Shown here one piece after another: positions 1-64,000 of a stretch of DNA of 64,000 nt. This DNA comes from Bispira polyomma. Its lineage: Eukaryota. Location: NCBI GenBank assembly GCA_965649765.1, contig OZ287755.1, forward strand, positions 23,188,001 to 23,252,000, given 5' to 3'. Under the pieces are notes generated by a model. It was not told the origin of the DNA. It made no database searches and saw nothing but the letters and a program-made list of their open reading frames with translations. Both the position numbers and the translations under genes were made by a program. The number at the start of each line of letters is the position of its first letter. Position 1 is the first letter of the stretch.

Positions 1-629
1 CTAATGCACTCCTTAGATTTGTTCTAACACCTTGAGTCCAAGGTCAAACTGGTGTTATCATGTTTAATAATTTTGTGTCATATCTCAAAACGTATTACTT
101 GTAAGCTACTTTCTGGTATCTCTGTATGCTTCATTAAACTTAGTGGTAAGGTTTTAAAATGTTAATTTACATCTGCTTTGCTATTAGTTTCAGAGCATTG
201 GAATGTTTTTAATGAGCTCATTTTGCCTTTTATTGTTTGCTTGCTGGTTTAATTGTAACATTTAGTTAGCTTTTCCCCAGGGTAAAACCGTCTTCTGTGT
301 TATGACTGCACCACTAAGGGCAACATATGCTTGGATTGTTGTAGCATAGGATCACTGGAGATTAAATGCAAGAAAGTTTGGTTAGATTCGATTCAGTCGT
401 ACATATCTTACATGATAAAAGCCTGGTCACACCTACACGTGCTAGAGCTACATGGGTGTGACTGTTTGAAAAAAAAAACATGGCAGAGCTCTCCGTTTCT
501 CAAGGACGTCTCCACTTATCTGTATAAGTAGCATAACATAACATAACATAACATAGACGTAAGTAGCAGTAAGTAATGATATTGTCTCCTCTTGTCTGTT
601 TTCGTGGTGAAACGTTTCACTAAGTAGCA

Positions 630-1257
630 GAACGTAGCAGTATGTAGCAGTACATTAGCTCTATGTAGTAGTAGGTAGTGATGTCCTACTAGTAAAAGTG
701 TTCAATCCCCCCCCCTCCCACCCCCCCGCCCGCTTTGTGTGCAAAAGTACCAACATCGTCACGTAATGCCACAATCAACTCCATCTTTATTAAAATGACG
801 TCCCTTTGACACAAAGCTACCATGTTTTCAGTTTATATTGCTTTGCTACATTGTGGGTTGTTAGCACATGTAGGTATGACCAGGCCATAACAGAAAAAGG
901 AGAGAGAAACCACTTGTGGCCGGTTGAATTTGCAGATCTCTTGATTTTGAGCTTTGTGATGTTGTGTTTCATGTTTGTCATGATTTATGTGTCACAAAGC
1001 TGCAGTCTACCATTTCCCCAGTAGAGCCTGGGTGCTAACACACTTTGCCTCCCACCTCTGCAGTCGTCAGTCCGAGTGTCAGCCTTAGTGTTTTTGTAGG
1101 AAAGTTGGCAGTAAATCGGTGGTTAGAAAACCTTGACCAACTACATTGTACCTTGTTTTGACTGTCTCCACCAGTTAACGAACGTAGCAGTATGTAGCAG
1201 TACATTAGCTCTATGTAGTAGTAGGTAGTGATGTCCTACTAGTAAAAGTGTTCAATC
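630..1257. repeat. Identical 78-bp direct repeat pair (630-707, 1180-1257)
   Basis: gaacgtagcagtatgtagcag...aaaagtgttcaatc occurs twice, 550 bp apart. Confidence 0.85.
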
Positions 1258-2196
1258 TATATAACCCAAAACATGTCAGAAGCAAAGTTACACCCAGGCT
1301 AAAGTCCACTATTTTACAAAGGTGTGGGAGAAGACCTAATGCTGTAGTTTAATGTTTGATAACATTCTTAGGCAAGATGTGAGCACAAGTTTGCCTAGTG
1401 GCTCTGATGACTACTTAAAATGGAGGTCCTCTGTCACTGAGTAATATCGCCAGTGGCAGATTAAAAGTCCTTGGGGACGTTGATAAATGGTCATCCTCAA
1501 GCAAGCCTCGGTGCCCACAGTGGCTGTCCATGAGGAAGCGCATTTTAAAGGACGCTGTGTTCTGTAAGTGCGCTATAACAACTGTACTATTTCATGTTCT
1601 CCAGGTATAGTGATGCCATAGAAGAGGAAGGCACTAAATACCACATATACAGACATTTCAAGATGTTACTACACAACACAGGGGTAGGTGTTTCTCTACC
1701 ATCAGTTTACTAAACCCTTCTACACTACAACCTCTCTTATCTGAACATGTGGGGAGATTTCAGTCAAATAATAGAAGGCTCATAAAAAGGAAGTGGAATT
1801 ATAGAACAAAAACAATAGGAAAATGTAAATTTGGAAGAGTAGAAAATGTGTTCAGAAACTCCAATATTTAGGCAATAAGAAGTCCAGATAAAAGAGGTTT
1901 GTATTGTACGGTAACCTTGCTGAGAACACATTAAATAAGCACCTTACAGCATGAGTTTTAATCATGTTTTTCTATATGTTTAATGAAAAAAATCTGATAT
2001 CATAAAATGACTGAATTTTATTTTAATTCCTTAAATATTTCTCAATGATTACTTCCTGTTATTAATGAGCATATACACCGAAATGACAAAATTTTCTTTT
2101 AGTTACTTTAATCTTAATTAATGGTTACTTCCTGTAATTAATGAACACAAGCACCTAAATGACGTTGTCTCATTTTATTTCCTTTAACCTGTTTTA

Positions 2197-3142
2197 TGCC
2201 GTGGTCACACTGGGCTTACGTTTTGATTATGCACAAAAAATGGCTAACGTAAGGTAAAACGTAATGAAACTTAAGCAGAATGTAGTATACCTAAGTAAAC
2301 GTAAGCATTTGGAGTAAGATGGTCCCTTGAAGTCCTTTTTTTTTAAAAAAAAAATTCGGACGGCTCGTAATTTGTTACGTTTTGGGCCGTTTCTGAAACT
2401 TTCCTAAAAAGGTTGGTGCATTTGCGGGAAACGTATGATACTTATTCAATGCGTATGGGACATGAAGGACGGAAGTAAAACAAACTATACTTCCAAGTAA
2501 TAACTAAGAATGAGGAGAACGAGAATAAAATGGGTTTACAAACGTGCCTAACATATTTTATAACATGGCTACCATATTTTTCCCCAAAAAATAAATTTCA
2601 ATATTTTTTCATGAAAATTGCAAAAAATGTGCTTTGTTAAATTGTCTATTGGGAATGATGTCTCATTTTGCCTTTTTTTTAAGCCACTCTGCTTTTTACT
2701 GGGGGAAAAAAATTAAATTCTGTGGGGTGAAAAAATTTTAAAGTACCTTTTTAAGGAATTTTTCCTTCCCAAAACAGGCTTTTTCATTGAAAACAATAGG
2801 CAAATATTTGAAAATACATACCATGTTCAAAGCTCCGTAGTTTTTGAACCAGACTTGTGTGACATAGTTTTTTTTTATGTTTTTGTTCAACATATTATTC
2901 AAGCTTTTCACAAAATTTTTTTAAAAAAAATCTGTGGGGTACAAAAAAATGGTAACGAACTACCTTAAATGGCTATTAAAACTGTGTTAAATGTGTGTAC
3001 AAATGTGTACAGAACGTGTACAAAATGTGTACAAAATGGCCCATACATTGATTTCCGCCAAATTTTTACTTTGTTTATTTCCGTTTTCTTATATTTAGGG
3101 AATTAAAAACGTAATGCGAACTTGCTCAGTGTGACCACGGCA
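2197..3142. mobile_element. Non-autonomous DNA transposon (PIF/Harbinger-type MITE)
   Basis: TIRs tgccgtggtcacactg / cagtgtgaccacggca, flanked by TTA on both sides (2194-2196, 3143-3145); no ORF. Confidence 0.8.
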
Positions 3143-4730
3143 TTAGTGATTGCTTGCTTATACACCTAAGTGACTGAATCTCATTTGAATTACTTTATTC
3201 TATCTCAGTGATTACCTGCTATGATTGATAAGCAAAAACTATTGGCTGTATATCTTTAGGTCACTAGGCAGACATGTATTACCTCTGTGGATGGACTGAA
3301 GTGTAAAGCTCTGGATATTTTTGTCATGTCTCTGAGATACCTCAAGGATCATTTACTGGCGGCCCTCACTCAGCAGACTTCTAAGTAAGTCGTGGCTCTA
3401 CAAGTATTCATTTACTAGACTAGTATGTGTAGCAATAGTTCTAGTTTGCCTTTTAAGCAATGTCTTTAGACATCTAGTATATTTTGTTGTCTTATAGATG
3501 TTGACTAACATAGATTCTGTTAAACATACAGATAGTCAACTAAAGGCCGGCTACTTATCTAAAAACAAATTTATAGTAAGGTTGCTGATATCAAAGTATC
3601 AAGTACCTGTTGACAATTGACAATGTATCAATATTTTTACAAGCAAACTACATTCACAGCTATCACGCCTTATGTCTTAGTAATACAAGGTTATGATAAG
3701 CTTATTATAACAATGTCTTAGTAAATACAGAGGTTAAATATAACAGAACATGAACGATTAACATGATCAAGTTTTGTCTTTCATCAAATATTCCATTTTA
3801 GGAACTCGTTTTCACCATCACACATTTATGTTTGACATGGTTGTTTTATACCAAAATAACTCTTCTTTTATAAACCTTGTATTGTTCAAACAAAAGGTTG
3901 GTTTTTAACATGTTTAGATAATAGAGGTTCTACTGTACTTTCCATCCACAGTGATTATGATATTACAGAACTAATAATGACAGTTTTTCATTTTACAACT
4001 AATGCCACAGTAATGTGAAAATACTGACTCTTATATTATTAATTATATGATCAGTTCTATTTGGTAAGGGTGAATGAAAAATGTGATAGTTAAATGTCCA
4101 GTGGTGTAAGGTTTCAAAGATAGTAAAACTAATGTTTGAGGACTTTATTTTCCTGTACATGTTAGTTCATATGTTTCATATATATCTATTTACAGGTAGG
4201 GTTAAAATATAGGTAAAAGAGAGGTTTTTAAAATACATATCCTCAATTTTAAAAGGACCCAGCACAAGTGTGCAACAAGTCAAAAGACTACAAATAATAA
4301 CAGTATAATTAAGAACCAATTAACTGAAAGACTAGAATAAACAAGTCAAAATTAAAGAAATAGTACCCTATTACCATTTCTAATAAACGCTAAGACTAAA
4401 CATTGTCACAGTCCATAAATTCAAGTTCATATGATAGTTCTATTACTTTTATCATGAAATAATAAACACCATAGTCATAATGTTACATTCAGCGACGTCA
4501 ACTTTCCAATCAACAAATGTGTTTGGTAAACCAAATATTGAACAACCATAGCCTACTATTTATGCATAATGAAAGCAATTTTAAAGAAAGTTTTATACTC
4601 TCACACTCTATATGCATCAACCGACCTCAATTCTACCATAGTAAACTTTTGTTTACATAAATGTGGCTAAAACAGCATAAACAATGGATTCGCCATACCT
4701 TATGACTAACTATTACCATCTCAACGAAAA

Positions 4731-4888
4731 CCACCTCCTAGGTTAGAACCCAGGTACTACGGCACCTAGTTGCCTAGCAATAAAGGTTCCCAACTGCAGA
4801 GCTTTAATCCCCGGTAGCCCACACCAGGTGGTAGTTGCAAGCTGGGAACCAGTACCACACGGACCAGGGTTCGAATCCATGGAGGTGG
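4731..4888 (-). ncRNA. Putative conserved structured RNA element in the A2-B2 spacer of E1
   Basis: Nested inverted repeats; gap-free match to 26394-26540 (19 differences in 147 nt by eye); GU/GC swaps and a GNRA loop on the element sense strand. Confidence 0.6.
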
Positions 4889-5538
4889 CACGTAAGTTAC
4901 CTAGGTAAAGCTTATCATGGAAATCAGTTTCAGGAAAATGGCTAAGCCTAATGTTGCATAAGTGTAAATGAAATCAACAATCATTATATTTGTAAACAAG
5001 ATTGGCCTAAAACCTTTATAGTGCCAACTTTGTGTAACAACATTTACTATAATGACCTAGATAGGCCCTAAAATTTTAATTAAATAAAGCTGTGGTAAAG
5101 GGGAGGGGGTGGGAAATTGTTCGTGTTGTCAGTTGAAGTTTCCTTTTCAAAATGGAAGAATGACCACACATAAATTAGCCTGCTTGCTGTAGCATCATTT
5201 CTGATTGGTCGAGAGATTATGAAGTTAGAGGACAGTAGTATACTGGTTAATCGCCAGGGGTTAAGGTATATGCTTTACTATTGAACTGAACTAGCAGACC
5301 CCTGTTGGGTCGTGCTCTGCACAGTTCTATTTGGTAAAGGTGAATGAAAAATGTGATAGTTAAATGTCCAGTGGTGTAAGGTTTCAAAGATAGTAAAACT
5401 AATGTTTGAGGACTTTATTTTCCTGTACATGTTAGTTCATATGTTTCATATATATCTATTTACAGGTAGGGTTAAAATATAGGTAAAAGAGAGGTTTTTA
5501 AAATACATATCCTCAATTTTAAAAGGACCCAAGCTAAA

Positions 5539-6515
5539 CTAAGAAAAGGAGGGAATAGAAGAAGCAAAAGTGAGTGGGATTGCAGAAATAGCTTGAGAAT
5601 TTTTGTGTAAATAAGACCACACGGCTGATGATCTCCATAGGCCGTGGGCCATTATGTTCTGTAATGAGACGTTGTTATTAAACGCGTATGTAGCCCCTGA
5701 CCTTCTAAAGGTATGAAAACTGTGTGATTCTAATGGAATGCCTATGTGTTGTAATACTGCAGCTAAAGCAGATCTAACGTGTGACTCAATAATCACATAA
5801 TGTGGTTGCTGTATGTTAACAAAAAGAGGTTTATGTTCCTCCAGTGGCCTGGATGACATTAACTCCTGAAGTGCCTTAACTGGACATAAAATGGAATTCT
5901 CAAGGAGAGGTACCTGTATGATATGTGTGTCTGTTCTGTTTTGGAGATTTTTGGCCCACTTAAGGATTACATGTGCCCCCGGATAACCAAATACTACATC
6001 TTTCCTCAGAAAATGGCGGGTTGGATCAAACTTTGCTCTGGAATGGGGGGCTATGTTGGAAATTCGCAAAAACCCGAAAAATGCTAACAGAAAAATAGCT
6101 CTGAACAAAGGAGGGTCATGCAAAATTTTACAAGCCTTTGAAATGAGGAAAATGTGATGTATTTCAAAGATTCCCTTGGGTTTGGGTCTAAAACCTGAAG
6201 TATGAGCCAAGCTCCTTGTGAACATTGAGACTATGTTGTTCTCAAATATGCTTAAATCAAAATATAGTTTCTTAGCCATATGTTTTATGGCAGCAATGTA
6301 GTTGTTTATCATGCTTGGTGAAGAACCGTTCTGAACAAGGTATTCAAGAAACGCTATGAATGCATGAGTATTCATTGTTTGTATTCCTGCGTAACACATG
6401 AATGATGTAAATGTTCTGAATTGATTATTGTAGGTAGCTGTAGTGTTGGGCCTTAATGCAGAATCTATTCTTCTCCAGGCTGAGTTGGTGAAGTTCTGTG
6501 TGCAGTGGTTTGCAC
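5539..6515 (-). CDS. E1 tyrosine recombinase (YR)
   Basis: FLRISN, LKWAK, HTFRR, HGLW and WSYL give the R-K-HxxR-H-Y catalytic set. The frame is open upstream of the track's 6399 start as far as a TTTCAG acceptor ending at 6516. Confidence 0.9.
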
Positions 6516-6521
6516 CTGAAA

Positions 6522-9206
6522 TTATATATCAAGGTCCAAATTAAAGTACTGTATTGGTATATTGTGCCAGTTACAATTATCCTTAAGAATATTGAACTGT
6601 TCCTCATGTGGGCGTTGGTCTGAAAACAATCTCGACAGCAAGTCAGCAATAATATTTTCCTTACCCCTAATATGTTGAATTTCAATAGTTATGTCATATA
6701 TCGCTGACAATAACCAAATATTTCTAAGACATAATGCCAAAAATTTATCCTTAGTTTTATTAGACCTTACTACCAGGACAACAGCCATATTATCACATTG
6801 CATTATGATTTTATTATGTCTCCATTGCTCACCCCAAACACGCAAAGCTATAAGTATATTCAACATTTCTATATGTACTATGGATAATGGTTGTCCATAT
6901 ATATTAAATAATGGAGTAGCATATACTTGCTTACCACATACTGCTCCTAAGCCTGTAAGGCATGCATCAATGAAAACTTGGTTGCCATAAGTATCAGTGA
7001 CCGGAGTAATGTAATTTATGCCGTTGTAGCTATATAGAAACTTAACTAACCAAGAAAGGTCAGCCTTAATTTCTTGCGTGATCTTTATCCGTTTCGCCTG
7101 GCTGTTACCTCGGAATGCGATTAGTAACCTATTTATAAAAATGCGTGCCGGTTTGACGCATTTATGTATATATAAAAGTTTACCTAGTACCGATTGATAT
7201 TTCGAACGGGAGACCCATTTCTTGTCGCGTACTTCTAGACACAAGTTATAAGTTTCCTGAAGCTTCTCTGTAGTGATACTTATGGTGTTGTCATCTATGT
7301 TTATATCTATTCCTAAACAAGTAATTGTAGAACTAGATTTACTAATTTTTCCCGGGTTGAGAGGTAAACCAAGAGAGGTGACTAATCCATGCAGTTCTTT
7401 AAATGCTTCATCCGCTTCCGTTTTAGTAGAGACTCCAACGTAATCGTCGATATAACAGAATATGGTGTGATTACGTTTGGCCATGGTATAAGCGACCACG
7501 TCAGAACAGCGCTGAAAAGCTGCGGAGCCGTGGACCCAGCCGAACGCAACCGCAGGATCGATATATTTTTTATCTTTAAAGCAAATTCCTAGTTTGACAG
7601 CGTCAACTGGGTCAACTCTCAAATTTCGAAATGCACGCGCAACGTCCAGTTTAAAGATCTTGGGATTAATGGTATTATGAATCTTTTGTATTATATCATC
7701 AATGGTAGGAAATCTAAGGACAAAATCGACTCCATCGAATTTTTCCCTGTCTACATTATCATTAAGGGAAGCGCCCTTAGGGTGAGACAAATTGAGTATG
7801 ACGCGCCTTTTAGTATTGTCCTTGGGTCTGGTGAGCAATGGAGAACTATGAAATAAGTCGTTATTGATGTCCACAATGGGCCCCAACATTGCACCACATT
7901 GCTTTTCTTTCTCTAAATATTGTGTGATTGCTGAAGTATGTTGAAGGGCAGAGTGGTGATTAGTAACTTCCTTAATTTTAAGTATGTCAGGGTTTGTTAA
8001 TGACAAAGGGAAACCAAATTTCAAATACTGGATGAGAAGTTCGTCTGGGTAGTCCTGTAGTATCTGTTCCCAAACTTCAATATTCAAACCAGAGTTGATA
8101 GGAAATCGTGCCATTCTATAGTTTGGGTAACCCGTGTCCTTAATTATCCTAGCTAAGTCTAACATTTGTTGTGGTGAGGTTATGTGAATGGGAGCCCTAT
8201 CGGGTCCTTGAAATTTAAATTTTGTTTCTGACAATGCCAAGAAACCCTTAGTTTTTCCTGGTAAATTAAAGTCCTTACTTATTTTTAACACCTTAGTGTC
8301 TGAAATATTGTCTAGTAACCTTAGTTCTGGAGAAGAAGCGGACGTGTATACTCTACCTTCTGCACAGGATTTAACTGTACTGACCTTACTAGGTCCCGTT
8401 TGCATTCGCAGTGATACTTTATTATCACTGTCTTCATATAACATTTTATCTATTATCTCAGTTACATATTCAGTATAATTCATATTAAAATGTTCTTTAT
8501 AATAAATGTCTTTTTGAAAATTTTTATATGCATTATCAGCATCATGTCTGCAATGGGCTACCGTAGCCTTGTTTTGACATTTTTCTTCTAACTGGGCAAC
8601 AAGAGTGATATCTCTGTAACTAGTTTCCATGACCACAATTTCGCCTACTGGCTTGTCTAAACATCGATAGTAATGTCCATACTGACCTATAAATCCATTT
8701 CCCATGACATAAAAACCTGACAATTTATTTTCACTGCTCTGAAGAAATAGGACAGGCAAACCTCCCTGATAGTTTGGAACTAAATATAACCAGTTAGTTA
8801 CAGAAATTAACACTCTCATATATGCACCATTGCATGTCTGCAATGGGCTACCGTAGCCTGTGCTGCCCGTAACACATGTGTCCACGATATGACTTGTCTT
8901 TATATTTTCCCTTCCCCAAATTGGGGAATTATCATTGACACAAATGTTGTTATTATTATTAGAGTAAAAGCTGCCTGTATACTCACTATTTACCTGTGAA
9001 TTGTCCCAATCCATCAATGATTGTTCACCTATCCCCAATTGTTTGCCAACTGGTATATTATATGTATTATCAGTGCAGCTATTACTGACATTAAAAGTGG
9101 TATCTTTAATCGATGTGTCAGTATCACATTCTTTAAAGCCCTGTACTGGGTGTTGATATATACTATGTGGCAGAATGCCCATGTTACCGTTCGTGACCTC
9201 ACCCAT
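6522..9206 (-). CDS. E1 pol: reverse transcriptase + RNase H
   Basis: 894-aa ORF with KLDVARAFRNL, FGW, YIDD, TCLGI, and RNase H motifs IDAC, EM, CDN, HIRGKENIIADLLSR. Confidence 0.92.
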   Translation of the reverse strand: MGEVTNGNMGILPHSIYQHPVQGFKECDTDTSIKDTTFNVSNSCTDNTYNIPVGKQLGIGEQSLMDWDNSQVNSEYTGSFYSNNNNNICVNDNSPIWGRENIKTSHIVDTCVTGSTGYGSPLQTCNGAYMRVLISVTNWLYLVPNYQGGLPVLFLQSSENKLSGFYVMGNGFIGQYGHYYRCLDKPVGEIVVMETSYRDITLVAQLEEKCQNKATVAHCRHDADNAYKNFQKDIYYKEHFNMNYTEYVTEIIDKMLYEDSDNKVSLRMQTGPSKVSTVKSCAEGRVYTSASSPELRLLDNISDTKVLKISKDFNLPGKTKGFLALSETKFKFQGPDRAPIHITSPQQMLDLARIIKDTGYPNYRMARFPINSGLNIEVWEQILQDYPDELLIQYLKFGFPLSLTNPDILKIKEVTNHHSALQHTSAITQYLEKEKQCGAMLGPIVDINNDLFHSSPLLTRPKDNTKRRVILNLSHPKGASLNDNVDREKFDGVDFVLRFPTIDDIIQKIHNTINPKIFKLDVARAFRNLRVDPVDAVKLGICFKDKKYIDPAVAFGWVHGSAAFQRCSDVVAYTMAKRNHTIFCYIDDYVGVSTKTEADEAFKELHGLVTSLGLPLNPGKISKSSSTITCLGIDINIDDNTISITTEKLQETYNLCLEVRDKKWVSRSKYQSVLGKLLYIHKCVKPARIFINRLLIAFRGNSQAKRIKITQEIKADLSWLVKFLYSYNGINYITPVTDTYGNQVFIDACLTGLGAVCGKQVYATPLFNIYGQPLSIVHIEMLNILIALRVWGEQWRHNKIIMQCDNMAVVLVVRSNKTKDKFLALCLRNIWLLSAIYDITIEIQHIRGKENIIADLLSRLFSDQRPHEEQFNILKDNCNWHNIPIQYFNLDLDI

Positions 9207-9473
9207 ATAGGGATTCTAGAAATCTAATTGTTCATTACTACATATAGTTTCACTCACGTGTTTGTTATTGTAAGTGGAATCAATATTATTCAACCTTAAA
9301 CTTTCATTCAAAAATCTGTGAATGTTTCTACTTCTTTCAAAACTATTCACCTGATTAATACTAGGTGACTTAACTGATTTAAAACTGTTTATTAATGTTT
9401 TACTTTTCTTATTAGCTATTTTACTTTTATTACTTCCACTGTCTGCCCTACTACCTGGTAGTTGGTCAACGTC

Positions 9474-10724
9474 CTATTGATTTCCTTTAGGTGCAGAATC
9501 CGTTTGCTTAGCCGAGTTGGATCTATAGCATTTGAAGTCTGGGTGATACATATCTTTGTGGAGTACTGTGGCGCAATGCCAACATACGTGTTTAAATCTG
9601 TCATGGTCGGCCTTATGTACACACTTGCCGGAATTATACAGCTTGCAGATAGTTTTTGCGCCGTTCTGGTTTGAAGACGGTGTGAGTGTAAATCCAGATC
9701 CCTTTGAGTTTAACATAGCAAGTTGTGAAGCGCTTAGGCGATTCAACGCCCACTGGGTCGTATCGCCCCATGCGAGTCGCCCTTCCTCAACCTCCGTCAT
9801 ATTCAGAGCCCAGGCTGTCCTCACAACGTCCCATGGGAGGGACGCCGCATCTCGTAACGCTAGTACTACCTGTTGTATGACTTCACGTGAAATTATGGGG
9901 TCAGAGATTTGTAAAGCGTTGGCCAGCTGGCCGGATGCCCACTGTGGGAGGGATAGTTCATCAAAGAGTGGTCATTTTTTCGCCGATCCGCCCGTCCAAC
10001 CCTCGTTGGCCCATCTAAGTTTCGGATTGTTGGTCGGTATGTCTGTACCGTTAAAGCGACCCGATTTCTGTCGTGGGGTCTTACCTTGAGCAAAGTTCGC
10101 TTATGCTTGTAGACTGTATTCTGCTAGGCGCTGATTAACCATTGCCTGAACGTCTGGCATGGATTTCAACACATCGGGTTGAGGCACGATCCCCTCCTTA
10201 GCATAGTCATTGCCCAGAAGTAAAGTTGGAGCTGTCTTCGTGTGAGGAACTGTAGCCATCGGCGCTGCAGGCATCGTAGCGTAATCAGTGGTAGGAAGCA
10301 AAGTAGGAGCTGGCTGTAAGAGTGGAACTGTAACAATCGGCACTGTAGCGGCCTGCTTAACACGAGGTGGGAGTAGTGTCGGTGATGCAGAACTCGGAGT
10401 GTCCTTGGACTCAACTCTGTCTAAGCGTTGTGAAAGTACAGCGTTTGATTGTTCTAACCTTCCTAAAATTGCCAACATTTCCCCATTATCTGTGCCGCCA
10501 CGTGGTAGATGATTCATGGAATGGTGGCCGAAATTTTGAAGACACTGAGGCATAATAATGGGTGAGTTTTCCGAGCCGGCCTGGTCAAATGGACTGGCTA
10601 GATCTGTAACGAGCTGGTCATATGCTACCTGACTACCTTTCTTTGTAGAATTCGTCTTCTTGGTAGGCTGTCTTGCTTTGGTCTGTTTTACCGCTGATGC
10701 AGACGTTTTCTTTGTTCTACCCAT
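9474..10724 (-). pseudogene. E1 gag-like ORF1 with one in-frame stop
   Basis: ORFs 10101-10724 and 9474-9824 share a frame, separated by a single TAA at 10101-10103. C-terminal Cys/His cluster CKLYNSGKC..H..HVCWHC..H..C; homologous to the E3 gag. Confidence 0.82.
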
Positions 10725-11470
10725 TCGTAATTCACAGGCATATACAACACTTTTTAATAACTATAATGTAAAAACAAACAAAATATAAAAAACTAAAATG
10801 TTAAAATTAAGGAACTTCAACTTTATCATGTATAATAGCAAAATCAAATTCAAATTGTTCGTGTTGTCAGTTGAAGTTTCCTTTTCAAAATGGAAGAATG
10901 ACCACACATAAATTAGCCTGCTTGCTGTAGCATCATTTCTGATTGGTCGAGAGATTATGAAGTTAGAGGACAGTAGTATATTGGTTAATCGCCAGGGGTT
11001 AAGGTATATGCTTTACTATTGAACTGAACTAGCAGACCCCTGTTGGGTCGTGCTCTGCATTATTATTAAAATATAATGTTTTTATCCTTCACATATTGCA
11101 GCTGTAATATTTGTCCTAGCAAATGCTTGGATACATTAACAATGGTGAGTGTTTTGTCAGACATCTACGGGACCTTACATACACTTTTATACATGTTTCT
11201 TGTTTTGCATGGTCACAGTACTTGTATTTTAGGATTTATTTGAAATTGTTTGTTATTCTGAGGAAGGACTAACGCTCCGAAAGCTCAATAAAGTTTATAT
11301 GTATAAACGCTCTCGTGTTTAACTATGTTTTTAACCAAACATTTTATACTTACATACACTAGACAGTTTGTTTTTTTGATAGCCCCACTGCTAGACTGAT
11401 CAAGTGGATCATCACAGTACCGGCTATATGGGGAGATAATGCCAAGCAATTCATGAGAGAGGCAGCCCTT

Positions 11471-11764
11471 CAGGTAATGGTAAAACAGGGATGATTTAGG
11501 TAATGCTAAAACAGGTCACATTTAGGCAATGCTAAAACAGATCACATTTAGATAATGTTAAAAACATGTCACATTTAGGTAATGGTAAAAGGAGGTTGCC
11601 ATTAGCTAATGTAATAGTAAAACAAGTCACATTTAGGTAATGGTTAAAACAGGTCACATCTAGGTAATGGTAAAAGCATGTTACATTTAGGTAATGGTAA
11701 AAACAGGTCACATTTAGGTAATGGTAAAAACAGGTCACATTTAGGTAATGGTAATACAAGTCAC
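11471..11764. repeat. ~29-30-bp minisatellite starting at an HSPA12 splice donor
   Basis: About 10 copies of aggtaatggtaaaacaggtcacattt; the first copy is the exon/intron boundary at 11473/11474. Confidence 0.85.
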
Positions 11765-11774
11765 TTCTTTACTT

Positions 11775-13362
11775 GTTTGCTGCGTTTGACACAATTGATT
11801 ATAATTACTCTCTGAATGTCTCAGTACTTGATTTGGCCTATCAGACTCTGTTCTTCAATGAATTGAATCTGATCTAGACCGCCGTGATAAAATCACCAGG
11901 TTCAGTGGAGCAAAGTAATCCACTTTTGATCTTCCATTAGGTGCCCCACAGGGTTTTGTGCTTGGGCCTCTACTGGTTTCATGGTGCACAACTGTCAGCT
12001 ATAACTTTTATGCATGATACACAAATCTACTGCTCCCTCACCCTAAACTTGTTCCCAGGTCCTGGAACAGCTTCCTAGCTATTGAATCTTGGATCAATTA
12101 TTCTAAATTGTAATTATTCACTGCCACAACAGAATTTCCACTTATTGGCTTCAAACATCACAGGCAAAAAATTCTAAAGTTCTTTCCTGCAACTCTCCTC
12201 GGTAACAGCCAGGGGCCGCAGTGGCCTAGTGGTTAGCAAGCATTGCACTTCACAATCACTGGTCTCTCACCTCTGGGCAGTGTGAGTTCGAATCCCGTCG
12301 ATACCTATGTGGGAAAGGTAGTACATGTAGTTCCTTACTGTGGGCCGGTGGTTTCTCTGCAGAACCTTGGCCGACTGTATGCAGTGTTTCCTCCAGTGTT
12401 TCCAACTACCCGTCCCAATATAACTTACTAAAAGGTACTAGAGTGGATGTTAAATATCCAAATTCAAATTCAACTCGGTAACAGCACTCTTCCTGGCCGA
12501 CAATGCCAAAAACCTGGAAGTCACTTTTGACTCTGATTTCTCCTTTAAAAAACATGTTTTCATCATCTGTCGATCCTGCTACTGCAACATCTGTGACAAG
12601 GATTCGTCAACACCTAAGTCTGGAAAATGCTGTGGCAGTTGCAAACGCCCTAATGTCAAGTCAACTTGACTACTGCAACTGACTACTATATGGAATTAGA
12701 CAGGGCCAATAAACAAGCTGCAAAAAAACCCCCCAAAAAACACCTATGAAGAATTGTTTTCCATGTTGGTCCCCCTCACATACAACACCTCTGCTTAAAA
12801 AATTGCATTGGCTGCCAATTAAGTTCCATATTAACTTCAAGGTAATTGTCCTCATTTTTAAGACTGTCCATGTGCAGCAACCTGCCTACTTATCATCTAA
12901 GGTGTCTATCAGCTATCTCACTAGAGGTAAACGTCTTTCCGCTTCTGTTTTATTACCCAAAAAGCTGGCTGGTTCCAAATAATTTAAAGTTGCATCACCT
13001 GCTAAGTGGAATGGTCTCCCTATTAGTCAAGGATCACACGTTTCAGGAAAAAGCTCGAAACAAATCTGTTCCAATTCGCTTTTTCACCTTAACATTCGTC
13101 TGCTGATTATTAAGTGCGCCACAGAGGATGCATGGTCATCGATTTGTGGCACTATAGAAGTAACAATATGAACATAAATACCTGCTAAGTGGAATGGTCT
13201 CCCTATTAGTCAAGGATCACACGTTTCAGGAAAAAGCTCGAAACAAATCTGTTCCAATTCGCTTTTTCACCTTAACATTCGTCTGCTGATTATTATGTGC
13301 GCCACAGAGGATGCATGGTCATCAATTTGTGGCACTATAGAAGTAACAATATGAACATAAAT
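11775..13362 (+). mobile_element. Decayed 5'-truncated L2-clade LINE with duplicated 3' end
   Basis: Remnant motifs AAFDTID, G.PQG.VLGP, YA(D)DTQIY, KNL.VTFDSD, LDYCN and HTTPLLKKLHWLP. The last 183 bp are tandemly duplicated (12997-13179, 13180-13362). Confidence 0.8.
12210..12473 (+). mobile_element. tRNA-derived SINE inserted in the L2 relic
   Basis: A box tggcctagtgg, B box gttcgaatcc, (caaatt)n tail, 12-bp TSD ctcggtaacagc (12198-12209, 12474-12485). Confidence 0.88.
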
Positions 13363-14322
13363 AAAGTTTCTACAGAGTCAATAAAATAGTAAAACTACCC
13401 GTCATATCATTTTTTAACATGCACACTACAAGGGTTATTATACTTTTATTGTCCACTTACAAATGGCATTAGTATGCTCATACAGGTGAAAATACACACA
13501 AGCAATCAAAAACACTCAAATGTTCAAAACTCACGACAAACTACACAATATATGAACAAAAGGTACTGGCTTCAATTGTCAAAAAACTGCTATTTTCAAA
13601 TTCTGTCAAAAAACATATTAATTAAACTTGCAAGCAACATACAACCACTTGTGACTTTACCTGCATGGGTAATATTCTTAAAACTGTGAGACTACCTTAT
13701 GTTTTTATACATTATGTGACTATAAAATCTGTCTGCGTTTAGGCTTCTCTGATTCACACCAGGAGTTCCAGAAACCTGGAGATTGCCCTGGAACCAGAAG
13801 CAGCATCCATGTGTTGTCGTAGTTTGAATGTGGATGGGTTTGCACAAGAAAGCTCCACTGATTCGGGATTTAAAAGGGGAGTCAAGTACCTAGTGATTGA
13901 TGCAGGAGGTAAATCGATATGTTTTATAAAGGCTAGCCTCTCAAATCCGTTCTGTGGTGTTGTGGTGCCAATCAAATGTACTTGTTATTGATAGCTTAAA
14001 AACAATCTGGATTTCGGGTTTAATATTATGTATCAGTTGGCAAATACCATTTGTAGATCTAGCTCTGTTTCCATAAATCCTTAAAATGAAGTAGATCTAC
14101 CTCTCTCTGTGAGTGATTTTAGCAGTTTTATCTGCAAGAAGCATATAATTAGCTAACAGGTATGGAAATATGTAAAAAGCTTTATCTAAATCTATAATTT
14201 AACCAGCCAAACAATCAAATGTATAGAAAATGATTCTACTGATTCCTGAATGTTATAAATGTTAGACACTTTAGTTACATACATATTTTTTATGTTTCAA
14301 TAAAACTACTCGAGATGTAATG

Positions 14323-14474
14323 CAGTAGAACCTCTATTATCTGAACAACAAAATAATATAAAAGAGGAGTTTTAGTATAAACAAAAACAGGAAGTATAAA
14401 TTTAGGAAAGTGGAAATATGACCAGAAAATTGGATATATGGATAATGCAAGTTTTGATAATAAAGTTTTTACTG
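14323..14474. mobile_element. Short Tc1/mariner-like MITE (related copies near 1723-1905, ending near 3935, and ending near 54838)
   Basis: Imperfect TIRs cagtagaacctctattatctgaac / gttttgataataaagtttttactg. Other copies end in ..gataatagaggttctactg|ta. Confidence 0.55.
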
Positions 14475-17400
14475 TGTAAAATAGTTTGATATTTGCTGAC
14501 AGGTGGAACTGTAGATATCACAGCCCATGAGGTTCTGTCTGAAGGACGGGTGAAGGAAATCTACCGTGCCAATGGTGGTCCTTGGGGTGGTACCAATGTG
14601 GACAAAGAATTTCTACAACTGCTGATGAACATTTTTGGAGCATGTTACATGGAAAGTTATCAAAGAGATTGTCCGCGACAGTTCTTAGACCTTATGTTAA
14701 AGTTTGAATCAGCCAAAAAAGCAGTTAATCCCGACAAGTCACGAAAAATTACCCTTCCTCTGACCTGGCATATGGCCAACAAGTTTCAGAATGTTACGGG
14801 GAAGTGTTTAGAACAAACGATCAAGGCGGCTTCAGCACTGGGTGTGTCATTTGTCAGTGGTTCACTGGCCATCAACCAGACACTGTGAAGAGGATGTTTG
14901 AGGTAGTCATACAACAGACTATTGAACATCTAGAGACCATCATTCAAGAAGCTGTCCTAGCCAGCTGTCAGTTCTTCCTTCTAGTGGGTGGTTTTGGGGA
15001 GTGTATATTCCTGCAGAAGGCAATAAAAGACAAGTTTGAACCAGGAGTGAAGGTTTTGGTACCTCTAGAGGCCCAGATGTCTGTCATTAAAGGAGCGGTC
15101 ATGTTTGGTCACTGTCCAACCAACATCAAGAGTCGCATAGCCAGGAGAACATATGGTGACAAGAATATAGTGCCCTTTGTTCCAGAAGTCCATGACCCTG
15201 ACTACAAGGTCCCTGGCCGGCCTAAGTGCAGGGACGTATTTGTTCCTTATGTACAAATTGGTGATGATGTAGAAACAGGCAGTGTAAAGTCTTTTAACAT
15301 ACATCCACACCATGCTTGTCAGAAGACAATGCTGACTGAGATTTATGTTGTGAACCGCAAGGTTTCTCATTATTTACCCGAGTACGTGGACAAGCCTGGG
15401 TTTGAGAAGGTTGGAGAGTTTTCTGTGACTATGCCGGACACCTCTAAAGGTCTAGATAGACAAGTCAAGTTTGAGGTGAAGTTTGGAGGGACAGAGATTC
15501 AGGTTAGGGCTACAGCTCACCAGTCAGGCAATGAGGCAGAAACCACTATTGACTTTCTTACTGGTTAAAGACATGTTGCTATTGTTATCATAATTACCTC
15601 AAATTGCCTTTCAACAAGCGATAGATAAATTACAAGAGACTGGATTTGAATTTGATTATTAAACTGATATTGTGAAAATTCACAATTGTAACATTTTTCA
15701 GGTAAAATTGCAATAAAATTGTATATTATTTCAAACCAAGTAAAAATCTATGAATTAGATACCATAACTGTAAACTTTCAAATACGTTGTGTATGAACTC
15801 TTTGGATGTATGTTAACAACTGGCCATATTGATGTATAATTAAACCACATAAATATACCTGATAAACCCCCCAGAGATTGTTTTACATTGTTGTGTGTAC
15901 TACTTTCTTTAATATTTTCTTTAGTTGTCGTAACAAAATTTTTGGTGATATATATGTATGCATATATGTATGAGTGGCAAAGTTGTGGCTAGAAGCAACA
16001 CTATAATTGGAATTCTCCCATATCAGAGAATGTTCTCTTCAGGAAATAGTCGATAAAGACTGGGAAAATTATACTTTAGCAAAACTGAATGGGTGATAAT
16101 ATGTGTGGTCCATTTCCAAGTGAATTAAGCAAATTGTTATGTAAACACCAGTTTAAACCAGTTACGGTCAATAAACAAGTGAGTGAAAATGCCTAGTTGT
16201 GATGTCCCCCTCATGAAGAGTGCCCACTCAATGCTAAAGGAGATGAGGGTGACATTGGTTTCGGGGACAACATGTTTTGTAAAGCATGTATGAAAGAACA
16301 GAGGGAGTATATAAAAGGTTTAAGGAGTGTCAGCAAGAGGTCAAGTAATACCGGGAACAACGAGGCAGTGTAAAATAAATGTGCTGGAAAACAGGGACCT
16401 AGAACAAACAGCAGTGCTGATGATGCAAGTGTTTCAATGGACAAGGTTCTGATGCAGCCTGTGAATGCTTATGTTGGGTTTTTATTAAACAGTAGTACCC
16501 TGGTTAATGTCAGACAGGCTACTTTGGAATTGTTTCAGTGAGGAACAGATTACTCAAGGATGATTTGTGGTCACACTGTGGCGCAGGAGTAATTGGAGAA
16601 AACAACTTCACGAACTACCAGGAAAGCAAACTTAGCTATTTTAATGCATTTTGACTTCTTAAAAGCATTTACAAAATAGTAACCTGTCTGCAATTATTGA
16701 AGAAAGGCAAGGTTACACCATAATTGTTGGGGGTGACTTCAATATAAGTTGAGATAAACCAGGTTATAATTTAGAAATGTTAAAGTCCTTCATGGAGAAA
16801 GAAAATGAACAGTGTAGAAAAGAAGAAAAGTAACATAAAATTTACTTTTAAGAGCAACGCAACCATGATTAATTCTGTTATGTATGATATTCGTGTATAT
16901 GTTTTACTTCATGATAGGGGCAATTTATAAGACCATTCTCCAGTATATATGTCATTCAGACAAATAGTTCAAATAAAATTAATTTTCAATGCTCCAATGG
17001 CTCCCATCTACCATTTTATAATGAAATCTAGTGTAATAATTCCAGTCAGATGGCAGATCATGTCAGCATAAGTCAAGTCCTTGTTAGATAGTTTATTGCA
17101 GAATGTATGCATCTCCACCAGCATTTTGTACTGTAATAACATTCAGTCTATTTATCCCAATCACATTGAAGATATTGAGGTATTTCACAGCAAGTGTTGT
17201 ACTTACTTTCCTAACAGATCTAGTGCTAAATATCATTACTATCTTCGTAAATAGATATTCGTAAATTAGAGAAAAGTATTCTGGCGAATAATATGGCAGA
17301 ACGTCTTATGGTAATTATACAGAGTTCTGGTCAAAGGTGAAGCACATTAATAGTACTGGTGTTCCCTTGCCTACTACAGTTGATAATGTCATTGGTAGTC

Positions 17401-17988
17401 ATAACATCAGTCAAGTTAATGCAAACATGTTAAGTACAAGTTCTTGTACAAATCTGTACCCTATAGTGTGTGTGGTAGCCCGGCAGGGGCTAGTAAGGTC
17501 AGTGCTAGGTAGGGACCTTCTTAAGAACTTTTCTGGTCGGCATGACCCCACTTCTGATTGGTAGTAATTAAGCTAATTTACACAGCTTTCCCGCCAAATA
17601 GCCAAAGGGGTTCACTTACTAAAGTCAACAAGGCAACAGCCATTTTAGAAAAAAGAAATATTTTTACACTTGTTTTAATTTTCTTGTTTATATTATGTTA
17701 CTGTGTATTATTTGAAACTTTTGAAAACTCAAGAGGAATCTTCACCCACTTGTGGATCCTACTGGAGTGTTGTGGATGACGTTATGCTTTGATATATGTG
17801 CTTATTGCTCTGACTGATTGTGGGAGCAAATTGTTAAGGGACGTACTCACATACTTCTACTATCACCTTTATTCTAGTCATTTTACAGTTTATTTCTACA
17901 TTCAAGTCTTGCAGTCGCACATATCAAAGCACGGACTGTGTATTTTCTATTTCAGTGACATTATATCTTTATGAACTAATAAACAGAG

Positions 17989-19166
17989 ATGGCACCTCGT
18001 AAACAATTTAACTGTACGGCATGCAACACAAAGCATACCAAGCCCATAAATGATCGGTGTCCGTGGCAGGATGTAGACAGTGAAACCGAGGATAAAGACA
18101 CTGATAGTACTATGTCAGCTACCGAAGTTAACTTGAGAATATTGCATGAACTTAAAGAATTAGGTACCAGAATGACTAAGGTCGAGAAACAGGTGGAAAC
18201 TGGAGGACAGTGTGTTAATTCCCCCAGACAGGAGGTACCAGTGAATAACATTCAGGCAGTTAATAACACACAACTACCACAGCAGCAGGCAGCCGGGTAC
18301 CCACAGGCGTTTGGCAGGCAGCAGGCTCTGCAGCAACCCACACAGGTGTTTAGCAAGCAGCAGGTGGTACAGCCATCTCAGGAAGCACAGGCATTTGGCA
18401 GGCAGCAGGCTCTGCAGCACCCTCAGGAAGCACAGGCATTTGGCAGGCAGCAGAACCAATGGCTGACTGACGCAGATGACCTGGTAGTCCCCTCCGTTGA
18501 GACGTTATGAAACGCAGACCAGTTGCAAGAGGCAGTTGACTGCAGGCTGAAGGGCCTACAAAGAATCAATGAGACAGGTAATGTTAAGTCTCAAAGGGGG
18601 GGGGCACAGAAACAGTCTGGGTCAAACAGCATGTACCATGGCCCCAAAATTTTATACTCGGTGGTCAAAGTAAAACTCGTATGTTGTATGACAATCTTTC
18701 AATGGCCCAGTGGGTCTCAGGTTTTAGCACAATCATAAAAGAAGGAAGTAACTTGGATGTAAAAAATGCAATGCTTGAGTATCTGTCAGAAATGATGGAA
18801 GATTGCCATGACTTTAGTTGGTTGGCTGCAAAAGGTAGTCACGCAGTCCTCTTATGTAAGATTGAGGAAGGGAAAATATCCTGGCTAGAAACTCACAAAA
18901 CTGATAGGGTCAGACGAGCTCATGCTCAAAAGAATGTTTCTTCTCAAAATTCAGCCCACTCTCAGGGGAGTGAAAAGGGTAATAGCAATGGTATGCCCTG
19001 TAAATACTATCAAAAAGGCACTTGCCCTCATAAAGGTGACCACAAAAGTAGTGGCAAACTGTATTTACATGTATGTGCAACCTGTACTGCTGTAGGTAAA
19101 AATCTCCCTCACCCAGAGAAAGACTGTAGGAGAAAGGCTAGTACCAATGTAGCAAAAAACGACTAA
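17989..19166 (+). pseudogene. E2 gag-like ORF1 (stop at 18508-18510, frameshift at G-run ~18600)
   Basis: N-terminal CxxC..H....C as in E3 gag; IEEGKISW; C-terminal CKYYQKGTC..H..HVCATC..H..C. Confidence 0.82.
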
Positions 19167-19177
19167 GGCACTGCAAA

Positions 19178-21769
19178 ATGGCAGTGCACTCATTTAGCCC
19201 AGCTAAACAATGTAACAACTCCAGACTGAATCTAGATAGCAAAACAGGTTGGACAAAGTATTTTGGTGCTAGAAATGTTTTTAATTCATGCAGTGGCAAT
19301 GGCAAAAGTGAAAATTGGAGAGCTGACTGGGCTAAATTTACAAAACTTATGCTCAAGTGGTAAGCCAAGGTAAGGGCAGCCTACGACAGGCTAACAGTCA
19401 TGTCAATAATAACAAGACATATCAAATCAAAAACAGCAAAACCAATTTTCACGTTAAAGCCATAGCAAAGGTTAGTGAAGTCAAGCATATGAATCAAACT
19501 AACGCCTGTCAGTTCAATGGCAAAAGTCACAGTAGAAGGAAAGTAGGTGTAAATAAGCCATTCAGGTGTCAGCCACCTACTAACCAAAATAATGGAGTTA
19601 TGGTTCAAAATCTTCACCCACTTGTGTCGCTTGATGAATCAAAAACCCCTGAAAGTGTTAAATGTCATAGTCCACACAATGACCAGTTCAAGATAGTCAG
19701 TAAGGTAAACAAAAATACTTGTGAAGTACAAGAGGATAAGTACAACCTCCAACTCCAGGTAAAAAATAAACACAAAGAAATAGTGGCAACGGCTAAAGAT
19801 CAGGATATTTTTAAAAAATGGAATAGCCAAACTCGAAGTAAGTTTGGTTTTATTCCCCTTAGTGATCTTAAAAGCCCCAGTACTGATAAACCGACTACAC
19901 ACAATCTCTCGGCTATTCAGTTGCACACTGAAGTTAAATCTAGCAACGAGTTCAACTTTATGGACAAGCAAATGGTAGTTCACTCACAATTGAATTATGA
20001 GTGAAGGAAAAAGTTACTAAACAGATACTGGAATACCCAGCTACCTTACCTTATCCGATACAGATTTCCATTAGATTTTGACAGGAAGTGTGAATTAAAA
20101 CATAAGGAGCAAAACCACCATTCAGGGTGTGAATATACAGGCGATGTTACAGCATACCTACAAGAAGAAAGTGATCATGGTGCAATCATAGACCCGTTTA
20201 ACGGACCCCCAATAGAAGGGTTACATATTTCGCCTTTCATGACTAGGGAAAAGCCGGGCGCCCCTCACAGAATGGTTATTATTGACCTTAGCTTTCCAAA
20301 AGGACAGTCGGTAACACTGCAATACATCCAAATCTGTACTTAGGCACAGAATTTCTACTAACACTCCCTACAATTGATGACATAACGAATGAAATAATTA
20401 AATTGGGCAAAAAAGCACTTATATATAAGCTGGACATAAGTCGCGCTTTCTGTCATGTGAAGTTATATCCAGCAGAGTATGATTTACAAGGGCTTAAGTT
20501 GGACAAATACTACGTCGACATGTGCCTGCTGTTTGGTTACAGACATGGAAGTGCGATGTTTCAGCGTTTAAGTGACGCAATGCGTTATATTATGCGTGTC
20601 AAAGGCTATGACGTCACAAATTATACAGATGACGTCATTGGTTACGGCAATGCCCCAGACGTCCATGACACCTATGAGACTCTATACAATCTGGTTCAGG
20701 ACCTAGGTTTTACCATTAGTACTAAAAAATTGGTAGCTCCCAGTACCAAAGTCGTTTGCCTAGGAGTCTTAATTGACACAGACAATTTTAAGGTAGAAGT
20801 GCCGCCAGAAAAATTGCCCAAACACTTCAGTTATGTAGCAGTTGGGTAGGCAAAAAGCAATGTTCTAAGTGAGAATTGCAGTCACTGCTAGGCTCGCTCC
20901 TCTGTATATCAAAATATCTTCGAATAGCACAAATCTTCCTCAATAGGATGTTGGACATCCTGCCCAGTGCCTCTGACGCCAAACATATAAGCTTACAGCT
21001 TCCTTTCTACCATGTGAAGCGTGAAAGGGAGTTGCGCGCCTTTCCGCCGGATGCTACGGGGTGGGTTAATACTCAATCTGGTTGCTTGCTGATCAACCAG
21101 CTGTTAACCCCCCTACCCTTACGACCTTGCTATGCCCATGGACTTTATGATTGGATCACTGATTCTTCTGTTGCGCTTTAGGAGATGCCTGGCCTCAATA
21201 AAGCGCGTTAAAAATGCATTATTATTATTATTATTTCTTTCAAGATCTAAATTGGTTTAATAAATTTACCCAAAAATTCAATGGTAAGGCATTTTTTAAC
21301 ATAGCCCTGTCACTGACCAAATCGAGCTAGATGCTTGCCTCATAGGTCTAGGAGGAAGATGCAATAATGTGGTATACACAAAAATCCTACCTCTCAATTA
21401 CCTAGAAATGAATATAGCTCATCTTGAAATGTTAAACATCCTGGTAGCTCTCCACCTTTGGTGAAATACATGGCAAGGCAAAAAACTAGTCGTACACTGC
21501 GACAATCAGGCTTGGTAACAATCTTAAACTCAGGCAAAACCAAGGACTTGACACTCGCAGCAATAGCTCGCAATATTTTTATGGAAGTAGCAAAGGCAAA
21601 TATTAACCTAAGGCCTGTACATATATTAGGTAAATTGAATGCCACAGCTGACTTGTTGTCAAGGTGGCACAAAGTCCCTGAACCAGACATGAAATTACAA
21701 CAATTAATACCAGAACCTCAATGGGTGGACGTTTCTGATGAGATATTAGCAATTGACTGTAGTATTTAA
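19178..21769 (+). pseudogene. E2 pol (RT/RNase H), many stops/frameshifts, interrupted by a retroposon insert
   Basis: KLDISRAF, FGYRHGS, YTDD, VCLGV, SLLGSLL and HILGKLNATADLLSR are spread across several frames. The start is approximate. Confidence 0.82.
21009..21233 (+). mobile_element. Short 5'-truncated non-LTR retroposon fragment inserted in E2 pol
   Basis: 5-bp TSD tttct (21004-21008, 21234-21238), AATAAA, (TTA)n tail. Removing it restores PFFQDLNWF. A related copy lies at ~60541-60750 (-). Confidence 0.82.
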
Positions 21770-21779
21770 TCTATTTCAG

Positions 21780-22787
21780 ATGTATCTCCCCTGGTGTTAC
21801 AATTGGCTGATCAAGCAGCCCACACGGCACGTCTGGCCTTCAGATCTGCAACCCAGCAGGCTTATCACAGCATGTTTAGGGTCTTCCTGGCCTTCACCAT
21901 ATTTGCAAATGTTAACATTAACCAACTTTCTCCCATAGTATTACTTTCCTTCTTGCAGGTTCTGATTTCAAGTAAGGTTTCACAACCCTCCATTGCCAAT
22001 TACCTAGCCGCTATTAAAGCTAAACTCAGTTTATATGGAATTAGTGTGTCTGCATTTACAGACCCTCGGGTGAAATATTTGCAAAAAGCACTGTCACTGC
22101 AAAAACCGTTTAAGGCAAAAATTAACAAAGTCATTGACATTCCACTGTTAACCCAGATAGTGCAAATATGTGACACAATGTATATGGGACAAATCTTCAA
22201 GGCAGCCTGTTTACTGGGCTTCTTTTCTTTCCTCAGAATATCAAACTTAGTTCCCCACACTCTGAGCTCCTTTAACCCTTTTAGAACAATTGGCCAGGGC
22301 AGATGTTCTATTTGCTCCCCCCGGCCTTCACATAATACTCAAGTGGTCCATTCAGGATAGGAACTCTATAAAAATTTATCAAAGTCCCTCAGATTTTTAA
22401 TTCCCCTTTATGCCCAGTCACGGCTACTAAAAATGCTTTATCTCTCTCCCTTGGACACAGGAATTCCCCTCTGTTACAGTTTAAAACTCCAAAAGGTTGG
22501 GTTCCCCTGACCGACTCAAAATTAAGGTAAACCTTAAGCAAATCCTCTCAAGGCTCAGCCTCTCAGACTCCCCTATAACCTTCCATGATTTCAGGTGCTC
22601 AGGTGCCACTCTGGCCTTCAATAATCATGTTCTTCTCCAAGATATCCAAAGCCATGGCACTTGGACCTCAGATTGTGTTTGGAAATATATTACAAAAGAT
22701 CATGAAGCTTCGGACCAAGTGGCCATGGCTTTCCAAACCTACTCTCTTCCCCTACACTCTAATTGGGGTTTGGTGCTATCTTTTTAA
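21780..22787 (+). pseudogene. E2 tyrosine recombinase, frameshifted
   Basis: FLRISNL, HDFRCSGA and HGTWTSDCVWKY in ORFs 21794-22360 and 22497-22787. Confidence 0.85.
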
Positions 22788-23431
22788 TTATTCATATACT
22801 CAAAATACTATATTCATGTTATTCCAGACTAAGGTCACCTCTTTTCAAAACTTAAACTCGAAATTAATCTAAACCTTTAAGGTTATCCTAACTTAAATCA
22901 CCATCTTAATTTAAGATGGCCTCAAACTTATCATCTAGTACCTTATGCTAAGATTACCTCAAACTAAAATCTTTCACTTTAGGGTAACCTTAATATTTCA
23001 TCCTAACTTAACAGTTTAAGGTTGACCTTTCGACCACCTTAAACTTTGGTGATCTTAGTTTGTAAATAAATAAAGTAGAATAACCATTAGAATAATAATT
23101 TCCCCAATGGCTATTTTCACTGTCTTACCTACAATCCAAGGTCACCTTAGGGCACTGTGTGTGGTAGCCCGGGAGGGGCTAGTAAGGTCAGTGCTAGGTA
23201 GGGACCTTCTTAAGAGCTTTTCTGGTCGGCATGACCCCACTTCTGATTGGTAGTAATTAACCTAATTTACACAGCTTTCCCGTCAAATAGCCAAAGGGGT
23301 TCACTTACTAAACTAAAGTCAACAAGGCAACAAGCCATGTTAGAAAAAAGAAATATTTTTACACTTCCCACCCTCATCCCCTACTTACACCTGTAGTTCG
23401 ATTATAACTTTGTCCAGGAGCAAATTGCAGA

Positions 23432-23578
23432 AGGTGGGGCCCCTGTTCTCTCACTTTAGGCCCTTATGCGCAGGGGAGGGCAAGGGTTCTTGGGGTGGGG
23501 CTTTGACCAGTCAGCAGCATAGCTCGACTGCAGTCCTGCACTCCGTCTTTCCCTTGGGGGCCCTCAGGGCTCCCACCT
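23432..23578 (+). ncRNA. Putative rod-like hairpin RNA in the A2-B2 spacer of E2
   Basis: GC-rich island with nested stems aggtggggcccctg/cagggctcccacct, ggccctt/gggggcc, ggggtg/cactcc and cagtc/gactg, with GU pairs on the sense strand. Confidence 0.5.
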
Positions 23579-26387
23579 ACTAGTCTCCAACACAATTCTG
23601 GGTAACCTGGCCTTTAACAGGGTTTCTTCCAACATTTCCCAGCTACAGGAGAGGATATAACCCTTGGAAAATGTATGTTATATAAAAATGTTGTCCTAAA
23701 TTGCATATTAGAAATTAATATTAAATATGTTGTTACAAGCAAAAACATTATTAATTAACAATGGTGTAATGTAAAACAAACATATGTATATACATGTCTT
23801 AACTATGAGTGTGTAGTTTCAGATCACGCGGATCAAGTGATCAAGAGCCATGACCTGCTGCGACCAGCAAACCAGATCCTGGTCGTACTGCATCCGAGTC
23901 AGCTCAAAAATACCTTAATGTACAATTGTATTCGATTTCACTCGATTTGCAACCTCTGTGGTATGTAACAAGGGCTTGTAATATGCAAGCACGTGAGGCC
24001 TAGTGAGTTAATGGTGCATCTCTACAGGAGTTTTTACGGGACAGTAATTTAAGATGTGCTTTTAGTTTATTTTTTAGTCTATTAGCTAGAACAAGGTTGC
24101 TTTTATTTCTTTTCCTTGTTATCTTTGCTTATCATTTTACACTTTATTTTACTTTACTCTTGTTATGTGCTGTCTTTTTAATTATTCATATACTCAAAAT
24201 ACTATATTCATGTTATTCCAGACTAAGGTCACCTCTTTTCTAAACTTAAACTCAAAATTAATCTAAACCTTTAAGGTTACCCTAATTTAAATCACCATCT
24301 TAATTTAAGATGGCCTCAAACTTATCATCTAGTACCTTATGCTAAGATTACCTCAAACTAAAATCTTTCACTTTAGGGTAACTTTAATATTTTATCCTAA
24401 CTTAATAGTTTAAGGTTGACCTTTCGACCACCTTAAACTTTGGTGACCTTAGTCTGCCAGTTTGTAAATAAAGTAAATTAACCATTTGAATAAACTAATT
24501 TCCCCAATGGCTATTTTTACTGTCTTACCTGCAATCCAAGATCACCTTAGGGCACTGGTAATGACATAAAAGTTTGTTGGAAACAATTAATCAGTCTGTT
24601 TAATCACAATGTTGCTCTAACCGGTATATGTTCACACATTCATTTAATGCAAGTCCAGTAATTGAATCAGTAAAACTTTTAATAAGTCAGAAAGAAGATG
24701 GACTGATTGATATATATTCGGAAAACATAATTCATGCCTGTCATATACTTTACGTGTTCTTGAGTTAGTTGTTTAATTCTATGCTAACACATTTATATTC
24801 TCCTGAGAATTTCACAACCTTAGTTATTATACCAATACCTAAAAAAAGAATAAGTCGATCAATGATTCAGGTCATTACAGTGATCTTGCTTTAAGTAGTT
24901 TTATGTTAGATTCTTGAAGTGTTAATTATAAAGGTTAATGTAAGTGTTTTCAAATCTTGTGAACTCTAAAAATAATAATGTAATCATCAAAAGAGTAGAT
25001 AGTGTAGTGCACCATCATTGGTCCTCCCAAAACAAACGTGTGTGATATTTCTGAAGGCATCTAACATTTATATTATCACTTAATAGCATATTAAATGTAC
25101 TCACGCATTCTCATGTAAATGTTACAAATAAACTGTTTCAAAGTTTTTGCATGCCATTATATGGTAGTTTTTTATAGGATTTTGAAACTAGTATTATGAT
25201 AAAGTTCTACACAGAATAAAGGAGGGAAAAACGAAGATTATTTAATGTATGACATGAAACTGTTCCTATTTATATACAAATGTATAAAAATGTGAATGAG
25301 TTTATTCATGGTGTAAACTGTAGTGAGAACAAATGTGTAGGCCTAGCATTAAAGCTAGTCTACTAAGGTACTGGTGTAAGCTGTAGTGAGAACAAATGTG
25401 TAGGCCTAGCATTAAAGCTAGTCTCACTAAGGCACTGGTGCTACAAATTGTAAAAATACCAATCATAGAGCACGTGGGTTAGAAGTGCAGTCGAGAAATG
25501 ATATGTAAAGTTCCATTATATTTTAATATGCTAGTAATAAATACATACAAGTATATGAGTGTAATACTGCTGAAGATAATACTATAGTTGGTAATATTAA
25601 AGACATGTTAAATATACATGATGTATAAACCACACCCTATTTTTGACAGCAGGGATTAATGAGTTGTTATCATACCTCTGTATTCATTAATGCTCTATGC
25701 AAGTGTCTTCCATGTGATTTTGTTTTGGGTTTTTTTTTCCATTTTTTGGTAAATATAAAATTTAATTTCATGTTAAAATGTAAACACTGTTATTGAACTC
25801 TGTGTACAAATTACATAAAATAATAAATCTATCCAGGGGCTAAAACATGGTCACACTTGGAATGTGTGAAGGGGACTACCTCAATACAGAAGGTCTCTGA
25901 TACAGATTTGGGGTACTGCATGTCTTGTCATAATGATATGAGAGTGCAGTATATGTAGTCATAATGAACAGTAGTCAAAAATGGTTGATAATATAATTTG
26001 ATTAGTGCCAGACAGAGACCTGTAAGAAGTTTGATAAGTTTGGAAACTAGATGCTGTTTGGGATGTATTTATTTCTATCTACTGCCTCTATGTACAACTA
26101 TACAATTAAAATTTTAGTTAAAATTTTAAAAATGCCAATATGGCTACATAATAAATGACAAAACAAGAGTGTGTAAATGCCAATATGGCTACATAATAAA
26201 TTACAAAACAAGAGTATGTTATGCGAAATGTAAAGGGACAAAAAGGTCCCGAAAGAACAACATAAAAGTTGAACACAAGAATACCCAGGATGACTGAGAT
26301 TGTTAAAATTGTTCATAAAAGCTGAAGGAAATTGTATATATGAGCTTGTGTGTATATGAATCTTAAGTTCCTCACTATCTCTGACCA

Positions 26388-26549
26388 GACTCAACCTCCA
26401 AGGTCAGAACCCCGGTCCTGCGGCACCTAATCGCCTAGCAGTGAAGGTTCCCAGCTGCAGAGCTTTAATCCCCGGTAGCCCACACCGAGGGGTAGTTGCG
26501 AGCTGAGAACCAGCACCACACGGACCGAGGTTCGAACCCAGGTGGAGTC
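26388..26549 (-). ncRNA. Putative conserved structured RNA element in the A2-B2 spacer of E3
   Basis: Homolog of 4731-4888; closing stem gactc/gagtc; GCGA tetraloop. Confidence 0.6.
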
Positions 26550-26987
26550 ACATGGGCAAGTGAGATTATAATTTTTGGGTGGAGGGTTGGGAAAAAGACG
26601 TGTTGCTTACTTAACTTGCAACTTAATAATGCCTTTCTATGATAAAAGGGTGGCAAGGAGTTTACTCTGAAGGAAGGTGATTGGTTGCCTGGTTTAAATG
26701 ACCTAAAGTCTGATTGGGATAGCTAGGTAAACACTTCTTAAGGAGGGTTTTACAGTAAAGTATTCAATTTTTGCTACTGACTTGCCATGCTATACTAGCA
26801 GTGACATCAACAGTAGTCAAAAATGGTTGATAATATAATTTGATTAGTGCCAGACAGAGACCTGTAAGAAGTTTGATAAGTTTGGAAACTAGATGCTGTT
26901 TGGGATGTATTTATTTCTATCTACTGCCTCTATGTACAACTATACAATTAAAATTTTAGTTAAAATTTTAAAAATGCCAAAGCCAAA

Positions 26988-27967
26988 TTAGAAAGTAGAG
27001 GAGACAATGGAGGAAAAAGTGGAGGGGATGATAGAGGCTGCATGAGAGGTGGATTGTAAATATGACTAGACAGCATCGGATTTCCAGCACCCATGTTTTT
27101 GTATATCTTGAAGTTTAACATTAGAATTAAAGGCTAGAGAGGCTCCAGAGCGACGGAAGCAGTGAAATGAATGACCTATGTGTGGAATGTCAAGGTGAGT
27201 GAGGATGTTCTTGAGTGTAAGCCTAAGCTTGGTGTCTGATAAGCAGTTTCCTCTATCACATGGGTTGGCCAGTAATGGGGCCATGGAGTGTAAAGGGTAT
27301 TTGTTAAATAAAGCTGTGGCAGCTCTGACAGGACATAGCCAGGGGTTTGATAAGGAAGGTAGTTGAATGATGTCTGGATTTGTCCTACTTTGGTTAGTTT
27401 TACTCCATTTAAGGATAAGGTGAATACCTGGTGGGGCGAATACTATGTCTGCCCTTGTGAGGTGTCTTGTAGGGTCAAAAAGTGAACCGGAAGTAGTAGT
27501 AAGATTGGAAATTCTGAGGAACCCAAAGAAGGCGAAAAGAAAAGCTGTCCTGTATAGCTCAGGGAAATGAAGTAAATCACAAGCTTGTGAAATTTTTTCA
27601 AGTTGTAGTAAGTCAAACACTCCCTTTATTCTGGGGGTGTATTTAGAGGTGAGTTCTAAGGACCTAGTGTACAAGGTCAGTCTGGGGTCATAAAGACCTG
27701 TGTGTAGTATATTCAATAGTTTGGCATTGTGTCTTAGAGCTGATATGTAATTTGCAATCACTTTGTGGGATTTCCCTGTTTGATTCAGGAACTCTAGAAA
27801 TGCCAAAATGGTGTTGAAACTGAAGGTATGATGTAGATCATAATATACAGTGAAGGCTAAAAAGAGTCTGAATTGGCTGTTGTATTGTCTCTGAGTTCTA
27901 GGTCTGTGGCTCTGTCGTAATCTTGTGAGGGCACCTTGGATCAGTGAATTTGCTGAGTCAGAAGTGC
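26988..27967 (-). pseudogene. E3 tyrosine recombinase with a premature stop (W->TAG at 27066-27068) before the catalytic Tyr
   Basis: FLRISNL, LKWSK, HCFRR, HGCW, then DAV*SYL. The frame continues to TAA at 26988 and is open upstream to the acceptor at 27968. Confidence 0.87.
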
Positions 27968-27973
27968 CTGAAA

Positions 27974-30553
27974 TTATAAATAAGTATCTAATGTAAAAAA
28001 GTTAAGAGGAATGTTATGCATGGTGAAGCTGTGAGTGATGGTTGCCCTTATGTGTTCACCCCCCGTGTCGAGTTCATACCATCGCGAAAGTGCGTCAGCA
28101 ATGATATTTTCCTTACCTGGGATGTGACTAATGACAAGGTCAATGTTTTCTGCTGCACAAATTTGCCAAATATTCCTTAAACATAGTCCTAAGTAAGTGT
28201 CCTTGGTTTTTGATGACTGCACTACAGCCACCACGGCCATGTTATCTGACTGTACCTTAACTTTTTTGTTTTTCCATCTGTGACCCCATAGTTTGAGAGC
28301 AATTAAAATGCTCACCATTTCAAAATGTACGATTGATAAAGTATGAGACATGAAGAGAGGAAGGGGAGTTTTAAACACGTTTCTGTTCCATATACCTCCA
28401 ATGCCAGATAAACAAGCGTCAACTTGTAGTAGGGCGTCGTGTGGCTTGTTTATGTAGTTATAAGTAGTAGTACCGTTAAACTGTAAAAGAAATGTTACAA
28501 ACCAGGCGAGGTCTTGGTGGAAATCCATATTCAAGATGACTGTGTTACTGCTAGTGGATTGTCGTAGTAATGCTAGCATCCGATTCATGAATATACGAGA
28601 GGGTTTAATACACCGGTGAATGTAAAGGAGTTTTCCTAATAGCGACTGGTATTTTTGTTTATGTACTTTATTTAGTTATTTAAACCCAAGACAGGTATCA
28701 TAAATGGAAATCAATTTATCCTCATCAATACTGAGAGTTTCGTTGGTGATATCAATGGTAATGCCCATACAAGTGACACGTTTACTGGGGGGGACTAGCT
28801 TTTTTGCGTTTATGGGGAGGCCTAGATCTGTGAGAATTTCTTGCAAAGTATTGTAAGCTAAGGTAGCCCTATCTTCAGATTCTATGAGTATGAAGTCATC
28901 GATGTAGTTGTATACTGTGAAGCCTTTAAGTTTCATAATATAAGTCACGCAATCTGAGGCCATCATAAAGACTGCTGTGCCATGAGTTAAGCCAAAAGTC
29001 AAGGTTAAATCTATATAATAATTATTTTTCCAAAAATATCCGAGTTTAAGGCAATCATAGGGGTCAATTCTGATATTTCGAAATGCGTGGGAAATGTCCA
29101 CTTTTGCTAAGGTGGCCTTAGGTCCAATAGTCAAGATTTGAGAAGTTATTTGATCAATAGATGGAAGTTTTAGGTTGAAGTCTATGTGGTCATACTTTGT
29201 TTTTACAGTACAATCATTCACGGATTGGCCTGTAGGGTGAGATAAATCTAAGACTAACCTACGTTGGTCAACGTCCTTGGGAACTGTCAATAAGGGAGAA
29301 CAGTGTAAATCTGGATGTAAGTTATCGTTAATGGGGCCAATTATGGTACCTCTGTCGACCTCAGTGATGAAATATTTGTCTATTGCCTGAGGGAAAGCTT
29401 TGGCTGAGTAATGATTTTTGACATTTGTGACGTGTAGTCGGTCCCTGTCGTATAAGGAAATGGGGAATCCGAATTCTACATACTGTAACATGATTTTGTC
29501 TGGGTAGTCAACCAAATACTCTTTCCATTTAGCTACGTTGAGGTTGCTCTTAAGTGGTATACGTGCTGATTTATAGTTGGGGACCTTAGTGGTTTTAATG
29601 ATGTTGGCAACTTCTACCAGTTTGCCATACGAGTCAATGTTGACCTCTTGTCTAACAGGACCCATAAAGGTAAAGTTGTTATATCTGTGTGGAGTGTAAC
29701 CAAAAGGTTTGTGTGTGTTGGCTAAAGTGTCCCCCTGTGTGTTGTTGTTCTTGGGAAGTACATGTGAACATTGTTGTGAAACTGCCTGAGTCATAACGAC
29801 CTCATGATCTGTACAGTGTGTGTGTGTGACAGTAGTATGAGGGTTGTGAGTGTGCAAGTTGTGTGATGGCATTACAAGTTCTACAGTAGTTGTTTTTGCT
29901 TGTGTGAGTGTCTGTTCATCACGTCTACATAAGCTGTCAATGATGTCATTGTAATACAAACTGCTACCTAATTTAGTACGTGTGTGTGAGAGTTGTTTGT
30001 CTAATCTCGGTTTTGTGAGTTTCTTTACTTGGGGGAAGTTCCTGCCTAATTCTGAGATGTGCATAGAGCAAGAGTAAGTTATGGGCCAAATGTGTTCTAA
30101 TGACCAATCAGATAGTTGGAATGTCCAGCTATCTTGTACAAAGTTGCACACATAAACGCCCGACAGAGATGTATCTTGGCGACATACTAGGTAACAAAGG
30201 TTTAACGTATTACAGCCATGTTGACTGTTACTGAGATATATATCACAAAGTTTAGAGTCACAATGTAAACTGTTATCAGCTGTATATGTGATAACATTGT
30301 CTATAGTGCCTGGGTAGGCGGTTAAACTTGCATTAGTATTTTTAACTTGATCGTTGTCAACACTTGAAATAATAGAATGATTACAGTCTGATGAAGTCTG
30401 TGACCTGTTAATCTTACTGTCTACAGAGAATTGTTCGATATTACTGTTCTCAACACTAACGCTTAAACTGGATATAAAATTAGGGTTCTCATAATCGTCT
30501 ACCTTATAAATTTGCTTAGAAGTACTATTAATCTCATCATTCTTCAGGCTCAT
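27974..30553 (-). pseudogene. E3 pol (RT/RNase H) with one in-frame stop at 28676-28678
   Basis: ORFs 28676-30553 and 27974-28588 share a frame; KVDISHAF, YIDD, VDAC, SDN, HIPGKENIIADALSR. Confidence 0.88.
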
Positions 30554-30616
30554 ACAATAAACATGAGGTACATTGAAGTCACAACTGGTGGTGGTGGCTG
30601 TAGGCAGTTGGTGGTC

Positions 30617-31954
30617 CTATTGTGTGTTTGATGTAGGGGTTGGACGCCCATGCAGTTTAAAACATTTTGTCTCCGGATGAGGGTTGGATTTTTTACTAAC
30701 CCGGAAACAGTTGGCACAAATGTGCTTAAAAAGAACGTTATTCCCCTCGTGGTCTTTCTGATGTTGGCATTGGCCTTTCTGAAAGTGCCTGCACGGGATT
30801 TCTTGTTTAGTCGACGCAGAGAGAGTGGTGTTTGTAGACGTGTTGTTGGAGACGAGAGCTTGGGAGTACGAGAGCCTGTTTAGGGTCCACTTCGTTTCAT
30901 TGAGCCAGCTGAGGCGACCTTCCTCGATGTCGTACATGTTGCACGCGTAAGCTCCACGAGCTATCTGCCAGGATATGTTTGAGGCGTCTCTGAGAGTATC
31001 TGCCAACTGAGTGAGCATTGCTCTGGAGATAGATTGATTCTGGACCTCTAAAATATTTTGAATTTGTCCGGCAGCGAATTGTGGGATGGTAAGGTCGTCG
31101 AAAGAAACACGTTTTTTATTTATACCTGAGAAGCAAGCCTCATTGGGCCAGTGTTTCATCGGATCAGAGACACACACATCTGAGACATTGTAACGACCAG
31201 ACTTTTTCTTGGTGGCAAGCTTACCTTGTAAGCCTTCGTCCGCAGCCCAGGCCTCATAACGTGCTAAGCGGAGAGATACTTCATTTTGTATTAAGGAGGA
31301 CTGCTTGAGGACATCTGGTGTCGGTAAGATGGCGTCCTGTAGTGCTCGCTGTGTGTTGTCAGTGTTAGTAACTCTCTGTGGTTGCATCTGACCTGCTATG
31401 TGAGATTGAGCGTGAGGCTGAGGTAGAGGGTGAGATGTGTAGGTGAGCGATGAAAGATCCCTGTGTGCTTCATAGCCTGGTAAACTAAGTGATGCTGGGT
31501 GTACTGGTGTCGTGTGAGGTGGGTCTTGAAGAATTTGCATGTTGTTTCCTGGGTTGTGAAGCCGAGGAGTGACTGTAGGACGAGCTGACGGGGTCGTTAC
31601 TGACGGCCTTACCATGGGTAACTGAAGAACCGGGGTCTCGGATTGCTTAGCTTTAAGGTCAGAAATGTCCTCTTGTAACTTTGACACAGTAGTAAGTAAT
31701 GTTTGCATCATGGCTTGCTGCCTGCTATGTATGTCACGGTAAAAATTTTCGGAACTTACTTTATCAGAGCAGTTACTGATGGAGTCGCTGTCAAGGTTAT
31801 TTTCTGCTTCCAAATCTTGGTCTGGTAAGGGTTCTTCTTCAGAAGATACAATGACTCTGTTGCATCTAGTCCCGACTGGGCGAGTATGCGAAATGTCACA
31901 TCTCGAGCACATAGCTACATTCACGGCGGGTTGTCTTTTTTTACCTCTGCCCAT
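30617..31954 (-). CDS. E3 gag-like ORF1 (intact, 445 aa)
   Basis: N-terminal CSRC..H...C; IEEGRLSW; C-terminal CRHFQKGQC.H..H..HICANC..H..C; first ORF after A1. Confidence 0.85.
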   Translation of the reverse strand: MGRGKKRQPAVNVAMCSRCDISHTRPVGTRCNRVIVSSEEEPLPDQDLEAENNLDSDSISNCSDKVSSENFYRDIHSRQQAMMQTLLTTVSKLQEDISDLKAKQSETPVLQLPMVRPSVTTPSARPTVTPRLHNPGNNMQILQDPPHTTPVHPASLSLPGYEAHRDLSSLTYTSHPLPQPHAQSHIAGQMQPQRVTNTDNTQRALQDAILPTPDVLKQSSLIQNEVSLRLARYEAWAADEGLQGKLATKKKSGRYNVSDVCVSDPMKHWPNEACFSGINKKRVSFDDLTIPQFAAGQIQNILEVQNQSISRAMLTQLADTLRDASNISWQIARGAYACNMYDIEEGRLSWLNETKWTLNRLSYSQALVSNNTSTNTTLSASTKQEIPCRHFQKGQCQHQKDHEGNNVLFKHICANCFRVSKKSNPHPETKCFKLHGRPTPTSNTQ

Positions 31955-32839
31955 TTTGACACTTAATCCAGGAGTAAAAGCACCACGGGTGAAACTATAA
32001 TATGTCTATAATGGTTATGCACTAAAAACACGTAAAAACTAGATGTAAAACGAGTGGGAACATACAATTTAACAAAGTTTTCCTCCCACAAAAATTTAAA
32101 ATCCAATATGGCCGCTTCTAGGCTCACAAAAAGACGTGTTGCTTACTTAACTTGCAACTTAATAATGCCTTTCTATGATAAAAGGGCGGCAAGGAGTTTA
32201 CTCTGAAGGAAGGTGATTGGTTGCCTGGTTTAAATGACCTAAAGTCTGATTGGGATAGCTAGGTAAACACTTCTTAAGGAGGGTTTTACAGTAAAGTATT
32301 CAATTTTTGCTACTGACTTGCCATGCTATACTAGCAGTGACATCAACATGCCCATTAGAAGTAATTTAACATTTACAATGTACCTATATAAAGAGTCCAC
32401 TGCAAACAGTCTATATATGCGACATTCTTCAAATAGAATACGATAAAATGCATTACGCATTATCAGAAAACAAGCTATACTGAAGAAGATTTTTGTAAAA
32501 TTGGCAGACATATCAAATAAATCTTTACCTCAAATGGCTGCCTGAATGAAAACAAAGTGAAACCGGTGTAGTCTATATTTAGAACAAACATGAAGTGGAA
32601 ATATACTGGAAGATCAATGATGTCATCAAGCATGGCTGCATATATCGACTGTGTACATAAACTGGTGCCTACAGACGTGGTATGCTTGTGTCGGTGTCTA
32701 TGCCTCCATTTGTGTTTAGGGATCGTTACTTACATGTAGCAGACAACATAAACTACTGAGGAATTGAGAAAAGGAATAACTTGAATGACTTGAAGGTAGA
32801 ATTTAATATATACTTATCAATAACCTTTGAAAATTTGTG

Positions 32840-33344
32840 GGTGTATTCACATTTTACACTAGTGACTAATGTAGGTGTATTCATATTTTACACCAATGAC
32901 TAATGTAGGTGTATTCACATTTTAAACCAGTGACTAATGTAGGTGTATTCACATTTTACACTAGTGACTAATGTAGGTGTATTCATATTTTACACCAATG
33001 ACTAATGTAAGTGTATTCACATTTTACACCAGTGACTAATGTAGGTGTATTCACATTTTACACCCGTGACTAATGTACTTTTATTCACATTTTACACCAG
33101 TGACTAATGTAGGTGTATTCACATTTTACACCAGTGACTAATGTAGGTGTATTCACATTTTACACCAGTGACTAATGTAGGTGTATTCACATTTTACACC
33201 AGTGACTAATGTAGGTGTATTCACATTTTACACCGGTGACTAATGTAGGTGTATTCACATTTTACACAAGTAACTAATGTAAGTGTATTTACACTTACAC
33301 TAGTGACTAATGTAGGTCTTTTCACATTTTACACTAGTGACTAA
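32840..33344. repeat. 34-bp minisatellite, ~15 copies
   Basis: Unit ggtgtattcacattttacaccagtgactaatgta, with no spacers. Confidence 0.92.
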
Positions 33345-34089
33345 GCACTTTTTGATATTTGTGTGTAAATGAGTGAGTTGGAAAAGATAATTTCAAAGTT
33401 TAAAACCTGAAAAGGTATTACATATTAAACTTTTATAATATTTGCTGTTTGATACACGTATTTGAGGTATTTTAGGTTTTTGTTATATAGTCCTGTTCTT
33501 AATTCCGGGGGTTATAATGAAATTAAATAAATTCTAAATTTATAATAGAATTGGAATTTTTATAATGTACATTAAAGATAGGCCTGTTCATTGTGTTTTT
33601 GCATTTTTCGGCCTTATAGGTTTATATATTTTTGTGCATTATTTTCACCAATTTCCTTAAAATCGAAGAATGAAGAGAATGCTATAGTAAAATACCCTAA
33701 CTGGATAAATGAACATTCAAAATCATGTTTTGCATGATAAAACAAGACATTGAAGCTAAAAACTATTTAAAATCGTATTCCAGACAAAAATTTTCCTTGT
33801 TGTGTTGGAATCTTGCCACTTTGTAATAATACAAGTCAGTATAATAAAATATTTTATAAAATTATTCATGTTTTACAATATAAGTTTCTGTTCTCTTGTT
33901 TGTATGCCACCTTTCAGCAACTTCTACAGTTAGCATACAATCTGGTGAGAACCAGCTACACACATAGACACACAGGGGAGCATAGGAACATAGACTAACA
34001 CAGATAGCCACAAAGACTGTGTCAGACAGACGTGTGGGCACACACACAGAGACATACAGAGATCTAGACACACTGAGGGACACTCAGAC

Positions 34090-37000
34090 ATGAGCACAAA
34101 GGGAGGTGCTACCCCTGAGGACCAGTACCTACTGGTGGCAGCCATAGACTTTGGTACCACCTTTACGGGCTATGCCTACTCCTTCAAGAGTGAGCCAGAC
34201 CTGGTGCGGATGAACAAGAACTGGGGAGCAGCACATGGCTTCCAGTGTCACAAGACCCCCACCACTGTACTCACAGGGCCAGGGGGACGCTTCCAGGCTT
34301 TTGGATTTGAGGCTGAAACAAGGTATACATGGCACTTTGGTGGATAGATACTGGATTTGAGGCTGAAACAAGGTATACATGGCACATTGGTGGATAGATA
34401 CTGGTAGAGTAGTGCATCCAATACACAAAATTAGCCAAATATTCATTACAATCAACACAATTTCACTCTGCTTTCCCTTTAAAGTTCCCTATTTTGTTTT
34501 TTTACCCACCTCTCCTACTGTAGAGATTGGTAAATTACATGCGAATACACCCAGGATATCCACGTCATTGGTAAATGAATATATACATGGAAGATGTCAT
34601 GTTCGTGTTAAGGCTTGAAGTATACAACTGGGCCTGTATTCACTAAAGTTATTATACTTAGAATAAGAATTTTTGATATTCACTAAAGTTCTTATACTTA
34701 GATTTTTTGCTTATTCTTAGAAAAATTTCTAAGAATGAGCTTTAATTCTAAGAATGGTCAAGACCTTACTTAAGTTAAGAAAAAGACATAGGGCCATATG
34801 CACTAAAGTTGTTATACTTAGAATAATTCTTATACTTTGAATAAGAATCATTCTTATACTTAGAATAAGAATCATTCTTATACTTAGAATAAGAATTATT
34901 CTTATACTTAGAAAACTTTCTATTCTAAGAATTTTTTGTTCTTATACTTATATAATAAGAATTTTCTTAGCTAAGAGGTGTCCAAAAGAATGTCATGTCT
35001 TTTTCTTAACTTAAGTAAGGTCTTAACCTTTCTTAGAATGAAAGCTTATTCTTAGAAAATCTTCTAAGAATAAGCAAAATTCTAAGTATAAGAATTTTTC
35101 TAAGAATAATTCTAAGTATAAGAATTATCTAAGAATAATTCTAAGAATTATTCTAAGTATAAGAACTTTATTGAATACCAAAAATTCTTATTCAAAGTAT
35201 GAAAACTTTAGTGAATGCAGCTCCTGACATTCTTATATATTGCTTTACACAATTCTTAGTCAAGAAAATTCTTGTTGTAAGAATAAGTATAACAAAATTC
35301 TTAAACTAGAAAATTTTCTAAGTATAAGAATGATTCTTATTCTAAGTATAAGAATGATTTTTATTCTAAGTATAAGAATGATTCCAAGTATAAGAACTTT
35401 AGTGAATACGGGCCCAGATGTAGTTATTTGTATTTTTGTGTACTTTAGGTATACCGATATCAGCACAGAGGAAGAAAACACAGACAACTACCAACTCTTT
35501 AGACACTTCAAAATGATGCTCTATACACAAAAGGTATGCTTTGTTACAGACTTTGTTACAAACAACGACCAACACTTCAGACACTTCAAAATGATGCTCT
35601 ATACACAAAAGGTATGCTTTGTTACAGACTTTGTTACAAACAACGACCAACACTTCAGACACTTCAAAATGATGCTCTATACACAAAAGGTATGTTTTAT
35701 TACAGACTTTGTTACAAACAACGACCAACACTTTAGACACTTCAAAATAATGCTCTATACACAATAGGTATGCTTTGTTACAGACTTTGTTACAAACAAC
35801 GACCAACATTTCAGACACTTCAAAATGATGCTCTATACACAAAAGGTATGCTTTGTTACAGACTTTGTTACAAACAACGACCAACTCTTTAGACACTTCA
35901 AAATGATGCTCTATACACAAAAGGTATGCTTTGTTACAGACTTTGTTACAAACAACGACCAACACTTCAGACACTTCAAAATGATGCTCTATACACAATA
36001 GGTATGCTTTGTTACAGACTTTGTTACAAACAACAACCAACTCTTTAGACACTTCAAAATGATGCTCCATATACATAAAAGGTATGCTTTGTGATAGTCT
36101 ACACTTCAATGTTACAATGTTATAAAAGCATCTATTAAGGCAAAGCAGACATTTGAACCTGCTGTTGTTCTGCCCAACATGTTGTGTACATATGTGAAAC
36201 AGAATTTTTCAAATGCGAAAACCTTGTAGCTGTGGATAATATCAAGAATGAAAGATTTCAACTGTTAAATATAATTTGAAGTATGATATGACTGCTAAAG
36301 AAATTTTGTCTGAATTAAAACATATGTTTAACATAAATTGTGCTTGTGACCACAATTTGCCCAAGTACAGTGAGCCAGCATCAGTACTGTCATTACCCTA
36401 TAATTGGCTGCACATGGTGCAATTTTCAGTCAGTAACCATTGCGCAATTTTTTTTCTGAGACTGAAAAGTTTAGTCTCATGTGACGGCCATTGTAACAGT
36501 ATCAAAGAAAATAAGGTTTAAACTGTCTAATTGCACTGTAAATTCCTTTTAAAGTAATCAATACAGTAGTTAACATCTTGCAGACATAAAATTGCATCGT
36601 GTCCAACAGATTGTCTCAGACAAATTGTCACCGACGGAAAGTGGCCTTGTGTGTGGCCTACTTAACTGAAGAGAGAGACTTTACGATGATCATTTATCAA
36701 CGTCCCTAAGGTTCCTGGCACGAGAGATGAGGCTCAGTGACAGAGGACTGCCATTTTAAGTGGTTATCTAAGCCACTTTGTGTATGCCTGTACCTGCTTG
36801 CCTCAAGGCTGGAATCAACCCAGACCCACTAGGCCGCAGCTTATCTATAACATATATGAGTGCTACACAGACCTGGTCATCTGTTTACAGCACATTACCA
36901 GGGAGACAGAAATTATGTCAGTAAGTGGTCAGTCTGCCAAGGCCCTGGACATCTTTAGTATGGCTCTACAGTACATCCGAGACCATCTTATAAACTCCAT

Positions 37001-40000
37001 CAGGAATACTATGTATATGTGAGTATGGGCCTATTTGATACAAAACATAGGCGGTAAGACAGTGAATTGCTGGGGTACCTTCTCTAAGTGACTTACTTAT
37101 GTGTCAGTGTGGACCTATCTGATACAAACATGGGTGGTAACAATGGATAGTGTACTAGTCTGGTACCTTTCTGAGTCACCTTCTGACCTTTGTATTTAAA
37201 AAAGGGTAGCTATTTAGTATACAATAGTTTACAATAAAATGAAATATTACTCGCTGTCTTCTTGTTGTGATACCATACAGCTTTATAGTACAGATCATTT
37301 AAAATCCTATTAGAAGTTTTGATATGTATCTTGGTAAAACATTAGTAATATTTCTTAAACTTTTAAAATATGAAAAACAGTTGTATGATGATTGGTCCCA
37401 TCTTTAGTGTACTTTTTAGGGAAAATGAGCGAAAAGTGATACTGGTTATTCAGCCATCTAATTGTACTTTACAGTGATAGCCCAGCCAAACTTAATGAAC
37501 TGATCAAGTGGGTGCTGACTGTACCAGCAATCTGGGATGATCAAGCCAAGCAGTTTATGAGAGAGGCTGCTTGTATGGTATCGTATAAACACTGAGTGTA
37601 GATAAAAGGGGTTGTTTGTATGGTATAGTATTAACACTGAGTGTAGATAAAAGGGGTTGTTTGTATGGTATAGTATTAACACTGAGTGTAGATGAGAGAG
37701 GCTGCTTGTATGGTACAGTATTAACACTGACTGTAGATGAGAGAGGCTGTTTGTATAGTACAGTATTAACACTGAGTGTAGATAAGAGAGGATGTTTGTA
37801 TGGTATAGCATAAACACTGAGTGTAGATGAGAGAGGCTGTTTGTATGGTACACTGTTAACACTGAGTGTAAATGAGAGAGGCTGCTTGTATGGTACAGCA
37901 TTAACACTAAGTGTAGATGAGAGGGGTTGTTTGTATTGTACAGTATTAACACTGAGTGTAAATGAGAGAGGCTGTTTGTATTGTACAATGTTAACACTGA
38001 GTGTAGATGAAAGAGGCTGTTTGTATGGTACTGTGTTAACACTGAGTGTAGATGAGAGGGGCTGTTTGTATGGTACTGTGTTAACATTGACTGTAGATGA
38101 AAGAGGCTGTTTGTACGGTACTGTGTTAACACTGAGTGTAGATGAGAGGGGTTGTTTGTATGGTACTGTGTTAACAATAATGTGCATTGGACTGTATACA
38201 TTATTACGTAGTACACAATTTAAAGATAGTCTACAGAAGAGAGAGGCTTTATGTATGTCCAGCTTTCCATCCCACAATTTTGTCCAAACTGTATCTCACT
38301 AACTATAAATGAGGCGAATGTTATAATTGTCACAACTCTAGATCTTATTGGGTAGTTGTGCAACATTTGATTTGTTTTGCCTCATTTGGGCAAGGTTGCC
38401 CTGGCAGGCTTGCGATAAACAAAAGCAGTAATTTTTGGTGGTGCATCCTTCGGTATCTCGGTAAATATAAATTGTAGCAACCTCATATGTGACATAGTTG
38501 TAGACCTTATGGGGTAGTTGTGTAGTCTCAAATTTAATTTATTGACTGCCTTATTGACTCGAATATTGTACATGTCTTTGTTCACAACCACTTATTTCTT
38601 GTTAATGACTTTGTCCTGGTCATTTGAATATCAGTAACTGGGTTATGTGGGCTTTCTTACAGTTATTCTAATTATATTTTTAGGCATGTGTCCAGATACA
38701 GATGCAGAGACATATATATATATATATGTATACATCTTGATATCACTATAGGCTGGGCTAATTAAAGAACAAGACTCCAAGATGTTAATGATTGCCTTGG
38801 AACCTGAAGCTGCTTCAATGTACTGTAGAAAACTGGACATTGCCCACTTTGCTTATGGGCCTGGAGAAGGGGGAAGCTTGAGCTTTACTAGTGGAACCAA
38901 ATACATGGTCATTGATGCAGGAGGTAAGAAGGAGTCTGTGGTTTATGCTAAAACCAGTAACATGCCAGAATTATTCCTTATGAGTACCCTTTTCTACAAT
39001 ACATACTAATTTAGTACTCAATACTAATATCCAGTGAATAGTGTAAATATGTCTGTATCACAGTATAGATTACCCAAGAATAATTTTCAAAGAATGGATA
39101 TATTTTAGGAAAAATATCCAGTAAATTCTGTAAACAACTCTATATTATAGTATTATTAACCAAGATTAATATGACAGAACAGATTAGATTGATATGATGA
39201 AAAGAGGACATAGACATTCCTGTGTGTATAAGATAGGCTATATCCATTTCTTTGTTTTGTACATATCTAAACTTCTCATTCAAATAATAATATCACCTCT
39301 TCACTTCTCATTTCAGGCGGCACAGTAGACATCACTGTACATGAAATTCTGCCTAATGAGCATGTCAAAGAACTGCACACTGCTAATGGAGGGGCCTGGG
39401 GAGGTACACAGGTAGACAAGAACTTCATCAGTCTGCTGAGGAAGATACTGACTCCACACTTCGTGGATGTCTACATGACACAGTGCCCTGACATGTGGCT
39501 AGCTCTGATGACCACATTTGAGAGGGTGAAGTCTTCAGTGAGTGTTGATGCTAATAGTACGCTCCTCATCCCTTTGTCCTGGTCTATAGGAAGTAAGCAC
39601 CAGGAAGTCATGGGCACCAACATTGAGATGGTTATCAAAGGTGCAACCAAAATGGGGGTCAAGTTTTCTAATGGGGCCCTCATACTGCAAAAAACAGCCA
39701 TTGATACCATATTCCTACCAGTTGTGGAGGATATCATTCAGCACATCCACAGCTTGATGGAACTGCCAAATGTAAATCTGATTGACTATTTGCTGCTGGT
39801 TGGTGGCTTTGGGGAATGCGCATACTTACAGCACAAGATACAAGAGCATTTTGGCAGCAAGACATGTTTACTGGTCCCGTGTGAAGCTCAGATGGCTGTG
39901 AAGAAGGGAGCTGTGTTGTTTGGACACCAACCTACCATTATACAGAGCAGAATATCAAGGTACACCTATGGTGTTAAAATACGTTCAGTATTTATCAGAG

Positions 40001-40401
40001 AAGTCCATGATGAAGCAAGAATGTACATCGATAGTACAGGTAAGCGAAAATGTAGAGGAATCTTTGACCCATTTCTACAAAGGGGCCAGGAGGTAGAAAG
40101 TGGCAGTGTAAAATCTGTTATCTACAGCCCCACTGGGCAGGATGATACCGGAATGAAGATAGATTTATACAGGAGTGAACAGGTATTAGATGGCAGAACA
40201 CCTCTGTATGTGGATTCCCCTGGCATGGAAAATGTGGGTTTGTTTTTTGTTGATATGCCTGATACTAAAGGGGGAAGATCAAGAGAGGTACAGCTTGACA
40301 TCCTATTTGGTGGAACTGAGATTGAGGTCAGAGCAACAGATGTAACATCTGGTTGCAAGGCTAAGGCAACCATTGATTTTCTGGCAGACTATGCACAGTA
40401 A
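34090..40401 (+). CDS. HSPA12: HSPA12-like protein copy 2 (6 coding exons, ~601 aa)
   Basis: Exons 34090-34322, 35449-35533, 36891-37018, 37475-37577, 38752-38923 and 39317-40401; all GT-AG and phase-consistent. Motifs AAIDFGTT, FRHFKM, WVLTVPAIW, ALEPEAAS, IDAGGGTVD, LVGGFGE, FGGTEI. Confidence 0.92.
34628..35417. mobile_element. Composite MITE/foldback element in intron 1 of HSPA12 copy 2
   Basis: TIRs ctgggcctgtattcactaaagtt / aactttagtgaatacgggcccag; internal ttcttatacttagaat arrays in both orientations; internal TIR-like copies at ~34791 and ~35220. Confidence 0.78.
35482..36090. repeat. 78-bp tandem repeat (8 copies) made of the 3' part of HSPA12 exon 2, its donor and the intron start
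   Basis: Donor-like AG|gtatg at 35534, 35612, 35690, 35768, 35846, 35924, 36002 and 36082. Confidence 0.92.
37558..38175. repeat. 45-bp minisatellite (~14 copies) spanning the exon 4 donor of HSPA12 copy 2
   Basis: Unit atgagagaggctgtttgtatggtacagtattaacactgagtgtag; the first copy overlaps the coding MREAACM|gt. Confidence 0.92.
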
Positions 40402-43400
40402 CAAAATGAAAAAGTAGTTATAAGTGATATAAAATGAATCTGGTTGGTAATTCACCACAACAGAACTTAGATGATACAAGACAATTCTGAAGTATAACTT
40501 TATGTATATATCTCTGAGCTGGTGTTCACCAAACGGTCTAAGGCTAGTCTAAGTCTTTAATGTAAGGTATTAGTCTCGACTTTTGACCAAAACGGTTACA
40601 TTATGGTCCTAATCCTGGCTATATGGAGTAAAGCTTTATATATATGTATTTACTAATTATATACTATACATCCTTACAGAGCAGTGTATTATTCCCTAGT
40701 GTCTGCCTTGTTGCTGACAAGTATAGAACTGCACTTTTCATTCATTCTCACCTGTTAATATAAGTGATATATGATGTGTATATACCCTAGATAAATGCAG
40801 TTGTGTATATATTGACAAAAGCTAACATAAATCATTGGTTACCTGGGTTATTTTATACAGATACAAAATAGTTTATACAACAGACCTGATTTCTAAATGT
40901 TAGAATACAGTGTTAACATCAAGATGCCAATGATAGAATTTTAATTGAAGTATATCTTGAAATAGTATCTTGTATGCTTGGTATCTATGGTTTCTTCCAT
41001 GTAGAAAATTTTCAGATTTATTTTTCAAGCAATAAGTCTTTACTAGACTCTATAGATTTATAAAGTCTGATCATGCTAGAACTAGAATAACAAAAAGTGT
41101 ACCGAATACAGTGTAGAGAGTGATACTGCGTACTGTGATATTATAACATCATTGAGAGAAGGTATAAGTTTAGTAGGTATCATGGATACAGTTTTGAAAT
41201 CTTGATAATGTGGGAACTTCTAATGCAAACTCCTGGATGCAAACCACTACATTTAATGCATAAGTTCACTAATTCTAGACCAATGTACAAATGTAATAGA
41301 AAAAATGTGACCATAAAAATGTCGGTATTTCCTAAAATATGCTAAATTTGCTAAAATGTTGTTACGATGTAAAAAATAAAGCCAGCAAAAAATTTAGAAA
41401 AATTATTTTACATACATATTTTTAATCGTGATATTTTTGTGATATCATCATGACAATCTGGTGATATTGTGATGCCATTTTTGAGTGGTGATGACTTCAC
41501 TAATTACAGTGTAATTTATTCTAATTGTCTTTATGTAGTATCCAATCCAAGAATGCTTTTTATTTTGTGCTAAATAAATGTTGTGACACAATCTTTCTCT
41601 TTTCTTATTGCATGTCAATTACCAGAAAAGTTTTAAGCAAAAATGATTGATTATAGCCAATAAAATATGCCTACACAAATATGATGTGCATACTACTAAG
41701 TGTTCTTTTAGTTTAATTTATGAAGTAATACTTCTTATATTATTGAGCTTGATGCTCACATAACTTCAGTACCCACTATTAGATGTTCATTTTTTCATGA
41801 AATATAAAACACTTAGAATTACCAAAGCATGCTATTGACGTCCCTGATTTAAACTGTAGTGCCCTTTTGTTTTAAAGATAAAAATCAGGTAATAAATGCA
41901 GTTGGTGTAATATGGATCTATCAGGAGTTTCTACGATATAATTTAGGCACCATCATGCATGGTGAGGTCGGTAGACTCTTTACTTTCTATTATTATCCCG
42001 GAGGGCGGAGCCATCTGAGATCATGTATTGAGAAGATGTTTTTGGTCTGTAGACAGCACTTTCTACCAGTTTCGTCCATTATTTTAAGTTTGTTTTTTGG
42101 TAGTTATATGTGGTTGGTAATAAGGACGAGTCAGAAGCCTTAATATATCTATTTTTTTATTTTGTTTGTAAAATAAGATTTAACCTTTGACCTCGCAATT
42201 ACCGCATATTTTGTTATGTCCATTTTTCGTAGGACCAGTCAGATTCGTAGGTTTCAATAGGTATATATATATATGTGACAAAGACTAGGGTTTGGGATAT
42301 ATATATGATATATATACACCCATACTGACGGGAAAATAAATTCCTTTTAATTATGCGTCTAACTAGTGAGAACGCACCCTTTTTAACTTTGGTTTTGACC
42401 GCTAGATGGCGCTACACTACTGTCTTTTTTTTATTTTTAAGTATTCAGATACTCGGTACTAGCATTTCTCGCCATTTTTGTGTTGACGTCATCACTTTTC
42501 GTATATTTTATTGACACGAGTGGCTTGCAAATCACTTATGTTTTCATCACTTTTGGGGAATTTCGGTTGGGTACTCGGCTTTTAAAACTTCCTATCTCGC
42601 TAGAATATATTTTATTAACACACGAGTCGAGGCAAAGTCTGCGAACTTCTTCTATTTTCGCCTACATTATCATCATATTTGGGGCGTTTTATGGGGGTAC
42701 TCGGTTTTCAGAACTTCCTCCCTCGCTATAATATCTTTTATTTAACACACGAGGCGAGGTTTCTTCTAAAACGCTACCCGGAAGTGGGCAACATTAAATG
42801 ATTTATAGTGAAAATACTGAATCGATAGATCTACGTGCTTGCTTTTAAATTTCGTTTTGCAATATATTGCTTTTATAAACTATATTGGGATATCTGAAGA
42901 AGTCTAGTATTCCCCCTAATTTGTATGAATACATTTTATTTCCGTGTACCAGTAGCGATATTTAAATAAATTGAAATATAGATCCTATTATATATACATG
43001 TATATGTTTTTTCCGCAGGTTGACCAAAAAAAAATTTTTTTTTTTTTTTGTAGGTCGACAGGTTGACAACAAAAATAAATATTTTTCTAGATAAATAGGT
43101 CGACAGGTTAACAAAAAAAACAAAAAACAATTAGGTAGACAGGCCGACAGGTAGAAATTTAATTTTTTTTTCAGCTGGATAGGCAGTTAGGGCTAACTCC
43201 TCTAAACCCTAATCCTAAACCATAAAAAATTACCTTCAATCAAAAAATTAAAAAAACATTTTTTTTTAACTTGTCAACCTGTCAGGTTACATGTTGATAT
43301 GTCGACAGATAGACAGTTGATTAATTTTTTTTACGTTTAGGTAGAGAGGTTGACAAGTTGACAGGTAGACAGATAATGTTTTTTAATATTTAAATAGGTT

Positions 43401-44238
43401 GTCAAATAATTTCCTTTTTTGTAACTTATATATTGACAATTGTATTTTAGGTTATATGTAGACAGGTAGACAATATTTTTGGGTTGTAACTTATACATTG
43501 ACAGAAAATATTGGTTTACTTTTAGGTAGGCAGCTTAAGAAATAGATACATGTCTCCGAGATTTGTGACCGCAAGGTCACTTTCCTCTTGTTGTTCATGG
43601 TGCTGTTCCACTTTCAAGAACGGTCGGGGAGAGGCCCCGATTATGTGATCGTGAGCAATCCTTAGCATATTCCCACAATGTTTTTAAAAAAAAGGGGCGG
43701 GAAAAAATGCATCACTACGACCTGTCAGATTAGTCTTATAACTGCCTTGATAAGTCATTAACATTATGATCGATTGGCCCAATTTATCTTCACGATCACA
43801 TTTTTGGGTTTCTGACCTCCTCGATTGGTAAAGATAAGTCATTGGAATCTCCTGATCTCCCCGATAGGTCGTTGGCATTACAATCGATCCGCTGGATTAG
43901 TTGTCAGAATCGCATTTTTGGCTCCCAACCTCCCTGATTGCTAAAATTAAGTGGTGGGAACTGCTTACGATCCAAAAGACAAGTTGTAAGGGCGTTACGA
44001 TCCAATCGTTGAACACTGAGATAAGTCGGATGATAGAACGGCTAATCAAAATTGAAATCTTGGTTATAACAATCGGCAGTTACCATTTCCATCAAACACT
44101 ATATAAACGACAAACTTGAATCCAGACAGTTTAAGTCCAGAAGTTAAGTGATCAACATGATTCCACAAAGAAAAAATATGTCTATCAAATAGACTTAGGG
44201 CTGTAATTGCCAGCATGCAAACACAGCTGATGGTTTGA

Positions 44239-44515
44239 TTACACCAATGTTTTTATTACAATTATTTTTCCTATTGGTGTCAGGTATCTATACCTCCATG
44301 ATTTTAATAACTTAGTAGCATTAAGCAGGGCTTTACTGTAATTTATAGTTGGTATTCTGTCTAAATTTGTAGAAAATTCAAATCCAAGAAGTGTGTACTT
44401 AGATTCATCCCACTCAAGTTTGGTTGTAATCTTTAATTGAAATTGAACCAAAAACCTCTAAAACATTCAAGGCTGCCTGCAGAAAACATTTGCTGCCATC
44501 TAATAGAAGTGAGAT
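44239..44515 (-). mobile_element. L1/Tx1-clade LINE reverse transcriptase fragment
   Basis: LLDGS..LQAALNVLEVFGSIS, YTLLGFEF and SWRYRYLTPIGKIIVIKTL match the post-YADD region of L1/Tx1 RTs. Confidence 0.65.
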
Positions 44516-44935
44516 ATGTCGTATGATGTAAGATTTCAAAAAGTCAAAGTTGTTCTTGACCCAGTGCTGCCTCTCTATCAACTCATGTGGTGTCTGGCAG
44601 GACTTTCTGATGTTGAGCTTGACATAGACATTCCTCTGAAATTGAAACCACTTCTTCCATGTCCAGTTCCATTTCGGAGCAGACCTCCGTCCACAACATG
44701 TCTTTAGCCTGGATCTCTCTTGTTGTAGAGCCATTCCTAGTCCCGCAAAAAGTCCACCAGTGCCTCCTCCTCTGTGTCACTGAACATGACCATGCACATC
44801 TTACCCTTCTTCTGTTTCCTCAATATGAGAGCCACATCTCCATCCCCAGCTGTGTCAGCTTCATCCTTCAAATAAGGCTCCTGGTTACATCCTGCTCAAT
44901 CACCGGTGTCTGTTAACACTGAGAAAGCTGTGTCC
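44516..44935 (-). pseudogene. MADF/Myb-like DNA-binding ORF remnant (possibly PIF/Harbinger accessory gene)
   Basis: Across frames: EEEALVDFLRD..WLYNKRDP..KDMLWTEVCSEM...ERQHWVKNNFDFLKSYI, resembling MADF-type tryptophan spacing. Confidence 0.45.
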
Positions 44936-46978
44936 CTGAAAAGACAACAGACATTCTTGCATTAAATCGTCGTTTCACCTTATCCTGTGCCTCCACATGC
45001 TCCTCTATCCTCCTCTTCCTGGTCTTTCTCTTTTGTTTTGATTATATAATGCTTAAAATTGTCTAACTGTAATATTTCATTCTCAAAAAACACCAAAGCT
45101 AGTGTCAAAAATATACACAAGTTAAAAAAAATCCAGTTTTAATTTTTAAATTTTACTGGGGAGACTATTGACTGGTCTTAGTCACATGTTTTACTAACTG
45201 AGTGAAGTTCCCTATGTATTACATAGTCTTTAGTATGTGTTATTCTTACTACAGTCCAATATAGCCCATCCAGGTTATCATCAAGACCTGATGATTTGTA
45301 AAGTTTTATTTCAGGGAAGGAGAGGTACAATCAAGTAATAATTGCATGAATAAGTTTTAACATTTATTACAAACAAATTGGGCTTTTCATAAGTAACACA
45401 CCCACATTGTAATTGTAATTAGACTTTTATTGCGCTTAATCTCCCCTTAACAAAGGGGACTCTAAGGCGCACCAGCACAAAAGACAGTTATCCAATTACC
45501 AAAATCAAGGGACAGAAAAAAGGGTCAGCAACATAGCATTAAGTGGTAGTTCTAGGAAGTATAACACAATTATAAGTAACTAGTAGATTGCCCCACGCCC
45601 AATTAGTTGTTGTATAGTTGGTTTGGGAAAGTTTAGACAACGGGTAGGGAAGCCTTTGTGAACTCTGATTATGCATAGATAGCAACACTTTTTTAGTCAC
45701 CAAGAACTTCTGCGGAAAGTATTGAAACCTGGAATGGCCTTTTTTAACTTTTGTAATTTAATCTATTAAACTTGCAGGTGACATTCATCTGACTCGATTG
45801 AATGCCAAACCTTGGACAAGATCATAATACACTCTTGTAAAACTAAACCAATGTCTAACTTTAGCACATTATAGGAATCTTGTCTGTTATTGAAAGCAAG
45901 TCTACCTACCTTTTGTTGGTGTCCGGGATGTGTGCAAAATAGAACATAAAACCCTAAGACTAGGTTGTCAGTTAACTGGTACAGGTCCAGGATCATATTC
46001 AAAAACAGACTGTCATTCTTATACATTTTTAGTTTTACCTAATCAGATAGATTCAGACAGTTTGACCAGCCAATCAGATTTCTCCATACAAAATTTTTAA
46101 AAAAAGAAGTCTTTATTAGTACCATTCCTATGTATCAGCTATGACGCATGTGCACGGATATATGGGGAGGTGCGATATCACTCTAGATCATTATAAGTAC
46201 AGAGTAATAATCAATGTTGAAGCATATTGCATAGTCTTGCTCAAGACTCCACTTTTCTGGTATTACAACAAGAATTCTACCTCAAAGCAACTCCAAAACC
46301 ATATATTAATACAGATCTGTTCATAGCAATTAATAATATCAAGGGGGTATCCAAGTTAAGAGGAGATGTATAGTGTATTTATTTAAATGAGCTCACATTT
46401 AAACTTTGTTCAAATTAAAATGTGCTCGAATTTAAACCTTATTCAAATTAAACAAAATCTTCTAACAATAAACTTATTAAAAAGGCTATAAATCACACCA
46501 GCGTTCATTGATAGCTAGCAAGATGTCAGTTTATACATAGACTAATATGTGCACACAGGAAATTTATTATTCAGGGTTAGTCATATTTCCTTTCGTTTCG
46601 ACAATATAACCTTTCATTAAAGCATATCAATTATCGATGAAACCTGGGTTTGTGTTTTGCACCTTCGATGTTTGTCCAAAGGGAAGTATTTGTGTGCGGG
46701 AATAAAAATTCTCCAATCTAAAACGAAAGCGAAACAACCTTCCAACTATATAGGCGTGCATCAACAGATACTGTGGTATATTCAGTAGTAGTACTGGAGT
46801 TATATTAGATAGTTTTAGAGGATTTTGTGTAATTTTTCGGTGACTGTCTAAACAGTAGGATTGTACAGGATATAGCCTCATTATAAAACTGGGTGGTGAC
46901 TTTGTAATGTGTAAATAAGCAGACAACTACGTGTTGAGGAGCCTTTAAAGTCAGTGACACACACCTGTAGACATTATA

Positions 46979-49900
46979 ATGGCTAGTTGGTCAGGTATAG
47001 GACAGTTCTCCCCGGAGGATGATAATTATGTAATGCTGGCAGCCATTGACTTTGGCACCACCTTCAGTGGGTACGCGTTCTCCTTTAAAACCTCTCAGAG
47101 TGACATCAAGATGAACAAAAACTGGGGAGAGAACCTGGGCTTCCAGTCCTACAAGACACCCACTAGTGTACTGGTGGACGACAAGGGCAACTTTGTGGCT
47201 TTTGGCTTTGAGGCTGAGGAACAGTAAGTGTATGGTTTACCTCCACCGGGTGGCTGTAACTACCATGTGAGAGGAGTAACATTACATTGTAAAATATGTA
47301 AAATGTAAAAAGTGACCAACTAATTTTTTTCGGTTAATAAGAGTGTGTTGTTGCCTGTACATAAATCAAACAGTTGCTGTATATATATTTATATCTGTGT
47401 AATGATGAAGAAATGTTGTTAACTCCCTATACTCGAAGGCCATGTGTTTACTTTTCTCATAAAGACTTCCATATTTACTACTATAAGACTTACCTTTGTC
47501 TGTGTTTACATTTTTCACATAGATTTCCATATTTACCACTATAAAACTTACCTTTGGCTGTGTTTACATTCTCACAAAGACTTCCATATTACCATGTGAG
47601 ACTGTATCTATTAGTGTTTTTTTATATTTCTCATCAAGACTTTAATATTTACCACCAGAAGACTGTACCTTTGTGTGTGTTTACATTTCACAATTAACAC
47701 ATTCAGATTTTGTCTTTCAGATACTGTGGTATAGTGGAGGAAGACAAACGTGGGTACCAGATGTTCAGACACTTCAAGATGATGTTACACAAGAGTGGGG
47801 TCAGTCACAGGAAAAAAAGTCACCACATCTCAAATTTGTACATCTGTAAATTAGGCTCATCTGTTGTATGTCTTATGGTGACAAGTTTAAAAATAATGCT
47901 TATGTCTTATAAATATGTAACGTTTCAAAACAATTTAAATATAACTCATTGAAACCCTGTCGCTCTGGTGTATAATTTCTATGAACATTACAGGTTACAA
48001 AACAAAGTCTGATCACATCCACTTCTGGTAAGAAGCACAGTGCACTAGAGATCTTCAGCATGGCATTACAGTATCTCAAACAGCATCTCCTTGATCTAGT
48101 GGGCAAGATGACATCGAAGTAAGATGGATGTATTTATGTATAGGCATGTAATGTAAAACAGCTTACATGACATTATAATATTCAAAATGTTGAAAATGAT
48201 ATTATTTAAGCCCAATATGAAAGAAAGGATGAAAAAAGAGAATGACCTGCATTTAAGTAATGGGTTGTTATAAAAATGTCTGCACTGGGAGAAATGCCCA
48301 ACATGTTTAAAAGATTGTTACTAGCTTTTACTATATTAGGAAAACTAACCTGGGAAACGGTTTTCCCAAATGACTGTATATTGCCATTTGACTTGCACTT
48401 GTTCAGCTGTATTGTTCAATGTTTACCTTTGATGAGTATCATGTTATGGTTTTTAATTTTTGAACAAGTATGATATATAGCTGGTGCACCGTATATTGAG
48501 CATGTAAGTAAGCGCATAGTTGCTGGCTAAAAATATTAGTACCTCACAAAAATACATACATTTTAATATACAAATTAGTTGATATTGCTCTTAAATAATT
48601 ATAGTAACAATATTTGTTTGTTTTTTTTTACTTATAAAAATCGCCTTCAATCCTTGGATTCGGATGCTCCTCGATATCCCATGCACCGACTATACCAAAA
48701 CCAAAACACAATAGTAGATATGTGTTTTACCTTTAGGTCTCCCAGTACTAACCTCATCAAGTGGGTGTTGACTGTGCCAGCCATTTGGAGTGACGAGGCC
48801 AAACAGTTCATGAGGGAGGCAGCCTACAGGGTCTTTACTTCTGTGTAACATGCATAATTTGATTTGGTTGGGTTTAACCAGCTGATCCCCAGTTTAATTC
48901 TTAGCAACATCATGGTGATCATTGTGGGATAACATTCTTGGGAAAGAGTAGAATATACCATTGCCTACTGATGATCCACAATGGTATTTTGCAGAACTAT
49001 TCCTTGACGGATGCTTTGTCATCAAATTTAGCGCAATATGAATTTGTTAGAATTGAAATAAAAAGAATTCATCACATTAGCATTTATAAAGATAACACTA
49101 TGAGAACACGAAATGTGTTTGTGCATGCTTAAAAAATGTTATTATATAGTGTATGTACTGTTTCCTAATAAAGCTAAACAATCCTTTGATGCTGATGGAC
49201 TATTATAATGAACATGTATAATCTGTAATCTGTCTTTATGTTGACTGGGTTAACTAGTATTAATACCTATAGAAGTATGACTTTTGCTTAACAGGGGGGT
49301 CTAATAAACAATCCCAGTTCCAGAAAGCTGCTGATTGCTCTGGAACCAGAAGCAGCCTCCCTCTACTGTAGAAGTCTGGATACAGAGCACTTTGTGATTG
49401 GGGACTCCGTCAAAGCAGAGGGCTTTAAACCCGGAGTGAAATACCTGGTCATTGATGCTGGTGGTAAGCAAAGTCATCAAATAGCTGTTAAGTTTTCAAG
49501 CTTTTCAAGTACAATTTTATACTGAGATTTGAAATATCAAATGTGCTGACTACGTAAGGCTGTGAATTTAATGTTACACACTATATCATTACCAATTCAC
49601 AAATTATACAACACCTTTTGGTTAGGTTTTGTATGAACAATACACTGTAAATTCATTGTAAATGAAAAACACTTGACTCATATTAAGTATTCATTTAACT
49701 ATCATGGTAAGTTCGGTTTGCTGGAGTATACTATGTCTTCTATGTCTATTACTCCTTTAGGTGGTACAATAGACATCACAGCTCACCAAGTCCTGGTCAA
49801 TGGTCAAGTGAAGGAACTACATGCCGCCAATGGGGGAGCCTGGGGTGGGACCAAAGTGGACGAGAACTTTATAGATTTACTCAAAACAGTTCTAGGGGTT

Positions 49901-50827
49901 CAGTTTGTCAACCAGTACGAGCTGAAATGTCCACAGCCATGGCTTACACTGATGACAAGTTTTGAGAGGGCAAAAAAATCAGCACAAGCCAATGGGACCA
50001 GCAAAATAGTCATCCCACTGGGCTGGGACATGGGGAACAAATATGGGGAAATTACTGGAAAGAATATTGAGAAGGTCATCAAAGAGGCTTCAAGGTTAGG
50101 GGTTGGCTTTGGTAATGGGTCTCTGATTATCCAGCCAGCTGCAGTGACCAAACTGTTTGAACCAGTGATGCAGAATATAGTGAGGCATATCAAAGAGTTG
50201 CTAAAAGATAGGGCACTAGGTGGGATGGACTTCATCCTCCTGGTCGGTGGGTTCGGGGAGTGTAGCTTTCTACAGAAGGCCATCAAGGACAACTTTGGTC
50301 AAAAGGGTAGACTTCTTGTCCCATTTGAGGCCCAAATGTCCGTCATTAAAGGGGCTGTTCTCTTTGGTCACAAACCAACTGACATCAAAAGTCGTATCGC
50401 AAAGCGATCATATGGAAATAGTTATTCAACTAATTTTGACAGCAATAAACATGAAAGAAAGTATTTAAAAGTACATGATGGGGTTGAAAAATGTTCAGAA
50501 TTATTTCAGATATATGTACAAAAAGGCAGTGATGTGGACACTGGACATTCTATTGACCTTACATATATTCCAGTTACTGCTGACCAAGATGGTATGACAA
50601 TTCATTTGTATGCAGTTGATAGGCCATGTTCAGTATCCACACCCGAGTATGTTGACACTTTTGGGTTTCAGAAAGTTGGTCAGGTACAGGTTGATATGCC
50701 TGGGTATGGGAAGGATAGGGAAGTAGATGTTAAGGTAGTCTTTGGCGGTACGGAGATCCAGGTATCCGCAGTAGATAAGGGGTCAGGTAAAGCTGCAGCA
50801 ACATCCATCAACTTCCTTACTGACTGA
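46979..50827 (+). CDS. HSPA12: HSPA12-like protein copy 3 (6 coding exons, ~592 aa)
   Basis: Exons 46979-47223, 47721-47799, 47994-48118, 48737-48830, 49295-49463 and 49761-50827; GT-AG and phase-consistent. Motifs [46 protein letters not shown]. Confidence 0.93.
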
Positions 50828-53171
50828 ACGAACCTGAACACAGGCTGTAAAAAGTGTTAACTTCTGCCATTTGTTATGTCCAACGGATGTTGTAGACTGT
50901 ATGAACTCAATGTTTTCTCAATATACCTATGTAATTTGAATGTTCACCAACAGTTGTAACCAAAATAAAATGTTTAGTATTTCAATAAAATTTAACACTT
51001 AACACATGATTTTCTGCCAGAATGGCCTGGTGGGTACTTTAGAAAAATTACAATACAGCCAGATCAGTTCTGTCCCAGGCATGATGCTAATATAATTACC
51101 AAGGTGACCATCATGCTCATTTAGGTTCCTTATTGGTCACTAAACGCTTACTAGTAAACAAGACATGACTGGCATGACTCTCAAATACACTACACACAGC
51201 CTACTTTACTTTAAAGCCTACTTGAGTTAAAAGCAGAGACACATCTAACTTTTAAACATGTGGAGTTGGTGATGTAAGGGTTTAACTTTTGGTTAGTTTA
51301 GATTCAACATTGCTTTCAACACATCTTGTGTCCTATTACGATGGACAGTTCACTGGTGGAGGAAAATCAGACTCTGAAAACTATTGTCATTCAGCAAGTC
51401 TACTGCCATCTTTCCCACATACCCGCCAAGGCTGATATTTCAACCCACGACTGCAGAGGTGGGACGAGAGTATGTTACCCCCCTATACCACTGGGGATAC
51501 AGTGGCGGCGAGTTGGCGGAAGTTCTTGTTTTCACCCATTTTAAACACAAAAGATGTCAATTGTACAACTAGTGAGAGAGGCCGGTTGCCCCAATCGCCA
51601 AAGACCCAAGGAAGTTGTAGTCTTAAAAACCAAGGATTGGTTCCTCAACCCAAACCAAACTATTCAGCTTAAGGATAATCTGCTGTCATCGATCTTCAAT
51701 ATCTATGGCAAGATGTTATCTATTAGCACTGGGAATCGGTATACAAACCACAGTTTGCAGTTCAAGTGGCAAGCAAAATGAGCAACTTTCACAACTTCCG
51801 TTGAGTAATAATAATCAGTTCATATAAACATGTTAGCTCGAACATTAACTTACATGGTGTGTAATTTAGTAGTCAACAATATATAATGCATAGTGGTCTA
51901 CTGTTAAACCCACAACCTGCCAAAGCAAACTTAACCTTGTTTAGTTCCAACTGTTAAAACATAAAATTGCTAAAATCAGCACAAGAAAACCCCCACAATA
52001 ATCTGACATGGAACCAATTCCAAAAACTTAAATTAATCTGATATAAAGCACTGTTGTAAGTAACATCGGTTTGTCTTGCTTATACCTTGGTTCCTGTAAG
52101 AACTAATCCTTGTATGGGAATATTATAGTTAGGAGGACGTTATGTTTTCGAATGTGTTTTCAGACTCTGTCAAAGATCTTGTCTACTATATGTAAGACAA
52201 TGTCTACACTTAGCCTTTTGTGAATACTGTGCAGGTTACTAAAGCTTTATAACAGAACCAGGAGATGGACTCGCCTTGTCTGACCCTGCTCAGTATAACG
52301 TACTCATACAGAACATAATCCAGGACAAAAATAACAATCGCTTGTGTGAAGTTACTGGTTGGAGAAAGCTTGCTGCGTTTTACAAATGTGCATTATGATT
52401 GTGTAGATAAATGTAGTTTTCAGACTAGGGCACCGAACACAGTAAAATTCAGATGTAATGGTTATTGAAATCAGTGTGTAAACGACTGCATGACGGCCTC
52501 GTATGGATATCTAGATAGAAAGCAAAGAATATTGGCATTATATGTGTATATCTGGTAAAGTATATACGCTTCTCTTAATTGTTACAAACGTATTCAATAC
52601 AGATAAAGCTTCAATTCACCCAAGTAACAAGTATTGGGTGAACATTGACAATAATGTTATTGCTGTATGTTTGCTAGGCTGGGCCAAAACATGTCTGTGA
52701 CTGGTTAAATAGGTGGTACACAACCACAGCTAAGTGCACAGAACACAACTATAACAAGTAAGGATTGTGTAAACAGTTATTCTCTGTTGATTTATGTATG
52801 GAGTCAGTTTAATTGAGAATAAATGTTTCAGTTGGAATATGTAGCAAGTAAATAGAAGGGACTAAAATAGCACTACCATAATAGTTACTTTCGCTTTTGT
52901 TATCACGTTCAGTACTTCGCCAAGAAAATATTGATACTTGCACTTTAGCATGTTTTCATCACTTGGAGTATACATAATTTGAGAGTAAAAATACAGCACA
53001 TTAATATATGATAGTCGGCGACTATCATATATTAATGTGCTGTATTTTTTTATATATATATAGGTCTTTTTTAATATCAATGGGTCATTTCCTGTTGGAT
53101 GACATGCTACCTGTTAGCTATTGAACAGAAATCGTTAACTCATTGGAAAAAAGTGCTTTTTTCTTCCTTAA

Positions 53172-53398
53172 CATCTGGTGGATCTAGTGTTTGTAGGGAG
53201 CAAGACTCGGGGACCAATATCTGGTACATCTAGTATTTGTGGGGTGCAAGACTCAGGAACCAATATCTCGTGGATCTGGTGTTTGTGGGGTGCAAAACTC
53301 GGGGACCAATATCGGGTAGATCTAGTATTTGTGGGGTGCAAGACTCAGGAACCAATATCTGGTAGATCCTGTGTTTGTCGGGAGCAAGACTCTAGAAC
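53172..53398. repeat. 46-bp minisatellite, ~5 copies
   Basis: Unit of the form gatctagtatttgtggggtgcaagactcaggaaccaatatctggta. Confidence 0.85.
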
Positions 53399-53942
53399 CT
53401 GAAAGCCTGTGACTTCACACTTCAAAGGTTGGTGTGCTCAATGTGTCAATATCGGTCTCTATAGTTCAGGGTGTCAACACCAGAAATGATCTAGTCATTG
53501 TCTGACTAGCATGTCGTGTAGTATTGTTGCAGTTATATATTTCTTTTTTCATAAACACAAGATCCACCTCACATGTGTAATTTCTAACTATTACATTTGT
53601 CATACCATAGTAAAGAAATACCATACAACTAAATATTATGTAAATTTTTTCTTCTCAGGCATTGTGTATAATAATTGATGGCATAGCTGTAACATATACA
53701 TGTGTATATACAAGTATAAGTTAATGAGAAGGTTAATTAATTTTTATATATCTATATATTATTCTATGTATATGCTACATTGGTTTAAGTACAAAGACAA
53801 GAAATCTCAGTGTATAAACTGAGGGGGGGGGGGGGGGGGGGTAAATGTTTTCTGAACTGCTTCTACACAATTGTGTAATAGAAGGAGTATGTTACTCTAC
53901 ACAAATGTGCAGTTTTTATTCGTTATTTCAGACCACAAAGTC

Positions 53943-56900
53943 ATGACACATAACGTGGGTGGGTACACTGTGGACTTGGTCAGACCCCTGGGAAGTGGTA
54001 CCTTTGGTACTGTACACAAAGCCACTAAAGGCTCCAAGCAGTTTGCAGTCAAGAAGTTTAAGAGGGGTGACATGTATGACCAGAAGAAGATTGAAGAAGA
54101 AATCCAGGCCATGACCAAACTCAATGGTATGTTCAGACCTGCATCATGTCAGGTCTGTGCAATTAGTGGCATGATTGGTGAAATATGCTAGTCAGGTGTA
54201 CACTCCAATATATGTGAGGAAAACTATTTTAATTTCATTGCATAATATGGGCAAGTTGACATAGGAAATATTTTTAATTTTCTTTTTCGGAAAAGAAGTC
54301 AAAACTCGGAGGCTTCCCTGTTGATGTTTGCATTTCAAGAAATTCAACTAATTCATAAATAACTGTGACCACTTAATTAAACAACAAAAAGGAAGATAGA
54401 AAGCTGTATGCCAAAATATAGAAACTATTTTATTCTACAATGCCAATATGGTACCACACATATATTTGTGAAGCAATCAGTGAATAAGTCAATTTTGGCT
54501 AATTATGTATGTGAAAATTGCTTTCATAGATGTCTATTACTGAAAGGTAAGATTTGATTAAAACTATTTTGGCCCTTTCATAAATTGTGCAACTCTCCTG
54601 AACTTTATGCAACTTGTATAAAATTACTAGCCAGTTACCACAACTTTAATAAACATTTTTACACTATTCCTGGGAAAAGCTATTTAATTTCCTGTTAAAC
54701 AAGATCGTGCACATAATAGTAGCTTCATAAGATATTTTAGTATGAAACAATAGGAAAATATAAATTTGGGTGAGTGGAAAAGAGTTCATCAATTGAAATA
54801 TTCAGATAATAGAAGTTTGGATAATGGAGGTTTGACTGTATATACATATTGAAAAGTTTTCTTGCTGGTATCTTTTCATCAACTGGTTTCTGTGAACTAA
54901 TTATCTTCACAGTCTGTGGACCTTCCTCAGTACCAATAAACTCCATTGGTTTTGTCATCACTTTGTGTCTGGTAAATACTAGAAATGTTGATGTTCTCTA
55001 TTTTTGGAAATCAAACTGTGGTGGTCAGGAATCCTAGTTCTTTTAAATAACTCATTGACTCAACTTTTCTGTAAAATCTGTTTTTTCATCACTGTTATTA
55101 GAAATTATTTAAATTTTTCAGAAATGTACATGACTATGAACAGCTTTTAAGAGTGATACTGTGTTTGGTTATAAGAATTTTGTTTTCAGATACAAGTAAT
55201 GTAAGTGGTCTCTAATAATAGTATTCACCACTTTATCGCTATATTTTTTCCTTCAATTTTTTTATGTTGTTGTTTTTTGTGTAATTTGTGTAATGGACCT
55301 AGTGAATTAAATTGGAAATAAACAAAAATAAAAAAAAAAAAAACTCAATATGTATTATGCAATGCAGGAAAAAAACAAATAGGGAGTGAAAATGTCTCAA
55401 TAAAATGTGACATGATCAGTACTGTTGAACTCAATCTTCAAAATATTCAATTCGGTGGATTTCATTTCATCATTTCTTCCAGATTCAAGATTCTAGGTGT
55501 GTTTTCATATAAAAATTTTTTTACAGGTCACGAGTTCATTATTGCTGTGATGGACTGTATAAAAGATGTGAGTGGTATTTGGCTGGTGATGGAGTTTGGA
55601 GATCTTGGAGACTTACAGAATTACTTGGACAAGAATAAGTTGGACCTATATGGGAAGACCAGACTGATGTACCAAATAGCCAGTGGTCTGAGCCACATCC
55701 ACAGCAATAACATAGTTCACAGGGACCTGAAACCCCAAAATGTCATCCTCAAAAACCAAGATGGCCGCCCAGTTGCCAAAATCACCGATTTTGGAGAGGC
55801 TAAGATTTTTGAGGGCACGTCTCCAGGGGCCATGATGAATGAAATGATGAAGACTGTAGTAGGTACCCAGTTCTTCTGGGCGCCAGAGCTATGTCATGCC
55901 TCTGATATTGCTAGCACAAGTGGCATGTTCCTCGGCGAATACAAGGCATCTGTGGATGTCTTTGCTATTGGTCTGATCTTTCTGGTCATCCTTCAAGGTG
56001 GGGGATATCCACTCTCAGGTGAAACAAACACATTTCCTAGTTATTTTCAAAATAATAGCAGTTGTAGGCTAGAATGCAGTTTGCTGGTACCAATATGACA
56101 TCACTTACTCAACTACAAAATTTAAAGAAGAGGTTTGGGGGGCTTTGTCCCCATCTTTTGCCAAACTATTTTTTTTGTCATAAACTGTCTATTAATGCTG
56201 AATTTTATCTTATTTATGTAATATTTGCTTTAAAAAGAAAACGTATAAGTTATATTCTTTCCGCCATTTTGAATGGTTTATGAATGAACATCATTGGTAC
56301 CAGCAAAGCACATTTGCTCCTAGTTTTATACCAATCAAAGGTAGACATTGGGATTGGAACTTATTTAACAATTAAACGCTTCCAAATGGTCAGTCATATA
56401 GATTATATTATGTCTGAACTTGAAAACTCATATGTTTGATGCACAATTAAGTTTTTATGGATGAGTATTTGGGTCAATTAGAAAATAATCAGATGTAATA
56501 AATTCTGCTCTATACGCTTTATTAACAAGGTTGTTGATATATCTTCAGTACCACATAGTTTGAAAATTAGTTGCATAAATTGTTAACACAAGTCTTATAT
56601 TTTAATTCATTCAAATAGATCATCAAATTTGTAACCACTCCATTATTGTTAGCTTTCTATAGTAGGTGAGGGAGTTGTAAAGTTCTAGTTATTGTACATT
56701 ACTGTACCACAGGATATTATTTGTCACACAAAGCCTACATCATTTCAGAACAAGGACAAAAAGATTTCAAGGCTAAGAAAGTTAGCAGGGTGGTGCCAAT
56801 AGGAAGGGAACTGCTAGACAACAAAAAGCCAGTTGTTGTAAAACAAGAGAAGAAAGACAGTGGAGAGCTGAAAGAAATCAAGTCCCTTATCTTGCGCATG

Positions 56901-56993
56901 ATAATCAAAGATGCAGAGCGACGTGTCGATGTCTCAGAGGTTATCAGCAGATTACAACCTTTCTTCCCTGGTCTGTACACATACCTAACTTAG
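53943..56993 (+). CDS. Ser/Thr protein kinase (3 coding exons; true 3' end uncertain)
   Basis: Exons 53943 (acceptor at 53932)-54126, 55527-56018 and 56749-56970/56993, with phase-1 introns. Motifs GSGTFGTV, AVKK, HRDLKPQN, DFG, WAPE, DVFAIG, and subdomain XI Arg. Confidence 0.88.
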
Positions 56994-57150
56994 AGGTTAT
57001 CAGCAGACTACAGTCTTTGTTCCTTGGTCTGTACGCATACCTAACTTAGAGGTTATCAGCAGACTACAGCCTTTGTTCCTTGGTCTGTACACACACGTAA
57101 CTTAGAGGTTATCAGCAGACTACAACCTTTCTTCCCTGGTCTGTACACAT
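56936..57150. repeat. 57-bp tandem repeat (~4 copies) at the 3' end of kinase exon 3
   Basis: Unit agaggttatcagcagactacaacctttcttccctggtctgtacacatacctaactt. Confidence 0.9.
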
Positions 57151-57154
57151 ACAT

Positions 57155-59350
57155 ACCCTATGGCGATCAGCAAAATATCCAGAATTGCTTAAAATTCCAT
57201 TAAACTTGCAATAATATCTTGATAGCGACCACAACTTGTATTGGTACAAATTTGAACCCTGCAGTTCTGTATTAAGGTCAATTAATTATCATGTCTTGCT
57301 GCTACTTTAGTACTAATTTTAGGGCCTTGGACTGTGTTATGGTGTCAGTATGAAATCAGGGATATTGAATTAAATGGCATAGTCAGATTTGACCTTTGAC
57401 CATGGGTCCAATGTCAAACTGGTGTCATGAAGGCAAATTTATTATACTTTGTTTAGTACAAATAAATGTTCATGGCATTTTAGATCCGGCTATTATTTTT
57501 TTTGATATTTCCTGTTTCCTGTAAAAACAGGACTTTCTTTGGCAATCTTCATCTCCAAAACCACTGAAAGCATCAGTCTCAAATTTTGCATACAAATACC
57601 TTTCAGGATTCATAAAATGTAAGCACTACAAAAAATGTGTTCATGGTGTACTGTTTACATTTACATTAGGTTTAATGTTAAACTGGGGTCATAGGTCAAT
57701 TTGCAGTGTTTTGTATCATTTCTCAGAAAGTAGTACTTGTTACAATGTCATTAAACTGGCTAGAATATCTCGGTGGGGCTTAAGAAGCTTACTAGCAAGG
57801 ACCGTGTAGGTCTGTTTCAAGGAATGTATTATGTGTCCAGGGACAGCCATATTTATTGCACAGGTCAGGTTTGGCCTGTAACTTTGCGTTAAGGTCAAAC
57901 TCGGCTAATAAAGGTCAATTTCCAGTATTTTGTATCATATTTAAAACACTCGTAACACAGAAATTAGGAAATCTTTAGGAATGGTCAACCATACACTTAC
58001 TAACACTGTCCAATACCTGCTCAGCTTTGTTGATATAACTGTATATTACACTTATTCTTGTGCATCATATTTGCTTTTGAACTATTGACCATCTGTGAAC
58101 TTAGGAGTTAAAATTTTAGGACGACTTTAAGTTTACAGCATGTTTCAGTCATTCTGGACTCTAACTCCAAAACTGCTTAATAGATTTCATTCATATTTGA
58201 TGCACAGATGTATATAGACCTGAAGAGGAACCCTATTGTATGGTGACCTTAAACTTCTAACAGTTAAAATTTTATGACAACTTTAAGGTTACAACATATT
58301 TCAGCCTTTTTGGACTCTAGCTCCAAATCTGCTTTATGGATTTAATTCATATTTACCACACAAATGTATATGCACTTGAGGAGGAACCCTATTGTAAGGT
58401 GACCTTAAACTCCTAGAGTTAAAATTTTATGGTGCCTATAGTGTTACAGCATATTTTAGTCTTTCCAGACTTAACTCCAAAACTTCTAGATGGATTTCAT
58501 TCATATATAACCCAACCTCCCTAAAACGGATTATTATTTTGTGAAAAACGTTTTTTGGTTCTCGTAAAATTTTGAAATGCTTTGAAATAAAATATCTAGC
58601 CCCGTATTCAAAAAGGGACTAAAGATTTTTGCAAAAGTTAAAAATTTTGACTTTTTCCAAAAATTCAGCCGAAATCGCTCTATCTCGCACCGTTTCTAAG
58701 ATATTAAAGATTTTTCATTTTCTTTGTTGAGATTAAGGAATTTTGCAAAATTTTGACTTTTTCCCTAAATTCAGCAGAAATCACCCTATCTTGCACCATT
58801 TCTGAGATATTAAGGTTTTTCATTTTGTTAGTTGAGATTTAGAATTTTTTGCAGAATTTTGACTTTTTTTAAAAAAATTTTTTTTTTTTAATTTTGACTT
58901 GTTTGAAAATTTTGAAAATTTTTGAATTTTAAAAAAAATTTGAATTTTTTTAGGCAAGCCCCAAATTCAACCGAAATCACTCTATCTTGCACCGTTTCCA
59001 AGATATTGAGGATTTTTAATTTTCTTTGTTTCGAAAAATCGTAACGTTTAATTAATCGTTAATAAGTCGGCTATTTTGTATCGGATCACTTCACAAAGTT
59101 ATCTACTTCCAGACATCTATATAATAAACCTACTTGCCAAATTTCATGAGAATAGGTAAAAAGCTTTTCAAGTTATCATCCAGACAAACACACCCCCGAA
59201 AAAAATGTTTTGGGTTATGTGACATCTTTGATTGGTCGAAATGTAATGACACCATATTTAAAATGTTCCCAGGGCTACTGCATACATGTGCCAAATTTGA
59301 AGAGAATCCGCCGAGTGGTTGTTGAGCTATAGCCAATAGAAAACACTGAA
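57155..59350. repeat. Composite of non-autonomous repeats (Helitron/Helentron-like style) with internal ~156-bp and ~100-bp tandem units
   Basis: ~156-bp units at 58105, 58261 and 58416; repeated aaattcagccgaaatcgctctatctcgcaccgtttc at 58660-59000, with related inverted sequence near 62980. The family assignment is a guess. Confidence 0.45.
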
Positions 59351-60540
59351 ACACAAATTTTATATAGTGGTTGCAATTGTGTCAGCCAATCAGAATCGCA
59401 CACACAGCAGTGTTAGTGTACTTTTATTGTATATTATTTGATATGTACCATATCGGTATCTGATAACAGAAAATCAGCTACTATATAGGATGTAAGGGAT
59501 GAGGGGATATATTTATTTTTAACAAATTCTATCTCCATAAATGCAGATTTTGATGCTTATAGTGGCCGCTTTGTCGCCAATCGGCTATCCATCAGTTAAA
59601 AAGGCTGTCATTGGCGGCACAATACTCGGTCTAGTGTTGTAAGTACTTTATATTTTACAGATGGCTTTTTAGCTGGATAAAATTTCTTATGTTGATTTAA
59701 AAAGAGCTGTAAGTGATAATATCTTGTATTGAAGGTGTACCTTTCTTCACAACACCAAAAAAAGATATTACTAAATTTTAATTAAATTTTATTTTTAATA
59801 CTGTATTTACAAATATAATATTTTCAGGGACTTATGTAAAATTCTGTTATTGCTTCCTTCCAAGTTATATGTGTAGTCATTTTAGTGGCGACTCGCCGGT
59901 AATTTATAACTATATAGGTTCAAATGCCAAGCGTTTTGATCTACCAGATGTTTCGACCCATTTTTCAATTGGACATTTCATCCTGATATTCAGTGATTTC
60001 GACCCATTTATCTCTAATGTAGCGTTCACACTGTATTCTACAATGTATTCATAAGTGACTGTCGGAAATAGACAACCATCAATAATAAGTAACACAATGA
60101 TACTAACAGTCATCAATTCAGCCGCTAGTGGCTGTTACTATCGAATACAGGTGACAAAAATATTTAGTATCCCTGCACTTCTAATTATTGATCACTTAGC
60201 TTTGCCTTCTTATATTTTCACTTCAAGTGATCAATAATAGGAAGGTTGACAATACTTGTGTCTCAGATACTACTGAAAAGCATTCAGGTCGGTGGCCCCA
60301 CTGGGGCGCACATTTTTTGTTTTCAAGTTTAGAATATGCTAGGTTTCAGAAACTTCACCAAGCATAAATTAACACCATTAACTAGACAATGTTTTAGAAT
60401 CTTGGACAAAATATGATATTAAAAAATTTGGTGGGACTTGAAATTTAGACTTTGGCTCTGGATGAACACTGGATTGAAAACAAACTTTTTACTGTACCGT
60501 GCCTGACTTGTAAGGCTGATGCAACAGGTTCCTCCACTTT

Positions 60541-60750
60541 TATTTTTTTTTTAAGCATGCATTTTTAACGCGCTTTATTGATGCTAGCCATCTTTTACAG
60601 TGCAACAGCAGAATCAGTAATCCAATTGTAAAGTCCATGGCCGTAGCATGGTGGTAAGGGTAGGCGAGTTAACAGCTGGTTAATGAAAAAGCAGCCAGAC
60701 TGGGTGTTAATCCACCCCATAGCGTCCGGCGGCTAGGGGCGCAACTCATT
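60541..60750 (-). mobile_element. Second copy of the short non-LTR retroposon 3' fragment
   Basis: The reverse complement aligns gap-free over 51 codons with 21029-21181; AATAAA and an A-rich tail follow. Confidence 0.8.
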
Positions 60751-61193
60751 TATCACCCGGGTTCATTCGGCTTCTGTTAACTTTTCAAAAAATTTCTGAA
60801 TTTGCCGGCCATATTAAATTTCTGTGTTTTTTTTGAAAATATCCATTATCTCTGAAATGGTAAGATTTCGAATTCATTTTGAATTTTAGCCGCTATGTTA
60901 ACTTCAACTTTACTTTAACCTTCTACACTAAAACATCTACATTATTATGAACATTTTTATTGTTAACTAAAACAAACATTTTGTTGGTAGGTAAATCTAT
61001 ATATATCTGAAAAGTACTGTCCCACCTTAAAGCAAATTTACTACGTGGCCCTATGGGCCACTCTTATCTGTTTTTTTCTTAGGTTCTTTACATACCAGTA
61101 CATCTGTAAGGTATGTGAGGGTATAGATAGAACTACTACACAGACACAATGTTTGCTTACAAACTTAGAGCTATATTAGTTGTGTTTGAGCAG

Positions 61194-62692
61194 ATGTCAA
61201 GCCAGTGCCAGCATCCACGGAGGATCCTAGTGTACCTCATGTACTGGTAGTGGCTGTTGATTTTGGGACGACATTCAGCGGCTATGCTTTCTCCTTTACA
61301 AGTAATCCAGAAAACATCCTCATGAACAAGGATTGGGATGCTAAGCCTGTAAGAATATCTACTTATTAAGTTTGCCACAGTGACACATGTCTATGGCTGT
61401 TGGTATTGTTCTTCCCTGTGGTTACAAATGGGTTAATATACCTTGTCTAAATTGGTGTGCACAAAGATTCTCATTCTTACATTGATTTTACTATAATTGT
61501 TTCAGTAAATCTGATTAACTGAAACTAAAATGTGATAGCGTTAGAGTGTGAATACCGCATAGACTGCTATGTGTGTTATAGGGGTAACAAGCTATTAATA
61601 TATTATTTGTGCTATGCTGTCCAACATCAGAGTTTGTTCCAGCTCATTTACAGAAAAAGTAGTGCACCAAATTTCACCCAATTTAATACATGTTTTTATT
61701 ATGGCTATTACCTTGCTTGAGATTGATTTTAGACCCGTTCCCAAAATAAAATGGCTGCCATTGACATAATGTGAAAATGGTTTTTGCTTTTTTAAGGGGT
61801 AAATACACATTCACCGAATTTAATACATGTTTTTATTATGGCTATAACCTTGCTCAAGATTGATTTTGGACCCATTCCCCATCAAAAATATTGCTACCCT
61901 TGAAGTTAACAGGAAAACGGTTTCCGTTGATTTAAAGAAAGAACATTGTGCTATCTTCACCAAATTTAATGCATGTTTATGATGGGTAATGCTTGGTTGA
62001 TGATTGTTTTTGGGCCCATTCATTGATGTTCATATCAAAATGGTTTCCGCTCATTTAACAGCATAGAAATACAGCTATCTTTACTGAATTTCATCATGGG
62101 TACAGCATCATGAGTATAGCTTGCTTAGGATTGATTTTTGGTCCATTTTGAAAAAAATTGGTGCCGCTAAATTGAGAATGGTTTCTAAAAGGATTTCATT
62201 TCTGATAGTCTGCGTCAAAGTATGACCCATTCTTGATGGCCCCTGTTGAGTTGGCGCAATCTAGTTGAATATGTTTAGAGAAATTTTCTGTAGCATACAT
62301 TGTTTTATTTACTTAATAAGCAATAAGTATTGCACTTCCTTTTAAAACCTACCGTTTGTCTTTATATTGTAGAGTGTAGTAATGATGACAGTGTGTTTAC
62401 CCAGGGGTCAATAACCAACATAGATCTATTTATTGTAAATGAGAATTACCTTAGACCTGATATATTATTTCTACATGTACTGTCATGTTTTTTCAGTAAA
62501 CAATATAAGTAACCACAATGAGACTTTAAAATCATAATTGTGTCAGATCAGTTTGATTACAAGCTGTTTGGGAGACATATGTTACTGTTTGCATTGTATA
62601 TTACAGGGTTTTACCTCCTACAAAGCTCCAACCAGTGTTTTAACAGACAAGAAAGGAAAGTTTGTCAGTTTTGGCTATGCTGCAGAGAAAAT
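61194..62692 (+). CDS. HSPA12: HSPA12-like copy 4, N-terminal exons (continues beyond window)
   Basis: Exon 61194-61348 ([23 protein letters not shown]) and exon 62607-62692 ([21 protein letters not shown]); GT-AG. Missed by the ORF track. Confidence 0.85.
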
Positions 62693-63310
62693 GTAAGTTC
62701 GGTCTCAGCAGAGAGCAAATTGAGGTATAGGTTCGGTTACACATTTTTGGATCAATTGAGTCATAATTGACTGATTAACAGGGCCGATCAATTGTACAAA
62801 TAGGAGAAAAAAGTGTTGATCGGTGCTTTTATGGTTTTTTTTTTAAAGTTTAGACCAGTACATGCAGCGCATAAGAGAAGCCTAATTTTCATTTATATTT
62901 TACCCCGTCTCAAAATAAATGATCGTTACTGAGATATAATGATTTAAATTTTGAAAATGTCGAAAATTCAGGTTTCTTATCTCGGAAACGGTGTGAGATA
63001 CAGCAATTTCGAGCTGATTTACGGTTTATTCTGGTTGTATCAACTTTTTAAAAACATTTTCCATTTTGGCTTGATTTTCTGCGTCATTTTTAAAAACTTT
63101 TGTTATCTGAGAAACAGTGCAGTATAGGCAACTTTGTCATTACAATGAAATTTAAATTAACTTTGTACACTAAAACAACTATATTATTGTTTTTACTTCA
63201 GGGATGCTTCGTCATTTTTGTTTTTAAAAACAGTTTTTTAGTTTTAAATCAAAAATGACTTACAGGTCCATATTTGACGTACTGTCTATCTGTTAATGTT
63301 AATGTTTTTA

Positions 63311-63355
63311 CTTCTATAGTGCCACAATCGATGACCAGGCATCCTCTGTGGCGCA
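63311..63355 (-). mobile_element. L2 3'-tail copy
   Basis: Reverse complement tgcgccacagaggatgcctggtcatcgattgtggcactatagaag matches the L2 tail at ~13115-13160. Confidence 0.7.
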
Positions 63356-64000
63356 TATCATCTGGAATGCAAATGAAACTTGACAGACTTGATAAATCTA
63401 AAAAATAAGTAATTCAGCAACTTTGTTAGCATACTAGTTTGTCGTAATGGAATTAGGGCCAAGATGTCCCCAAACCAAGGTCGTCCTCAGGGTGTCCAGA
63501 GGTTTTGCTGTATTTACAATTGGCTGTATAGTTTTTTCACTGTTAAAGTTGGGGGTTTCGCTAGATACATATTCTAATTGTCAACATTTTTGACTTTTTC
63601 CCGAAAATTAAATTTGATTAAATAGCTGTATCTATTTGGATACTTTACCTAAAATTTTCGTTTTGGTATGATTGAGTAGAAATCTGTTATAATGTCTTTT
63701 ATGGTAGGCATCTCCATGTTTAATTCAAATAAATGATTATTTAAGTATTGATAGTTAAAGTTCCACTGTATATTTTAAATACAAGTTTTTGGAGTGAATG
63801 TCACTGATTAAGTGCTTGTATATCAGTAAATATAGGTAATACCGATTTTCAGATAATATATTCATAAAGTCAGATAAATATGATTTCTGTTGCTTTTTAC
63901 GAAAGGAAAATATATTATATACCGTAATAGCTGAGAAAGTTCAAACTCAAGGGGTGAAAGAGTTTTCCCACAAACCAACCAAAAAGAACAGCGAAAATGT

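Follow-up and report, generated by a model that had tools for sequence, protein, structure and literature searches.

A probable structured RNA, apparently undescribed so far, as an accessory module of Ngaro-type tyrosine recombinase retrotransposons in Bispira polyomma

Ngaro elements, of the order DIRS, are retrotransposons with a tyrosine recombinase (YR) which, in the available excerpts of the papers describing them, are defined by split direct repeats, a reverse transcriptase and RNase H (RT/RH) followed by the YR, and no methyltransferase (PMC4157794, PMC8547959, PMC9210276). The elements analyzed here are like them in their A1-gag-RT/RH-YR-B1A2-B2 layout, in that no methyltransferase was found and in leaving solo AB remnants, but differ by a feature that those excerpts describe neither in the spacer nor elsewhere: a conserved, predicted structured RNA, found here in three positions and three subtypes. 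The SIRE of Trypanosoma VIPER, a split-repeat YR element, corresponds to that element's A2-to-B2 unit, which is also what the solo A-spacer-B copies here amount to, but the internal part proper to SIRE is about 30 bp and the accessible part of the source reports no structured RNA (PMC6681497). The CTE, RTE and SERV-K MER11 elements are similar to the motif in being extended stem-loops of similar size, in sense orientation, patchily distributed and gained by recombination, according to the sections available (PMC1363727, PMC11379458), whereas the motif has no Rfam match, lies behind the first poly(A) signal in most families and is at most a candidate for export. Retroviral psi/DIS and the Ty1 PAL/pseudoknot region are structured cis-RNAs on genomic RNA, as the motif, with its candidate palindrome, is predicted to be; the motif differs in lying away from the 5' end, in being dispensable in sister families and in having no detected similarity. 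Retroviral psi lies behind the splice donor, and comparable to this is one family here with its motif inside a predicted intron. Literature searches and YR-element papers, as far as the available portions go, yielded no RNA of the motif's kind, which is apparently an accessory RNA module so far undescribed, within a known element class.

The window analyzed is a stretch of 64,000 nt of contig OZ287755.1, and the genome was searched as 1.04 Gb in 75 contigs. Self-BLAST of the window revealed three elements with split direct repeats (A1-ORFs-B1-A2-B2, also present in relatives): E1 on the minus strand (4052-11059), E2 on the plus strand (17467-24557) and E3 on the minus strand (25964-32348). The same comparison places the E3 repeats, all minus, at 32128-32348 (A1), 26592-26812 (A2, 99.5% identical to A1), 26806-26980 (B1, containing AATAAA) and 25964-26138 (B2, 99.4% to B1), and the E1 repeats, also minus, at 10852-11059 (A1), 5322-5531 (B1), 5114-5321 (A2) and 4052-4261 (B2). 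In both E1 and E3 a gag-like frame is followed by RT/RNase H and then by a tyrosine recombinase. On the minus strand, E3 carries a gag-like frame with a Cys/His-rich C-terminus (30617-32005; predicted splice donor near 31224), RT and RNase H frames separated by a stop (27974-30616; PF00078 and PF13456, matched in E1 as well) and a YR frame (27066-28001; predicted splice acceptor at 27968-27969), which has no Pfam match of its own and is 43% identical to the E1 YR frame, itself a match to PF00589/PF02899. Pfam found no methyltransferase domain among 17 window frames, and RNase H abuts the YR in both elements. Judged by repeat architecture and domains, E1 and E3 fit Ngaro-type YR retrotransposons as defined above.

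Elsewhere on the plus strand of the window lie a frame with a protein kinase domain (55322-56098; PF00069, E 5.8e-32) and three long frames without Pfam match (39271-40401, 49637-50827 and 14729-15568), the DNA around which shows mutual short matches of 70-75%, suggesting another repeat family; further features are tandem arrays whose units measure 68, 78 and 45 bp, and a region of nested palindromes (32836-33344, 35480-36100, 37557-38176 and 34623-35422). A YR search of the genome gave 12,994 first-look candidates, pointing to a genome very rich in YR elements. Many copies have an A-ORFs-B form that ends exactly at the B1 end (L183, L185, L188, L189, L214, L217, L219-L221; L142, L144, L145, L177-L180), and solo A-spacer-B copies are frequent among the elements examined. 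The A-spacer-B unit is tandemly repeated in L121, L125 and L139 (period ~1460 bp) and in L295-L296 (~950 bp), periods being given in the order of the loci; such tandem units, which could be non-autonomous elements, would have a B-A junction in their interior. Identical or near-identical copies 46-265 kb apart or near contig starts represent segmental duplications (L290-L292; L130-L134, L136), and in L142 a 214-bp sequence occurs twice (oriented 3719-3931 and 7795-8008; 97.7%), flanking a 5'-truncated element.

The E3 copy of the motif (26388-26549, minus), of subtype I, is divided into outer stem, three-way junction, inner stem and apical domain, and scores 191.9 bits with R1, a model built partly from the E3 copy's own family. 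The preliminary description of this DNA had paired it with a segment of the E1 A2-B2 spacer (4731-4888, minus), in the same orientation and compartment. This pairing stands: 26394-26547 matches 4733-4884 in the same orientation at 86.4% over 154 nt (E 8.7e-46), the E1 copy is recovered by self-BLAST, folding and R1, and both copies lie between A2 and B2, with gaps to A2 of 42 bp (E3) and 225 bp (E1). The limits then drawn for the E3 copy coincide exactly with the closing helix of the predicted fold, and the window self-BLAST lists no further match between the two spacers besides the motif. Folding of the element-sense (minus) strand gives z -6.0 for E3 and -4.5 for E1, with 0/200 shuffles as good, and the motif is the most stable 160-nt window on that strand in E3, E1 and L144; in E3 a long rod is predicted on either strand (z -5.7 plus, -6.0 minus).

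Immediately 3' of A2, the E3 spacer opens with a C-rich tract (26577-26591, minus), and similar tracts open the spacer in other families seen. This tract forms the A2 3' boundary in every family seen (E1, E2, L163-L171, L211, L319), 65-nt spacers included, and may be the essential part of the A2-B2 spacer. The spacer of E2 contains another conserved sequence (23400-23680, plus), distinct from the motif, GC-rich, foldable and branched; it is also seen in L112-L141 and has 79 genome candidates, of which 40 were scored, mostly behind a YR and between B repeats. It has short words in common with the motif, yet gives no R1 match, and homology between the two RNAs was rejected on that ground.

A 28-nt core of the motif has 208 genome matches at up to two mismatches, and a reversed control has none. 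Linkage was assessed on 100 of the 208 core matches (99 as loci, plus the E1 copy) and a few further matches, a sample that leans to close copies and comprises 111 loci, 105 of them non-redundant. A YR gene lies within 1.5 kb upstream at 63/105 loci and downstream at 9/105; at the other 33/105 there is none, and 32 of these have one or both flanks matching YR-linked copies, while the remaining locus (L049) is a member of a clade whose L333 and L335 carry a YR. The preliminary description had proposed asking what fraction of matches lie downstream of a YR frame; with flanks and clade membership counted as well, 105/105 copies are parts or remnants of YR elements. Its view that two independent insertions were unlikely is borne out: the copies share a common origin as integral components of YR elements. 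Clustering by flanks yields about 14 families. Viral contigs contained 0 matches to the core pattern, metagenome contigs searched with a YR alignment gave no locus, and none of 26 metagenome junction-pattern matches had an E below 0.44 under R1. A SINE-like repeat is inserted in L162, L164, L215 and, within the motif, L339, where it split the motif and duplicated ~11 bp of it.

In the predicted fold, an outer stem opens into a three-way junction that carries a short side hairpin; beyond it come an inner stem and, last, an apical domain. On the minus strand of E3, the 5' strand of junction helix P3 (26514-26519) pairs with 26438-26443, with tandem G.U pairs unchanged in three subtypes, and the side hairpin of the junction (26422-26435) is the most conserved part across subtypes I-III. 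The apical domain (26459-26497, minus) combines a hairpin with a mostly unpaired AGCUC strand (26460-26464) and is ambiguous in its fold; this strand could pair with the apical loop (26477-26481), in a helix that is invariant and so has no covariation support. Among 22 family representatives under the subtype I model, 96.5% of cells are paired and 13/54 pairs show two-sided change. The covariation score of these representatives was equaled by 0/500 shuffles, which ignore relatedness, and slid controls paired at 30-51%; 28 sequences of the three subtypes gave 36/47 pairs, in a fitting that leans to the model. Wobble pairs are polarized on the sense strand, with 136 G.U cells against 17 A.C cells, and this G.U excess suggests that it is the element's RNA that folds rather than antisense single-stranded cDNA, a molecule described for DIRS-1 in the accessible part of PMC7192593. 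The same polarity, 136 to 17, led us to reject a folded minus-strand cDNA resembling attC. Rfam gave no match on the motif at E<=10 (window 25900-27000) and none at E<=1 in 11 loci. The motif is very probably a selected, sense-strand structured RNA built into YR elements.

Two further subtypes were found with R1 and subtype-specific patterns, a procedure that may miss more distant ones. Subtype II is divergent and was detected by R1 near YR genes; its junction pattern has 73 genome matches (control 0). Subtype III has 40 genome matches, and all 17/17 matches scored, in 16 loci, reach E<=3e-4; the three subtypes together account for >300 genomic matches. Across subtypes there is next to no variation in the tandem G.U helix end or the side hairpin while adjacent pairs flip from U-A to A-U, a result that anchoring and fitting favor; a plain MAFFT alignment of the three subtypes together, given to RNAalifold, yielded the side hairpin as the only part of the model. 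The AGC(U/G)C strand, whose predicted exposure varies among subtypes, has possible partners in the apical loop (I, II), in an upstream strand (II, III) and in itself in trans (II, III), its palindrome being 6 nt in 26/27 subtype II and 9/16 subtype III sequences (one more with G.U pairs) and only 4 nt in subtype I. An apical pseudoknot is a doubtful candidate: its helix is invariant in subtype I, the subtype II counterpart shows one-sided change, subtype III offers no loop partner, and the strand involved could instead form a nested hairpin. On the antisense strand of L155, near 7084 (oriented), there is an isolated fragment like the junction and side hairpin, possibly a remnant of a further subtype.

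The motif lies 41 to 259 bp from A2 across copies. The preliminary description had proposed that position relative to the repeats is what matters, but this does not hold up: one distant family has the motif in the gap that separates RNase H from the YR, and another has it within repeat B. In the former, which we call the RH-YR family (L142-L145, L163, L174, L177-L180; RT about 33% and YR about 32% identical to E1), it follows the RNase H stop and precedes the start of the YR; the A2-B2 spacer of ~110 bp is motif-free, as are the solo copies. That this family has no split repeats was considered and rejected, since L163 possesses the complete set and other families also include A-ORFs-B forms. 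In another clade (L155, L333, L335) the motif lies inside repeat B, behind AATAAA and ~170-190 bp before the element end. As these placements show, the motif is a relocatable module that has changed compartment.

Nor is the motif universal, several complete families having no copy anywhere. Among 40 hand-picked YR loci across identity tiers, R1 matched in 20; of 24 YR-anchored loci retaining B1 and B2, 19 have the motif, one a damaged copy and four none. R1 run without filters on 10 long loci, 7 of them with a full repeat set, found nothing (best E 0.62). Motif-free L318 and L319 have repeats 99.5-100% identical, uninterrupted protein matches and a ~65-nt spacer. On these sequences, the motif is an accessory rather than an essential module, absent from some young complete families.

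Among 14 subtype I elements (91 pairs, with intact family mates substituted for E1 and L155), motif identity ranges from 77 to 97% and bears no relation to YR identity (rho 0.16, p 0.14): it still averages 86% in pairs whose YR identity is <40%, whereas below 70% YR identity the flanks resemble each other no more than shuffled sequence does (baseline 0.51). Recombinases of families that share the motif are as low as 25-45% identical. In a quick YR tree of 44 rows, for which the careful search was unfinished and a long-branch warning applies, subtype I is shared by the clades of E1 and E3 and by two distant lineages; subtype II is nested in the E3 clade and III in the E1 clade, and the E2 clade has another RNA. 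This pattern suggests that the motif has been exchanged between families, extreme conservation being the alternative.

Predicted RNA-processing signals hint at a role. A gag splice donor (G|GTAAG) is present in 15/20 elements, with an altered donor in a 16th, and in E1, E3 and the RH-YR family the start of the YR shows an AG acceptor; in L313 (5720-7225) gag, to residue 260, runs directly into the YR, as expected of retrotransposed spliced RNA. The B repeat of L313 resembles that of a motif-free family. AATAAA occurs in 15/15 B repeats checked, upstream of the motif where the motif lies in B, and also internally in elements (3 in E3, 6 in E1), so that poly(A) use is presumed. Assuming a promoter in A, a transcript end at the AATAAA of B and splicing of gag to the YR, all three positions (the A2-B2 spacer, the RH-YR gap in the predicted intron, and B behind AATAAA) would give one motif per unspliced read-through RNA, and the spliced gag-YR message ending at B1 would carry no motif from any of them. 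The unspliced read-through RNA would also be the sole RNA with the B1A2 junction required for rebuilding the ends. If the predicted signals are used, the motif would be restricted to full-length RNA, which is the logic of a packaging signal.

The motif may then mark full-length genomic RNA for Gag and reverse transcriptase, through packaging or dimerisation. Two RNAs could pair through its AGC(U/G)C strand, which may be exposed and is self-complementary in subtypes II and III; Ty1 dimerisation offers a precedent for palindromes together with a structured Gag site in the part of the source available (PMC6844567). Swapping of the module between co-packaged RNAs would produce the flat motif identity seen across distant families, and the motif would aid replication rather than enable it. 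Against packaging count the complete motif-free families, which argue against a strict need, the different RNA of the E2 clade, and a short A2-to-B2 transcript and solo A-spacer-B remnants, which would carry the motif too; against dimerisation count the subtype I palindrome of 4 nt only and the competing intramolecular partners of the strand. A psi-like packaging or dimerisation signal on the predicted full-length genomic RNA is the best of the readings considered, yet a tentative one that falls somewhat short of probable.

Other functions must be weighed against it. A role in the nuclear export or the stability of RNA that keeps its intron, in the manner of the retroviral CTE or IAP RTE, would suit conserved splice signals that imply unspliced RNA in need of export, as well as the size, rod shape, sense polarity and intron or 3' location of the motif. 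In the excerpts available, IAP export elements are confined to a subgroup of IAPs (PMC1363727) and export elements can be acquired by recombination (PMC11379458). Export is still unlikely, since in the spacer and in-B families the unspliced gag-pol message ending at B1 would lack the motif, and no Rfam match was found. We regard as quite unlikely a start site of reverse transcription, recruiting or priming in the manner of epsilon or msr, from which two template switches via A and B would close the circle whatever the internal start. An internal start would be compatible with all three positions, junction bases are invariant beyond pairing needs, and the primer of DIRS-1 is not known according to the consulted part of PMC7192593; young complete families without the motif are hard to square with an obligatory primer, and broken motif copies are interrupted, by inspection only, at different places. 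The A2 promoter could also, with A2 nearly identical to A1 and B2 to B1, make a small non-coding A2-spacer-B2 RNA, from solo remnants too, that acts in trans, for instance as a decoy that diverts proteins of dsRNA sensing or silencing. A-spacer-B units commonly occur as solos, and the long imperfect stem with a central junction is presumably reminiscent of adenovirus VA RNA. This is very unlikely given that the RH-YR family has its motif outside the A2-B2 unit and its solos are motif-free, and that a Pol III B box is unconserved (sense and antisense, 31 and 32 of 85 subtype I, 0/27 subtype II, 0 and 1 of 16 subtype III sequences).

The strong sequence conservation around the three-way junction, and the patchy ribozyme modules that the available sections of the literature describe in other retroelements, would be in keeping with a self-cleaving ribozyme of unknown class. 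We hold this highly improbable: a cut, whichever of the three positions it fell in, would break the template in two between the repeats, and Rfam gave no match. The core patterns that we take to typify hammerhead, hairpin and twister ribozymes are absent from the motif on both strands. Flat identity across distant families, three positions and dispensability would equally be expected of a selfish passenger RNA spreading between Ngaro families by recombination with little or no gain to the element, and in one clade the motif is flanked by direct repeats, of 7 and 14 nt in the two exceptions noted below. These short repeats are themselves members of an array within the B repeat of the clade, 0/105 sampled copies lie outside YR elements and compensatory change is maintained in about 14 flank-defined families, making a mere passenger as improbable as a ribozyme. 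A tRNA-derived SINE or some other ordinary repeat, inserted independently each time, is almost certainly not the explanation. A B-box-like word lies near one end in E1 and E3, but the B box is unconserved, ARAGORN found no tRNA, the motif never occurs outside YR elements in the sample, and both tail and target duplication are absent at E1, E3 and 10/12 other representatives, the two exceptions being those with flanking direct repeats. A tRNA/T-loop and Pol III reading was likewise rejected, since the T-loop-like words face each other in a single helix and the B box is unconserved.

The widest proposal, that an undescribed RNA family selects, pairs or primes full-length RNA as a module mobile between deeply diverged YR lineages (25-35% YR identity) and working from three positions, is doubtful as a whole, though conceivable. 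The choice of template RNA and the start of reverse transcription in YR retrotransposons are an open question on which the motif bears, and its three subtypes, three positions and motif-free sisters form a natural set for studying packaging, dimerisation, export, priming and cleavage. If the proposal is true, lateral exchange of a cis-RNA between families that share a third of their protein residues would be an unusual mode of modular evolution for the order, and the motif would provide a first handle on how split-repeat elements begin replication.
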